This document shows, piece after piece, positions 1 to 64,000 of a DNA stretch of 64,000 nucleotides. Source of the stretch: Selaginella moellendorffii. Taxonomy: Eukaryota > Plantae > Lycopodiophyta. The notes beneath the pieces were generated by a model. It was not told the origin of the DNA, made no database searches, and was given only the letters and a program-made list of their open reading frames with translations. How positions within the stretch are numbered: position 1 is the stretch's first letter; each line of letters begins with the position of its first letter. The stretch is from positions 319,679 through 383,678 of the forward strand of contig NW_003314365.1 in the NCBI RefSeq assembly GCF_000143415.4, given 5' to 3'. A program made the translations under genes and the position numbers.

Positions 1-3000
1 AGGCATTTCAAGGTACTCTCCCAAGTATGTGTGATGCCGGTTAACACCAGCGTTTCAGACTATTGCTGGCGGGGCGCTGCCAAGGGTACTGGAGACAATG
101 AATCCGATGGTGAATGCCCTTCGCATGGTCTGGATTATCTCTCGCCATTATTCGGACGACGCACGAATGGGGTCCTTGATGGAGAGAATTGCACACCAGG
201 TATGGCCGCCAGTTGGCATGCGCGGCGAAAACAAAACTCTTTGTGTAGATTGCTGAAAAGGTTTCATCGGAAATAGACCTGAAGACACTTTTCACGGTGC
301 CTGCTGAATCTGCGGTCTCGAAGCTTACAATCGGCAAAGCTGTGTTGGATTCATGGAGCGAAGTTTATATGCAAGTCCGTGAACGAATTGAAGTTCAGGG
401 TCGTGATCCCAGGTACGAACCATCTCTTTCTTTGGCTTTGGCTGGCGGGCTACACCGTCTTTGCAAGTGCAGGTGGGAGTTCGATAGAAAGAAGCTGTTT
501 GAGCGCACAAGCTACATGGCATCCATTTGCATTGACCTCTTACATATAGTTCAAGTTTATTACGATTTTCACAACTTCCTAGGGCCAGAGCTGAAGGCCG
601 TGACCGGTGATACTCAGGGTGTTGATGCTGTGACCCAGGTAATAGTTGAGGAATGGTTTACTTTGTTCCTACACGTGCTAACGTTGGCAACTCGTGTAAA
701 TAGAAAGTTGCTGCGATGATAGAGCCCGTGGAAAAGCTTGCATTTGACGTGTTTGACAAAGCCTTCGCATTGCAATGGTCGGCCACAGTCTCAAACTTCA
801 ATATTGAGAAAGAAAATATTGAGCATCTTACGAAAGCATTTATTGACACTTCCTTCAAGAAGCTGCGCAGTGCTGAAGGTGTGGTTCTTCCTATTTTCTT
901 TTCTTTTCTTTTCTTTTCGTTTTTTTTTTCTCTAAGTGAGCTCTTTCTGTATAGGCGCTTTGGAGTTGCTTCGGAGTTTCAAAAACATCAAGAGCGAAGG
1001 GACCATCAACAAGCAGATGATGGATAAATTCAATGACATAATTATTCAAGTATTCACGCAGCTATCTCTGTAAGATAATAAGTCTTATTGTCTAGTTTCC
1101 CACGATTGATTACTTACCCCATTCATGGTTAATGCAGTTCACCAAGGAGATTGAAAGTGCACGAGAAATTTTTGACCGGCTCTCGTCTACCCCTCCAAGA
1201 ACTCGGAACCAAGTACTTTTCTGTCGTTTGACCGTTGCTTAAACACCTAGTGGCTGACACCTTTGTGCCTACAGCCTCCGGTTGCAGGTTCGATAAACTG
1301 GGCGAGGTCTCTCTTTGGACGTTTACGCAAAACAATGCGGAAATTCGAAACAGGTGGCACGGATATCGTTCAAGCTGCATCAGGGCTGGAGGTTGGTTGT
1401 CGTGGTATATCCTTTGTCTTAGCCATGTTTTAACAGATGGAAATACATTATCGAGCGTTTGCAAAGCAAATGATGTATTTTGAGAAGCAATGGATAACGA
1501 AGTGGGCGGATTCCGTCAACCACCACGCATCGGTATACATGAAACAGGTACGCCAAAAACCGAAGGCTGAGCTTCATGCAGTGAGGCTTTTGCAGTCCAT
1601 ATTGAGCAAGGGCCCGATAGGGAATGTCTCTATCAATTTTCATCCAAATCTTGTTCAAATCATTAGAGAGGCGAAGTATCTGGACGCAATGGGTTTTCAG
1701 CTTCCCGAAGTGGCGCTGAATGTAGCACTCCAGGAAGAAAAGTTTCAAACGTGCATCGAGAGCCTTCAGAATATGTTGCAGGTACCGGATTTTAATCTGG
1801 GATTGTGCAGCATTTAAAGAAAATCTTTCCTTCCAGAGGTACCATAATGTCCTGGAGATGTTGACGCCAGTGGAGTCGAAGCTTTTGGCAATTCGTGTGG
1901 ATAAACTGCAGCATGTGCTTGATCCTGGCTACAACCAGCTAAACTGGAACTCGTTGGGCATTCCGGAATTTGTGGGGGCGTGCATGAAATCAGTCTACGA
2001 ATTTAAGTCCATAGTAACCCAGGTAAACAAGTCACCTTGACAGTCTCAGTCATGTTCCTTTGTCTTGTCGAACCTGTTTACAGGTTCAAAACAACTCGGC
2101 TAGCATCGAGAAAGCCATAGAAACCATTGCCAAAACAAAGCTTTTGAACTTACCATCTGCCACTGGGGATGTCGAAAGCATGGAATTTCAGGTTCTAGTT
2201 TGACATATGGTTGCTGCAAAAATGTTATAGCGTGCACCTTTGTGCAGGAGATGTACGATTATATTGAAGAGCAGAGACTTAAGTCCGAGGAGAACGCACT
2301 AAAACAGTGAGTGTTAGATCTGACAGAATTTACAAGTTTTTAGCGTTTACGTTACAGGTACCAAGGGATCTCTCCTCTTCTGAAAAAACTGGAAGAAGTG
2401 GTGGTAGCAACAAACACGGGATCATCACCTGCGTTGATTGACTACTATAGTTTCTGGGAGCGAAAAATCTTCAAGGCTCTCAACCAGATGGTGATCGGTG
2501 GGCTAGATGCTCTTAAAGCTCTCTATCAGAAGGTTCCTACTGTAAAGGTACATGCTCCAAGTTCTTCTGGGTAGCCGTGTGATTATTGTGATGCAGGTTT
2601 CAAGCAGTAAGAAACCGGATTTTATACGCTATTTTAAACTGAACTGCTACTTAAATATCCCGGACATAGTTGTGCAGCCAAGCTTGACTGAGCTGACCAA
2701 GCTGCTTACAAATATGGTATGCGTTTCGAAGTAACAATTGGGTGTGCGTTGTGACGTAACCCGCCTTGTATCAGGTACGGAGTATCGTTGACTCGGCAAA
2801 GCCATTTATCAGGTGGATGGATGGGACTTGTTTGGAGACACCCGAGCAGGTTCGCATCTGGAAAATGATTATAGTTTCCTTGAATCAGTTCAATGCAAAC
2901 AGAGAGTTGGCAGTGAAGATGCGGAGCCTTTTATCTTTTCATTCTACAGCGACGTCTCGCTTAATCCCAAGGTGCGTTTCGCCACTCTGTTTAGTTAGCT

Positions 3001-6000
3001 CAAGAGGCTTCTCATACATTGCAGATCATAACATCCATGCTCACGTTAAATACTTGCATCGACAAAGTCTTGACTGGAGCGCACAAGTAAATTGCCATCT
3101 TTAAGCGGCATTTCACCTTTGGTTGTTCGTCAGACATTTGGATCACTGGAGAAAGTTTCAACACCTATGGAGGCAAGATAAACTCACCATTATTGGAAAG
3201 TTTGCGTCCAAGAATCCAACTTGTGCAAAATTCGAAGAAAAGCTTGCTAAGTATTACAAGGTAATGCATTTTTACCCTTATTGTGGCTTAGATGATTTTT
3301 GCAGGTTGCAACCGACATCTTAGAGCTTCCTAAAGAGAAAGCTGTGGAGTTTCTCGTATTTAACAGCCACCAGTTGGCGGCTTCTATCAATCAAGTAGCT
3401 CTTGGATGGGTCCAAGCTATTGGGAATGAAATGTCGAACTGTGAAAAGCCCCGAGTGACTGAACTCCACGCAAAGATTGACTACCTGTTCAATACTTTAC
3501 ACCTGGTATAACACCACTTTTGCTTCCTAGTTTTTATCGAGATTGTTTCCGCAGCCTCCAGAGACCTTGGAGACTCTGAAAATGGTCCTGAATGTGGTTG
3601 CGGAAGTCCAGAGTTCAGGCATGGTCATGGAGTTAGAGTATGTGATTGCATCTTGGTTGATGTGATCAGGCAATGTCCTTGTCAAACACAGATACATGGA
3701 CCTGGAAGAAAGAAACAGAACGCGGGAACTTTTTGGACTACACAACGATCCAGAAGAAAAGTCACGTATTTTAAGTATCAGAGAGAGGTAATGTTTTGTA
3801 ATTTATAATCATTATTTATTTGCAATTTTACTCCTTACCAGATGGCTAACCTTGGAGAAAGAGTGTTCTCTGCTAAACATTTCCTTGCAAGAAATCAAAC
3901 TGAAGTTCACTGAGACCACAAAGAAACAGGTATCAGCGCACTTCTGTTTTTAAATGCATCTCTCCTGCTTTTATGATTTCAGGTTGTTGAGTTTGCCAAG
4001 GAAGTCTCAGGATTTCGTGATCAGGCAGTACAACGAGGTCCGGCAAAAGCTCCGGACCTAGATGTTGGAGTGGAACTAATGGAGACCGCGCATGTATTGT
4101 CTCAAGTTCGAAATGGTGAATTTGTCTCATCGCGGTTTTTCAGGCCGAGTTGCTGAGGCTCCAGGGAAATAGGGAACAACTTGTCCTAGCTCAAAAGCTG
4201 TTTGACTTGCCTATAACACCATACCCTCTTTTAGCCGAGGTATCATTTGCTGCTATTATGGCACACTACACACTTGTTCTTTGTGACTGAAGGTGGAGAC
4301 ACTGTTGAAAAGCCTTTCACAAATCTATACAGTCTACACCGATTTCAGAACAACCGTTGACAATTACGCTAGCACTTTATGGGTTGAACTGGATATCCAA
4401 AGGCTAGTAGCTATTACTGAAGAATTTACTGTTCGGCTGAAGAGACTGCGTACTCTCAAAAACTTTCAACCGTATGCCCTGCTAGAAGCAAAAGTCAAGG
4501 GCTTTCAGGATTCGCTTCCGCTTATTCAAGTAAGCTGCTGCACTTAAGGTGTTCTAATGTGCTTCTTTTTGGTGTACGTGTGTAGGACCTGAAAAGTGAT
4601 GCGTTACGATCACGCCATTGGGAAAAGCTGATGGAAGTAACAGGAAAATCTTTTGACATGGATCCTAAATCATTCACACTGGCAAACCTTTTCAGAATGG
4701 AGCTACATAATTTTGCTGCTGTAATCAGGTAACATTACAACTTACCTGTTCCAATTTTACATTTTATTTTTGCTCCTACAGTGACATAACGAATTCAGCA
4801 CAGAAGGAGCTCAACATTGAAATGGACCTGAAAAAAATGGCTGAAATATGGAAAGAGCAGCAATTTGAAATATTCAAATACAACAAGGACGGCATGGATC
4901 GGGGCTGGGCATTAAAATCCACAGAACCTATCGTTGTACTGCTCGAAGATATGATGCTTAACCTTCAGAGCATGGTGAGCTCGCGCTTTGTGCGTGCATT
5001 CTTGAACGAAGTAAATAACTGGGAGAGAAAGTTGAGCCTCATTGGAGAGGTCATCGACATCTTAATGCAGGTATTCTTCCCACTTTTTCCACTTACTCAT
5101 GTAACCATCGATTTATGATCTGTGTAGGTGCAAAGGAAGTGGATGTACTTGGAAAGCATATTTATCTCAGATGATATTCGACATCAGCTGCCCGATGAGG
5201 CCAAGCGTTTTGATAATATCGACAAGACCTGGAAGAAGATAATGAATGAAACTGTTAAAAATCCAAATATAGTGGATGCCTGCACGGCACCAGATCGGCT
5301 TGCGACGCTCAATGTTCTTTACACGCAGCTGGAAACTTGTCAAAAGAGTCTGACAGAGTAAGAGCTTTTCTGTTCTGCTTTCTTTTTTCAGTACTGTTTT
5401 GACCTGCCGGAAAATGCAGGTACTTGGACACAAAGAGAAATGCGTTTCCACGTTTTTTCTTTGTTTCTGATGATGAGCTTCTCTCAGTTTTGGGCAGCTC
5501 TGATCCAACTGCTATTCAGGAACACATGCTCAAACTTTTTGACAATTGTGCAGCTTTAGACTTTGGAGAGCGGTCAAAAACTGTTGTCGGGATGAAATCA
5601 TCTGAAGGTGAAACATATGCCTTACGGGCTCCTATATCAACAGATGGGCCTGTCGAAGTTTGGATGAAAAAGGTGGAAGCTGAAATGAGGCGTTCGCTAT
5701 ATCAAATATCTAAGGAAGGTGTGTATCACTATGCCAAGGCAAGGCGTACCAAGTGGATTACAGACAATCTCGGTATGGTTACCCTTGTTGGGAGTCAAAT
5801 ATGGTGGACATGGGAGGTTGAAGATGCTTTCAACAGTGTGCGGTCTGGTAACAAAAATTCCATGAAAGTCTTTAGCTTCAAGTTGACAGATCAGCTTAAC
5901 GAGCTAGTTGGAATGGTTCGCTCCGATTTGAGTAATCTACAGCGAAAGAAGGTTCAATGGTTTAAAAGTCTTTTCCTCGAGTGACATGAAGCTTTACGCA

Positions 6001-9000
6001 GGTGAATGCGTTGATCATTATTGAGGTGCATGCAAGAGATATAATAGATACGTTTGTCCGAGACAGTATTCTGGACCACAGAGAGTTTGCCTGGGAGAGC
6101 CAGCTGCGTTTTTACTGGGACCGGGAGGTTGACGATATAGTCATAAGGTTGGATGGCTGTAGTAACTTGTGTTTCACCATACGTTTCTGATTGCAGGCAA
6201 TGTACTGGACAGTTTCTTTTTGGCTACGAATACATGGGTCTAAACGGAAGGCTCGTCATTACTGCTTTAACCGATCGATGCTATATGACTCTAACAACTG
6301 CTCTTACTTACCGTCTTGGAGGCGCTCCCGCTGGCCCAGCAGGAACAGGCAAGACCGAGACGACAAAAGATCTCGCAAAATCTATGGCGTTACTTTGTGT
6401 CGTTTTTAATTGTGGTGATGGTCTGGACTACAAGGTTAGTCCAAAGAAGCTCTTGCTTTGGAAAAGCTTACGGTTCTCCTTTTTCACTGTGCAGGCCATG
6501 GGGTCGATTTTCTCTGGTCTCGTGCAATGCGGAGCTTGGGGTTGCTTTGACGAGTTCAATCGCATCGAAGCCGAAGTTTTGTCTGTCGTTTCTTCCCAGA
6601 TTAAGCAAATTCAAGTTTTGTAAACTTCTGTCAAAGACTTCATGCTGATCGATTTTTCCTGCAGGAAGCCTTGAAAAACAACCTCAAAAAGTTTCAATTT
6701 GAGGGGAAGGAGATAGCTCTTGATTCGAGGACAGGAATTTTTATTACAATGAATCCAGGTTATGCCGGCAGAACGGAGCTGCCTGACAACTTGAAGGCTC
6801 TGTTTCGTCCAGTGACAATGATCGTGCCTGACTTGCAGCAAATCTGCGAGATCATGCTTTTCTCTGAAGGGTACGGTTTTCCTGTTATGAAAGGAGCTCT
6901 CTAACTCCCTTTGCTGCAGTTTTGACACAGCAAAAGTTCTAGCAAAGAAGATGACTGTACTTTACAAGCTTGCAAGGGAGCAACTGTCCAAGCAATACCA
7001 CTATGACTTTGGCCTTCGTGCCCTGAAGTCAGTGCTAGTAATGGCAGGGGCATTGAAACGTGGTGCTCCTGACATGAGTGAACAGCTGGTGCTTATGCGA
7101 GCACTTCGTGACATGAACCTGCCGAAGTTCATATTCGAGGACGTACCGTTATTCCTTGGTCTTATTAACGACTTGTTCCCTGGCCTGGATTGTCCTCGTG
7201 TGCGCTATCCGTCATTCAATGACATTGTTGAACACGACTTGGAGGTACATAAGCTTGCTAGCAGTGAAAGGCAGCTCTTAGCTGATGGCATCTTGGATTA
7301 CAGGAAAATGGCTACCTGGTCATGACCGGTCCGAGTGAACAGGTTGATAAAGTTATTCAGCTATACGAAACTATGCTCACTAGACATACCACCATGGTTG
7401 TCGGACCAACCGGAGGTGGTAAGAGCGTGATCATACAAACGCTTGCACGAGCTCAGACTAAACTCAATTGTCCAACCAAGTTGAGCATTATAAACCCAAA
7501 GGCTCAGCCTACGACTGAGCTCTACGGTTTGATGGGTAAGGACATGGTATTTCTTTTATTTGCTTGATAAGAAACTGTATGCAGATCCTGAGACTCGAGA
7601 CTGGACGGATGGTCTACTTTCAAATATATTTCGAGAAATGAACAAGCCTCTTGCTCCAGATAGAAACGATAGGTTCTACCTCGTATTCGATGGAGACGTG
7701 GACGCTCTGTGGGTAGAGGATATGAACAGTGTGATGGATGACAACAAGCTGCTCACTCTTCCGAATGGAGAGCGAATCCGTTTGCAGAATCATTGTAAGC
7801 TGCTTTTTGAGGTACGAGGACTTCGATTTTCCCCTTACTTGATTACTTTATATTCCTTGCTCCCGTAGGTGTCGGATTTGCAGTACGCTTCACCAGCTAC
7901 CGTAAGTAGGTGTGGGATGGTCTTTGTCGACTCTAAGAATTTGGGATTCAAACCGTATATTTGGAAATGGGTCAACAAACGAGCCAAGTAGGGATTTTGC
8001 ATTTGTTTGGCTGGATTTACATTTCTAGATGTTACAGTAAGGAGGAAGCTGGATTATTGAACGAACTATTCGAGAAGTACGCACAAAAATGCATAGAATA
8101 CGTGCTGGAAGGCGTAACAGAGGAGGAAATCACTTCTCCTTTGGTATTGACAATTCCGCTTACCAACCTGAATATGGCTGCTCAACTGTGCACTCTTTTA
8201 GAAGCTATCCTGACAGAAGATCAGCCTATCACTGCTCCACAGGTTTTAAAGATGCAAGGAATCTGGACCTTAGTGTTTACGCCTCTCGCATTTTGCAGGT
8301 GCTTGAGGCTGTGTTTATTTTTTCTTTGGTATGGTCAATAGGGGCCGGAGTGGTGCAGTCCACGGCAGTCCGTGACCGAGAGCGTTTCGACAAGTTTATC
8401 AAGTCTTTGGCTCTAATTGGAACAAGTACTGCGGATCCCCTCCCACCCACACAATTGCCGGCAGAATCCCTCTACGATTTCTGCTTCAGTGTCAAGGATC
8501 TTCAGTGGCGATCATGGAAGTTGATGGTCCCGGAATATGAGGTAGATTACTTTTTCAGTATGCTTGTTTTCACCTAATGCATACTTCCTTTGCAGCCTCC
8601 ACCTGATCGCGTGTTCAGCAAAATCTTGGTTCCAACCATAGATACCGTGAGATCAACGTGGCTTTTGGACACGTTCATGGAGGTAAGCTTGCTACTCTTT
8701 TACACGACTTTGTGGCCGAAGAAGTTTCACTCCGTGCAGATTGGCAAAGCTGTTCTCTTCGTTGGAGAAAGTGGAACCGCTAAAACCGTTATCATACAAA
8801 AGTACTTGGGCGCTATGCCGACAGCTAGCACGCTGATATTGAGCTCGAATTTTAGCAGTCGCACCACATCCATGGACGTGCAGATTACAGTTGAAGACGT
8901 GCTAGAGAAACGAACCAAGGTGCTTGCTCTCTACCTGTCCATTAATGTTCATTCAGCGATGCCTGGGTCTCCCCGCAGGACATTTACGGGCCTCCGGTTG

Positions 9001-12000
9001 GAAGGAAAATGATACTGTTTATTGATGACATGAACATGCCTAGAGTTGACACGTATGGCACTCAGCAGCCGATTGCAATGCTGAAGCTGCTGATTGAGCG
9101 TGGAGGTATATACGACCGAGGGTAAGTGTCTTGTCTCTTTTGTGAGCCCAGGAGGAGTGATGCTTCTTGCCTTGGCAGGAAGGAACTCAACTGGAAATTT
9201 ATCAAAGACGTGCAGTATGTTGGCGCAATGGGTCGTCCTGGAGGTGCAAGGAACAACGTCGACCCGCGATTTATCTCCCTCTTTGCCGTCCTGGAAATAC
9301 AGTTTCCATCCAACCAATCCTTGTCGCATATCTATAACGCGATTTTGGAGGCTCATGCCAAGAATCTTGCGTCCGACATTAAGGTTAACGTCAATTTTTG
9401 CTTCTTCTATACCTCAACATTGTGTGGTATCTGCAGGAAAGTACTCGAGTCATAACGGACGTCACCTTGGAACTCTACAACTACATACTTGATCGGCTTC
9501 CTCCAACACCATCGCGCTTCCACTACATCTTTAATCTACGAGATTTAAGCAGGATATACGAGGGACTCTGCCTGTCTACCCCGGACACAACGAAGAATGC
9601 CGCACAGATGGTGCGGCTATGGAGGAACGAGGCACTGAGAATATTCTACGATCGTCTCATCTCTGACAAAGACAAAGAGATTGTGGAGGTACGATATGCT
9701 GTCGTACTTTTCATGCTCATTGGCCAGCTCTCATTGCATAAACAGAGTAAGCTCACGGAATTACTCAAACTCAAGCTGCCAAATTCAGCAGACTATGCTG
9801 CGGGCAATCCTATCCTGTATGGTGACTACAAGAATGCTCTCAAGGAAAGTGAAGTGCGGCTGTACGTAGACGTTGGAAACTACGACGTAGTGAAGCCAAT
9901 ATTTGAAGAAATCCTGGACGAATACAGCTTGACGAACAAGAGAATGAACCTTGTCATGTTCAAGGACGCGCTGGAGCAGCTGACGCATATTCATCGGATC
10001 ATGCGCCTTGATCAGGTATGCGTAACAAGATTTTAGCCGCCTTGCCAATATTTTTGCTCCAGGGGAATGCGCTCCTCGTCGGCGTTGGCGGCAGTGGCAA
10101 GAAGAGCCTGTCTAAGCTGTCCGCCTTTACGGCTGGATGCAGCATTTTTGAGATAACTCTCACCAGGGGATACAACGAGGAAACATTTAGGGAGGACTTG
10201 AAGAAGCTGTATAACATGTTAGGCGTTGAGAACCGTTCTGTAGTCTTCCTTTTCACGGATGCTCACGTTGTGGACGAGGGTTTTCTTGAGCTTGTAAACA
10301 ACATGCTAACTTCTGGAATGGTACCCGCACTCTTTGCGGAAGACGAGAAGGATGGAATGATCGGCCAGGTAAGTTCGATGCTGTACCCCGGTCATACTGT
10401 CCTCACCTTTTCCAATGCAGATTCGAGATGCTGTCACCGCTGCTGGAATCGTCGACACCAAAGAAAACTGCTGGGCCTATTTCATTCGTCGTTGTCGCAG
10501 TAACTTGCATGTCACTCTGGCAATGTCTCCAGTTGGTGAACTTTTGAGAACCCGCTGCCGGAACTTTCCTGGCATGGTATACCGTCTTTTTATTTTTTTT
10601 TCTCTTTGCCAACACATTTGTTTTATATTTTCTCAGGTGAACAATTGTGTCATAAACTGGCTAACACCATGGCCTGAAGAAGCACTTCACTCTGTGGCTA
10701 CGGTCTTTCTATCGGAGTTAGACCTCCCGGAAAACCTGCGCCCCCATATCCTAGAGCATATGGTCATGGTTCACCAATCTGTGTGCAAGGTGAGTGCAGA
10801 TTTTGAGCAGAAAATGCGTCGCTACAACTATGTCACGCCCAAAAACTTTCTCGACTTTATTGAAAACTATCGGACGTCACTCGTCAAGACCAGGGTTAAT
10901 AACAGTGATATGGCTGCAAGACTGAATGGTGGTCTCCAAAAACTGATTCAGGCGAAGGTTGAGGTTTCAGAAATGCAGGTACACTACCTCTAGCTATTAC
11001 AAACTTTTTCCTATAATCTGCTATTTCCTAGATTACTCTTGCGGACGCGAAAATTGTTGTTGATGCCAAGACAAAGGAATGTAACGAGCTTCTCGAAGTT
11101 ATCAGGTAAACTTGCCTTATGCACTGGATGCTTGCCTTATGCACTGAAGGCTAACATATTTAACCTACAGCAAGAATACCGCTGAAGTTCAGACAAAACA
11201 AGGCATTGCAAATGATAAAGCCGTGGATTTATCCAAGCAAAGTGAGGTTATAACAAGAGAGAAAGCAGAGGCAGAGGTAGCTCTTGCGGAAGCACTACCA
11301 GCATTGGAAGCAGCTGCTGAAGCTCTTAACAGTCTTAAAAAGGAAGAGATTACCGAGATTAGATCTTTTGCCAAGCCTCACATCTTAGTGCAAAAGGTAA
11401 CAGTTTGTCTAGTGTGATGTGAGATTACTAGGGCCAAAATACAGGTGTGCGAGTGCGTGGTTATCTTGAGGGGCATCAAAGACGTGTCTTGGAAAGGTGC
11501 CAAGGCAATGATGGCTGACAACAGGTTTTTGGCCACGTTAATGGAGTTTGACAAGGATTCCATTACCGAGAAGCAGGTTGCTCTGTCGCTCCCCGTCTCC
11601 TAACGAGCATGCACAGCTAAGAGGTGTTTTTCAGATGCGAGCTCTCAAGGAGTACTTTAAGGATCCAAAACTGAATTTGGACGAACTAAGTACCATCTCC
11701 ACAGCCGGAGCTGGGCTTCTCCGCTGGGTGGTTGCCATGGTAAACTACTACGGAGTAGCAAAAGTTGTGCAGCCCAAGAGGCTGGCGGTTGCCAATGCCG
11801 AAAAGAATCTAAAGAATGCACAGAAGGAGCTTGAGAAAATACAGGAGGAGGTTTGTTTTTAAAAAGGCACTCTTTGTGTCTTAAGCACCCCTTTACTCCA
11901 GCGCAGGTGAGGCAGCTTTCTGAGCAGCTGGGAGCTCTTCAGAAGCAATTTGAGGACAACACAGCAGAGCAGCAAGCACTTAAGGAGAAAGCAGACCTCA

Positions 12001-15000
12001 TGGAGAAGCGTTTGAGCGCTGCTGAACGTCTTATCGTTGGCTTGGGCTCGGAGCACGAGAGATGGTCTCGAGAACTGGGCGACCTTGCTGTTGCTCGAGT
12101 CAAGCTGATTGGAGACTGCCTCGTCACCTCCAGCTTCCTGAGGTTGGCTAAACTATGACTATGCTACTACGGTTATGTTGACTTACTACTATCGTTTTCT
12201 CCCAGCTACTGCGGGGCATTTACAATGGACTACAGGACGGAGCTCATTCAAAATATCTGGCTCGCAGACATCCAATCCAAAGAGTTGCCCTGCACAGACC
12301 CTTTCTTCCTAGAGAACATTTTAACGAGTGAAGTTGAGATTAGCAAGTGGAACAGCGAGGGATTGCCATCGAATGAGCTCTCCATTCAGAACGGCATACT
12401 CACAACAAGGGCGTCCCGCTTTCCTCTTTGCATTGACCCGCAAATGCAGGTATAGTTCTGTGATAACTCCAACCCAACTCTTCTTTTGCTGAGCAGGCCA
12501 TATCCTGGATAAAAAAGAAGGAGGGCAAGCAGCTTGAGGGCCGGGTGAAAACCTTCAATGACTCTGACTTCGTGAAGCAGCTTGAGATGGCAATCCAGTA
12601 TGGGTTTCCATTTATGTTTGAAAATGTGGACGAGTATATAGACCCTGTCATAGATCCGGTTCTAGAAAGAACATTCACATCTGCTGGTGGTGCAAGGAAA
12701 AGTGTCAAGCTCGGGGATAAAGACGTCGAATGGGTGAGCATACAATCTTTCAGGACTGTATTTGTTTTTGACTGTTCAGCGGCAAACAGGACGACAACTT
12801 TAGGCTGTATTTAATAAGCAAGCTTCCGAATCCTCACTATGGCCCAGAAATATCCGGAAAGACTATGATCATCAACTATGGCGTCACTGAACAAGGGCTG
12901 CAGTCGCAGCTGCTAAATGCCACGGTAAGCTGGCCAGCTTTCTGAGTTTGACGCTCTTTTTTGCTTTTCAACAGGTAAGACATGAAAGGCCCGACCTTGA
13001 GGAACAAAGAGAAGAGCTTGTGAGGGACACTAGCGAGAACAAGGCGCTGTTGAAACAGCTCGAAGACACCCTTCTGCGGGTATGCCTGGTGTTCGTTCCT
13101 ACGTAAACCTGCAATGACTACGTTTCCACTCCGGTCTGTCAGGAACTAAGCAATGCCACGGGTAACATTCTGGATAACGAGGAACTGCTGACAACTTTGG
13201 AAAACACGAAGCTTAAAGCATCTGAGATTTCTCACAAGCTGAAGCTCGCCCGGGATACGTCCGTAGAGATCGATCAAGTAAGTTGTTGTGTCCATGAACC
13301 GTGTGAGTTTTTCTGGTTCGTGTGCAGCTGCGCCTGAGGTACTCCCCGGCTGCCAAGAGGGGTGCCATCCTCTTTTTTGTCATGTCCGGCCTCTCCGCTA
13401 TCAACAACATGTACGAGTACTCGCTGGCATCCTTTCTGCAAGTGTTTGAGATATCACTGGCCACGAGCAAGCGGGAACCCACACTAGACTCGCGGCTACG
13501 CAGCATCATCGACGCTGTCACATACGACGTGTACAATTATACGTGCACGGGGCTGTTTGAGAAGCACAAGTTGATGCTCTCCTTCCAGCTAACAACCAGG
13601 ATCATCGACGGGGAGACAGGAATGGATCATGCTCAGCTGCAGTTCTTCCTCAAGGGCAACCTGTCTCTGGAGAAATCGCCCCTGCCAAAGCCACACGACT
13701 GGTTTCCGGACACGGGGTGGCAAGATGTCGTGGAGATGATGGAACTGGGCCCGCAGTTCAAAGCTCTAGTAGACCACTTCTCGGAGAATGGACCGGAATG
13801 GAAGTCATGGTACGAGGAAGATCAGCCAGAGATGGCATCCATGCCAGGACAATTCAACGACAAGCTCAATTTTTTCGAGCAGCTCTGCGTCTTACGCTGC
13901 TTCCGCATCGACAGGATCACGGTCGCTGTCACGGTAAAATTGAATGCTAATTGTTTGCTGATCAATGTGTTTGATCACTTGTAAAACTGCAGCGGTACGT
14001 GATAGACCGGATGGGAGAGAAGTATGTCATGCCTCCGGTGCTCGACTACAAGAGCATACACCGCCAAAGCTCGGCATTGACGCCCATCGTCTTCATTCTT
14101 AGCCCTGGTGCTGACCCAGCTTTCGACGTTTTCAACCTGGGAGAGGAGATGGGGTTCAAGCCCGGTGCAAAGCTCAAGTATATGGCTCTGGGACAGGGAA
14201 TGGGACCAAAGGCTGCAGAGACACTCGAGTCGGGCTCCGGCCGTGGCCTGTGGGTCATGCTTCAAAATTGTCATCTGCTCCCGTCCTGGCTAAAGACGCT
14301 GGAAAAGATCCTTGAGAAGATAACCAAACCTCATCCCGAATTCAGGCTTTGGCTCACCACGGAGCCGACGTCAACTTTCCCTCTTGGCATCCTGCAGCGC
14401 AGCTTAAAAGTTGTCACGGAGCCCCCCAACGGGCTCAAGCTCAACTTGAGATCATCGTACGCCAAAATCACCGAAGAGATGCTTGCCGACTGCCCACACT
14501 TTGCTTTCCGTCCGCAGGTGGGTCTCTGCTCTCGGAGGCACTCACGCCACCTTGACTTCTGTATATGTGCAGGTGTTTGTGGTTGCCTTTTTCCATGCAG
14601 TGGTGCAAGAGCGGCGAAAGTACGGAAGGCTTGGATGGAATGTCCCTTACGACTTTAACGAGACCGACCTTCGCATCAGGTGAGCTCTTGCGCTAGCTCC
14701 GCGTGCTTAACCCCTCGCCTTCCCTCCTGCACAGCCTGTTGCTCATCTCCACGTACCTGCGGAAGGCTTTTGATAACAGGGATGACACCATACCATGGGG
14801 CACACTGCGCTACCTCATTGGTGAGGCCATGTATGGAGGGCGTGTCTCGGACTCGTTCGACCGGAGGATCTTGAAAACTTACCTGGATGAATACCTGGGG
14901 GACTTTTTGTTTGACAAGTTCCATCCCTTTTTTTTCTACACCAAAGACGATGGCTCTGGCTATATGCTTCCTCCTGCAGGGCCCAGAGAGAACTACACCA

Positions 15001-16221
15001 ATTACATTGACTCCCTACCAATAGTCCAGACGCCCGAGGTGTTTGGTCTCCACTCCAATGCCGATATTAGCTACTACACCAATACGACCAAGAACCTGTG
15101 GAAAGACCTTGTGGACTTGCAGCCTCGTGGAGGGGACAGTGGAGGCGGGGTGAGAAGAGAGGACATCATTGAGCGTGTGGCGTCAGATATACTGTCCAAG
15201 CTTCCTGTGCCTTTTGATCTTCCTGTGTTGAAGAAAAGATTTGGAGTCCCTACGCCCGTGCAAGTAAGTCACGCCTGCTATTGTTTGTCAACTTCTTGGA
15301 TGCCTGCCCCAGGTTGTGCTTCTCCAAGAGATTGAGAGATGGAACAGGCTTATTACCAGCATGGCAGAGAGCCTTCGAAAGCTCAAGAAAGCACTTGCTG
15401 GAGAGATTGGGATGAGCAAAGACTTAGACGAGCTCTCAACGGCTTTGTTTAATGGGCAGCTTCCAAACATGTGGCGCAGGCTAACCTCTCAGGTATAGAT
15501 CAGTTTTATGAAATCCGTATTATTGATGTGTTGGTTAATGTTAATGCATTGGAAATTAAATAAAAAATAAAACACAGACAGAGAAGATGCTTGCAGCTTG
15601 GATTGTGTGGTTGTTGCGGCGAGATCAACAATACAAAAATTGGGCCGAGCACGGGGAGCCGAAAGTTATGTGGCTGTCGGGCCTCCAGATTCCCGAAACA
15701 TATATTGCTGCACTTGTTCAAACTGCGTGCAGGGACCGCGGTTGGCCACTAGACAAGTCCACTATCTACACTAAGGTTTTTGTTTATACCGTTTCCTTGC
15801 TTGTCATTTAAAGATGCTCCACAGGTGACCAAGTTCAAAAGCATTGACGAAGTCCCGGAGAAGCCCAAGCATGGATGCTATGTCACTGGCCTCTATCTGG
15901 AAGGCGCCAATTGGGATCTGGAAAAGTCTGTTCTCAAGCGACAGGTACTAGTCAATGCCAGTGGAAGAGAAGCGTTAACGTTGCTTGTCTCCCCAGGATC
16001 CAAAGCAGCTCGTTGTCGAGCTGCCAATATTGGAAATCATTCCCATGGAGGCCAGCAAGATCAAGCTTCAAAACACGTTTAGAACGCCTGTTTACGTCAC
16101 ACAGGCACGCCGAAACGCTATGGGCGTGGGACTCATCTTTGAAGCGGACTTGGCTACTGAGGAACACACGTCACATTGGGTTCTGCAAGGAGTTGCTCTG
16201 TCCATGAACATCGACCACTGA
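1..16221 (+). CDS. DNAH10: Axonemal inner-arm dynein I1/f alpha heavy chain (DNAH10 / Chlamydomonas DHC1-PF9 type); multi-exon, 5' end lies before the window
   Basis: Spliced exons give [12 protein letters not shown] (tail), P-loops GPAGTGKT (~6333), GPTGGGKS (~7403), GESGTAKT (~8764), GVGGSGKK (~10081), [23 protein letters not shown], stalk/MTBD (~10900-12140), AAA5/6 and C-terminal [15 protein letters not shown] (stop 16219-16221). Dozens of short GT-AG introns, mostly ~45-60 nt. Confidence 0.95.
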
Positions 16222-16235
16222 TGGTGCCAAGGCCA

Positions 16236-17083
16236 TTAAGCCACACAACGTTTGGAGTGCGGTACGTATGCAGCTGTCTGCTGTTGGCTGGGTAGATCAA
16301 TCCACTGCTTTCGCTGTTGCAAAGTACCAGTCCAGGAAGGGTGAAGCTGAACTTAGGGTTTTACCTGAATTGGCAGGAAGAGCTTGTACTCGGGCGGCAG
16401 CATTTCCTCGGCATATATTCGGTCGCAGAAAAAGACCGAGCGGATTCTGCAGTTGGCAAACACCCTCACTCGGACGGTTTCCCTGTAGTTGGTACCGTAG
16501 GCAAGTCGGGTGCAGCCAGGAAGGTCGAAGTGCACCTGGTTCCACCCAACGTCCAAGGTGACAGGCATCAAGCACACGGACTGACCAACGCGAGTTGCTG
16601 TCTGCCAACAAAAGCCAACACATGTTTCGCATTCCAGCTCTGGGCATTTCTTACCCGGAAATTGGAGGCAATGAAGCGGCGGTGCTTGTTTTTGTCGTCA
16701 ATCACCTCGACTTCAAACATGAAGTAGCGCCTCATGTTCTTGACGATCATAACGAAAAAAGGGAGCCGGACGGCGAGAGAGTCAGAATTGTCCCGTGGAC
16801 AAGTGATGCCTGTCATCTGAACGTTCGCCCCCATAATCTCCACAACATAGGACTCAATGTCCTCGTCCCGGACGCTCTTAACGTCGCCATACGCACTTAT
16901 ACACCCCCACTCATTTCCCGTCAATCCATACACGAAGTGCTGCTCACCGTGCCTCTTCCACGACTGGAGAGGATTCTTCCCCCTGTAGTGGTGGCCAACC
17001 ACAGGTCAGCGCTCCACACAAGAAGCTCACCTTAGGCTGTACAAAATGGACAGGCATCCTGTCTGATAAGTATGTCTGAACAT
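16236..17083 (-). CDS. CFAP20: Divergent CFAP20/BUG22/FAP20-family protein
   Basis: ATG at 17083: MFRHTYQTGCLSILYSL; intron 17030-16983; ...EIMGANVQMTGITCP...LPFFVMIVKNMRRYFMFEVEVIDDKNKHRRFIASNFR; intron 16654-16602; TATRVGQSVCLMPVTLDVGWNQ...AYGTNYRETVRV...LPPEYKLFLPIQ. Ends either at 16353 (unspliced) or via a 51-nt intron 16364-16314 at TAA 16238-16236. Confidence 0.88.
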
Positions 17084-17429
17084 CCTTTTCTTTCCTCTGT
17101 TTTGCACCAAACTCTTGGTATCCCCTTGCCTAAAGCCCTAAAACTAATGACACTGGGAATCGAACCTTGGCTTTATGCGTCTGGCTTGACGTAAGCTTCA
17201 CATGTTTTTTCAAACAGTACTTTAAAAAATCTTCGATCACCACCACCATCACGTGCTTATGTCTATAATATTATTTGGACTTTTACACTAGGTAGTTTAA
17301 AAGTTAATGTCACATTTGCAAAAACCAAATGCAACCGGAAAGTGGCCCAGGATTGTGCGACAGCACTTGTAGGACGACCTTGAAGAGCGACAGCAACAGC
17401 ATTGTTGTCCCGTCGCTCGCTTCCTCTTC

Positions 17430-19100
17430 CATCCATAGCAGCAGATTTCAATGGCAAAGTTCTTCTATAAACACATTGCTTGTTGCTTTGGACTTCCAGC
17501 AATTTTGGTGTTTGACCATGGTGGTGCTTTCATTGGAAGGGCAGTTGAATCCCTGGTGGTGGAACCTGACATCCAGGACGTCTGGAGCAGCAGCAAATAT
17601 CCCCAGTTCAATGGCCAAGTTGAGTCTTTTAACAATAAATTTTAGTTACCACCAGCATTTTGTGGGCGTTCCAATCCATGTACAAGAGCCAACACCTTTC
17701 TGGCTTCTCTTAAGAGGTTGCTTTATGACACGCAGCAGACCAACTCAGCAAGGAGCAACAGATTAAGGCAAGAGCTTAGGAGACTTTGGCACTGGAAAAA
17801 GAGAGACAAGAAGCTGCTAATAAACCCCATATAGCACTGTCCAAACAGCACATGACAAGCAGGATTTGAACATGCGATTTTCATGTACCTTAAGGACCTT
17901 AATCCAGAAGACAAGTTCTCTTCCCACTCGTTTGACCCATTCATCATCCAGTAACAAGGGTGTGAACCTTTCTAAGACTTTAAGAATAATTTGTTGCATT
18001 TAGCATCAAACACTTTGAATAAAAATCTCTAAAATAAAGAAAGAAAACGAAAAGAAAATTAATTAAGCCTTGAAGTTTATTCCACTGGCCCTGGTGTTGA
18101 AAGGAGGGCACCCTAAACCATCTAGTCTCTCTACTGTAATCAAACTCCATGCTAAATAGCTCCAAATGCATCACTCAAGTCCCATTTTGCTCTGGGCTTG
18201 GGCTTGGGCTGGATATTTAAGGAATGTCTCACTTTGGAGGATCAAGCGACTGTGGTGCAAAGAGTACCCATGGACTGCTTGCAAGAAAAGGTGACACAGC
18301 CCCAAAAATAGCTGACGTGATTTGCTGGAGAGAGAAGAGACTAAAAGAAAGAAACATTAGAACACAGAGAAAAGAAAAGTAGTAGCAGTGTGACTTTCTT
18401 GTCCATTTTTATTGCTAAGTTTTGTTGGAAGAACATATTTGCTGAAGTCATGGCCTTGTGTCCTAAAAATGGTGTGAAATGAAGGTGAAAAAACTAATGA
18501 AGTAGTTGGGGTATCAACAGCAATGCCACCTGGAAACTACTAAACACTAAATGATAGGAAATGACAGTGTAAAAAATGATGATATGAAAAGAACCTTGAG
18601 AAACTCTAAACTGTTGTTTTTTGAATGATTCTGTTGTAAGCTTCAGGGAGAAACGAGATCAATGCAGCCTTGAGGCCAGAACCCAGGCTAAAGAAAAGAA
18701 AGATCACACTGCCGCATGCCCCACAGTATTGATGAGAAGGAAGCACAAGTATCATTTGATTCAACTTGAAACTATAAGCAGTCAAGTTGGAAAGACTCAT
18801 GCCACTTTAAAATTAAACCTAAACTATATCAAGTTGACGTCACTTCTCTCCAGTTCGTATGTGGATAAGGATTATACAACATCACACAATTGCTTTTGGC
18901 CCTGTGGTGAAGAAGTCCATCACAACGAATTGATGGTCCTCCAAGATGGTGGAGAAATCGAACCAACATAATCAAATCCCCGTTTGAAGAGTTGCTGAAA
19001 AGAAGGCATGGGATGTAGCTCTTTGCAAAAGAAAGCATTCCGTGTGTAGATTGCTGTGTCCCGATGTATGGCTGGCAAGATTTGTTTAGCTATCACCTGC
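17430..19100. pseudogene. Fragmented, partly inverted gypsy-like (rve) integrase remnant
   Basis: Minus ~19050-18880: LHPMPSFQQLFKRGFDYVGSISPPS / VVMDFFTTGPKAI. Plus 17451-17645: IACCFGLPAILVFDHGGAF...SSSKYPQFNGQVESFNN. Minus ~18000-17830: EWEENLSSGLRSLR...PACHVLFGQ. Confidence 0.6.
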
Positions 19101-19869
19101 ACTGAAAAGCGTCCTAAAAAGTGAAAAAAACGAATGTCATGTCTGCTATGGATCGGAAGAGAAGGCTGCTGAGGCCGTGTGTATAGAGGGCCCCTCCAAG
19201 CAAGCAAAAATCAGGAACCTTTTGTTGCTTCTCTCGCAATAAAGCTGGTGGATAGAGAGGTAAACCAAGCTGATATACATATTTGAGTTTGGGTAGAGAA
19301 ACCCAGGAGTAGGCAAAAGCGCAGATAAGATATAGGTTGTGGAAATTTTTCTGACTCTGCTTGAAGGAAGAAGAGTGGTAATTAATCAATACTAGCTCAT
19401 AGCTGAAGCCAATGTTCCTGCTCAATTGTATGCTGAATCCACCAGAAAAGAGTAGGATCGGTAAAGGCAGCCATGGTCTGGCTCTGGCTGCAACACGAAG
19501 GCTATAGCTGCAGCACTTAGGCGGCCATGGCAGCAGCTTTACGAAGGCTGCAGCTCTAGCGCTAAAGCGGCCAAGGTGGAATGGACTTTCCTTGTAAAAG
19601 AGGTACAAAAGTGTATACCTTATGTTCTCTCTTGTAGGTGCATGATAAAATAGAAATAGCAAGATGGAAGATCTATTGCTCAGGGAAAGAAAGGTTCCAT
19701 GGTGAAGTTTGAAGCTCAAGCAACAATGCAAGCATGCAAAAGAAACCTTAAACACACGAAAAGAACAAAATAATTCATAGCATACTTGAAACAACCCATC
19801 AAAAGCAGTTGATTGACAAGCCGAAAGGACCAAGCAACTTGGGCCACTCTGATTTCACACATTTTATAA

Positions 19870-21655
19870 ACCATTTGCACTTGTTTTTTTAGGTACTAAT
19901 CTATCTGGGAATCTTGAAGGAACTCTGTCCTTTAGCTTGCTAAGGGCTCTCCTTTTGCAAGCTTTCTAATTGCCATATAGTCTAATATAGATAATTCCAT
20001 ACTTTAGACTTTTGATAGCATCACGATTGTTAATAATAACATGTTCGAGCACCCATTTGATTCTCCATTCCCAATTTGCATAACCACCTTTGGTTATGTC
20101 TTTTGATTCCTATGGTTAGGCTCTATCTCTTTACTACTTACTTTTTGGCATTACGCCTTCTATTTAGTTATTCTCGTCCTATCTAAAAAGGTAGTTTTGC
20201 ACTTTCTACCATGCGTTAGCAAGTATTCTTAGGGATGAATTTACTCAATAACTTAAGGAGTGGTTTTTCAATTTGGATATGCTCACTGTGTAATCCCACA
20301 CACTGGGATTAATGTTGCTATGCATGGGCCTTTTTATGCCCATTGCTAGCGATGCCAAAATCCATTTTTGGCTTTATCCAATTTAAATAGATAAACTTTT
20401 CCTATCTCCGCAACCTTGGACGTTGGATAGCACCTCCTATCTATTATTCGCTAAGGACTTAGTCCCTTGGGCCTTATATAATGCCCTCATGATTCCAAAT
20501 ACCACTCTCTAATGTTTTAAAGTGTTTTGGTGTCTCAATAATGACCTTATTTGACAATGAGCATTTCCCTTTATGACATTGACTTATTATATCTTAACAT
20601 GAGTAATTTATTCCCCGGAGGGGTACATCTAACCTCCTTATCTGAATAAAAAGTCTTAGATAGTTAACTTTTACTAATCCAATCAATTATTTTGCATGGT
20701 TTGCTTAGTTTTCTCATAGTTATCAAGTCTTATAACTCATTGCTAGTGCTTCCACACCCTTATCATTATTTGGGTCACTACACTATAACCACATACCTTC
20801 CAATTTAGGCTATGCCATTCCTATTTCCATTCGAATTCCTTTGGTAAGGGGTTTTTTTTAAACCTATTAACTTGACCTCAAGGCATCACACTTTTGCATA
20901 TTTAGTGTCTCCACACTATTGGCTTTACAAATTTACCTTTATGACACTTCCCACTTGTGTTTAGATCTTTGCCAAGACCAAAGTAGTTATTTTGCATGCC
21001 AACTATTAGTTAGTACTACACCATAGTGTTCACATACAACTCTATGCCAAAGTTGTTTTTTTCCGGAAACACTTTTCCCATGACTTTAATATAACACATT
21101 CTGCCCTCAATGAGATACCCACTATTCTTATAGTTGGATCTTATGATCCTCCCTATCCTTTGTAGGGTACAACACACTCTAGTCCAAATGCTTCCACCAA
21201 TCCTTTAAGATCATTCCTTGACTCCACTCGAGTCATTTAGCTTTTTGAACTTTGCTAATTCGACGATCTATAAGGTCCTAGCCTCTTAGCTATTTTTGAG
21301 GTGCCAGTTCACTAAAATACATCTTCTTGTATTCCTATTCTACTCACAAAGACCATCTTTGCAAGTATTATTCCAACACTTAATTGTTTTTCATTTTCCA
21401 TGGGTTACCTTTGCCTCTTAAGACTATCCGTCCATATGATGAGAAATACCGACTCATCCTCTAAATACACCTTCCACTCCTTGGGTTTGTTCCAGCATTT
21501 ATAAAAAGTAACTCCGGCTACCATTTCAAAGACTTGTATCCTCTTCTGTATTTGACCTCCCACGGTTAATAATTTTGATTTTAAATTCATGAGCACCAGC
21601 CTCAACTATATGAGGATAATCTTGACTCCTTTATTGTTTTAGAGTCTCTATTTTT
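19870..21655 (-). mobile_element. Decayed non-coding internal region of LTR family A
   Basis: 19870-20640 is the reverse complement of ~30036-30820; ~20900-21655 is homologous to 37130-37880. No open reading frame. Confidence 0.7.
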
Positions 21656-24209
21656 CCTGTATAGGTTGTGGAAATTTTTCTGACTCCAGTTGAAGACTGT
21701 CTACTTTCTTGCCACCATTTCCTAAATAGTATTTTAACTTTTGAAAATTGTTGTTCCCACACTATTTATCAAGAAGTTTATTTATCAATCTGGTCAATTG
21801 ATCACCACATACGGAAACATATGTGTCAGAAACCAAAATGAAGCTATGTAGTTGCAATGTTCTTGTTTGGACAAAGATTAGGTGGCGGCTGTGTTCCAGC
21901 AACATTCGATAGATGAGAGGCTCACCATCGTGGGTAGGAAATCCAAAAGCAAATAGATCTCTAAATTTCAATTCTTGAAGTAACTTTTCAAATCTCTCCC
22001 CATCAATCCTCTCTAATGGGTATATCACTATCTCTCTACTTTGAAAAGGGACACTATTTTCATTCTCCTAATACTCTCAAAAACAACTTCATCTACACTT
22101 AGAAAAATTTAGATTGTTCTTTAAATAGTTTAAAAGTTCTTTATGTAGTTTAAAATTCTTTTGATTAGATCCCACTCGCTCTCAGAGAGGGGAGGGGAGG
22201 CAGAAAAAAGGGATTTTTAGGCACTTCGCTCCACTCCAAAATAGGTCTATTGAAAGCAACACCAATAGCTCTTAGAAGAACACGAGCAGCGTGAGCAACG
22301 TAAGGAAGTGCTCGTAGTGTGTGAGTCTTGAATCTTTTAACTCTATGCTCCTTACCGCATCTACTTAATCAATAGTGCCTTCTGTATTCTTTGGAATAAG
22401 CCATAACAACCAAGAACACTAAAAAACCCTAAACAATAAAGAAAGAGGGTGGCTGTTGATCTACGTGGATTTGGTAATTCTTTCTCATGCAAGTATTGAA
22501 CTTGCGACCTCCAGTGAGGGCTACTGCTACTGCTGGTCCTGCTCTAGCAGCTATTGCTGTCGATGATGCTGCTGCTGCTGCTACTGCCCTCTCTCACGAT
22601 AGCATACTTGGCGTGGCTACTACACCCACTGCGGCTGCTGCTACCCTCTCCCGTGATAGCATACCTGGCGTGGCTGTTGTGCTGGTTGCTGCTACTGGTG
22701 CTCTGCCAGCTGTGCAGCTGTTGCTGCCAATGCTACTACTACTGCTGTTGCACTGGCTCTTGTTGTGCTGGCTGTTGCTACTGCTTTGTTTGCACTCGTT
22801 GAACCTACCACCATTTCCTAAATAGTGTTCTAACATTTAAAAATCATTATTCCCACATTGTTTATCGAGGAGTCCATTTATGAATTTGGTCAACTGATCA
22901 TCATATACGGAAGCATATATGTTAGAAACCAAAATGAAGCTGTATAGTCGCAATGTTTTTGTTTGAACAAAGATTAGGTGGTGGCCATGTTCCAGCAACA
23001 TTTGATAGATGAGAGGCTCACCATCATGAGCAACAAACAAATCTCAAGATTTCAACTCTTGAAGTAACTTTTTGAATCTCTCTCCATCAATCCTCTCTAA
23101 TGGGTATATTACTGTCTCTCCACTTTGAAAAGGGACACTATATCATTCTCCCAATACAACCGAAAACAACTTTATTTACACTCAGAAAATTTTTGACCAT
23201 TTTTAAAGTAGTTTAAAAGTTCTTTATGTAGTTTAAAACTCTCTTGATTAAATTCCGCTTGCTCTCAAAGAAGGGAGGTAGAGGAAAGGGATTTTTAAGC
23301 ACTTCGCTCCACTCCAAAATAGGTCTATGGAAAGTAGCACTAATAGCTCTTAGAAGAGCATGAGCAAGTGCTTGTAATATGCAAGTCTTGAATCTCTTAA
23401 CTCTATGTTCCTTACTGCGTCTGCTCAATTGATAGTGCCTTTTGTATTCTTTGGAATAAGCCCTAACAACCAAGAATATTGAAAAATTCTAAACAATAAA
23501 GAAACAACACCGCCTTTGATCTTAGGGTTGCATGGTTTTGGTAATTCTTTCTTATGCAAGCATTGAACCTACAACCTCTAGCGAGGGCTGCTGTTGCTCC
23601 TACTCTAGTTGCTACTACAGTTGTTGATGCTGCCCTCTCCTACGATAGCATACCTGGCGTGGCTGCTGCTGCTCTTGCTTTGTCTGTTGCTACTGCTACT
23701 CTTGCTCCGCCAGTTGCTGCAACTACTGCTGCCTTCTCTCGCGATAGCATACCTAGCATGGCTGTTGTGCTAGCTGCTACTGCTGCTGCTCTACCAGCTG
23801 TGTGGCTGCTGCTGCCAATGTTGCTATTGCTGCTGCTTGCCAGTTGCTACTGTGCTAGCTGCTGCTGCTGCTCTGCTTGTACTTGTTGAAGAATATCAAC
23901 TTTCCTGCCACCATTTCCTAAATAGTGTTCTAACTTTTGAAAATCGTTGTTCCCACACCATTCATTGAGGAGTCTATTTATCAATCTGGTCAATTGATCA
24001 CCATATATGGAAGCATATGTGTCAGAAACTAGAATGAAGTTGTATAGTCGCAATGTTTTTATTTGGACAAAGATTAGGTGGCGGCCATGTTCTAGCAATA
24101 TTCAATAGATGAGAGGCTCACCATTGTGGGAAAGAAATCTTCAAGTAAATAGATCTCTAGATTTTGACTCTTGAAATAACTTATGAAATCTCTCCCCATC
24201 AATCCTCTC
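21656..24209 (-). repeat. ~1.1-kb tandem repeat, about 2.3 units, with CAG/GCA-rich tracts
   Basis: CCACCATTTCCTAAATAGT recurs at ~21712, ~22808 and ~23908. Each unit has a degenerate minus-strand frame (...HDGEPLIYRMLLEH..HLIFVQT..LGNGGRKVD..); the two full units carry (GCT)n-rich tracts. Confidence 0.85.
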
Positions 24210-25226
24210 TGATAGGCGCAAAATCTGCATATCCTAGAGCAACATCATCTCCCTTGACTTGGCACACTCTAGTGGCTTGGAAGTGGCTATTAACACAACT
24301 GTCCTTGTCGCGCATGTGACTTTGGGTATCGAAAGTTACCTGTCGACCAGTCCTTACGGACACTCTTACCTTACTGCCATGATGGCAAGAGGTCGGTATT
24401 GCTGGTCCCTTTATCAGTCCCTCTTGTGCTAGTGGAGTTAACTGGGCATTTAGAGTGTACTTAGACCGGACGAGCATAAGAATGGAATTCCTACGTGTTA
24501 TAAGCTAAGCATACTTAGCCCGGTAAGGAGTTCCAGTTTCGTTTTATCTTGCACTTGCTAGTGACAAGAACCCTCGCGTATTGAGATTAGTCCCTTAATA
24601 TCGCTACATGATAGCTTACCGTGTCTGCCAAACACCCTCACTATCATGCCCTTTGTGTTAGTCTCATTTTGGTCCCAAAAGCTATTTATGGAAAGTGTCC
24701 AGATTTGCTCGTTTGGCATATCTACGGAATGTAGAGATTGGCCTATACACAATGGTGTTCGTCCCGTGTCCAAATTCACAATCTAGGGACATTCCATATT
24801 TAATAAGTTTCGAGCTTATCCCAGAGACTAACTCCTGATACTAAGAGAGGCTTGGGGTGAAAGCCCAAACTGTGTTCCTCAAGGGGGGGGGGGGGGGGGG
24901 GGGCTGTGGGGGGTTCCAAATGTATAGTAGGGATAGTGGGTAGGTCGGGCATGGCCGACCAACCCGAGGCATAGTCTAGCTCCCGCTTGCGTGCCTGTCC
25001 TTGTTCTACATCCGGCTTGGGTCTAAGCCCAAGTTTCATTCCATGCTAACTGGTGGAGTACCTATATCCTCACGTTAGGCCACCGGTATGCCGAAATAGC
25101 ACCAGACTTTGTTTGGCTCCGTTTTGTGTGCTGGTCCTGGCATTGGGATGTTGGTTGCTCTAGGACTATTCCAAGTCACTCCGGGCTCCTGTCCCTTCAC
25201 TCCTTGGGCTGTACGCTCGGGAGTTG
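24210..25226 (+). mobile_element. LTR of family B, 3'-truncated
   Basis: Starts TG at 24210, interrupting the tandem repeat. Reverse-complement homologue of 44400-45104 and of 63790-64000. Contains a G21 run at 24883-24903. Confidence 0.8.
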
Positions 25227-27309
25227 TATGCATGGCGTGAGGCATAGGGCCCAGAATTTTCCTTACAGGATCTGAGACTGATTGAGGAACTTCCTGCAAA
25301 GGTTGTTTCTTATTTTTTCTTTTGATTTTTGTGACTAAATCTTTCTCTTATTGTAGGAGCTTTCCCACCAGCTTGCATTGTTCTACAAGCATGTTTTGAG
25401 AGACGATGGGAAGCCTTACCCTCCAGCAACTCTGAGGGATATGTTTTTTTGCTTTAACCGAGTATTGAAGCTGGCAAGAGAAGCCCGAGTTGCAAGAACA
25501 GGAGTTTTAGAAGAAGAAGTTGACATCCTGAATGATCCAAGGTTTCTTACAGCAAGGTATCTTGCTTTTTTTGTTCTTTTTGTTGTGGTTTGTGTTCTAA
25601 TATGTTTGGTTTGGTTTGTTTATTCTAGGAACACTGCTAGCCATGTAATTCAAAAAGCAGCACTAGAAACTACAAGGCCAACAAGTATAGGGTCAAAGCA
25701 TGTGTACTTGTCGATGGCTGAGCTTAAGGCAGTTCTCACGTTGCCAGAGTTTCTACCTCACAGTCCTAATGGACTGTTTCGGTTAGTTGTACTATTCTGC
25801 ATGAATTTCTTTCTTGTACGTGGGAGGAAGGAATTGTACGACTTGCGATTCACTGATTTTACACTTTTGGAGGATGTTGTTGGTTGCTATATCCAGTTGA
25901 GTAGTTTCTTATTTGTTTTCTTTGTTCTTGTCGGTTCTAATCAGAATTTTTTTTGTCTCAGATTCAACCAACGTGTTTCCAAAAACTACCAAGTGGATCT
26001 GATGAATTGTAAGAACATGGATCGGTGGCCTGTTGTGGATCTCTATGAAATAGATACTCCCTCAGTCTACAAGGCATTCAAGCTTTTTTTTGATAAGCAT
26101 CTAGCAGTTGGTGATGGGGAGGACTTGAACAAGCAGTCGTTTTTCCTAGCTTGTAATGATTGTTTGAACATGACTGATAATTGGTACTGTCGAGGGGCAC
26201 GGATAGGAGAGCATAAGATCTCTGAAGTAGTAAAATTGGTTGCCGCAAAAACAGGTAGTTAACTAACTGCTTTCTTGTTTGCTCATAGTTTTTTTTCTCC
26301 AGGTTTTAGCCTTTCAGCGAAAGATATTCGGCATTCAGCAATTACAACTATGAGTGTTTGCAACACTCCAATGGAAGACTGTATGGAGCTGATAGGACAC
26401 AAGAGGGTGGAAAACATGGAACAGTAAGGTTTTTGCTAACTATTTTGTCATTAATGCCTCTTTTTTTAACAAGTACGATCACTTTGGGAAAGCAAGGAGA
26501 ATGGCAATGTCATCTGTTCTGTATAACCGGTATGATCGTACTGGTCCTTTGAAAATTTACCAGGACGAATTTCGGAAAGCATCAGAGTATATTGTACGGT
26601 GCCATGAGGCTGGTAAACCTTTAAATGAAGATCCATTGGATCTTCAAGATTGCCATCTTGTTTCTTTTGGTAATTCAAAGCTTTTTTTTTTGTGGAGGTT
26701 TAACACTCTTCAATTCAGGTGGAAATGACAATTAACAGACTCAAAATCGTGAGCAGCAACAATAAAATTTTGGTAAGAAACTTTATAATCTTTATAATGG
26801 ACTTTTCTCTTTTCTCGATTTTAGGTGGTCCTGGGCAGCAACAGCCTTCTCCAAGAGAAGAGATCCACGAACAGGAACTGAATCACCACCAAGTTCTGGA
26901 CGTGATTGAAGAGCAGCAAGGTAAGAAAATTCTTTCTTTCCTTTTTTCTTTCAATTTAGTTTTCTCTTTATTTTAGGTGGACACGACAAGCAACACGAGA
27001 CTGTGCACGAGACTGTGCCAGAGCCTGTGCCAGAGCATGGCAAGTAGCAGGAATCCATTTCTGGAGACAAAGGTAAAGTTTATTTGATTTGAATTCTTTA
27101 TTTCTAACTTTTGATGTTATTTGGTAGATCTTGACAACAATGAGCTACTTTTAGCTCTTGCGAAAGATCCAAGAGCTGCAAAAGCTTTAGCACTACCGAC
27201 GATCACCAGCACATTTCACCACTGTTCTATGAGTAATTGTGTGATTGTAGTCAATGGTCATAGCCAAAGTGAGCTTGAATTATTCAAGCTTGCTTTGATT
27301 AAAAAATAA
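25221..27309 (+). pseudogene. Intron-containing tyrosine recombinase, Crypton/DUF3504 type (5'-truncated, pseudogenised)
   Basis: Spliced product: AWREA*..IEELPAKELSHQLALFYKHVLRDDGKPYPPATL..FLTAR..LVRGRKELYDL..SKNYQ..FFL..NWY..IGEHKI..AKDIRHSAIT..LIGHKRVENMEQYDH..MSSVL..TFHHCSMSNCVIVVN. Introns 25302-25356, 25557-25628, 25896-25961, 26255-26302, 26424-26472 (acceptor AG>AA), plus four more in the tail. Confidence 0.85.
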
Positions 27310-27334
27310 AAAAGCAATTGCATCTCGTCTGATT

Positions 27335-27557
27335 GGAGAATGTGGTTACTGGCAGCTAAGTTCTCTAGAACCTGGATGACAGCAGCCATGTTCTCTAGAA
27401 CCTGGTGGCTGGCAGGTGGGTTCTCTAGAACCTGGTAGCTGTCAGCCACATTCTCTAGAATGTGGCTGACAACAGTAAAATTTTCACAGAGAACCTGACT
27501 TGATCCGATGGCTGCCAACAGCTGGATCAAGTTAACGGGCGAGCCACAGCCCATTAA
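27335..27557. repeat. Putative Crypton 3' terminus: four 30-bp-period repeats, a 14-bp palindrome and a 9-8-9 inverted site
   Basis: TTCTCTAGAA at 27361, 27391, 27421 and 27451. GTCAGCCACATTCT-CT-AGAATGTGGCTGAC at 27441-27470. TTAACGGGC-GAGCCACA-GCCCATTAA at 27532-27557. Confidence 0.7.
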
Positions 27558-30035
27558 GGTTAGGGAAGTAGTTCCCGAGTGTTCAAAGAAAGGGCTTTGA
27601 ACGAAAGTCGATGGTCAAGGACTTTCACGCTTATGCAGGAACCATGTTACCGTGGTCGGAGGACTTGCCAAGCGAGATTGGCAAGTCGGGGGGAACAAAT
27701 ACCCTAGTTGAAGGTGATAACTTCAAAAAAGGTGGGCCATGGGGCCAAGCATGGAGGAGTCCATGCATGATCACAGACTTGTCAAGTGAGAGGTGTGGAG
27801 GAACTAGGTTCCTAAGCTGTGATCTGTAGCATGCTTTAAGTATAAGTTGGTGCACTGGCGTGATGAGTCACACCAGGCATCCTGGGTGATGCTGTCCGTA
27901 GATGCATATACGGAGGTTGGGTTCGAGTCCCAACCCTCTAGTGCTTGGGTTCGAGTCCCAAATCACTAGGGTGTGGTGATGGTTTGGAATATGAGGACAC
28001 TCATATTTTGGTGGTCATGGACTCTCAATGAGGAGATTGGCTTCGGCATATCGCCAAGTGGGGGATGCCTCGGAGTTGTGATGCACGTTAGATTGCTTAG
28101 AGTGAAAGCTCAGCATATCTAACTTGAACACTTTGGTGCAAAGGGCACCAAGGACGTGGTGAATGAGATGGGGACACCCAGTCTCAGTTGCTATGGATCC
28201 TTGGCTGGAAGGGTTGGTTTGGGCGCATCGCCAAGTGTGGGGGATGCCCCCGGGGTCATAGTCAACAATTTAAGAAGGTTTGCAAGACCTAGTTCATATT
28301 GGTAGACCTGTTAAGGGGTCAAGATGAGATCACTAGGTGATCTTGTGGCTAAAACAAGGACAAGGTTTTTATTTGGGTTAAGGAATACGATTCCTAGTTC
28401 AAAATGTTGATTTGAACTATTGATAATGGTGTGGCTTGGTCAAGGTGACCAAGTGGGAAGAACACTTAAGGGAAATGAGCTATGTCAATGTAATGGCATA
28501 GTAAGTATGAGGAAAGTAATCTTTATAAGAGATCCATGGGAGGGTCTTAAAGTTGGGCTGTGGATAGAGCCCACAGTAGAAAATGTTAAAGAAACGTACT
28601 AGGGGTGAACACCCTTTGGACTTGGCAAAACAAAGTGTTTGTTATGGAACCGAAAAGATACCTCGAGAATGGAGGTAGCAATCCTATGTTGCTAGGTGCA
28701 ACAATCAAGGATAGGAGCAAAAGACTAGTAGCCAAGTATGGGCCATGAAGATCATTGGAGGGAAACCAAATGGCAAAGTTAAGCATGGAACACTAAGGTG
28801 TTAGATGCTAACGGATGGTGAGAAGGGAAGTATGCTTCCAAGGATGGATTCCCAAATGCTCAAAGGGTGAAAGCTCCAAGGAGGAAGTGGCAAAGTAGCC
28901 AAATGATAGGGCCATAGATAGCCCTAGCACAAAGTATGATAACTAGAACTTAGTGCCTAAGGTGGCATGAAATATAAGAGGTACAGAACTGTGCCCTCAA
29001 GTAAAGAACTTCCTAAGGTGGGTAAGTGAAGTTGCACAATATGTGCAATGAAAGGTGTCAGAGACACTTAGGAAATTGACTCTGACAAGTCAAAACTTAA
29101 AAGTTCCAAAGTGCAAAGGTTATGTCAATGGAATCTAAAACTACTCGAGGATGAGTAGTGGAATTGAGTTAGAGAAAGTATCTCTAATAGGTTTAGCGAG
29201 AACTAAACCAATAAAAGGGAGAAAACCACCCTAGGTGGCTGAATGAGTCTCTATGTTGGAGGGACTATGCTCCTTAGAGGACTGACAAGGCATGGTGAGC
29301 CTTCGGTGTCAAACCATAGACAAAAACTGGTTGGGTGCCAAGGATGGAAAGGGTAATACATATTGGTGTTACTTTATAAAAATGGTTTACCGTTCGATGA
29401 GGACATCGAACTTTGTCTATGGGTGGTGTGTGAGACACAAAATCCCTAGGCCCCAAAGTGGAGCCGGAAGGGTGCCATGTGGTAGTGGCTGAAGCGAAAG
29501 CCAAACGAGCGTAACACGTTTGGACTAAAAGCTCCGACTTGGAATGTTGAGAGCGGGAGAGGAACTCCCAACAAAGTGCTTGAGGAACAAGCATGAAGCG
29601 AGCAATAAGCGAGGCTCCAAAAAGGGACCCAAAAAGGACCAACACATGACACGTGGAAGTGTCCGAGATGGAGTCCGAGGCGGACCCTAGTTGGAGTCCG
29701 AGATGGACCCGAAGTGGAGTCCGAGATGGAGTCCGATATGGAGTCCGAGATGGACCCGAAGTGGAGTCCGAGGTGGACCGAAACGGAGTCCGAGATGGAC
29801 CTGAGATGGAGTCCGAGATGGAGTCCGAGATGGACCCGAGATGGAGTCCGAGATGGAGTCCGAGATAGAGTCCGAGATGGACCGAGACGGAGTCCGAGAT
29901 GGAGTCCGAGATGGAGTCTGAGAAGGACCCGAGATGGAGTCCGAGGTCGGGACCAAGACCGGGACCAAGACCGAGACCGAGACCGAGACCGGGACCGAGA
30001 CCGAGACTGGGACCGGGACTGAGACCGAGACCGAG
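27556..30035 (+). mobile_element. LTR family A fragment 1: non-coding internal region, PPT and partial LTR
   Basis: Colinear with 30895-33395. LTR start TGTGAGACAC at 29429 follows GGGTGGTG. Satellite tract at 29660-30035. Confidence 0.8.
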
Positions 30036-33000
30036 GCATAAGGAAGTTGGATATACCCTTACGGGGGATAAGTTGCTTGTGTTGCGATATAGTAAGTCAA
30101 TGTCATAAAAGGAAATACTCATTGTCAAGAAAGCCATCATTGGGACACCCAGACACTCTAGAACACCAGAAGGTGGTGTTTGATGTCGCGAGGGCAATGG
30201 ATAAAGCCCAAGGGACTAAGTCCCTAGCAAATGATGGATAGAAGGTGCTATCCAAATGTCCAAGGTGGCGGAGACAGGAGAAGACTGTCTACTCGAATTG
30301 GACAAAGCCAAAAATGGAATTTTGGCAAGGCTAGTGATGGGCATGTAAAGGCCCATAAGCAACAATGTAATCCCAGTGTGTGGGATTATAAGGTGAGCAT
30401 ACCCGGATTGAGGAACCACTCCCTGGGCTATTGGGTAGGTTCATCCCTAAGAATACTTGCTAAAGCATGATAGAAAGTGCAACGCTATCCTCCTGGTCTG
30501 GAGGAGAATGACCAAAGGAAAGGTGTGAAGCCAAAAAGCAAGAAGTAAGGGGATAGAACCGAACCATAGGATTCAAAGGGCATAACCAAGGTTGGTTATG
30601 CCAGCTGGGAGTGGAGAATCAAGTGGGGGCTCGAGAGTGTTGCCGCTAACAACCGTGATGCCATGGAGAGTCTAAAATATGGAATTGTCCATGTTAGACT
30701 ATGTGGCATTTTGAAGGCTTGCAAAAAGGGAGGCCTTAGCAAGCTGAGGGACAGAGTTCCTTCAAGGTTCCCAAAGACGATTCTAGGTAGCTTAGTACCT
30801 AGAAAGGCCAAGTGTAAATGGTTCATGGAATGCGCGAAATCAAAGTGGCGCAGCAGAAGCGTGGTCTTGGAGCTTGCCATGAGGCAAGGCTATCAAGGTT
30901 AGGGAAGTAGTTCCCGAGTGTTCAAAGAGAGGGCTTTGAACGAAAGTCGATGGTCAAGGACTTCCACGCTTATGCAGGAACCATGTTACAATGGTCGGAG
31001 GACTTGCCAAGCGAGATTGGCACGTCGGGGGAACAAATACCCTAGTTGAAGGTGATAACTTCAAAAAGGGTGGGCCATGGGGCCGAGCATGGAGGAGTCC
31101 ATGCATGATCACAGACATGTCAAGTGAGAGGACTTGGCAGTGTGGAGGAACTAGGTTCCTAAGCTGTGATCTGTAGCGCACTTTAAAAATAAGTTGGTGC
31201 ACCGGCGTGGGGAGTCACGCCAGGCATCCTGGGTGATGCCGTCCGTAGATGCATATACGGAGGTTGGGTTCGAGTCCCGACCCTCTAGTGCTTGGGTTCG
31301 AGTCCCAAATCACTAGGGCGTGGTGATGGTTTGGAATATGAGGACACTCATATTTCGGTGGTCATGGACTCTCAGTGAGGGGACTGGTTTGGGCACACCG
31401 CCAAGCGAGGGATGCCTCGGAGTCGTGATGCACGGTTAGATTGCTTAGAGTGAAAGTTCGGCATATCTAACTTGAACACTTTGGTGCAAAGGGCACCAAG
31501 GACGTGGTGATGAGATGGGGACACCCAAGTCTCAGTTGCTATGGATCCTTGGCCGGAAGGGCTGGCTTGGGCGCACCGCCAAGTGTGGGGGATGCCCCCG
31601 GGGTCATAGTCAACAACTTAGAAGGGTCTGGAAGACCTAATCCCTATTGATAAACCTATTAAGGGGTCAAGATAAGATCACTAGGTGATCTTGTGGCTAA
31701 ACAAGGACAAAGTCTTTGTTTGGGTTAAGGAATATGATTCCTAGTTCAAAGTGTTAATTTGAACCATTGATAAAGGTGTGGCTTGGTTGAGGTGACCAAG
31801 TGGGAAGCACACCTAAGGGAAATGAGCTATGTCAATGCTATGGCATAGTAAGTCCAAGGAAAGTAGTCTCTATAAAAGATCCAAGGGAGGGTCTCAAAAA
31901 GTTGGGCCGTGGATAGAGCCCACGACAGAAAATGTTAAAGAGATGTACTAGGGGTGAACACCTTTTGGACTTGGCAAAGCAAAGTGTTTGCTATGGAACC
32001 GAAAGGAAACCTCAAAAATGGAGGTAGCGATCCTATGTTGCTTGGTGCAACAATCCAAGGATAGGAGCAAAAGACGAGTGCCCAAGATAGGGCTGTGGAA
32101 TCCATTGGAAAGAATCCAAGTGGCAAAGTTAGCCAAGGAACACTAATGTGTTTGATGCTAACGAATTGCGGAAAAAGAGGTGGGCTTCCAAGGATGGATT
32201 CCCAAGTGCTCCAATTTGGCAAAGGAAAGGCTCCAAGTGAGGGAGCAACTAAGTAGCCAAAAGATAGGGCCGTGGACAGCCCTAGCACAAATAATGATAA
32301 ATGGAACGTAATGCCAATGGTGGCACAAAAATAGAAAAGAGGATGAGGGTGCCCTCGAGTAGAGAACTTCCTAGGAGGGGAAGTGGAGTTGCACAAAATG
32401 TGCAAGGCAAGGTGTCGGAGACACCTAGGAAATTGACTTCAAGAAGTCAAAAGTAAACGTTCCAAAGTGCAAAGGTAGATCAATGGAATCTGTGACTACT
32501 CAAGAATGAGTAGTGGAATTGAGTTAGAGAGGGTGCCTCTAACGGGTTTAGCGAGAACTAAACCAATAAACGGAAAGAACCACCCCAAGTGGTCCAATCA
32601 GTTTCTAAGTTAGAGAGACTATCCTCCTTAGAGGATGGACAAGGCATGGTGAGCCTTTGGGGTCAAACCATAGACAAATATTGGCCGGGTGCTAAGGATG
32701 GGAATGGTAATACCTGCGGGCGTTACTTTATAAAAGGGTTTACCGTTTGATGAGGACATCGAACTTCGTCTATGGGTGGTGGAGTTGTGAGACACAAAAT
32801 CCCTAGGCCCCAAAGTGGAGCCGGAAGGGTGCCATGTGGTAGTGGCTGAAGCGAAAGCCAAACGAGCGTAACACGTTTGGACTAAAAGCTCCGACTTGGA
32901 ATGTTGAGAGCGGGAGTGGAACTCCCAATAAAGTGCTCGAGGAACAAGCATGAAGCGAGCAATAAGCGAGGCTCCAAAAAGGGACCCAAAAAGGACCAAC

Positions 33001-34505
33001 ACATGACACGTGGAAGTGTCCGAGATGGAGTCCGAGGCGGACCCTAGTTGGAGTCCGAGATGGACCCGAAGTGGAGTCCGAGATGGAGTCCGATATGGAG
33101 TCCGAGATGGACCCGAAGTGGAGTCCGAGGTGGACCGAGATGGAGTCCGAGATGGACCTGAGATGGAGTCCGAGATGGACCCGAGATGGAGTCCGAGATG
33201 GAGTCCGAGATAGAGTCCGAGGTGGACCGAGACGGAGTCCGAGATGGACCCGAGATGGAGTCCGAGATGGACCGAGACGGAGTCCGAGATGGAGTCCGAG
33301 ATGGAGTCCGAGATGGAGTCCGAGGTCGGGACCAAGACCGGGACCAAGACCGAGACCGAGACCGAGACCGGGACCGGGACCGAGACCGAGACCGAGGCCA
33401 AGGCGGAGACCGAGCCCGAGCCCGAGTCCGAGTCCGAGTCCGAGTCCGAGTCCGAGTCCGAGTCCGAGTCCGAGTCCGAGTCCGAGTCCGAGTCCGAGTT
33501 CGAGTCTGAGAGGGTGAAAGCCCAAAGCGTTCGTCTCCCAGACCCTGGGGGGTTTGGTGAGCTCCAAAAGTATAGTAAGGGGGAGGACTGCAGTGGAGCC
33601 AGTTTGGCCAGGAAAGGCCAGTTTGGCCCAGGAAGGCCAGACCCAGTGTTGGGTGATGAGCTGCCCACTGGGAAGTCCAAGACTAGAGTGAACCCAGACC
33701 GACAAGCGGGGTAGCTTGGTAAAGTGTTCAAGAGCCGGCTCTAGTTCCCCCGGGAGATCGACTGGCCGATGCTCCCAGTCCAAGTGTGGGTGGCACTACC
33801 TACTTGGATACCTGGTGTGGCTCAATGGAACCCGCTCTAAGCCCATGGCTAGAGCACCCAAGGGCAGAAGGCGAGGAGAGTACCTAGGTGGCTCGTGTAA
33901 GGCCACGGTGTTCTGAAATGTTGTCCCAAAGGCCCAGACTATGGAAAGGAAGAGGAGCAGTCCTCTGGGGTAGTGACCAAGGACACAGTCGTGTGGTGAG
34001 GAAGTCCCAGAGGACCGTGGGACTTAGTGGTCGGGCCTGTGGGTCTCGATCCAGTGGCAGTGTTGGCAAACACGGCCAGGGGCAGAAAGGGACTTAGTGG
34101 GGACTGACAGAGGGATATTGGGGAAGGCTATTCCCCTTGTCGGTGGGCATCCTAAGGATGCTAAGGAGTGGATCTGAGATGACCACTCACGGATGGTTTG
34201 CCTAGTCTTGGAGGGCCAAGACGGTGATGCAAGTGGTGTTGGACCACCAGTGTGACCAAGGTAAATGGGCATGGCCTTAGCGTAACGGGCCGGTACGTCG
34301 GTGATACCTTGGGTTGTCGATCATGGGATCGGACACGTGGAGCACTTGGACCAAGTGCTAAGGGTGAGTGGCATGGATGCCATTCTCGGGGCTAGCAAGC
34401 CCCAAGTCCTGAGTTGGACTTATGGAGGTTGTCAATGAGACCCCTCCAAGTGGTCAGAGGTGTGGTTAAGTGACTAAAGTAAAATGGAAAATTAAGTCGC
34501 TTACA
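30036..34505 (+). mobile_element. LTR family A fragment 2: non-coding internal region, PPT and complete ~1.72-kb 3' LTR (32786-34505)
   Basis: PPT GGGTGGTGGAGT precedes TGTGAGACAC (32786); the LTR ends GTCGCTTACA (34505). This end matches the minus-strand LTR end at 38202, which is followed by a PBS. Confidence 0.85.
33015..33510. repeat. LTR-borne GGAGTCCGAGAT / GAGACC / GAGTCC satellite
   Basis: 12-mer array grading into a near-perfect (GAGTCC)n run at ~33423-33497. Related arrays at 29660-30035, 34745-35420 and 36370-37000. Confidence 0.95.
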
Positions 34506-34514
34506 TGGTGGAGT

Positions 34515-35562
34515 TGTGAGACACAAAATCCCTAGGCCCCAAAGTGGAGCTGGAAGGGTGCCATGTGGTAGTGGCCGAAACGAAAGCCACACAAGCGTAA
34601 CACGTTTGGACTAAAAGCTCCAACTTGAAAAGTTGAGAGCGGGAGTGGAACTCCCAACAAAGTGCTCGAGGAACGAGCACGAAGCAAGCAATGAGCGAGG
34701 CTCCAAAAAAGGGACCCAAAAGGACCAACATATGACATATGGAAGTGTCCGAGATGGACCCAAGTTGGAGTCCGAGATGGACCCGAGATGGAGTCCGAGA
34801 TGGAGTCCAAGATGGACCCAAGGTGGAGTCTGAGATGGACCCGAGATGGAGTCCGAGATAGAGTCTGAGATGGACCCGAGATGGAGTCCGAGGTGGAGCC
34901 CGAGATGGACCTAAGATGGACCCGAAATGGAGTCCAAGATGGACCGAGACGGAGTCCGAGATGGAGTCTGAGATGGACCCGAGACGGATTCCGAGATGGA
35001 GTCCGAGAAGGACCCGAGACGGAGTCCGAGGTCGGGACCGAGACCGGGACTGAGACCGAATGCTTTGGGCTTTCACCCTCTCAGACTCAAACTCGGACTC
35101 GGACTCGGACTCGAACTTGGACTCGGTCTTGGTCTCGGTCTCAGGCCCGGGCTCAGTCTCGGTCTCGGTCCCGGTCTCGGTCCCGGTCTCGATCTCCGTC
35201 CCAGTCTCGGTCTTGACCTCGGACTCCATCTCGGGTCCTTCTCGGACTCCATCTCGGATTCCATCTCGGATCCATCTCGGACTCCATCTCAGACTCTGTC
35301 TCGGTCCATCTTGTACTCCATCTCGGGTCCATCTCAGACTCCATCTCGGGTCCTTCTCAGATTCCATCTTGGACTCCATCTCGGGTCCAGCTCGGACTCC
35401 AACTCAGGTCCATCTCGGACACTTCCATGTGTGATGTGTTGGTCCTTTTGGGTCCCTTTTTGGAGCCTCGCTTATTGCTCACTTCATGCTCGTTCCTTGA
35501 GTACTCCGTTGAGAGTTCCACTCCCGCTGTCGAGATTTCAAGTTGGAGCCTTTTAGTCCAAA
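34515..35562. mobile_element. Two partial family-A LTRs in inverted (fold-back) arrangement
   Basis: A plus LTR starts TGTGAG at 34515 and runs to ~35058; 35060-35562 is the reverse complement of the same LTR portion. Confidence 0.8.
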
Positions 35563-35563
35563 C

Positions 35564-38500
35564 TGTAAGCCACAAATTTTTCCTTTCCAATTTGCCAGCT
35601 TACCTCATCTATCCGACCTACTCTGCCTTGGCTTGTGCTAAGTTCCCTCGCCAAGGTTCCCGCCTATGGTACCAGCTCCTACTTGGTCCTACTTGGTTTC
35701 AGCTACTTACTGCATGAGCAACGGAGTGTTAGCCATCCATCTACGGATTCCCAAATCTCTCCCAATCCCCCTCCCCGGGTTAAACTGGACTTAAGGTTCG
35801 GCTACACTCCCCGCAGGCACAAACAGCCAAGCACACCAAGCCTCCAGATTCCTAACACCCCTTCGTACCACAAGACTTGATCATGGGACCCTCTAAATCC
35901 CAAGTCTTGGGTGCAGCACTTGCTTCGGGACGTCGGGGCGAAACACCGTGGCCTAACGGCCCAGTATGGGTACCTCTACCCCCCCTCTTCCATCCCGAAG
36001 GGAAGGCCCAAGCCCCCGGAAGGGCGGGGACCAATGAGCCACAAGGTACTCAAGTGGGGCACCACTCCACCTGAGCCGGGAGCACCGCAGTCGGTTTCCC
36101 TTTCGGGAGTGGGAGCTGCTCTTGAGCACTTCCTTGGATGGCCCCTCCGGCACCAGCCAAGTCCATGCTCACTCCCACCCAAGGCCCCTTGGTCCCAGTC
36201 TCAACCTCAAGTCGGTTTGGAAGCCCAACTGGAGAGTCCCTTCAAAACTGGTTCCTGGACCTCACTATCCCTACTATACTTTTGGAACCCCCTGCAGCCC
36301 CCCCCCCCCCTGGGAGACGCACGCTTTGGGCTTTCACCCCTTGACCCGTATTAGTATTTGGACTTAGTCTCTGGCTCGATCTCGGACCCAATTTCGGATC
36401 CGACTTCGGATTCGGTCTCGGACTCGATCTCGGACTCGATCTCGGACCCGATCTCGGACCCGACCTCGGACTCGACCTCGGACTCGGTCTCGGACCCGAT
36501 TTCGGATCTCGGACTCCGTCTCGAACTCGGTCTCGAACTCGGACTCGAACTCGGTTCCCGAGTCGGTCTCGGACTCGATTCCGGACTCTATCTCGAACTC
36601 GGTCCTAGAGTCGGTCTTGGACTCGATCCTCGACTTGGTCCCATCCGATGAACTCTTTGTCATTTCGGTCAAGCTTTCGGGGATCCTTTAGCCTACGACA
36701 TCTCGGGGAGTCGGTTCCTTACAACTCCACCACCCATAGAAGAAGTTCGATGCCCACATCGAACGTCTCGTTTTATCCTACGACTTATTGACCATGTCTC
36801 CGGGGGTCTCGGACTCGATCTCGGACTCAATCTCGGACCCGATCTCGAACTTGACTTCGGACTCGACCTCGCACTCAGTCTCGGATCCGATTTGGATCTC
36901 GGATTCTGTCTCGAACTCGGTCTCCGATTCGGCCTCGGCTCGATCCCAGACTCTATCTCAAACTCGGTCTCAGAGTCGGTCTTGGACTCGATCTTCGACT
37001 CAGTCCCATCCGATGAACTCTTTGTCATTTCGGTCAAGCTTTCGGGGATCCTTTAGCCTACGACATCTCGGGGAGTTGATTCCTGACAAAGGGTTCTTAT
37101 GAACCCACCAACATAACCTCAAGGTATCACACCTTGGCACATTTGGTGTCTCCACACCATTGGCCCCACGAGCTTATCTTTATAACACTACTTATTAGTG
37201 TCTAGGTCTTTGCCAAGACCAATATGGTTGTTCCTCATGCTAACTATCTGTTAGCACTGCACCATAGTGTTTGCACCCAACTCTGGGCCAAAGTTGCTTT
37301 CTTCTAGGAACATCTTTCCCACAACTTTAGTATGGCACATTCTGCCATCAATGAGATACCTACTGTTCTCATACTTGGATCTTATGATCCTCCCCATACC
37401 TCATGGGGCACCATATACCTCAGTCCAAATACTTCAACCAATCCCTCAGGATTATTCTTTGACTCTTATTTGAGTCAGCCAGCTTTTTGGACTTTATCAA
37501 CTGACAACCTGTGAGGTCCTACCTTTAATGTGCTAGCTCACAGGAATACAACTTCTTGTATTCAGGTCCTACTCACAAGGACCATCTTTGCAAGTGTTAC
37601 TCCGACACTTGATTTGTTCTCTTGGGGCAACCTTTTGCCTCTTAGGACCACTTGTCCATGTGATGAGAATACCAACTCATCCTCTGAGTACACCCCCAAC
37701 TCCTTGGGTTGTTCCAGCATTTAATAGAGGTAGCCCCGGTTACCATTTCGAGAACTTGTGTCCTCTTCTGTATTTGACCTCCCACGGTCACCAATTCCGG
37801 TCTCAAATTTATGAGTACCAGCCTCAACTTCAAGAAGGTAATCTTGTGACTCCTTTATTGTTTTGGAGTCTGCATCTTTCCCGTGATCCCAACTATAGTT
37901 GTTTACCACAACTACATTAACCCGTTTGCTGCATCAAACACTCATTTGGATCACATCCTCAGCTCTCTGAGGAAACCCTTATACTGTTCCCAAGATCCCA
38001 AAGTCGTTCCCTTACTAGCCTCTTTTCTATCCACCATATCTCGCCGAAGTTCATGCATGAACTTGAGTGGAGAGCTATGTCCTCTCGACATGCTACTCCT
38101 CAAGGATAGGCCCACTCCTAGGACCTTCTAATGCCAATATCAATGGTGATATACTTAAGCACTAATAAAAGTTGGACTAAGGAACAACCCCGATACCAAG
38201 TTGTGAGCGACTAAATTTTCCATTCTACTTTAGTCACTTAACCACACCTCTAACCACTTGGAGGAGTCTCCTTCACAACCTACTTAAGTCCAATTCAGGA
38301 CTTGGGACCTACTAGTCCTGAGAATGGCATCCATGCCACTCATCCCTTGCACTTGGTCCAAGTGCTCCACGTGTCCAGCCCCAAGATCTACACCCAAAGG
38401 TACCACTGACATATCAGCCTATTGCACTAAGGCCATGCCCATTCACCTGTGTCGCACTGGTGGTCCAATACCACTTGCATCATAATCCCGTCTCTCCAAG

Positions 38501-38812
38501 ATTGGGTCATCCGTCCACGAGTGGTCATCCCAGATCCACTCCTTAGCATCCTTAGGATGCCTTTAGACATGGGAATAGCCTTCCCCAACATCCCTTTGTG
38601 AGTTCCTGCTAAGTCCCTCTTCCGTCCATGGCCATGTTCACCAACACTGCCACTAGATCAAGGCCTGCAAGCCCGGCCACTAAGTCCCATGGTCCTCTAT
38701 GACTTCCTCACCATGTGACTGTATCCGTAGTCACTACACTAGAGGACTGCTCCTCCTCCTTTCCCCCATTTGGGACTTTGGGACAACATTTCGGAACACC
38801 ATGGCCCTACAC
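35564..38812 (-). mobile_element. Chimeric minus-strand LTR element: 3' LTR 36723-35564, PPT 36735-36724, internal remnant, PBS and family-A LTR end at 38202
   Basis: Minus strand reads GGGTGGTGGAGT-TGTAAGG...CTTACA. PBS TGGTATC at 38198-38192 follows ...GCTCACA. An extra partial LTR copy lies at ~36808-37080. Confidence 0.7.
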
Positions 38813-39259
38813 TGCAGTGCTCCCGGTTCATGTGGAGTGGTGCCCCACTTGAGTACCTTGTGGTTCATTGGTTCTTGCCCTTCCTAGGGGCTTGGGCCTT
38901 CCCTTCGGGATGGAAGTGGGGGGGTTGAGGTACCCATATCGGGCTGTTAGGCCACGGTGTTTAACCCTAGTGTCCCAAAGCAAGTGTTGCACCCAAAGCT
39001 TGGGATTTAGAGGGTCCCATGATCAAGTCTTGTTGTACCAAGGGATGTTAGAAACCTGGAGGCTTGGTGTGCTTGGCTGCTTGTGCCTGCAGGGAGTGTA
39101 GCCAAACTTTAAGTCCAGTCTAACCCGGGAAGGGGGATTGGGAAAGATTTGGGAATCTGTGGATGAATGGCTAACACTCCGTTGCTCATGTAGTGAGTAG
39201 CTGAAACCAAGTAGGACCAAGTATGAGCTGGTAGTCCCTCAAGCAGTTCCCAAGTACAA

Positions 39260-39450
39260 ACCAAAGCTCCCACCAGTCTTCAAGGGAGTGAATGACTATA
39301 AGGTAGTGGAGGATTGGTTTTATAATATGGAGGACTACTTTCGAGTGTTACGGTTACCAAGCTCGAAGAATGTCCCATGTGCAAAACCATACTTGGCAGA
39401 TAATGCCAAGTCTTGGTGGAGAACGATAGAGGCCAACAAAGTCCATCGCC
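39260..39450 (+). pseudogene. Ty3/gypsy gag fragment
   Basis: PPVFKGVNDYKVVEDWFYNMEDYFRVL...AKPYLADNAKSWW resembles the retrotransposon gag motif. Confidence 0.7.
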
Positions 39451-39699
39451 GACAAGGAAATGACCAACGGAGTTAACCACCCTTGCTGTTTTGGGTGTCA
39501 TCCAGCTTACAAAAGTGTGATATGCCCCTGCCTGAAGGGACATAAAGAGAGAAGCCAGAGGCCCCAACCCTCCTAAGCAAAGAAACCAAACCTGTTAGTA
39601 AGGTTTAGATAGACTACTATAAATAGGCAGTTAAAGTTGTTTACATGGTCACGCCCTTTTTAAAGGAACAAGGAATATCGACAGAGAGTCGGGTGATGT

Positions 39700-42600
39700 G
39701 ACTAGTCAAGAATAACTACCCCATGACTAAAGATTTCACCATACACATAAAGTTCCAAAGCCAATCTGCCTATACTGGCCCAAATTCATAGATCAATAAA
39801 TGGACAATATCAAAGTCATAGACAATGATATCTAAGAGACTTAATTATCAATGAATAAATCTTATATTAGAACACAAAAGTACTCTAAATAAGTTATCAT
39901 CCAAAAAAAGCAATATTATAGTATAGGAACCACCAAGATCAGCATGTTTGGAAAATATAGGATTCACCATTGAACAAAATTCAATAGCCAGTGTATCATT
40001 AAGGAAACTCAATGATAAAACTTAACTATTAAATATTTCAGATAGCATGCTAAACAATTCACAAAAGACAACTTAAAAAACACAAAGTAATATTGACTGG
40101 CAAGCAAGATGCTTACGAATGTATCACCTAAAAGTAATAACATTCCATCCATCAAACCAACTGTAGCAACAATCAATAAAATAGAATGAATGCCGCATGA
40201 CCAATAAACACTCGTTCATGTCAACTATTGCACTAGTCAATCTGAATATATTCCAGTCAATAATATGAAGGAACTCAAGTTGCTTAAGCAAGCATCAGCA
40301 ACATCCTACCGATATCTCAAACCCAAGAGACCAATCCAGGGCAAATCACAAATAACATGTGATAACGTGAAAAGCCATAATGCATTAAAGAAAACAACTA
40401 ATCATCATGAAAGACCATCAATCATCCCATCAGAGATGCATAATCATTGTCAAAAAAAGAATCCACCATCCCGAAGAATGGCAAATCATTCTATATCAAC
40501 AATAATTAAACAAAACCTTTGACAAGGATAATCAACTATCCTAGATGATAGTCAATCATCACCAATGATTGCCAAATGTAAATACTAACTTCAACATTGA
40601 AGCTAATGAGATAAAAATGCCTTCCCCAACAACTTTTAACAAATGGAACAATAAACCTAAAACTCAAAAGACTAAAAGCTCGAAGAAGTCTATAGCCAAG
40701 TCTTGCCTAACAATGATCACGAGTCTCATATAAACTAACTTCAATGCTAAAAAAGAAATCATGGTACAACTCACAATATCCTCTTCAACACATCCATAAG
40801 CTAAACTTCATAATGCTAAAGCTAATGAAGAGCATATCTGTATCAACCCAAAAGCTAAACACAATGGAGTTATGCTCAACAAATGATCACTAAACGATCC
40901 TCCATGAATCCATCCATAACAAGACGTAACTCACTTCATAACAAGCACGAAAAGAATCATCAATGATAGATATATCCCAAACTCAAATCTAATAAAGACT
41001 TAAACATTCCAATATCGATCACTAACTCTTCCTCTCGTAAAGCTAGTATAGTCCACGACTAAATCACTTTTTAGGGAAAAGCTAAAGCACAACTCTTACT
41101 AAATAATCACGTCTAGAACAAAACTAACTCAACTTGCCATTTAGATAGTTTGAATACTAACATAATTGCTAATTAGCAAATGCACGAATGCCAATAACAC
41201 AAAGCCATAGTTAAATCATCAACACTATTTTCATCGAGACTAATGAAATTCAATATCATTACTATAGAGAGATATATCATTTCACTCGAATCTTTACATT
41301 AACAATGTCAACAACAAGGCATCACTTCAATGCCATCAACACTATAACAAGCTAGAAGAAAGCAAGAGTGAATCACCACCCAAACTCTCTAGTAACTAAG
41401 CTAACCAAAGTCGAAGATACTTTAGTCAGTATCAGAGACCAATCTTTCAGCAAAACTCAGTTACAGATAACACTTCCTCAAGGAGTGAATCACCACATCC
41501 AAGACTCCATGAAATCCAACACTACAGACTAAACATATCCAAATGATATCGATAGAGGTAAAGTCGACATGCTAACATGGAAAGCCTATGTAAGTTTAAC
41601 AACACGATCTCTCACAACACCATCCGGTAAAGCAAACCCATCACTAATAAATTTTTATCAAGCAAAGTAAGTGTCAATAGTCCTTGACAAAGTCTACAAG
41701 TAATCATTAATTTCCAAAGCAACTAACAATCACTTTTCAACTTGCCTTCACAAGACCCAAACACTAAACTCATATCATCTAGTTATATACTTATCCAATA
41801 TGAACGTAATACCCCAGGTATGAGATAAAGATTCATAGACAAGCACAAACTAAATGACTACTTGAATCCAACTCAACTGCAATAAGCTCACTAATGCGTT
41901 TAGCCAATAGCTTTGAGCATGCCTTGAAGAGGCTAGCTATGCATGATAACCACTCAGTCGAAACTAAAGTGAAGCCCATGAGATGGACTCATATCGATAT
42001 GCAACCTTCTCATAGACAAAGTTATAGTACAGGTACCATCATCTCAACCTTAAACAACTAAGTTGGACATCACCATCTTCAACTAAGGCATAAGACCACC
42101 AAAACCAAGTCAGGATTAGTGAGAGCTCACTATTCTCATAGAGTCTTAATAAAATGCAAGGTGCAACCTACCACCAAGCATAATGTTACAGAAGAAAGGC
42201 ACAAGGGTCACCTTTCTAGAAAAGTGTAATGAAAAATTTTCTACACTAATTCCAGACTCTATCCAACTCAATTGCCTTATCCCCAAAAGTCAGCATTCTT
42301 TTCGTGTTGCATTATACAAACTGCCTACTAAGGTTTAAGTCAACCAAAGTCAACTTTAACCTCTTCACTATTTGTATTGGCTTATGAAAATGGAATGGTT
42401 TTTGAAAAAAGTGATCAACAAATCAGCCATTGGAAAATCTTAAGAAAATATTGAATGTTCATTTATGCAATGTTCATTGTGCAATGTTCAAACGTGCAAA
42501 TGTTCATTTGTGCAATGTTCAAACGTGCAAATGTTCATTTGTGCAATGTTCATTTTGCCCATATAACCGACATCCGTAAAATGCAAAATGAACATTCAAG

Positions 42601-45104
42601 GCTTGATCACAATGACCATATTTTTAGATATCCACATTGCACTAACACTCTTCTTCAACCACCTTCAAGATCTAATGTGAAGTCAAAACACTGACAAAAA
42701 AAATGACATGAAAAATCAAGCTCTAAAGAAAATTCCTCATCACTTGAAATAATAATGCCACTTTCACTAACACAAGTGCTAGTGGTGTCAATGCCTCAAT
42801 TACACACCTTCTCCATCTAACAATTTACTCCAAATGTTAACAAATAAACCGGTGAGCTATAGCATATGAATGCGACAACCCTTTTCCAACACCCTATGGG
42901 CAAACCATCAAGGAAATAATGTACCAACTAAAGCTTAGCATAATGGACCACCATCGAGAATCTAGTCAAAACTACTACAATGCTACTATATGTCAGTATA
43001 CTAGCTTCTCCATCAGCCACTTTGGGGTTGATCATCATTTAACCAAGCAACTTTGTAAATGCATTGCTCACTATCACATGGATATGATATAGAAATCATA
43101 ATGACTTGATCATCAATTGAGAAACACCATGAGCAACACCCTATTATTACTACAAAGGTTTATATAAGTATCAAGTGCTAACTCGATTTGATAAAATGCA
43201 ACATAAATGCCACACCCCACCGATAAAGATTTACAACACTAAATACAACTAACTTTTGTTCACAACACAGATTAGCTCATGTCACTCTCTTTCCGACCAA
43301 ACTCAAAACTAATCCAACACCAAGCTACTCAAGAAGCAATGGCAAGCTTCCTTGGAAAACAATTGACAATTGCAACCCAAGTCTTCAATAGCAAGCCTAG
43401 AAAAAATGGTTTAGCGCTTCACTACTATCCATCCCACAACTCACCATTTTTAAGACCATCATTTCCAATATGCACCAAGGTAGGGAGGGATTCTTAATTG
43501 CATAATGTGAATACGGGCAATGAGTCATACCTCATTGTGAATCATCTCTCCAAGTAGAAAATATGATTTACGTGTTTGATCCTTCGTCCCTGAGAACTCT
43601 CTTTTCGGTCTCATCTTTGACTAAACCTCAAGCTTGCATTCGCATTGCATTCGGTCCAATCCAAGAAAAGTTTATGAAAGAGTGCGGCAATGACTACTTG
43701 AACAATAGACTAATCCCTACAGTCTTGATTGATCCACTTATAATCATGCCTAAGAAGGATCCACTAGTGCTATGCTAAACAGCTACAGACCAACCTATTT
43801 GCCACTCAAAGCAAACCTAGGGAAAATTTACTTTCACCCATGGTACATGGAACAACACATGGAACCATCGATAAACTAACATTAATCCTACCAACTCAAA
43901 GTGTAATCTTGAGTTACTAGTGTTCCTCACTCACAAGCCCAAGTATAGACTCATGCAAATAGAACATCTTACATCCATCCTATGAGCCCAAACTCAAGCT
44001 CACATAGTATGGAACAAAAAGATAACCAAATCCGTACCCAAGGACCAATTGTGAAGCCTTTGCACCCAAATGTGTGCCCACACGGATCATTGTTTTCATC
44101 TCTACGTATGCAACGAGACTAATTGCCCAATCTCATTGAATAGTACTCACTAAACCTTATCCTCTGATACCAAATGTAGCACACATGGTTTTTACCCTTT
44201 ATCCTATAGTGATTTACCATAGGATAACCATGAAGCGGAACCTAAACCCTTTTTGTGCCACATGATAGATTCCACATGTCACATGCCATGTGTCCAAAGG
44301 ATAGTGGTGTGGAACCCAAGTTTCAGGGCCTTGGGCCATTGAACGAAGGAACAATGTTAAACTCCCAAGCATAATGCCAAAGAGCAATGGCACTGGGGCA
44401 CGAAATGCCTCCCGAGCATATAGCCCAAGGAGCGAAGGGACAGGAGCATGGAGCGACTTCGAACAGTCCTAGAGCATCCAACATCCTAATGCCAGGACCA
44501 ACATGCAAAATGGAGCCAAATAGAGTTTGGCACTATTTTGGCATACCAGTAGTCTAATGCAAAGATATGGGTACTCCATCAGCTAGCATGGAATGGAACT
44601 TGGGCTTAGACCCAAGTCGGACACAGAACAAGGATAGACACGCAAGCGAGAGCCACTATCCCTACTATACATTTGGAACCCCCCATATCCTCCGCCCCTC
44701 CCCCCTTTGAGGAACACACGCTTTGGGCTTTCACCCCAAGCCTCCCTTAGTATCAAGAGTTAGTCTCTGGGACAAGTTTGAAACTTACTAAATATGGAAT
44801 GTCCCTAGATTGTGAATTTAGACACGGGACAAACACCATTGTGTTCAGATCAATCTCTACATTCCGTAGATATGCCAAATGAGCAAATCTCGACACTTTC
44901 CATAAATAGCATTTGGGACCGAAATGAGACTAATACAAAGGGCATGATAGCGAGGGTGTATGGCAGACACGGCAAACTATCATGTAGCAATATTGAGGGA
45001 CTAATCTCAATACACAAGGGTTCTTGTCACTAGCCAATGCAAGACATAACAAGATAGGAACTCCTTATCAAGCTAATTATGCTTAGCTAATAACACATAG
45101 GAAC
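39700..45104 (-). mobile_element. LTR family B element: 5' LTR (>45104-44175), tRNA-iMet PBS, long AT-rich non-coding interior
   Basis: Minus strand ...GTGCTACA-TT-TGGTATCAGAGG (44172-44161). Interior ~41230-43480 is homologous to 58780-59780 plus 61965-63140. Left boundary uncertain. Confidence 0.7.
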
Positions 45105-45204
45105 NNNNNNNNNNNNNNNNNNNNNNNNNNNNNNNNNNNNNNNNNNNNNNNNNNNNNNNNNNNNNNNNNNNNNNNNNNNNNNNNNNNNNNNNNNNNNNNN
45201 NNNN
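45105..45204. other. Assembly gap (100 N)
   Basis: Run of N; true distance and orientation across it are unknown. Confidence 0.99.
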
Positions 45205-46076
45205 GATCTAAGCTTTAGTGATAGCATCAGTCAATGTTGCTGGAAAATCCTTCTTGACCTTCTGCTGCACATCCACTAAGATCGATCCTTTGATGAAACA
45301 TTGAACCTTTAGTAGCTTATTATAGATGGTCATGAGACTAAGGCAAAGATCACGAAACTTGCAGGCATATGCATCCAAAGACAAAGTCCCCTACTGAATC
45401 TCTAACAACTGGTTGATAAGATCAACCTCTTCAAACTTCTTGACAAACAAAATGCAAAAAACCTTTGTCAAATTAGTTCAAGAAGTTGGCTTTGGATTAG
45501 TTTTGATGTAGTTCTTCCACCACGAAGAAGCATGACCCGTAAGCTTCATCACAAAAAAAATCAATCTTCAGCTTATCCTCACAAGGATTGTGAAATTAAC
45601 AACTTTCCTACAATTCCAACCAAGAATCAACTTTTTTAGCTATCACAAATATCTGGTGATGACTTCCATTCCATGATACTATAATCCTTGTCATGCTTGA
45701 CATACCAATGGTAATCACGGACATGAGATTGATTTAACCCTTGAGAGTCCATGCGAAGCAAGAAATCCTTAGTAAGATTGACAGAATCTTTAACCTCCCT
45801 AATATCACTCTAAACCTCAAAAATCTGGCATCCTTGCCACACAACAACATCATCAAGAGTTTCTTCCTCATCATCATGGCCATCATCATTAATGCCATAC
45901 TCCTCATTAGGATCAATATCTTGCTCATCCACCATGCCCAAAAGAATGTGCTACTCTGATACCAATGAAATGAACAAGAGAGTGAACCCTAGGCCGCCTC
46001 CCAACCCTTAAGGCATTACGGCCTTAAATCCCACAGGCCATAGAATATTCTTATAATATTCTCATGGTTCATGTCA
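45205..46076 (-). mobile_element. Ty3/gypsy chromovirus-like 5' part: 111-bp LTR (46076-45966), PBS, decayed gag
   Basis: TGACA...TTCA LTR, then TGGTATCAGAG. Colinear with 52980-53839. Confidence 0.85.
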
Positions 46077-47949
46077 CCAAAGAACTTATGTGTCACTCAA
46101 GTTATGTAGTTATTTTATATAGGATATATGTGATATATCAGCTACTCGAGCAACTTTGGGAAGGAGAGCACAACACACATATCCTGGAGCTTCCTCTTCA
46201 TAGTGGCCTTCTACAACTCAGTTCCATCATCGGTAGTATGTGATGAGTAAAAACAAATGAAATGCCTTTAAAAGAATTAAATAATAGACAGATTAATATG
46301 TTATTAATACATAATATGTACCTATGTATGTATCTCTAGCAAAGTTCTCCAGTTGAACATTGAAGCATTGTTCAAAAAAATGCAAAGAGTGAGACAAGCA
46401 TCCAGACGACCTTTGTGTTTGTGGTGCCACACAAGAGGATCTACCTCTAGAACCAAGTGACTTATGCAACCTTTCCAAGCCCCCCAACTTCGACAATGCT
46501 TGGGGGCCATAGCAATCCTTGAAAAGTGGGGAACACTATGTGTCCACATTCCAATGCCCATGGCTGTGCCAGTGAACCGTGGCCTGACATTCACCCAGTT
46601 CAAGATGCAGGCAAAAGCCTGTGCCAAGCTAACCTGTCTCAAGACAATCCTCTCTGATGTAGAAAGATGTGTAGGGTTCAATCTCAAGGAGATGCATAAC
46701 ATGGAGAAGATTGACTCACAAGACACTCGAGAGACCCAGGCTGGATACTCCACCAGTGTCTCGCAGCTGCTCTCAAATGACATAACCAACAATCTCACCT
46801 GAAGTTCATTGAGGAGGGAGTCACAAACAAGGAAGCAGGTAATGGTTTTGAAGTGAAGCGAATGTTTGAGATTGTCCAGTAGATGTAACAGACAATGACA
46901 TTATAAACGTTTGTTCACTAATTTGATGTGAGTTTTATCCAGTTAATATTGAAATGGTTATATTTTATAAGTTGAGTCTAGGTAATTACTAGAAGACAAA
47001 TCATCCCCTGGAACCAGGAGACCAAAACAATGCAATAAAAATAAAATGAAACACCACGAGGTTTTCTTGAGACCTGAGACTAGAGACCTTCTCAAAGTTG
47101 TTGAGGAGGTCCAGGATGCTGCTTGTGTTGATGCTGTCGTCCAAAAGATGCCACCACCTCCATGCACTCGAAGAGTCTGACACAAGCAAATTAGTGCTCC
47201 CCTGGAGTGGCCATCACAACTTGCAGCATCTTGCCCAGTTCCAAATGCAAGCATTGTGAGAGTGTTGGTGAGCAAGGGTATGGCCCCAGGTATGGCGTTC
47301 AAAGCCTTGATTAGTCTCATTGCCAATTGTTTAAAACACATCAGAGTATCGTGCTTGAATATTCATTGTCACTGCCCTAAACTGGCTGGCTAAAAGTAAA
47401 GGAAGGAAATATAGGTACTTGAGCTGTGTTCTATAGAGAGAGATCCCACCTTGAAGAAGTCAAGGAGCTCTTAGACAAATGCCTGCAAAGAAAGACTACT
47501 GCAAGAATGCCTGCCTTCCAACTGTGGCATCTCAAGGGTGATCCCTCCATAGACTGCAAGCCATGGAGCAGTGGCAACATACATTCGCTAACGACAGCAA
47601 CGCTATTAGCTTGCCAGTGAGTGCGACATTGGGAAGAGGCTTGCGATTAAGCTGTGGCTGGCTACAGTGGCATTGGAAGAGTCCAAGAAGCTGGAGAGTC
47701 CTGAGAGGAGATTTCTTCCTTGCTTTGTGTGAGGCATTGGAAGTTTATGCATATTTATGCCCTCATAATGAGTGAGGTCATGGCTAAAGAACACCTGCAC
47801 TCCGTGCTGCAGTACAACCCAGCTTGTTGAATCCCTCACATGCTACTTTGGTTCGTCTGTCAGGTTGGAAGGCATTTCTGCACAAATGCAAGGATGGCAA
47901 GGTGTGGATTGTAGCGCTAGTGTGGATTGTACCACTGTATCCTCCAAGG

Positions 47950-48465
47950 ATTCAACCAAGAAGTTACAAAATTACCTCTAACATCCACCACTAGAGAACA
48001 AATGATAGATAATGTGTTTGGAAAACACATACAACCAAATGATCTAGCTATTCTCATGACTTTAAATGATCTTTCTCTACAAGTGAACAACCAAGTCCTT
48101 TCGAGAATGACCAGCAGAACAATAACATATGAAGCATTGACATCATAGAAATAGATTTGGATGAAGAGATGTTGGACTACCCTGTAGAATTCTTAAACTC
48201 AGCAACACCATCTAGAATACCTTTGCACAACCTACACATAAAAATCAGATATATCATAATCTTGTTACAAAAAATTGACACTAAAAAAGGCCCCTGTAAT
48301 GGCACTAAACTAATTATAACCAAGGCAATACCAAATGTTATAGAAGCTGAAATTCTACATAATGGTATGTAAGGAGAAAAAGTCCTACCAAGAATCTCTT
48401 TAAACTGACTGATGGAGACATGCCATTTATCCTCAAATGATGACAATTCCCAATAAGACTTGTGT
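47950..48465 (+). pseudogene. Helitron PIF1-type helicase remnant
   Basis: YPVEFLNSATPSRIPLHNLHIK...GPCNGTKLII...NVIEAEI..GEKV..PRI..MPFILK**QFPIRL, with stops and frameshifts. Confidence 0.8.
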
Positions 48466-48859
48466 CTCCATAACAATCTTTTTCTACCTCCAATAGCAAG
48501 AACAAGAACTTAAAGTTCAAGATTGAGATCTAAGCAATTCATTCCAAGGTAATTTATAACAAACACAGCTTAAGACTGCTAGAGGCATGTTAAGGAACAA
48601 TAGAATCACCTTAGTTAGCAAAAGACACACACGTTCAAGTTGCTCTGAACGATCTCACTTTCAGCATTTAGAGTATGATACTTCTTGGCACTTCCCTGCA
48701 GGATATTTTCTACCAGCCTTGTTGGCCCTTGCAATTGATGTGAAAGTTGCTCCAAAGTGAACAGCAGAAAGAAACTTAAGTTCATAAATTCTTGCCAAAC
48801 CAGATGCCAAATTCTGAATTACAGTCTCTTGTGAGGGGAAATAAAGGAGCAAACAAATG

Positions 48860-49260
48860 GCTCTACCCATTCATCTCCTCAATTCTCATAATCTTATACA
48901 TATTCTTACACAGCAATTGTGTCAAAGGAATAGCCCATAAATTTGCACTGGAAACATTGGTAGTATATACCAAGGAAACTATGTAACTTTGCCACTAAAG
49001 CTGGAGTAGGCCAGTTTTCCACCATAGCCACCCTTCTTGGATTTGTCTTGACACTCTTAGATGTCATAATGTGGCCTAGATACTCCACCTTCAACTTTGC
49101 AAATTCACACTTGCTTTTCTTTATGTATGTTTGCTATCACATAGTAACAAGAGAACTTTATGTAAAATGTACCTTATGCTCTTCTATATTCTTGTTAAAT
49201 ATAAAAATATCAGCCACAAAAATCTCCAAAAACTCATATAAATATCACAAATATGATTGT
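48860..49260 (-). pseudogene. Ty3/gypsy reverse transcriptase fragment
   Basis: KKSKCEFAKLKVEYLGHI...VENWPTP...LHSFLG. Confidence 0.8.
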
Positions 49261-49269
49261 AGGTATTGA

Positions 49270-49810
49270 AAGTTACATGTTGGTATCCTTTTAGATATCC
49301 TTCTTTTACTATCACAATGGTAGGTGATCAGCATTGCTATACCCTTTATCATTCTCTTTTATGGTAGTGGAGTTAATTAGGTAGTTTGAGTGTACTTAGA
49401 CCAAAAAATAAAAACAGAATTTCTATGTGCTATTAGTTAAACATATTTAACCTAGTAAGAAGTTCCCATCTTATTATGTCTTGCACTAGTTAGTGACAAG
49501 AATCTTCACATATTGAGCTCTAATCCTTCAATATCGCTACATGATAGCTTACCATATCCACCAAGACACCCTCTCTATTGTTAATACTATTTCAATCCCA
49601 TTAATGTAGCAATATATTCTCTAGCTCCCAGCTAAACATGTCTATCCTTTTTTTGCATTTGGTTAGTGGAGTACTTATATCCTCAAGTTAAGCCATTAGT
49701 ATTTTGAAATAGTGCCAAACTCTATTTGGCTCCATTTTTGCATGTTGATTTAGGTGTTAAAATGCTAGATATTCTAGGGTTGTTCTAATATCACTTCATG
49801 CTTCTGTCCC
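49270..49810 (+). mobile_element. Older diverged family-B LTR fragment; another at ~54290-54620 (-)
   Basis: Shares TATCGCTACATGATAGCTTACC and neighbouring blocks with 24360-25190. Confidence 0.65.
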
Positions 49811-50479
49811 TTTGCTCCTTGATTGTACTCTCAAGAGCAATAGGGCTCTATATGGAGTTTAAGATCCATAGGAGTTTAAGGAATGCAAGTATCCACCAAC
49901 CAAATAAGAGTGCTTACCTTCACAACCTCTGTTCCACAAATGATGGATGGTACCCCTCTCGAGTAGCTATTGGAAACTCCCACTTTGGATGTTATCCCTA
50001 GGAATTGACATTTTTAGTAAATAACTTGTCTAGGGACATTCTGGAATCAGCCTATTATTGTCAGCCACTTCCAAAACCCTATTTCACCAGCCCCATGGTC
50101 ATAATGGTGTACTTCTGAGTGTGACCAAGAAAATAAAAAGAATATGAAAAGTAAAAATCCTTTGGGTGGCTTTTACAACATATGGTGGCATTCTGGTTTG
50201 GTGCTATTCTAAGGAGTATGAACAGTGTTCTACATGATGCTAGTTGTCCTCTTGAGACATTCTTCACTACTCCATCAATTAAAGCTCAACTTCACCATCA
50301 TCTTTTTTTACAATGACTTTCTCCTATTCCTTTCTTTCCTTTTCCTTTGTTTATCTTAGTTCTTCCATTGTGTTTTATTGACAAGCCAACTAGAATAATC
50401 TTCTTCATCATCCTTAAACTGTAAATTTTATAAATTCCTAGTATTTAGCTTTACTAGCCTTATGTGTACTTAAAAATAA

Positions 50480-51880
50480 GTGGGATAGCATCTCAATGGA
50501 CATTATCACTAGTTTGCCCAAGATCTTTTGAGGAAATGATGTTATTTGGGTTTTTGTGGATTGTTTGATGAAGATGGCTCACTTCTTCCCTATGAAGACA
50601 ACATTAAAAGCTTCTAAACTTGCTCAGTTGTTTGTAGACTGGTTATTCAATCTCTATGGTTTGCCAAGTGACATTGTGAATGATCGGGATCCCAAGTTCA
50701 TGTCCAAGTTTTGGCAAACAGTCTTTGAGAAGTTAGAGACTAAGTTGAGTATGAGTAGTGGTGAGCATCCATAATTAGATGGGTAAACAGAGCACATGAA
50801 TGAGCTATTAGAAGATATGCTGAGGTTTTTTGTGGAAAACTTGACTCAACAAAGAGTATGGGAGAAGTATTTACCTTTGCTTCAGTTTGCTCACAATAGC
50901 ACTCATCAATTAGCTATTGGCATGTCTCCATTTATGGCGATGTATGGCTATGAGCTTAAGTTTCCTGTGAGTTTGAGTTTGGCTTTGGTTTGGGTACCTC
51001 ATGCTTATGATTTCCAAGACAAGCTTGAGTTGACAAAGTTGAAATGAGGCAATCTCAAGATCAAGACAAAAGATTGGCTAATAAACATCATCGTCATCAA
51101 GAGTATAAAGTTGGTTACAAGGTTTTCCTTAAGCTATCAGATGCACAATGGTCTCTAAAAGGAGGTGGCACAACACCCAAAATACCATGGAGACAACTTA
51201 CAGTGTATGGGGGATCTTGCATACACTTTAGACATGCCAGCTAGTTCGAAGATTCATCCAACATTCCATGTGAGAAAGCTTAAAGCGTGTTTGCACTCTG
51301 GTGATGTCGTGGATCAGTCCATCATCCAGCTCCCAGAGATTGATGCTGAGAAGGCCAGGCTAGCCAATATTCTTGCTCAAAGATTGGTGAAAACACACCA
51401 AAAAACAACTAAAGAGTTGAATGGTTATTCCATGGATGAAGCTATATGGGAAACTGAGGATGATGTGAAGAGAGTGTTTCCAAGTTTTGGTTATGACTTG
51501 GATGACATTCCTAAAGAAGGGGAGAATTGAGTTCTATAGCCGTATTATTATATGATTTGAGCCATTTGTTCTATTCTCATTCTCAGGTTTTCATGACTGT
51601 ATTGTCATGCGAGAAAGCCGTATTGCTTTTTTTCTTTTGTGTCTGTTTGTCATGAGGTTGGTGTTGCTGTTTGCACATCTTTTCTCCATGGTTGTATTGC
51701 TTTGGACTCCCTTCATATGAGGCTTGTTTAGCTTCTTGAGGCTGCAGTATGTGGCTGGATCGGGAGAATGATACAAACCACAGAAATATTCTGAAAATAT
51801 TCCATGGCCTATGGGATTTAATGCCATAATGCCTTAAGGGTTAGAAGGTTGGCCTAGGGTTCACTCTCTTGTTCATTCCA
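50480..51880 (+). mobile_element. Chromovirus 3' half: integrase core, chromodomain remnant, PPT, 112-bp LTR (51769-51880)
   Basis: WDSISMDII, GLPSDIVNDRDPKF, HP..DG.TE..N, IHPTFHV..LK, ..AIWETEDD; GGGAGAA precedes TGATAC...TTCCA. Confidence 0.85.
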
Positions 51881-51989
51881 AGGTTGTCATCATTGTGGTG
51901 GGGGCTTGGACACTACAAGGCTATTGTCTAAAGTTGAAGAACAAGCAGTCAAGCAAGAAGAATGATCAATCTTCTACTAATGGTAGCTT

Positions 51990-53839
51990 CTAATGATTAG
52001 CTTTGACCACCTGGCACGTCAAACAACCATGTATGTACTTCTTAACATTTGACTTCATCCCAGGCCAAAAGAAATGCCTCTTCACCAATATATATGTTCT
52101 CAGTACCCCCGGATGCCTAACATTTGACACATCATGACACTCAACCAAAATCCGTTTGATGAGTTTGTCAACACAAAGAACCACCACACATCCCTTCTTC
52201 ACCAGAATTCCATTTCATATCTCAAATGACACAAATTTGTCACCCTTCAAATCTGTAGAGGCATCCCTTAACAAAATCTTTGTGCAAATATCAGTGATAA
52301 AGGAGTTGAAGTCAGCAAACTCCTTAAGCTTATCCAAGAAATTGCTAAATAGCTTCACAAACGAGATAGAATTTACCATCCTGGATAATGCATCAGCCAC
52401 CTTATTGTCACCTTCATGCTTGTACTGGATCTTAACAAACATTTCTTCCAGGAACTCTTGCCAATGAGTAAGGCAGCCTCAAAGATCCTTTTGTCAATTG
52501 AAATACTGGAAAGACTGATGGTTTGAATCCACATGGAACTCCAATCCATATAGATAATGTTGCCATTCCTTCACAGTAGCAATCACAACATACAACTCCT
52601 TGTCTTAAGTAGGCCAATTCCACTGTGTGGCATAAAACTTATGGCTCATATACACAAGAGGATAACCAACTTAAAGCAATATGGCTCCAATAAAAATGTC
52701 ACTTGCATCTTTAGAATTCACTGACCTCCTCAAAACAATCCTTGCTTTGATGTCCAGCGCTGTGGCAACAAAAACAATTTCCCTCCGCCTTATCCTTCTC
52801 TCACTGGTCCAAACGAAGTTTCTTAGCTTCACTACCATCTTCATGCTTTGAGCCACAACAGAAAAACAGCCATTTCTTCCCCGAATATGAAGCATTGGTA
52901 AGCTAGTCATCACGTTGACTACCCCATAGACCATCTAGTTGACTAGAGTTGACCGAGTTGACTGATGGTTTGGGCGAAAAGTTCTAAGCCTTAGTGATAG
53001 CATTAGTCAATGTTGCTAGAAAATCCTTCTTGACCTTCTGCTGCATCCATTGAGCTCAATCCTTTAATAAAACATTACACTTTTAGAAGTGCCTGTGATA
53101 CTAAGGCAAAGATCACGAAACTTGTGAGCATATGCATCTAAATACAAAGTCCTTTGCCAGATCTTTAACAGCTGGTTCACAAGATCAACCTCTTCAAACT
53201 TCTTGACAAACAAAGCACTAAAAACCTTTGTCAAATTAGTCCAAGAAGTCGGCTTTAAATTAGCTTTGATGTAGTTCTTCCACCACGAAGAAGCATGGCC
53301 CATAAGCTTTATCACAAAAAAAATCAATCTTCACCTTATCCTCATAAGGATTGTGAAATCAACAACTTTCCCACAATTCTAACCAAGAATCAACCTTTTA
53401 GCTATCACAAACATTTGGTGATGACTTCCATTCCATGATACCATAATCCTTGGCATGCTTGATGTACCAATGGTAATCACAGACATGATATTGATTCAAC
53501 CCTTGAGGGTTCATGCGAAGCAAGAAAGCCTTAATGAGATTGATGGAATTCTTAACCTCCTTAATGTTGCTCTAAACCTCAGAAATCTGGTGTTCTTGCT
53601 GCACAACGACATCATCAAGAGTTTCTTCCTCATCATCATGGCCATCATCACTAACGCCATACTCCTCATCAAAATCAACATCTCACTCATCTGCCATTTC
53701 CAAAAGAACATGCTACTTTGATACCAATGAAACAAAGAAGAGAGTGAACCCTAAACCAACTTCCCAACCCTTAAGGCATTACAGCCTTAAATCCCACATG
53801 CTATGGTATATTCTCAGAATATTCCTATGGTTTATGTCA
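51990..53839 (-). mobile_element. Chromovirus 5' half: 112-bp LTR (53839-53728), PBS, gag, internal deletion, RNase H, integrase zinc finger
   Basis: TGGTATCAAAG PBS; gag (KLMGHASSWW); NKVADALSR; CHD...HPG...FFWPGM...CLTCQ. Confidence 0.85.
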
Positions 53840-55627
53840 ACCTTTCCTATAATTCTTCACAAAGAACTTCTGCTTCTTCGACCCCTTTGTGTGTAAAGCA
53901 GCCACCACAGACTTCAGCTTATGATGTTCAGAGACCCAAAAAACAAAGAGTAACATAGTGCCAAACTAATGTAGTGGTCCACTATACTTCCAACTACTAT
54001 CTTTACTATATATTTGAAACCACCCATATCAATCCCTCACCCCCCAGTCAATTCGACACAATGCCGATTGACAACACTCTATGTTTCAAAGCTTTATATC
54101 TTGAGGGGCTCCTCCTTATATAGTCCTTGGATCATATTCTACATTTTTTTGTTGATATCATAAATATTGTTGTAGGAAAAATGGCAGACTTAGATGACCA
54201 TTATTGAATGCATATATTACACAATGCAATATTTTTTAATGGTGGCAAAAATCTTTGCAAGGTTGGAGGGTAACATGAAAGCTTGGGCTATCACCCCAAT
54301 CCCAAGAGATAGTCAACCTAAGAGGCATGATAGTGAGGGTTCTAGTGGACATGGCAATTTATCATTTAGCAATATTGAGGGATTAGACACAATATTGTTG
54401 GGGTTCTTAACACTAGCAAATGCAAGCCAAGAAATGAGCTTTTCTAACCAGGTAAGTATACTTGACTAATAATATCTAGAAATTTTGTCATTATACTTTT
54501 CTGGTCAAGTGCACATGTGATTACTAGTTACTAGTTACTAGCTTTGGTGGAGACTAACAAAGGGAATTAACAGTATCCACCTCCTGCCGTCATGACAGTA
54601 AGAAAAAATATCTAAAAAGACTGGCTGACAAGTATCTTTCAATACACAAAGTCACAATTACAACTTTTTAAGTTGCATATATTTCTTTTTGTTTACAGCA
54701 CCTTGTTCCAATCCATGCCTTTTGAGAAAGGAGACTATGGCTTTCTTGGAATGCATTAATGCATTATTTGAATTATCTTGAATGCTCTTTAAATTGAATG
54801 CCAAGCCTAATGTGTGATTTTGCCATTGAATCTTCGTACAATCAAGCAGAAGCATGTTCTCAATCCTTGGTGGCAGCAGTCAACATGCAGGCTATGCCAT
54901 GTACCCTCCAACTTCATGGTCGCTTGGGTGAGGGCTCTGCCTCAGCATACGTGGCTGTCCTTTTGGACGGCCCAGCTAAGGTACGGAGCCTATCATCTAC
55001 TCAACACTGGCGTACTTCCAATGGCGTTCTCCTCCAGTGCCTGGAGCAGGAGGTTCTTGAGGTTCTTCAAGCTTTAGCACGTCTGGGCTCAACTGATTCT
55101 TCGACAGGGCTACTTCTGGGTGACGATGCACCATGATGCTGTGGACTAAGCCTAGTGTTGCTTGCAGTGCTGCAGCAGTTCAATCCACGGAGCTATGTTC
55201 CTCGGTTGCCTTTCACGTTCATCACTGAAGAAACAAAATGTTTCTGAGATGGTGCTCAATGTAACCAAACACAAACAGATTTATTTAATTGTTGAGCAAA
55301 GATTTGGCTTTACTTGATTCGACGAGTGTTTGAAATGTTTCTCCGAATTTATGATATGGCAAATTTCACGCTTTATGAAGAGTTCACATGCCGGGAAATC
55401 AGCACAGGAATAATCCCTGCCATTCTCAAGAATGTGTGCCCAGGAAAATATTTCTGATGCTACAAGACTTAACAAGATTTGATAGTTCAAGCTGGAAACC
55501 AGCGATTCGAGGAATGCCAAATAGTTTCCTATATATCCATCCCATGCTTCTTAGCTGGGCACTAAAGGATTTAAAACATGAATAATTACCTAATGAATGT
55601 GGATTTAGGGTTGTTAGGTGTCTCAAT

Positions 55628-57572
55628 ATGGCACCAAAGAAAGGTGGAAAAGGAGGGAAGAAAAAAGATGAAGGTCCTGTCGAGGATGAAGTAACTATTT
55701 TAAAACATAAAGTCGGTGAGAGAGAGGCCGAGATCTTGCAGCTGCTTGAAAAACTGAAAGTGCTTGAAGAAGAATCACAGAAGCTAGCTGGAAGCATTCT
55801 CCAGATTCGTTCTGAAGCCGTGGAGCGTGGAGAAAAATTCAATGATATTATTATATATTTGACAGGGTAAGTGGATTTTACAAAAACTTCCGTCTCTTCA
55901 TTCATTTGGCAGAGAGGTGAAGATAAAGGGAGAAAAAGCAGGACGTCTGGAAAAAGAGCTGACAACTCTTAAAGCAGAGAAAACAGAATCCGCAGAGGCT
56001 TTAGCGAAAGAGATTCAAGACATGAGGCATGGATGCAAGTTTATTTTGGAAGATCTTCGGCTACAGCTTGACAACGCTCAAGTCCAGTTGCGAGATCTGA
56101 ACGAGTTTACGATGACCAAGCAAGCTTTGGAACAAGAAACAAAGAGGTAATCGATTGTTTTTACAGTGGAAGTTTCTGCAATCATTCTCTTTAAACTAGC
56201 TTAAAAGAGCAGCTTGAGAGAGAGAAGAAGGAGCACCAGGAATCTATAAGTGACGTGGAAAGAGCAACACTTCAGGAAAGAGAACGGCTTAAAAAGGAAA
56301 TGGCTGTTCGGATAGAGGATACTAGGAAGCTCATGATAAAACAAGCGCATGAGCAACTCCATGCAGTATGTTTCCTTGTATGGATACATTAAGCGAATTG
56401 ACGTGCTATAAATGCAGAAAACGAAAAAAACGATAATAGAAAACGAGCACCTGTCTAGGGAGCTTGTGGTGCATATCAAACAGACGGAAGGACTGCTGCA
56501 CAAGAACGAGAAATTTGTAGAAGAAAACATTAGAATGCATCGTCATATTCTCCTTGCAAAAGAAGTGGGCTTTTATGTTTTGCTTTATTCAACCTCAGCA
56601 TACTTTACGTAGCTTGAAGATGATCTAAAGAGAAGAAATGGAACATATCAAAAGACCATGAGGATGCTTGTTTTTAAACTTAGAGGTTTGGTGATTTCTC
56701 GTTTAACACTATCACAAACGTTTTTAGTATGTGTGAACAGAGAAATATCTCGCAAATAAAATGGAAAGAAAAATGGAGGAAGAAGACTTGGAACAACTAT
56801 TAGGGCGCAATGAAGCATTGAAAGAAGATGTTCGGGGAGAAAAAAAGGTAAATAGAAACTTTGTGTTAAAAGCTCAAAACTCAACTTTGTACTGTCTGTT
56901 TCAGCAATTAGAGAAAATAAAAGAAGTAATTGAAGCAAAATCTGCAGCAGCTGAATGCACAGGTCCAGCAGAAGCTGCAATGAAGTTTTTGTATGGTTGC
57001 ATTCAAGACTTAGAAGTCGAAAGGCTACTCGAAGCACGAACAGATGAATGTGCTGGGTATAACTTTGAAAAACCTATTACTTATCCCTGTCAGGTTGTAA
57101 CAGTGCCGAAGATACAGTTGAAGAAATCGATGCTTGGCCTCACCTACCAACCTCTTTGGACAAACTAAACTTTCAACAAAGAAAAAGATTTCTCAAGTAC
57201 GAGCACAAGACCTTTTAAATTCCTGTGAGTTGATTTTTGTGCAGGCATTTGATCCGAACTGCAATATCATTGCGTGTTGCAAGCCGAAACTTTGAGAGCC
57301 TTGACCATGCTGATAAGCAAGATCTTGAAGCTTCATTTAGTATGTGGACGGAGGCAAAAGAAACAAGTACGCCATCTTTTGATACTTCAGTTCTCAGGGC
57401 TTTTTCTCAGAGAAAGGATCAGTGCATGTTATATCTGTTGAGGACATACTTTCTTTGCCTCTCGGCTCAATGCAGCTTGACGATTCAACTGTACCGAGCA
57501 CAAGCTTTTGGATCAGGCCCACATCTTCTGGCACTCAAACATACATTAAGGTCTCTCTCTTTTAGAGATTAA
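55628..57572 (+). CDS. CFAP157: Cilia/basal-body coiled-coil protein of the CFAP157 (CFAP157/BBOF1) family; multi-exon, 3' end approximate
   Basis: MAPKKGGKGGKKK start; introns 55867-55912, 56147-56199, 56366-56417, 56565-56612, 56686-56740, 56848-56905 and later. Motifs LNEFTMTK, ERERLKKEMAVRI, QLHAKTKKTIIENEHLSREL and LPTSLDKLNFQQRKRFL. Confidence 0.7.
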
Positions 57573-57630
57573 TTTAAATAGGGACTTTTGCATGCAGGAC
57601 ATTCTACCTATGGCAAGCGAGCTTTTCTAA

Positions 57631-57670
57631 ACAAAAAGAAAAAGAAAAAGAAAAAGAAAAAAGGAAAAAA
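57631..57670. repeat. (GAAAA/AAAAAG)n microsatellite
   Basis: Directly visible A/G tract. Confidence 0.85.
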
Positions 57671-58779
57671 GGAGCGTGCTAGCTGCCTAATTTTTATTTC
57701 CATGCAGTTCCTATGGACGATTTTCTGCAAAACTATGCGACAATCCTAATGCTCATAAATTTAACTTGAGAATCTACTGATACTTTTCTTGTGACCTTTG
57801 CACTCATACATCTACAGGTTTGTTGATTCTTTCTTTCTTCTGTATATTAACGATTATGACTTGGCTCTTCATTACTGCTTAGATTCACGCGTTAGTATTA
57901 GATTGTTCACACCTAATTTCTGGGAAACATATTTGAATTGGTACACGTGCTCGTTAACCACTCGCCGTCATTTTCTAATGGTACACCTCTGGAGTTGAAG
58001 GTTAAAAAGTACTTCTTAGCGATACCTTGTCATTGATTCATGTTGACACTAAGAGACTCTCTAAGGTTTCCATGGCAGAGAGAAAAAAACCTTGTACAGT
58101 AAGGATTGAAAGAAGGCCCCGAGGAACAAAATCAGGAAAAGAAAATGATAATAACTACAGTAAAAAACATGAACAGTACGACATTCGATCTTATATACCT
58201 TGTGCTATGCGATTCACTAAAACTCTTTTCCCTGTGTTATAGAGCTTCAGCCTTGCCTCTTACCGGATTGGAGGCCTGACAAACAGTTTCCATAATGGTA
58301 GAGTGAACTTTCTTGGAGAATCCAGCAGAAACAGAAAGAGACACAGAAGCGAGCTAAGTATCTTCAACTTTAACAACTACAACTACCGCTATGACGAGTA
58401 CCACCAATCTTCTGGACGTGAGAGCCAGAAACAGATTTTATCACTTGCCACTGAGAACTGCTTGCTTCATTTTGACAAGCAGGTCCTTACTTCCTAAAGA
58501 ACTGAGCCACAAAGTGGTACCCTAATCTCCAGATTAAGAAGCAGTGAAGGTACTGAAGAACAAGGAATCTGGAGTAGCAACAACTGTAAACTCCATGTAT
58601 GTCACATTTGTAAGCTGATCAAGAGTGCAAGTCAAGGAGATCGTTGTGAGAATTTCTTGTAGTTCCTGTTGGAGCAAGCAGATCACGCCATGATCTAAGG
58701 AACATGTCATCTTTATCAAGACTAATGAAACAAAATATTAATCTCTAATAAGGCAATGAAGTTTAACCAATCACCAACC

Positions 58780-61700
58780 ATCTGAATCACCATAAATGGA
58801 AATATCAAACTTCCTCAATATACTCATGGAGAATCCAATCTCAACTTCAACAATGTTAATGTCAAAGCATCACTTAATTGCCACCAATTTTAAAATAAAA
58901 CTAAAAGAAAGAAAGAATAAATCACTACTTAAAACTTTTTAGCAACTAAGCTAACCAAGGTCAAAGATACCTACTTAGTATTCGAGGCCAATCCTTCATC
59001 AATATCCAATTATAGATAACATATCAATGAGTGAAACACTACCTTCTAATCTTAGTACAATCTAACACCACACCCTAACACAACTAAACAATATTAACAA
59101 AGGTGGAATTAATATGCCAACATGGAAAAAATATGCCAGTCCAACAACATGACCTCCACAATACTATCCAATAAGCAAGCTTATCACTATTAAATTATCA
59201 TCCAGCAAAGCAAGATTAACAATCCTTGATGAAATCTATAAACAATCGCTAGTCACGAAGCAACTAACAATCACTCTTCAATTTGCCTATATAAGACCAA
59301 AAAAAGTTTTATATCATCAAGTTATATACTTGTCTAACAAAAAGGTAACACTCTAAGTATAATGTATAGGAATATGGACAAGTCTGAGCTAAATGACTAT
59401 TTAAATCCAATTAAACTACAATAAGCTTACTAACAGGTTTAGTCAATATCTCTGAGTATGACTATAAAGGCTAGCTAAAAATAACTAACACTCAATTGAA
59501 ACTAAAGTGAAAATCATGAAATGAACTCATGTACAACCTCCTAATGGGTAAAGCTATAATACAGGTACTAACACCTCAACTACAAGGAACAATGTTGGAC
59601 ATCACTATCCTCAGCCAAGGTGTAAAGCTATCAAGACCAAGTGAAGATCAATGAGATTTTATTACTCTTATAGAGTCTATCCCAATGCAAGTTGAAACAT
59701 GCCACTGAGCACAAAATTATAGGCACAAGGTCTTTTCTAAAAAAGCACAATGGCCACTTTTGTACTCTAACTCTAAACTCGTGGATCTCGACCCGGGGAC
59801 CTAGACCTAAGTTTGGGAGTGAGCTAGAAGGTGCTAGAGAGAGAGTGTGAAGAGGAACAAGGGAGGGAGTGCAGAGGACAGCAGCAGCAATGCACACGCT
59901 GCGGCAGCAGCAAGCAGGGCTCTCCTCCTCCCTCCTCTTCCTCTCTTCTCTTGAAAGCAGCATCTCCGCACTTGGATCTCGATTTCTCTCAAACAGCTGG
60001 GAGTTTCTTTTATTCCTTCAACAGGGGGCTTGTAGGAGTGGAGCATCACGTCCTCCTACAATGGCACAGCGAGATCTGCCACAGATATGGAGATCTTGCT
60101 CGCCCTAGTTGCGGTGGCAACTAGGGTTTGCAAGCTTCCACGATTTGGGGCTTTTGGTTCTAGGGGGAAATCGAGCTGTGGGAGTGATTGAGGCAAAGAA
60201 GAGGGACATTGCCAGCATCACCAGCCCTCCATTAGCTTCGCCAGAGTGTCTAGAGAGTGGCGAGAAGCACTCCTGGTAGCGGTGCTTCATTCAAATTTGG
60301 GATCTAGGAGATCCGGACGACCCTAGCTCACGCTTTGGAATTAGGGTTCTTGGGCAGCAGCTAGGGTTAGGGTTCCTAGTGGCTAGGGCTCCAGCTGGTA
60401 GCTAGGGTTAGGGTTCACCCTGTTCTAGGGCTAGGGTTCCTTGGCAGCTAGGGCTTCTAGGGCTGGTGGTGGCAGGTCACTGTGGTCCTAGAAGGCTCTT
60501 AAGGCATCTCAACAGTGGATGTACAGTTGCAAAAGCTCTAGAAATGGAGTTTTTTGCCAAGATCTATCTGATCTTGCTGTAAGCAACCAAAGAGAACGAC
60601 TCGAGAAACGATCCATAGGGTTTAAATATAGAGGGAAAAGGCCCATAAACAAGAGTGCACCCCCTTTTCCATTCGGTTAAGGGTTTTGGGATACTTGGGG
60701 TTAAGCATCCTTGGGTTTGAATAGTACTGGGTTGTGTGATCACCCAGGAAGTCCAAACTTAGGAGCTTACATTTGGTATCAAAGGGGTCTTGGGTCTGAA
60801 TTTGTTAGTTGGCTAGGGGAATCATACCACATGTTGATTGACATCTGGCTGGTCCAATTTGCTCCCGCTGGGCTTGACCCGAGGGGTAGGGTGTCAAGAG
60901 AGCGGGGCTCTCAGGAGAGTTGTGGCTCTCAGCTTCTGTTTACGAGAGCGTGAACTTGCAAGGAAGCGTGGTGGATTGTAAGCAACTAAAGAGAACGACT
61001 CGAGAAACAATCCATGGGGTTCAAATATAGAGGGAAAGGGCCCGTGAACAAGAGTGCACCCCCTTTTCCAAATAGTTAAGGGTCTTGGGATATTTAGGGT
61101 TAAGCATCCTTGGGTTTGAATAGTATTGGGCTAGGTGATCTCCCAGGAAGTCCAAACTTAGAAGCTTACACTTGCTTGCCTTGACGTGTGATGGAGACAA
61201 TAGCAGTCAAGGATTGGGGGCACTAGAGGTCACTTTAGGGGTGACTTGGACCAGCTGGGACTTGAAAAAGTCCCCAACTTTCTGGATTCTCTATGGAAGA
61301 CCATGCATGGTGTCTGGCTTCAAGGACGATTGGGAAGGGAGGATTTTTGGAACTAGTGGTAAGGATGCGGTGGGGTCTAATGGGGTCGATGGGGTCGATG
61401 CAGTGCTACACGCATAGGGGATCTATATATCTCTTCTCCAATGCCTGCTTTGGAGTTTTCTCCCTTTGGAGGAGGTTCGTGCCCTTTCCTCAGTCCTTGT
61501 TACAGGGCTAGGACTCAATTGAAGATGAGCTAGCGCACTTGTCTCGTATGGGAGGCAAAGTAGCAAACTCCAGCCTTGAGCTGGAGGACGTTCACACCTC
61601 GCTTGGAGCTATGAGTTGGAGCTGTGTCGCAACTGGACACTTTTTTGGGCCCGAAAGCACGTTGGTGGTGGAGCGCTCCATGCAAGTCTCGCAGGTCATG

Positions 61701-63140
61701 GAGCGTAGCAAGTGGCTTCAAGTTTTGCAGAGTCACCTAGGAGGTGGACGGCCCAAGAGCAACACCGGGCGTTCGTGCTCATGAAGTGTATCAAGTGGCC
61801 TCAAGTCTCACAGTGGAGGCATCTGGGAGGTGGACGGCCCAAGAGTAGTGCCAGGCGTTCATGCTTATGGTTTTGCTGGTTTCACTAGTTTCCCTGAGAG
61901 TGCACTCTCAAATGTTGTATTACCCCCTAAGGGGATGTGGAGAAATATACCTATATGTTGTATTTAACTCTAGACTCTATCCAACTCAATTGCATTAGCT
62001 CAAAATTTTAGCATCCCTTTTAGGCTATATCATATAAACTAGTTACTAAGATTGAAGTTAATTGAAGTCAACTCTAACTCCTTTAGTTTGCAATAGCTAA
62101 TGAAAACAAAATGGTTTTTGGGTATCCATGAATGTAAATTCTCAAGACTCAACCAATTTCCTCCTACTTACAACTTTATATACATTCACTTTAACACAAC
62201 TTCTCATAACTCAATAGAATGCATAAGTGTCTAACATCATACCCATAGCTGTTATCATATAACAATTTCTACAAATATTAATGAATACCTAAAATTTTAT
62301 TATGAAGACCATTTTTGTGAATATCCATATTGCCCTTACACTCTTCTTCAATCACCTTCAAGATCTAGTATAATGCCAAAACATTAACAAGAAAAATTAC
62401 ATGAAAAAATAAACTCTTAAGAAAATTGCTTATCACTCGACATAACAATGTTACTTCCACCAACACAAGTGTTAGCACTATTAATGCCTCAACTACACAC
62501 TATCTCTATCGAACAATTTATTCCAAGTGCTAACAAATTCACCAACAAGCTATAGCAAATGAATGCTACAACCTTTCTAAAACCTCAAACTCTCAAGGAA
62601 TTAAGGTACTAACACTAGTTTAGTATAATGGATCACTTTCAAGAACCCAGTCAAAACTACTACAAAGCTATTAATAATAAGTAGACTAGCATCACCATTA
62701 ACCACTTTAGGGTTGATCATTATTTAACCAAGAAACTTTATAAATACATTACTCTCAATTATAAGGATATGATTCATCAATTGATCCACACCATGAGCAA
62801 GCCCACTGAAAAGGTTTACACTAGTATCAAGTGCCTACTCTAAGTAGGAAAATGCAACAGAAATGTTACATCTCACTAATAGAGATTTATAATATTCAAC
62901 ACTAACAACTTTGTTTATAACATAGTCAAGCTCAAATCACTCTCTTTCTAACTAAACTTAAAATTAATCCAACACCAAGTTACTCAAGAAGCAATAGCAA
63001 GGTTCTTGAGAAAAAAATTGAGCATTGTAACCCAAGCCTTCTGATAGCAAGTATAAATAAAATGGTTTAGTGCTTCACCACTATCTATTTCATAATGTAG
63101 TACTTGCAAGACCACCATAGCCAACATGTATCAAGGTAAG
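58780..63140 (-). mobile_element. Second copy of the family-B interior, interrupted by a ~2.2-kb insertion (59781-61964)
   Basis: 58780-59780 and 61965-63140 join to match the contiguous 41230-43480. Confidence 0.75.
60578..61170 (+). mobile_element. Cassandra TRIM: 194-bp LTRs with a 5S rRNA-derived segment
   Basis: LTRs 60578-60771 and 60977-61170 (TG...CA); PBS TGGTATCAAAGG at 60774; purine-rich tract before the 3' LTR; TSD CTTGC at 60573-60577 and 61171-61175; 5S-like GTTAAGC..CTTGGG...TAGTACTGGG..GTGA....GGAAGTCC in both LTRs. Confidence 0.92.
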
Positions 63141-63557
63141 TGTAAAACACAAATCCCTAATCCCGAAGTGGAATCAAAAGTGAGCCATGTGAATTGCTAT
63201 GTTTCATGCAAACTAAGTGTTACTTCTAGGTTATGTAAGAAAAGCTTTTGATTGTGTCCTATGGCATCTTTTGATTTGGCATCTGCTAGAACTCCAAACC
63301 CCCATCTCATGGATGATCAGCTGATCACTGAAGATAATGATAGAGCTTATGAAAAGCAAAGACGATCACTATGCAATAGTGATCTAGCTGTGACTTTCCA
63401 ATCTCCATTAGGTTCCTTGTAAAATAGATCTCTGTGAAAGCTTGTTTCTGGAATAAAGCAATACTAATGTTGGCATTGTAAATAGAAATGACAAGGTGGA
63501 ACTGGTTGGTGAATCTGGTGGCTGTAATGCAAGACTCAAAATTAGAGCTTTATTATA

Positions 63558-64000
63558 TGTAGCGCATGTGGTTTTTACCCTTTATCCTATGGTGATTTAC
63601 TATAGGATAATACCACGAAGCAGAACCTAAACCCTCTTTATGCCACGTGACAGATGCCACTTGTCATATGCCACATGTTCAAAGGACAGTGGTGCAGAAC
63701 CCGAGGTTCAAGGCCTTGGGCCACTGAACAAAGGAACGGTGCCAAACTCTCAAACATGAAGCCAAGGAGTGACGGAACCGTACCACAGAGCAACTCCTGA
63801 GCAAACAGCCCAAGGAGCGAAGGGATAGGAGCCCGGAGTGACTTGGAATAATCCTAGAGCAACTAACATCCCAATGCCAAGACCAGCACGCAAAACGGAG
63901 CCAAACGGAGTCTGGCGCTATTTCAGCATACCGGTGGCCTAACACGAGGACATGGTACTCCACCAGGTAGCATGGAATGAACTTGGCTTAGCCCAAGCCG
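63558..64000 (-). mobile_element. Family-B LTR end, running out of the window
   Basis: TGTAGCGCATGTGGTTTTTACCC matches 44175 onward; no adjacent PBS. Confidence 0.85.

What the first reader, a model, noticed from the sequence alone, without database searches (positions are those of the whole stretch)
25221..27557. Crypton-type (DUF3504) intron-containing tyrosine-recombinase transposon in an apparent land-plant genome
Seen: splicing short T-rich introns rebuilds a tyrosine recombinase with R (CGT 25819), K (SKNYQ), KxxR (26320-26331), GH (26395-26400) and Y (26474-26476). It also has the Crypton-like N-terminal 'EL..L..F...V...DG..Y.P.TL' block and a C-terminal 'F.HC..NC.I' motif. No RT is nearby. 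Established: spliced YR-only elements are Cryptons, described from fungi, animals and stramenopiles; DUF3504 is the CryptonA/ZMYM/KCTD1-related type. To my knowledge they are not a standard part of land-plant TE inventories. Inference: an overlooked plant Crypton lineage, either ancient or horizontally acquired (e.g. from fungi). Its intron size matches host genes and it is joined to plant-type LTR sequence on both sides, which argues against contamination.
Basis: partly seen in the sequence, partly recalled or inferred. Interest (0 to 1): 0.9.

Follow-up and report, generated by a model that had tools for sequence, protein, structure and literature searches.

The report
Dead plant Crypton-like transposon copy
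This stretch of the spikemoss Selaginella moellendorffii genome is a broken, front-truncated copy of a 3.27-kb jumping gene that moves with a tyrosine recombinase, a kind of transposon that published land-plant inventories do not list but which also occurs in ferns, mosses and liverworts.

Summary
Window 25222-27558 (+) carries a ten-exon tyrosine-recombinase (YR) gene with R, K, KxxR, GH and Y at the stated coordinates. A fully spliced RNA contig of a sibling copy confirms all nine 48-72-nt introns.

This copy is dead. It lacks the first 929 bp of a 3266-bp element. It has four C>T nonsense codons. A G>A change destroys the splice acceptor before the catalytic-Tyr exon.

The window is S. moellendorffii GL377669.1. 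Four full tandem copies lie on GL377575.1. The 3' end ...CCCGTTAAG abuts at least four different flanks, so it is a real terminus. The unit holds no RT, and the introns persist in genomic copies, so the element is DNA-mediated and Crypton-like.

Relatives form host-specific clades in Adiantum, Ceratodon and Calypogeia. In Adiantum they are discrete 2.8-kb elements, 98.8% identical on two chromosomes. One intron is shared with Adiantum in position and phase.

The closest known kin by fold and language-model features are CryptonA/DUF3504 proteins, but Pfam scores stay below both gathering cut-offs. A hairpin-forming ~120-170-bp palindrome spans the head-to-tail junction and is not a described Crypton feature.

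The scan had already found this family on other DNA (tetramer s1-385019, solo copy s1-410721). I found no paper that describes it.

The parts
24488..25226 (.). Left flank: a dispersed repeat, cut off at the junction. Its siblings continue with unrelated sequence. A 4-5-bp microhomology (AGTT/AGTTG) overlaps the element at 25222-25226.
   Evidence: Matches 45103-44409 (82%) and 64000-63791 (90%) on the minus strand. High contig depth in run X18.
25222..27558 (+). 5'-truncated, inactivated copy (the 3' 2337 bp) of a 3266-bp YR-only element.
   Evidence: 94.9-95.6% identical to four full tandem copies in L001, and homology stops exactly at these limits. The missing 929 bp is absent from the window.
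25222..25301 (+). Remnant of the exon that encodes the conserved N..W-A...F-AW block (here ...LYAWREA*GPEFSLQDLRLIEELPAK). Premature TAG at 25245.
   Evidence: The intron 25302-25356 is spliced in RNA.
25357..25556 (+). Exon for the core-binding-type N-terminal domain (ELSHQLALFYKHVLRDDGKPYPPATL...).
25629..25895 (+). Exon with catalytic Arg I (CGT 25819-25821, VRGRKELY).
25896..25961 (+). Intron 3 (66 nt, phase 2, before the F of FNQRVSKNY). Its position and phase are shared with the Adiantum element.
   Evidence: Spliced in RNA.
25962..26254 (+). Exon with the catalytic Lys (SKNYQ).
26303..26423 (+). Exon with KxxR (26320-26331) and GH (26395-26400).
   Evidence: Weak Phage_integrase match at model positions 127-161.
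26424..26473 (+). Intron 5 with a destroyed acceptor. Siblings read AACAG|G (49-nt intron). The window has A at 26472, and the next AG gives a +1 frameshift just before the catalytic Tyr.
   Evidence: (the joint skips 49).
26474..26669 (+). Exon that starts with the catalytic Tyr (TAC 26474-26476) and contains the conserved YD.TG.LK.Y block.
26719..27072 (+). Three low-complexity C-terminal exons (26719-26772, 26825-26920, 26977-27072) with premature stops at 26733, 26763 and 27045.
27128..27309 (+). Last exon with the conserved C-terminal block (...TSTFHHCSMSNCVIVVNG...) and the natural stop at 27307.
27334..27487 (+). Five units of a 30-bp periodic, alternately inverted repeat around GTTCTC(T/C)AGAAC. 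These are candidate accessory protein-binding sites.
27531..27558 (+). 3' terminal 28-mer. It holds the 9-8-9 site TTAACGGGC-GAGCCACA-GCCC(G>A)TTAA and forms the outer left arm of the junction palindrome. The element ends at ...TTAAG.
   Evidence: At least four different flanks follow 27558.
27553..30035 (.). Right flank: a 2.5-kb repeat, cut off at the junction. Its sibling at 30892 and five X18 contigs carry ...GGCAAGGCTATCAAG upstream. A 6-bp overlap, (G/A)T(T/C)AAG, is shared with the element end.

Best explanation
Window 25222-27558 is a dead, 5'-truncated copy of a 3.27-kb autonomous DNA transposon of S. moellendorffii. The element's only gene is a multi-exon tyrosine recombinase, so it is Crypton-like. 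Shown: the family is multi-copy with a sharp 3' terminus. It keeps its spliceosomal introns in every genomic copy, so it is copied as DNA and not through RNA. It carries no RT. At least one sibling copy is transcribed and fully spliced. Inferred mechanism: the recombinase excises the element as a circle. The circle junction rebuilds a ~166-bp hairpin-forming palindrome made of the last 28 bp and the first 138 bp. The recombinase then integrates the circle by strand exchange at short sequence matches: ..TTAAG at this copy's right junction with ATCAAG in the target, and head-to-tail arrays when the target is another copy. After integration into the 2.5-kb repeat on the right, a deletion with AGTT microhomology removed the element's first 929 bp and the target's left part. 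C>T/G>A decay, typical of methylated repeats, then added four nonsense codons and destroyed one splice acceptor.
For: Spliced gene and motifs. All introns confirmed by a spliced 2047-nt contig and by RNA-seq joints. Four tandem 3266-bp units in L001 start at AAGGAG and end at GTTAAG. Right end followed by different flanks in the window, at the L001 array end, in X1 and in X24. Window-specific changes are 44 of 80 C>T/G>A, including all four stops and the acceptor. Junction palindrome dG -65.8 kcal/mol, z -10.2. Same architecture in the Adiantum element, where two 2825-bp copies are 98.8% identical on different chromosomes with unrelated flanks and the palindrome has z -10.9. YR fold: Cre is the top hit at E 1e-5 and QRICH1 ranks 8. 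DUF3504 clusters are nearest by shape and by features. The only RT in L001 belongs to a nested Ty3/Gypsy element with its own LTRs and DDE integrase.
Against: No excision, circle or empty site was observed here. The terminal direct repeat is at most 3 bp (AAG), shorter than the 4-6 bp described for Cryptons. The element boundary lies at the outer edge of the 9-8-9 site, not in its spacer, so the actual crossover site is unknown. The tandem array could come from unequal crossing-over and not from recombinase action. I could not read the whole expressed sibling, so whether it encodes an intact recombinase is unproven. Only the Trp codon that is TAG in all four L001 copies was seen as TGG. Pfam scores are below the gathering cut-offs.
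Confidence: 0.85

Rival explanations
1. The sequence is a host or domesticated recombinase-derived gene family that was duplicated segmentally, not a mobile element.
For: Homologues are annotated as ordinary hypothetical genes in Selaginella, Adiantum, Ceratodon and Calypogeia. The gene has a host-like multi-exon structure and is expressed. No palindrome was found next to the Calypogeia gene in L007. Earlier scan notes report domesticated Crypton-derived fusions in this genome.
Against: The Selaginella unit has discrete ends next to at least four unrelated flanks. It occurs as truncated and nonsense-riddled copies. The Adiantum unit is a 2825-bp block, 98.8% identical on two chromosomes, with unrelated flanks. 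A. capillus-veneris has a dozen gene models of the family and A. nelumboides nine.
Confidence: 0.05
2. The sequence is the remnant of a DIRS/Ngaro-type YR retrotransposon that lost its RT. The junction palindrome would then be a relic of the inverted terminal repeat and internal complementary region of DIRS elements.
For: DIRS elements also encode a YR and have termini that are complementary to an internal region (as summarised in PMC13465315). An RT ORF lies inside L001 copy 1.
Against: That RT belongs to a nested Ty3/Gypsy chromovirus with its own 96%-identical LTRs, gag, protease and DDE integrase. Complete 3266-bp and 2825-bp units hold only the YR gene. Nine or more introns are retained in all five genomic copies, which RNA-mediated copying would remove.
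Confidence: 0.04
3. The sequence is a contaminant or the result of a very recent horizontal transfer from a fungus (for example Glomeromycota Glomhoppers) or from an animal.
For: DUF3504 CryptonA elements are abundant in arbuscular-mycorrhizal fungi that colonise these plants (PMC13465315). The nearest Atlas clusters are from animals.
Against: The sequence is embedded in two S. moellendorffii scaffolds, next to a dynein heavy-chain gene and plant repeats. It is transcribed in Selaginella RNA runs. A full HMMER scan of 1.8 billion representatives found only 18 relatives, and every named one is a non-seed plant. The clades are host-specific and deeply separated, and one intron is shared with a fern.
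Confidence: 0.03

Closest known systems
CryptonA elements and DUF3504 (PF12012) proteins: animal Cryptons, Glomhoppers of Glomeromycota, and the domesticated ZMYM2/3/4, QRICH1 and KCTD1 genes
   Same: The element carries a YR-only single gene. The protein has a two-domain Cre-like fold with an N-terminal core-binding-type domain. These are the nearest neighbours by language-model features (0.98) and by shape: the top five Atlas rows are all DUF3504 clusters, and QRICH1 chain 9hjt_H ranks 8 in the PDB search. There are consistent full-length but weak PF12012 alignments.
   Different: Pfam PF12012 is never reached (best 25.3 bits against 29.7). The hosts are land plants, whereas the literature calls DUF3504 'widespread in Opisthokonta' (PMC13465315). 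The active site has KxxR in place of HxxR in all plant members. The family has a conserved C-terminal F..NC.(I/V) block and a junction-spanning palindrome. Its phylogenetic position was not tested.
Fungal and stramenopile Cryptons (CryptonF and CryptonS; Goodwin 2003; Kojima and Jurka 2011, PMC3212892)
   Same: They are DNA elements that encode only a YR. They contain introns, which is the classic argument for DNA-mediated transposition. They lack classical TIRs and LTRs, and the junctions show short sequence matches with the target.
   Different: There is no GCR1_C domain and no C48 peptidase. Described Cryptons have 4-6-bp terminal direct repeats, whereas here only AAG (3 bp) repeats. A large subterminal palindrome is present. 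Sequence similarity is undetectable by HMMER.
DIRS1-like YR retrotransposons
   Same: They encode a YR, and their termini are complementary to an internal or adjacent region, so that a circular form has a special junction.
   Different: Here there is no RT, RNase H or methyltransferase, and introns are retained in the genomic copies.
Cre/loxP and, as a mechanistic analogy only, YRs that act on folded hairpin sites (integron IntI/attC, XerCD on CTX phage; recalled from memory, not tested)
   Same: The top structural match is Cre. The terminal site has 9-bp inverted arms around an 8-bp spacer. The head-to-tail junction can fold into a long imperfect hairpin.
   Different: The element boundary lies outside the 9-8-9 site and not in its spacer. 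There is no evidence for single-stranded substrates.

Membership tests
Tyrosine recombinase superfamily | Catalytic residues R, K, H/KxxR, H/W and Y in the canonical order and spacing | tested here: met
   R 25819, K in SKNYQ, KxxR 26320-26331, GH 26395-26400 and Y 26474 (H+9). The residues align with all plant homologues. The first His is Lys in the whole plant family. In this copy the Tyr exon is out of frame.
Tyrosine recombinase superfamily | Cre/XerD-like two-domain fold | tested here: met
   The model of homologue P0008 has good confidence for residues 60-345 and low confidence in the segment holding KxxR, GH and Y. Cre chains are the top hits at E about 1e-5 over about 350 columns. The model is of a homologue, not of the window protein.
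Tyrosine recombinase superfamily | Pfam Phage_integrase (PF00589) at or above the gathering score | tested here: not met
   A single Selaginella copy scores 24.0 bits against 27.1 (E 3.7e-5), and other members score 18-22 bits. The 42.6 bits for P0001 come from several copies fused in one gene model.
Crypton (YR-only DNA transposon) | YR is the only enzyme; no RT/RNase H inside the unit | tested here: met
   The 3266-bp unit in L001 and the 2825-bp unit in L005 and L006 hold only the YR gene. The RT in L001 is a nested Gypsy element.
Crypton (YR-only DNA transposon) | Several copies with the same ends in different genomic contexts | tested here: met
   The right end is followed by four or more different flanks. 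The Adiantum copies lie on two chromosomes. The left end was seen only once, at the array start.
Crypton (YR-only DNA transposon) | Introns retained in genomic copies (DNA-mediated spread) | tested here: met
   All five Selaginella copies keep the nine introns that RNA removes.
Crypton (YR-only DNA transposon) | No TIRs; 4-6-bp direct repeats at both termini | tested here: inconclusive
   Only AAG repeats at both Selaginella ends. TTATG is a possible repeat in one Adiantum copy. A 28-bp 3' terminal sequence is inverted 110 bp inside the 5' end. No empty site was available.
Crypton (YR-only DNA transposon) | Excision as a circle and YR-mediated integration | not testable with these tools
   This needs eccDNA or long-read junction data, or biochemistry.
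CryptonA / DUF3504 (PF12012) | PF12012 at or above the gathering score | tested here: not met
   The window ORF scores 13.1 bits (E 0.099). The best family member, P0031, scores 25.3 bits against 29.7 (E 1.8e-5). Four of 15 members match at E<=1.
CryptonA / DUF3504 (PF12012) | Nearest structural and feature neighbours are DUF3504 proteins | tested here: met
CryptonA / DUF3504 (PF12012) | Phylogenetic placement inside CryptonA relative to CryptonF/I/S/V and DIRS YRs | not tested
DIRS/Ngaro YR retrotransposons | RT/RNase H encoded with the YR | tested here: not met

The most novel reading that the evidence does not exclude
An ancient embryophyte-wide superfamily of Crypton-like YR DNA transposons is present in liverworts, mosses, lycophytes and ferns and has so far not been seen in seed plants. 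It is still active in Selaginella, where a spliced sibling transcript exists, and in Adiantum, where copies are 98.8% identical. Its recombination substrate is the long hairpin-forming palindrome that is recreated only at the circle or head-to-tail junction. That would be a site architecture not described for any eukaryotic YR element.
Probability: 0.3. Interest if true: 0.8.

Novelty: new variant of a known kind. Interest (0 to 1): 0.6.

Why it matters
Published land-plant TE inventories contain no tyrosine-recombinase elements. A 2022 review states that DIRS elements are known only from green algae, and it never mentions Cryptons (PMC9033089). The 2026 Glomhopper paper describes DUF3504 as an opisthokont family (PMC13465315).

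A YR-only transposon lineage shared by bryophytes, a lycophyte and ferns would add a superfamily to plant TE classification. It would also explain gene models that are really TE copies or chimeras, such as SELMODRAFT_409570 and SELMODRAFT_428622, and the Adiantum fusions with PPR and fucosyltransferase genes.

It offers a source for the recombinase-derived host genes noted elsewhere in this genome. It also offers a eukaryotic site-specific recombinase with a defined candidate site that already works in plant nuclei.

This particular copy is only a fossil of that family.

Tried and rejected
1. Pfam scans on exon-sized pieces of the window gave only noise-level hits, so the family had to be approached through homologues.

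2. The two word-index protein searches with profiles A1 and A2 reached only plant relatives. They found no intact Selaginella protein and no outgroup.

3. A profile search of PDB sequences gave nothing meaningful. Only fold comparison worked.

4. I first split the L001 period into a 929-bp 'spacer' and a 2337-bp 'unit', and wondered why the window copy starts exactly at that boundary. That boundary is simply the window copy's truncation point. It lies inside a coding exon and is not a natural terminus.

5. A search of the window for the missing 929 bp, for further copies, and for the terminal 28-mer found none.

6. No palindrome was found next to the Calypogeia gene, so that homologue may not be a mobile copy.

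7. An ALOG relationship of the N-terminal domain got no Pfam support.

8. I could not establish that the flanks are LTRs. The long ORFs in them have no Pfam match.

Full report
**Provenance**

A 7.6-kb locus fetched through gene model SELMODRAFT_428622 (P0002) is identical to the window. This places the window at GL377669.1:319679-383678 of Selaginella moellendorffii GCA_000143415.2. A dynein heavy-chain gene lies at 9.4-15.3 kb.

**Checking the observation**

Reading 24800-28000 and translating it gives ten exons separated by GT-AG introns of 48-72 nt.
- R at 25819-25821
- K in SKNYQ
- KxxR at 26320-26331
- GH at 26395-26400
- Y at 26474-26476, nine residues after His, the spacing seen in Cre and XerD

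The introns are not just plausible. When public runs were laid on 25000-27800, a 2047-nt contig of run X1 (contig depth about 160) skipped all nine introns. Raw RNA-seq reads of X23 and X24 showed the first two joints. All of those reads had the first mate on the minus strand, which fits a plus-strand RNA in a standard stranded library.

**This copy is dead**

I aligned it with four sibling copies. The defects are:
- Siblings have the acceptor AACAG|G before the Tyr exon. The window has A at 26472, so the next AG shifts the frame by +1 right before the catalytic Tyr.
- CAG or CAA became TAG or TAA at 25245, 26733, 26763 and 27045.
- Of 80 window-specific substitutions, 44 are C>T or G>A.
- The copy also lacks its 5' end (next section).

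**The full element**

P0001 (SELMODRAFT_409570) is a chimeric 1401-aa gene model. Its locus L001 (GL377575.1) holds four head-to-tail copies with a period of 3266 bp, spanning 2615-21243. The first copy is interrupted by a 5.56-kb insertion.

That insertion is a Ty3/Gypsy chromovirus with its own 96%-identical LTRs, gag, protease, RT/RNase H and DDE integrase. The only RT nearby is therefore not part of the YR element.

Each unit starts AAGGAGTTCC and ends CCCGTTAAG. The window matches only the last 2337 bp. The break falls inside the exon that encodes the conserved N-x-W-A...F-x-A-W block, so it is a truncation and not a terminus.

The missing 929 bp carry a GC-rich palindrome, a probable promoter and 5' UTR, and the start codon (MDPPSFDLG...). 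All four L001 copies have TAG in place of the conserved Trp. The 5' overhang of the X1 transcript reads TGG there, so another, better-preserved copy is the one expressed.

**Ends and junctions**

The right end at 27558 is followed by different sequence in five contexts: the window, the L001 array end, an X1 contig, X24 reads, and the next unit in tandem. It is therefore a real terminus.

In the window it abuts a 2.5-kb repeat (27553-30035, 88% identical to 30892-33414). The sibling of that repeat, and five X18 contigs, continue upstream with ...GGCAAGGCTATCAAG. Element and target thus overlap in (G/A)T(T/C)AAG.

The left junction joins the truncated element to a truncated dispersed repeat through AGTT(G). 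The simplest history is integration into the right-hand repeat, followed by a microhomology-mediated deletion that removed the element's 5' end.

**Terminal architecture**

- The last 28 bp contain TTAACGGGC-N8-GCCCGTTAA. In the window this is at 27532-27557, with a G>A change in the right arm.
- An inverted copy of the 28-mer lies 110 bp inside the 5' end.
- Across a head-to-tail or circle junction these sequences form a 166-nt imperfect palindrome. Folded as single-stranded DNA it gives -65.8 kcal/mol, z = -10.2.
- Upstream lie five 30-bp units of alternately inverted repeats around GTTCTCYAGAAC (window about 27334-27487).

**Relatives**

A full HMMER scan of 1.84 billion representatives with the 294-aa read-through ORF found only 18 hits at E<=0.001. 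Every hit that carries a name is from a non-seed plant: Adiantum capillus-veneris, Ceratodon purpureus or Calypogeia fissa. A profile search added A. nelumboides and more Adiantum copies.

The proteins share the whole architecture, including the C-terminal F..NC.(I/V) block.

In Adiantum, L005 7742-10566 and L006 7718-10541 are 98.8% identical over 2825 bp. They lie on different chromosomes and have unrelated flanks. Each has a 118-nt 5' palindrome (z = -10.9) and a 3' end complementary to the sequence just after that palindrome. This is the same design as in Selaginella. A second Adiantum family (L004) also has the palindrome.

Intron 3 of the Selaginella gene (phase 2, before F-x-x-R-x-SKNY) coincides in position and phase with an Adiantum intron. 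The other introns are lineage-specific.

A maximum-likelihood tree gives separate, well-supported clades for Selaginella, Ceratodon, Calypogeia plus unnamed sequences, and Adiantum. The inter-clade branches are long. This fits long residence in each lineage. Without outgroups it does not date the origin.

**Family assignment**

- The AlphaFold model of homologue P0008 is confident for residues 60-345. It matches Cre best (E about 1e-5, about 350 columns), and QRICH1 ranks 8.
- The five nearest ESM-Atlas shapes are all DUF3504 clusters. Language-model features point to the same clusters at 0.98.
- Pfam is significant by E-value but below the curated cut-offs for both models. Phage_integrase scores 24.0 bits against 27.1 for one Selaginella copy. 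DUF3504 scores at best 25.3 bits against 29.7.

So it works like a Crypton and is closest to CryptonA/DUF3504. Formal membership of PF12012 is not met, and its phylogenetic position is untested.

**Literature**

- Kojima and Jurka 2011 list Cryptons from fungi, animals and stramenopiles, with 4-6-bp terminal direct repeats and no TIRs.
- The 2026 Glomhopper paper calls DUF3504 widespread in Opisthokonta.
- A 2022 review of land-plant TEs has no Crypton entry and says DIRS elements are known only from green algae.
- Searches that paired Crypton with Selaginella, Physcomitrella, fern or land plants found no description.
- Repbase and Dfam could not be consulted.

**Earlier scan notes**

After I had found the L001 array, the scan's index showed that the same family had been reported on other DNA. 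The notes cover the tetramer (s1-385019), a 3267-bp solo copy said to have empty sites (s1-410721) and the terminal site in this window (s1-380636).

**Verdict**

This window holds a fossil copy. The interest lies in the family: a new plant lineage of Crypton-like elements with an unusual junction palindrome.

Noticed in passing
window 9398-15335 (+): ORFs with dynein heavy-chain domains (AAA lid, D6 P-loop, C-terminal domain). This is an axonemal-type dynein gene, as expected in a plant with flagellate sperm.
   Followed up: partly
window 27553-30035 and 30892-33414: Two 2.5-kb direct repeats (88% identical) lie 857 bp apart, with many internal short repeats. The 857-bp spacer matches 19840-20641 in inverse orientation. 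The type of element was not determined, and its ORFs have no Pfam match.
   Followed up: partly
window 24886-24909: A run of about 24 G inside the left-flank repeat.
   Followed up: no
L001:4287-9846 (-): A complete Ty3/Gypsy chromovirus is nested in the first copy of the tandem array. It has LTRs of about 300-390 bp at 96% identity, plus gag, protease, RT/RNase H, integrase and a chromodomain.
   Followed up: yes
L006:14731-16222 (+): A gene with a Replitron_HUH domain lies about 4 kb downstream of the Adiantum YR element.
   Followed up: no
P0010, P0028, P0034, P0043 (Adiantum gene models): The YR element is fused in annotation with PPR, O-fucosyltransferase or retrotransposon-gag domains. 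These are probably chimeric gene calls across TE insertions.
   Followed up: no
window 27487-27528, RNA reads of run X24: Fifteen to sixteen RNA reads match only about 30 nt of the subterminal region. They continue with other sequence that still contains GTTAACGGGTGAGC. This suggests a transcribed related or non-autonomous family with a similar terminal motif.
   Followed up: no
run X18 contig ending at window 27269: The contig continues into GGGGATCCTCTAGAGT, a cloning-vector polylinker. X18-X20 are therefore probably clone-derived data, not whole-genome reads.
   Followed up: no

What the first reader, a model, noticed from the sequence alone, without database searches (positions are those of the whole stretch)
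27532..27557. loxP/FRT-like site (9-bp arms, 8-bp asymmetric spacer) exactly at the Crypton right junction
Seen: TTAACGGGC-GAGCCACA-GCCCATTAA (one mismatch). Immediately after it, AAGGTTAGGGAAG resumes LTR-family-A interior; the uninterrupted paralogue at ~30891 reads TATCAAGGTTAGGGAAG. The element end TTAA therefore overlaps a T(C/T)AA target with microhomology. Established: tyrosine recombinases act on inverted binding arms flanking a 6-8 bp spacer. Inference: this is the cognate recombination or terminal site, so an intact family member could be a new eukaryotic site-specific recombinase/site pair. Caveat: the junction is at the outer arm edge, not in the spacer as in Cre/lox.
Basis: partly seen in the sequence, partly recalled or inferred. 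Interest (0 to 1): 0.75.

Follow-up and report, generated by a model that had tools for sequence, protein, structure and literature searches.

The report
Palindrome ending a spikemoss Crypton transposon
The 26-base palindrome is real and closes the non-coding tail of a dead tyrosine-recombinase (Crypton-type) transposon copy in the spikemoss Selaginella moellendorffii, but strand exchange seems to have happened just outside it, so it is at most a terminal recognition element, not a loxP/FRT-like crossover site.

Summary
Observation confirmed. The site TTAACGGGC / GAGCCACA / GCCCATTAA lies at 27532-27557, and the paralogue at 30890-30906 reads as stated.

The genome is Selaginella moellendorffii.

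As a palindrome it is unremarkable: 59 of this class occur in the window, against about 22 in shuffles. Its position is the informative part.

Two gene models on other scaffolds (SELMODRAFT_409570 and SELMODRAFT_418133) happen to read through the same family's tail. Both keep the palindrome and continue with AAGGAATT, the start of the next unit of a head-to-tail array. The window copy instead switches to repeat family A right after TTAAG (27558). So family homology ends at the palindrome's outer edge. It overlaps the paralogous site by 6 bases (ATTAAG vs ATCAAG). This matches the known Crypton model, in which exchange occurs at a short near-identical core.

The lox-like reading (crossover in the spacer) is not supported.

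Limits:
- There is only one solo junction.
- The copy lacks its 5' part and its left junction.
- Family A has its own boundary at the same point.

The scan has already noted what is probably the same family on other DNA: a tetramer, a solo copy with empty sites, and a palindromic end-joint. Those notes are untested here.

Verdict: an ordinary Crypton terminus with a plausible but unproven binding palindrome.

The parts
25227..27309 (+). 5'-truncated remnant of an intron-bearing Crypton-type tyrosine recombinase gene. Exons as I read them: 25357-25566, 25630-25895, 25952-26256, 26305-26424, 26474-26668, then small exons to the stop at 27307-27309.
   Evidence: P0001 = SELMODRAFT_428622 is 100% identical to window exons. 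Exon-by-exon Pfam gives weak, collinear hits to QRICH1, DUF3504 and Phage_integrase. 8 of 17 family members hit Phage_integrase, best E 1.8e-7. The motifs RGxxELYxL, SKNYxVDL, KxxR, GHK and xYD are conserved with fern relatives. The family's 5' region and first exon are absent from the whole window.
27310..27557 (+). Structured non-coding 3' tail of the element.
   Evidence: DNA fold -55.8 kcal/mol against -33.0 +/- 3.6 for shuffles, z = -6.3. Gene models P0002 and P0029 on other scaffolds read through the same tail.
27352..27478 (+). About four tandem 30-bp repeats, each with a GTTCTCTAGAAC core. Copy number varies between family copies.
   Evidence: TRF period 30, 3.7 copies. The motif gives 5 hits here against 0.6 expected in the window. 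P0002 lacks 22 codons and P0029 lacks 10 codons in this stretch.
27440..27471 (.). Perfect palindrome with 15-nt arms, made by repeats 3 and 4. Not conserved in the other copies.
   Evidence: I2. The segment is missing from the P0002 and P0029 readings.
27498..27532 (.). Hairpin ACTTGATCC / GGATCAAGT (9-nt perfect arms, 17-nt loop) that abuts the flagged palindrome.
   Evidence: I5. The residues that encode both arms (NLIQ and GSSQV on the minus strand) are kept in both tail copies of P0029.
27532..27557 (.). The flagged 9-8-9 palindrome, the last structured element of the tail.
   Evidence: It is kept in P0002 (KLTGEPQPVK, compatible with a perfect right arm GCCCGTTAA) and in P0029 copy 2 (LMGYGSPVN, the same A mismatch plus one spacer change). 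It is altered in P0029 copy 1.
27553..27558 (+). ATTAAG: the 6-nt overlap between the end of Crypton-family homology and the start of family-A homology. Proposed exchange core T(T/C)AAG.
   Evidence: The window reads ...PQPIK|VREV where P0002 reads ...PQPVK|KEFPGF. Family-A homology starts at 27553.
27559..30037 (+). Repeat unit A1: non-coding, rich in hairpins, ending in a 12-bp minisatellite.
   Evidence: 88% identical to 30898-33414.
30038..30897 (+). Repeat unit X1. It starts ATAAGG and ends in a small hairpin (CTTGCC ATGA GGCAAG) followed by GCTATCAAG.
   Evidence: 78.5% identical to the reverse complement of 19840-20641. In that copy the unit is not followed by A.
30892..30897 (+). ATCAAG: the paralogous 'empty-site' counterpart of 27553-27558, at the X1|A2 boundary.
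24314..25226 (-). Truncated fragment of repeat family Z that abuts the left break of the Crypton remnant.
   Evidence: 24488-25223 matches the reverse complement of 44409-45103 (82.5%), and 25013-25226 matches the reverse complement of 63791-64000 (90%). Both full Z copies continue past that point (44174-44619 = 63557-64000).

Best explanation
Position 27558 is the true 3' end (the unit joint) of a Crypton-type DNA transposon of Selaginella moellendorffii.

The family's unit is circularly closed in head-to-tail arrays on other scaffolds. There the tail ...GCCC(A/G)TTAAG runs straight into the next unit's start, AAGGAATT....

In the window, the same tail is joined to repeat family A at a site that reads ATCAAG in the paralogue. 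This fits the Goodwin model for Cryptons: the recombinase exchanges strands within a short, nearly identical core, here T(T/C)AAG.

The 9-8-9 palindrome lies immediately inside that core. With the adjoining 9-nt hairpin and the 30-bp repeats it forms the conserved, strongly structured tail. I infer that this tail is the cis-acting end where the recombinase is loaded. I put the palindrome being a binding site at only about one in three overall. It is not the crossover site.

Shown: the sequence, the conservation in other copies at the amino-acid level, the tandem arrangement, the point where homology breaks, and the decay of this copy.

Inferred: that the break is an integration joint, and that the recombinase binds the palindrome.
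For: (1) P0002 (SELMODRAFT_409570, 1401 aa, 84% identical, another scaffold) matches the single window exon 26471-26623 with four separate stretches. It therefore reads through at least 4 tandem units.
(2) Its residues around 560-700 run from the tail repeats into KLTGEPQPVK, then KEFPGF..., then MDPPSF..., then ELSHQLALFYKHV (window exon A). The window reads KLTGEPQPIK and then diverges.
(3) P0029 (SELMODRAFT_418133, a third scaffold, minus strand) reads PRNSFL|MGYGSPVN. On the plus strand this is the palindrome followed by AAGAAGGAATT, the same joint.
(4) Family-A homology begins at 27553, giving a 6-nt overlap with 5 of 6 bases identical to the paralogue.
(5) A break at a palindrome edge is expected for only 0.75-2.3% of random positions.
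(6) The continuation expected if A had simply interrupted an array (the 5' region and exon 1) is found nowhere in the window.
(7) Published precedent: CryptonF-1_cRei ends in CACCG and targets CAYCG (PMC9977147), and Cryptons carry 4-6-bp terminal direct repeats (PMC3212892).
(8) The tail is far more structured than shuffles, z = -6.3.
Against: - There is only one solo junction, and its partner (left) junction is lost. The copy begins at 25227 against a truncated Z fragment.
- Repeat unit A starts at the same base in its other context (after X1). X ends there independently of A in its other copy. So the break coincides with a natural boundary of A, as expected if A was joined to or inserted into the Crypton.
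- A 5-6-nt microhomology is also what end-joining repair leaves.
- A tandem array cannot by itself define ends.
- All evidence from other copies is at the amino-acid level, from gene models that may hide introns.
- The arms carry a mismatch in the window and in P0029 copy 2, and are altered in P0029 copy 1.
- Similarity between the Crypton end and the X1 end beyond the 6-nt core is not significant (p about 0.2).
Confidence: 0.45

Rival explanations
1. Secondary breakpoint. Unit A (the start of a hairpin-rich, protein-less repeat, perhaps part of an LTR-type element) was inserted into, or joined by microhomology to, a Crypton array at its non-coding joint. The palindrome merely happens to be the nearest of several hairpins and has no role in the junction.
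For: A begins at the identical base after two unrelated left neighbours, X1 and the Crypton. X ends at ATCAA without A in its second copy. The left edge of the Crypton piece is clearly a rearrangement, with both partners truncated. 8.8% of tail positions lie at an edge of such a palindrome. The start of the rcX copy resembles the start of A (p about 0.003), which hints that ATxAAGG belongs to these units themselves.
Against: The rest of the interrupted Crypton does not reappear anywhere in the window. The two left flanks of A share 5 of 6 bases, which unrelated insertion sites would not. The break falls at exactly the base after which two other loci begin the next unit.
Confidence: 0.3
2. The terminus is real but the palindrome is incidental. 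The element does end at TTAAG, yet the 9-8-9 palindrome is a by-product of a tail built from palindromic repeats, or acts at the RNA level (3' UTR). Recognition would rest on the 30-bp repeats or on the 5' end.
For: The palindrome is statistically ordinary. The arms are imperfect in most readable copies. It shares the heptamer AGCCACA with the neighbouring repeats. The repeats give 5 motif copies against 0.6 expected.
Against: The palindrome and the adjoining hairpin are the parts kept in all readable copies, whereas the repeat number and the strongest palindrome vary.
Confidence: 0.15
3. A loxP/FRT-like core site in the strict sense: two recombinase monomers bind the 9-nt arms and exchange strands within the 8-nt spacer.
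For: The geometry (9-8-9 with an asymmetric spacer) matches the canonical layout.
Against: If exchange had occurred in the spacer, the right arm in the window would be target-derived. In fact it differs from the element's arm in other copies at 0-1 of 9 bases, and from the paralogous target (GGCTATCAA) at 3 of 9. The junction lies outside the arms.
Confidence: 0.04

Closest known systems
Crypton DNA transposons (Goodwin et al. 2003; Kojima & Jurka 2011, PMC3212892)
   Same: A single intron-bearing tyrosine-recombinase gene and no reverse transcriptase. No terminal inverted repeat partner was found. A short core is shared between the element's end and its target. The head-to-tail arrays fit a circular intermediate.
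   Different: The host is a lycophyte, with relatives in Adiantum ferns. The papers I could search list no land-plant Crypton. The tail carries 30-bp tandem repeats and a palindrome abutting the core, which those papers do not describe. Both termini could not be shown here.
CryptonF-1_cRei of Chlamydomonas reinhardtii (PMC9977147)
   Same: That element ends in a 5-nt motif (CACCG) and its targets tolerate one pyrimidine change (CAYCG). Here the pair is TTAAG against TCAAG.
   Different: That case rests on observed de novo insertions and excisions. This one rests on a single old junction. The recombinases are only distantly related.
Cre/loxP and FLP/FRT
   Same: Inverted arms around an asymmetric 8-bp spacer, and a tyrosine recombinase encoded nearby.
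   Different: Arms are 9 nt (with a mismatch) rather than 13. The exchange point lies outside the arms. No second site is present, and no binding data exist.
Helitron 3' end (hairpin upstream of CTRR)
   Same: A GC-rich hairpin a few bases before an element end.
   Different: The end is TTAAG, not CTRR. There is no Rep/helicase gene. The hairpin belongs to a unit that encodes a tyrosine recombinase in every copy read.

Membership tests
Crypton | Encodes a tyrosine recombinase with the catalytic residues | tested here: met
   8 of 17 family members hit Pfam Phage_integrase (best E 1.8e-7), and 1 hits DUF3435. P0002 scores 42.6 bits against a cut-off of 27.1, but that is summed over two units. 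The alignment keeps R (RGxxELY), KxxR, GHK and the xYD tyrosine. The window copy itself has lost the reading frame at the tyrosine exon.
Crypton | No reverse transcriptase or other transposase in the unit | tested here: met
   No such domain occurs in 25227-27557 or in the four units read by P0002. Caveat: gene models could skip a gene as an intron.
Crypton | No terminal inverted or long direct repeats | tested here: inconclusive
   The terminal 26-mer has no second match in the window at up to 3 mismatches. However, the 5' end of this copy is missing.
Crypton | Short (4-6 bp) direct repeat or microhomology between the element's end and its target | tested here: inconclusive
   The right junction shows ATTAAG against ATCAAG in the paralogue. 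The left junction is absent, and it is uncertain whether the paralogue is a true empty site.
Crypton | Several dispersed copies | tested here: met
   Copies lie on two other scaffolds (3.09 Mb and 1.71 Mb contigs), seen through P0002 and P0029.
loxP/FRT-type core site | Inverted arms flanking a 6-8-bp spacer | tested here: met
   9-8-9 with one mismatch.
loxP/FRT-type core site | Strand exchange inside the spacer | tested here: not met
   The right arm is element-derived, and the homology break lies after TTAAG.
loxP/FRT-type core site | Cognate recombinase binds the arms | not testable with these tools
   Needs EMSA or footprinting.
Helitron 3' terminus | CTRR end, insertion between A and T, Rep/helicase gene | tested here: not met
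   The end reads TTAAG, and there is no Rep/helicase gene.

The most novel reading that the evidence does not exclude
The T(N)AAG(G) core next to the palindrome is a reusable integration point. The lycophyte/fern Crypton recombinase inserts circles serially at the same core. This would build both the homogeneous Crypton arrays seen on other scaffolds and the mixed series Crypton-A1-X1-A2 in this window, all three joints of which carry AT(N)AAGG (27553, 30038, 30892). A and X would then be non-autonomous passengers of a plant site-specific recombination system.
Probability: 0.1. Interest if true: 0.7.

Novelty: new member of a known kind. Interest (0 to 1): 0.35.

Why it matters
Crypton ends are poorly defined in general, and no recombinase binding site has been mapped for any of them. 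A land-plant family whose unit joint is preserved in tandem arrays, and whose solo end stops at a short core next to a conserved palindrome, gives a concrete 26-60-nt candidate to test with the recombinase from a better-preserved copy. As it stands, the window copy is dead and the site is a hypothesis resting on one junction. The practical value as a new recombinase/site pair is therefore remote.

Tried and rejected
The DNA of the P0002 and P0029 loci, and of any other copy, could not be fetched. This was the planned decisive test.
An exact search for the 26-mer and a search for relatives of P0017 found nothing.
- The third word search, with the ORF crossing the X1 end, asked whether X is usually followed by A. 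It was blank.
- The search of earlier findings by sequence was blank twice.
- An AlphaFold model of fern relative P0005 from a 17-row alignment reached mean pLDDT 36.9 and is unusable, so no fold search was run.
- A profile search of PDB sequences gave no recombinase hit.
- Rfam had no match on the tail.
- Rejected: Helitron end (no CTRR, no Rep). Rejected: piggyBac footprint (18 nt between two TTAA is not an element, and the palindrome is part of the Crypton unit in other copies). Rejected: a terminal inverted repeat partner. Rejected: a lox-like exchange in the spacer.
- Extended similarity between the Crypton end and the X1 end beyond the core is not significant.
- I first took the donor of exon B to be mutated. 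On re-reading it is intact (CA|GTTGAGT).
- The count of 293 palindromes was an artefact of the N run. The correct count is 59.
- The spliced gene was searched exon by exon by reference. The joined protein was neither built nor searched.

Full report
**What is there.** The arms are TTAACGGGC and GCCCATTAA, with one mismatch (C27536 opposite A27553), around the asymmetric spacer GAGCCACA. GGTTAGGGAAG follows, and 30890-30907 reads CTATCAAGGTTAGGGAAG. Self-BLAST aligns 27553-30035 with 30892-33414 at 88% identity.

**Chance.** Taken alone, the palindrome is ordinary.
- Palindromes with 9-nt arms, at most one mismatch and a spacer of 6-8 nt occur 59 times in the window, against about 22 in shuffles. 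The 293 printed came from a 100-N gap and is wrong.
- Two stronger palindromes lie just upstream: 15-nt perfect arms at 27440-27471, and 9-nt perfect arms at 27498-27532.
- Only the position is unusual. Bases within 2 nt of an edge of such a palindrome make up 0.75% of the window, 2.3% of the Crypton piece and 8.8% of its tail.

**The element.**
- A word search identified the genome as Selaginella moellendorffii. The annotated protein SELMODRAFT_428622 (P0001) is identical to window exons.
- I searched the gene exon by exon by reference and did not build the joined protein. The exons give weak but collinear Pfam hits to QRICH1, DUF3504 and Phage_integrase.
- An exhaustive HMMER search found only 12 relatives in 1.84 billion representatives: one close Selaginella paralogue, several Adiantum fern proteins and a few metagenomic fragments.
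- Eight of 17 family members hit Phage_integrase, with best E 1.8e-7. The alignment keeps the recombinase motifs, including the xYD tyrosine.
- The window copy is dead.
  - The family's 5' region and first exon are missing from the whole window.
  - Its left edge at 25226/25227 abuts a truncated fragment of another repeat, Z. Both full Z copies continue past that point.
  - The annotated model leaves the family frame after ...VENMEQ and so lacks the exon that holds the tyrosine.

**The tail.** Positions 27310-27557 are non-coding and strongly structured: -55.8 kcal/mol against -33.0 +/- 3.6 for shuffles. From left to right the tail holds:
- about four 30-bp repeats with a GTTCTCTAGAAC core;
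- the 9-nt-arm hairpin;
- the flagged palindrome.

**Other copies, seen through proteins.** Two gene models happen to translate the family's non-coding tail.
- P0002 (SELMODRAFT_409570, 1401 aa, another scaffold) matches the single window exon 26471-26623 with four separate stretches. It therefore runs through at least four head-to-tail units.
  - One stretch reads tail repeats, then KLTGEPQPVK, then KEFPGF..., then MDPPSF..., then ELSHQLALFYKHV, which is window exon A.
  - The window reads KLTGEPQPIK and then diverges.
  - Valine instead of isoleucine is compatible with a perfect right arm GCCCGTTAA. The window's A would then be a CpG transition, but this is inference from codons.
- P0029 (SELMODRAFT_418133, a third scaffold) is a minus-strand model holding two tail copies.
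  - Copy 2 reads PRNSFL|MGYGSPVN. On the plus strand this is the palindrome, with the same A mismatch and one spacer change, followed by AAGAAGGAATT.
  - Copy 1 has an altered left arm and an unexplained right arm.
- At two other loci, then, the palindrome is followed by the start of the next unit. In the window it is followed by family A, from base 27559.
- The adjoining hairpin is also kept in P0029. The repeat number and the 15-nt-arm palindrome are not.

**Reading.**
- Crypton-family homology runs through G27558 and family-A homology starts at A27553. The two overlap in ATTAAG, which is ATCAAG in the paralogue.
- This is the signature proposed for Cryptons: exchange within a short, nearly identical core (PMC3212892). 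It has been observed for CryptonF-1_cRei, which ends in CACCG and targets CAYCG (PMC9977147).
- The palindrome lies just inside the core. Its right arm is element-derived, so it cannot be a lox-type crossover site. It may be a loading site for the recombinase, but nothing here tests binding.

**Why I stay cautious.**
- Unit A starts at the same base after a different left neighbour (X1). X ends there without A in its second copy, whose flank shows no similarity to A. So the break coincides with a natural boundary of A, as expected if A was joined to the Crypton rather than the reverse.
- A tandem array defines no ends, there is one solo junction only, and a 5-6-nt microhomology also fits end joining.
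- Against that rival, the interrupted Crypton does not resume anywhere in the window, and the two left flanks of A share 5 of 6 bases.
- Similarity between the Crypton end and the X1 end beyond the core is not significant.
- AT(N)AAGG sits at all three joints of the series Crypton-A1-X1-A2. The start of the older X copy resembles the start of A (p about 0.003). This is the basis of the speculative serial-integration reading.

**Earlier notes of this scan, leads only.** They describe a tetramer of 3.27-kb Crypton units, a solo 3.3-kb copy inside an LTR element with empty sites in sibling elements, and a long palindrome at the head-to-tail joint, all in this genome. The tetramer agrees with what I inferred independently from P0002. 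I could not check that these are the same family or read their termini.

**Dead ends.** Both metagenome scans, the third word search, the structure prediction (pLDDT 36.9), the PDB profile search and Rfam added nothing.

**Verdict.** This is most likely the ordinary 3' terminus of a decayed land-plant Crypton, with a short exchange core and an adjacent conserved palindrome of unproven function.

Noticed in passing
window 5424-15335 (+): Exons of a dynein heavy chain gene (DHC_N2, AAA_8, Dynein_heavy, AAA_lid_11, Dynein_C) fill the first quarter of the window. The transposon-rich region starts after about 17 kb.
   Followed up: partly
window 45105-45204: A run of 100 N (an assembly gap) inside repeat copy Z1. 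It inflates naive palindrome counts.
   Followed up: yes
window 27553, 30038, 30892: AT(N)AAGG lies exactly at all three joints of the series Crypton|A1|X1|A2. The motif is at chance frequency in the window overall (67 hits). The boundaries of another repeat (Y: 20835-21660 and 37079-37884) do not carry it.
   Followed up: partly
window 30866-30897: The end of unit X1 has its own small hairpin (CTTGCC ATGA GGCAAG) followed by GCTATCAAG, the same layout as the Crypton end. The older X copy lacks the 12 nt that make this hairpin.
   Followed up: partly
window 21689-24216: About 2.3 tandem units of a 1.1-kb repeat (72-86% identity) lie between repeat Y and the Z fragment.
   Followed up: no
window 29660-30036, 33015-33540, 34740-35430, 36310-36950: 12-bp minisatellites (GAGTCCGAGATG / GAGACCGAGACC types) end unit A and recur in direct and inverted orientation. 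They appear to be hot spots of rearrangement.
   Followed up: no
P0029 residues 1-9 (another scaffold): The first tail copy reads MAGCGSLVN, which implies a right arm GCCNGCCAT instead of GCCC(A/G)TTAA. This could be a different flank starting 4-5 nt earlier, or a 3-nt insertion. Unexplained.
   Followed up: no
P0004 (Adiantum nelumboides): A fern relative of the recombinase is fused in its gene model to a reverse-transcriptase (RVT_1) segment. This is probably a chimeric model across a neighbouring retrotransposon.
   Followed up: no
window 24884-24907: A run of about 24 G inside the Z fragment. Related sequence follows the minisatellite of unit A2 at 33505-33590.
   Followed up: no
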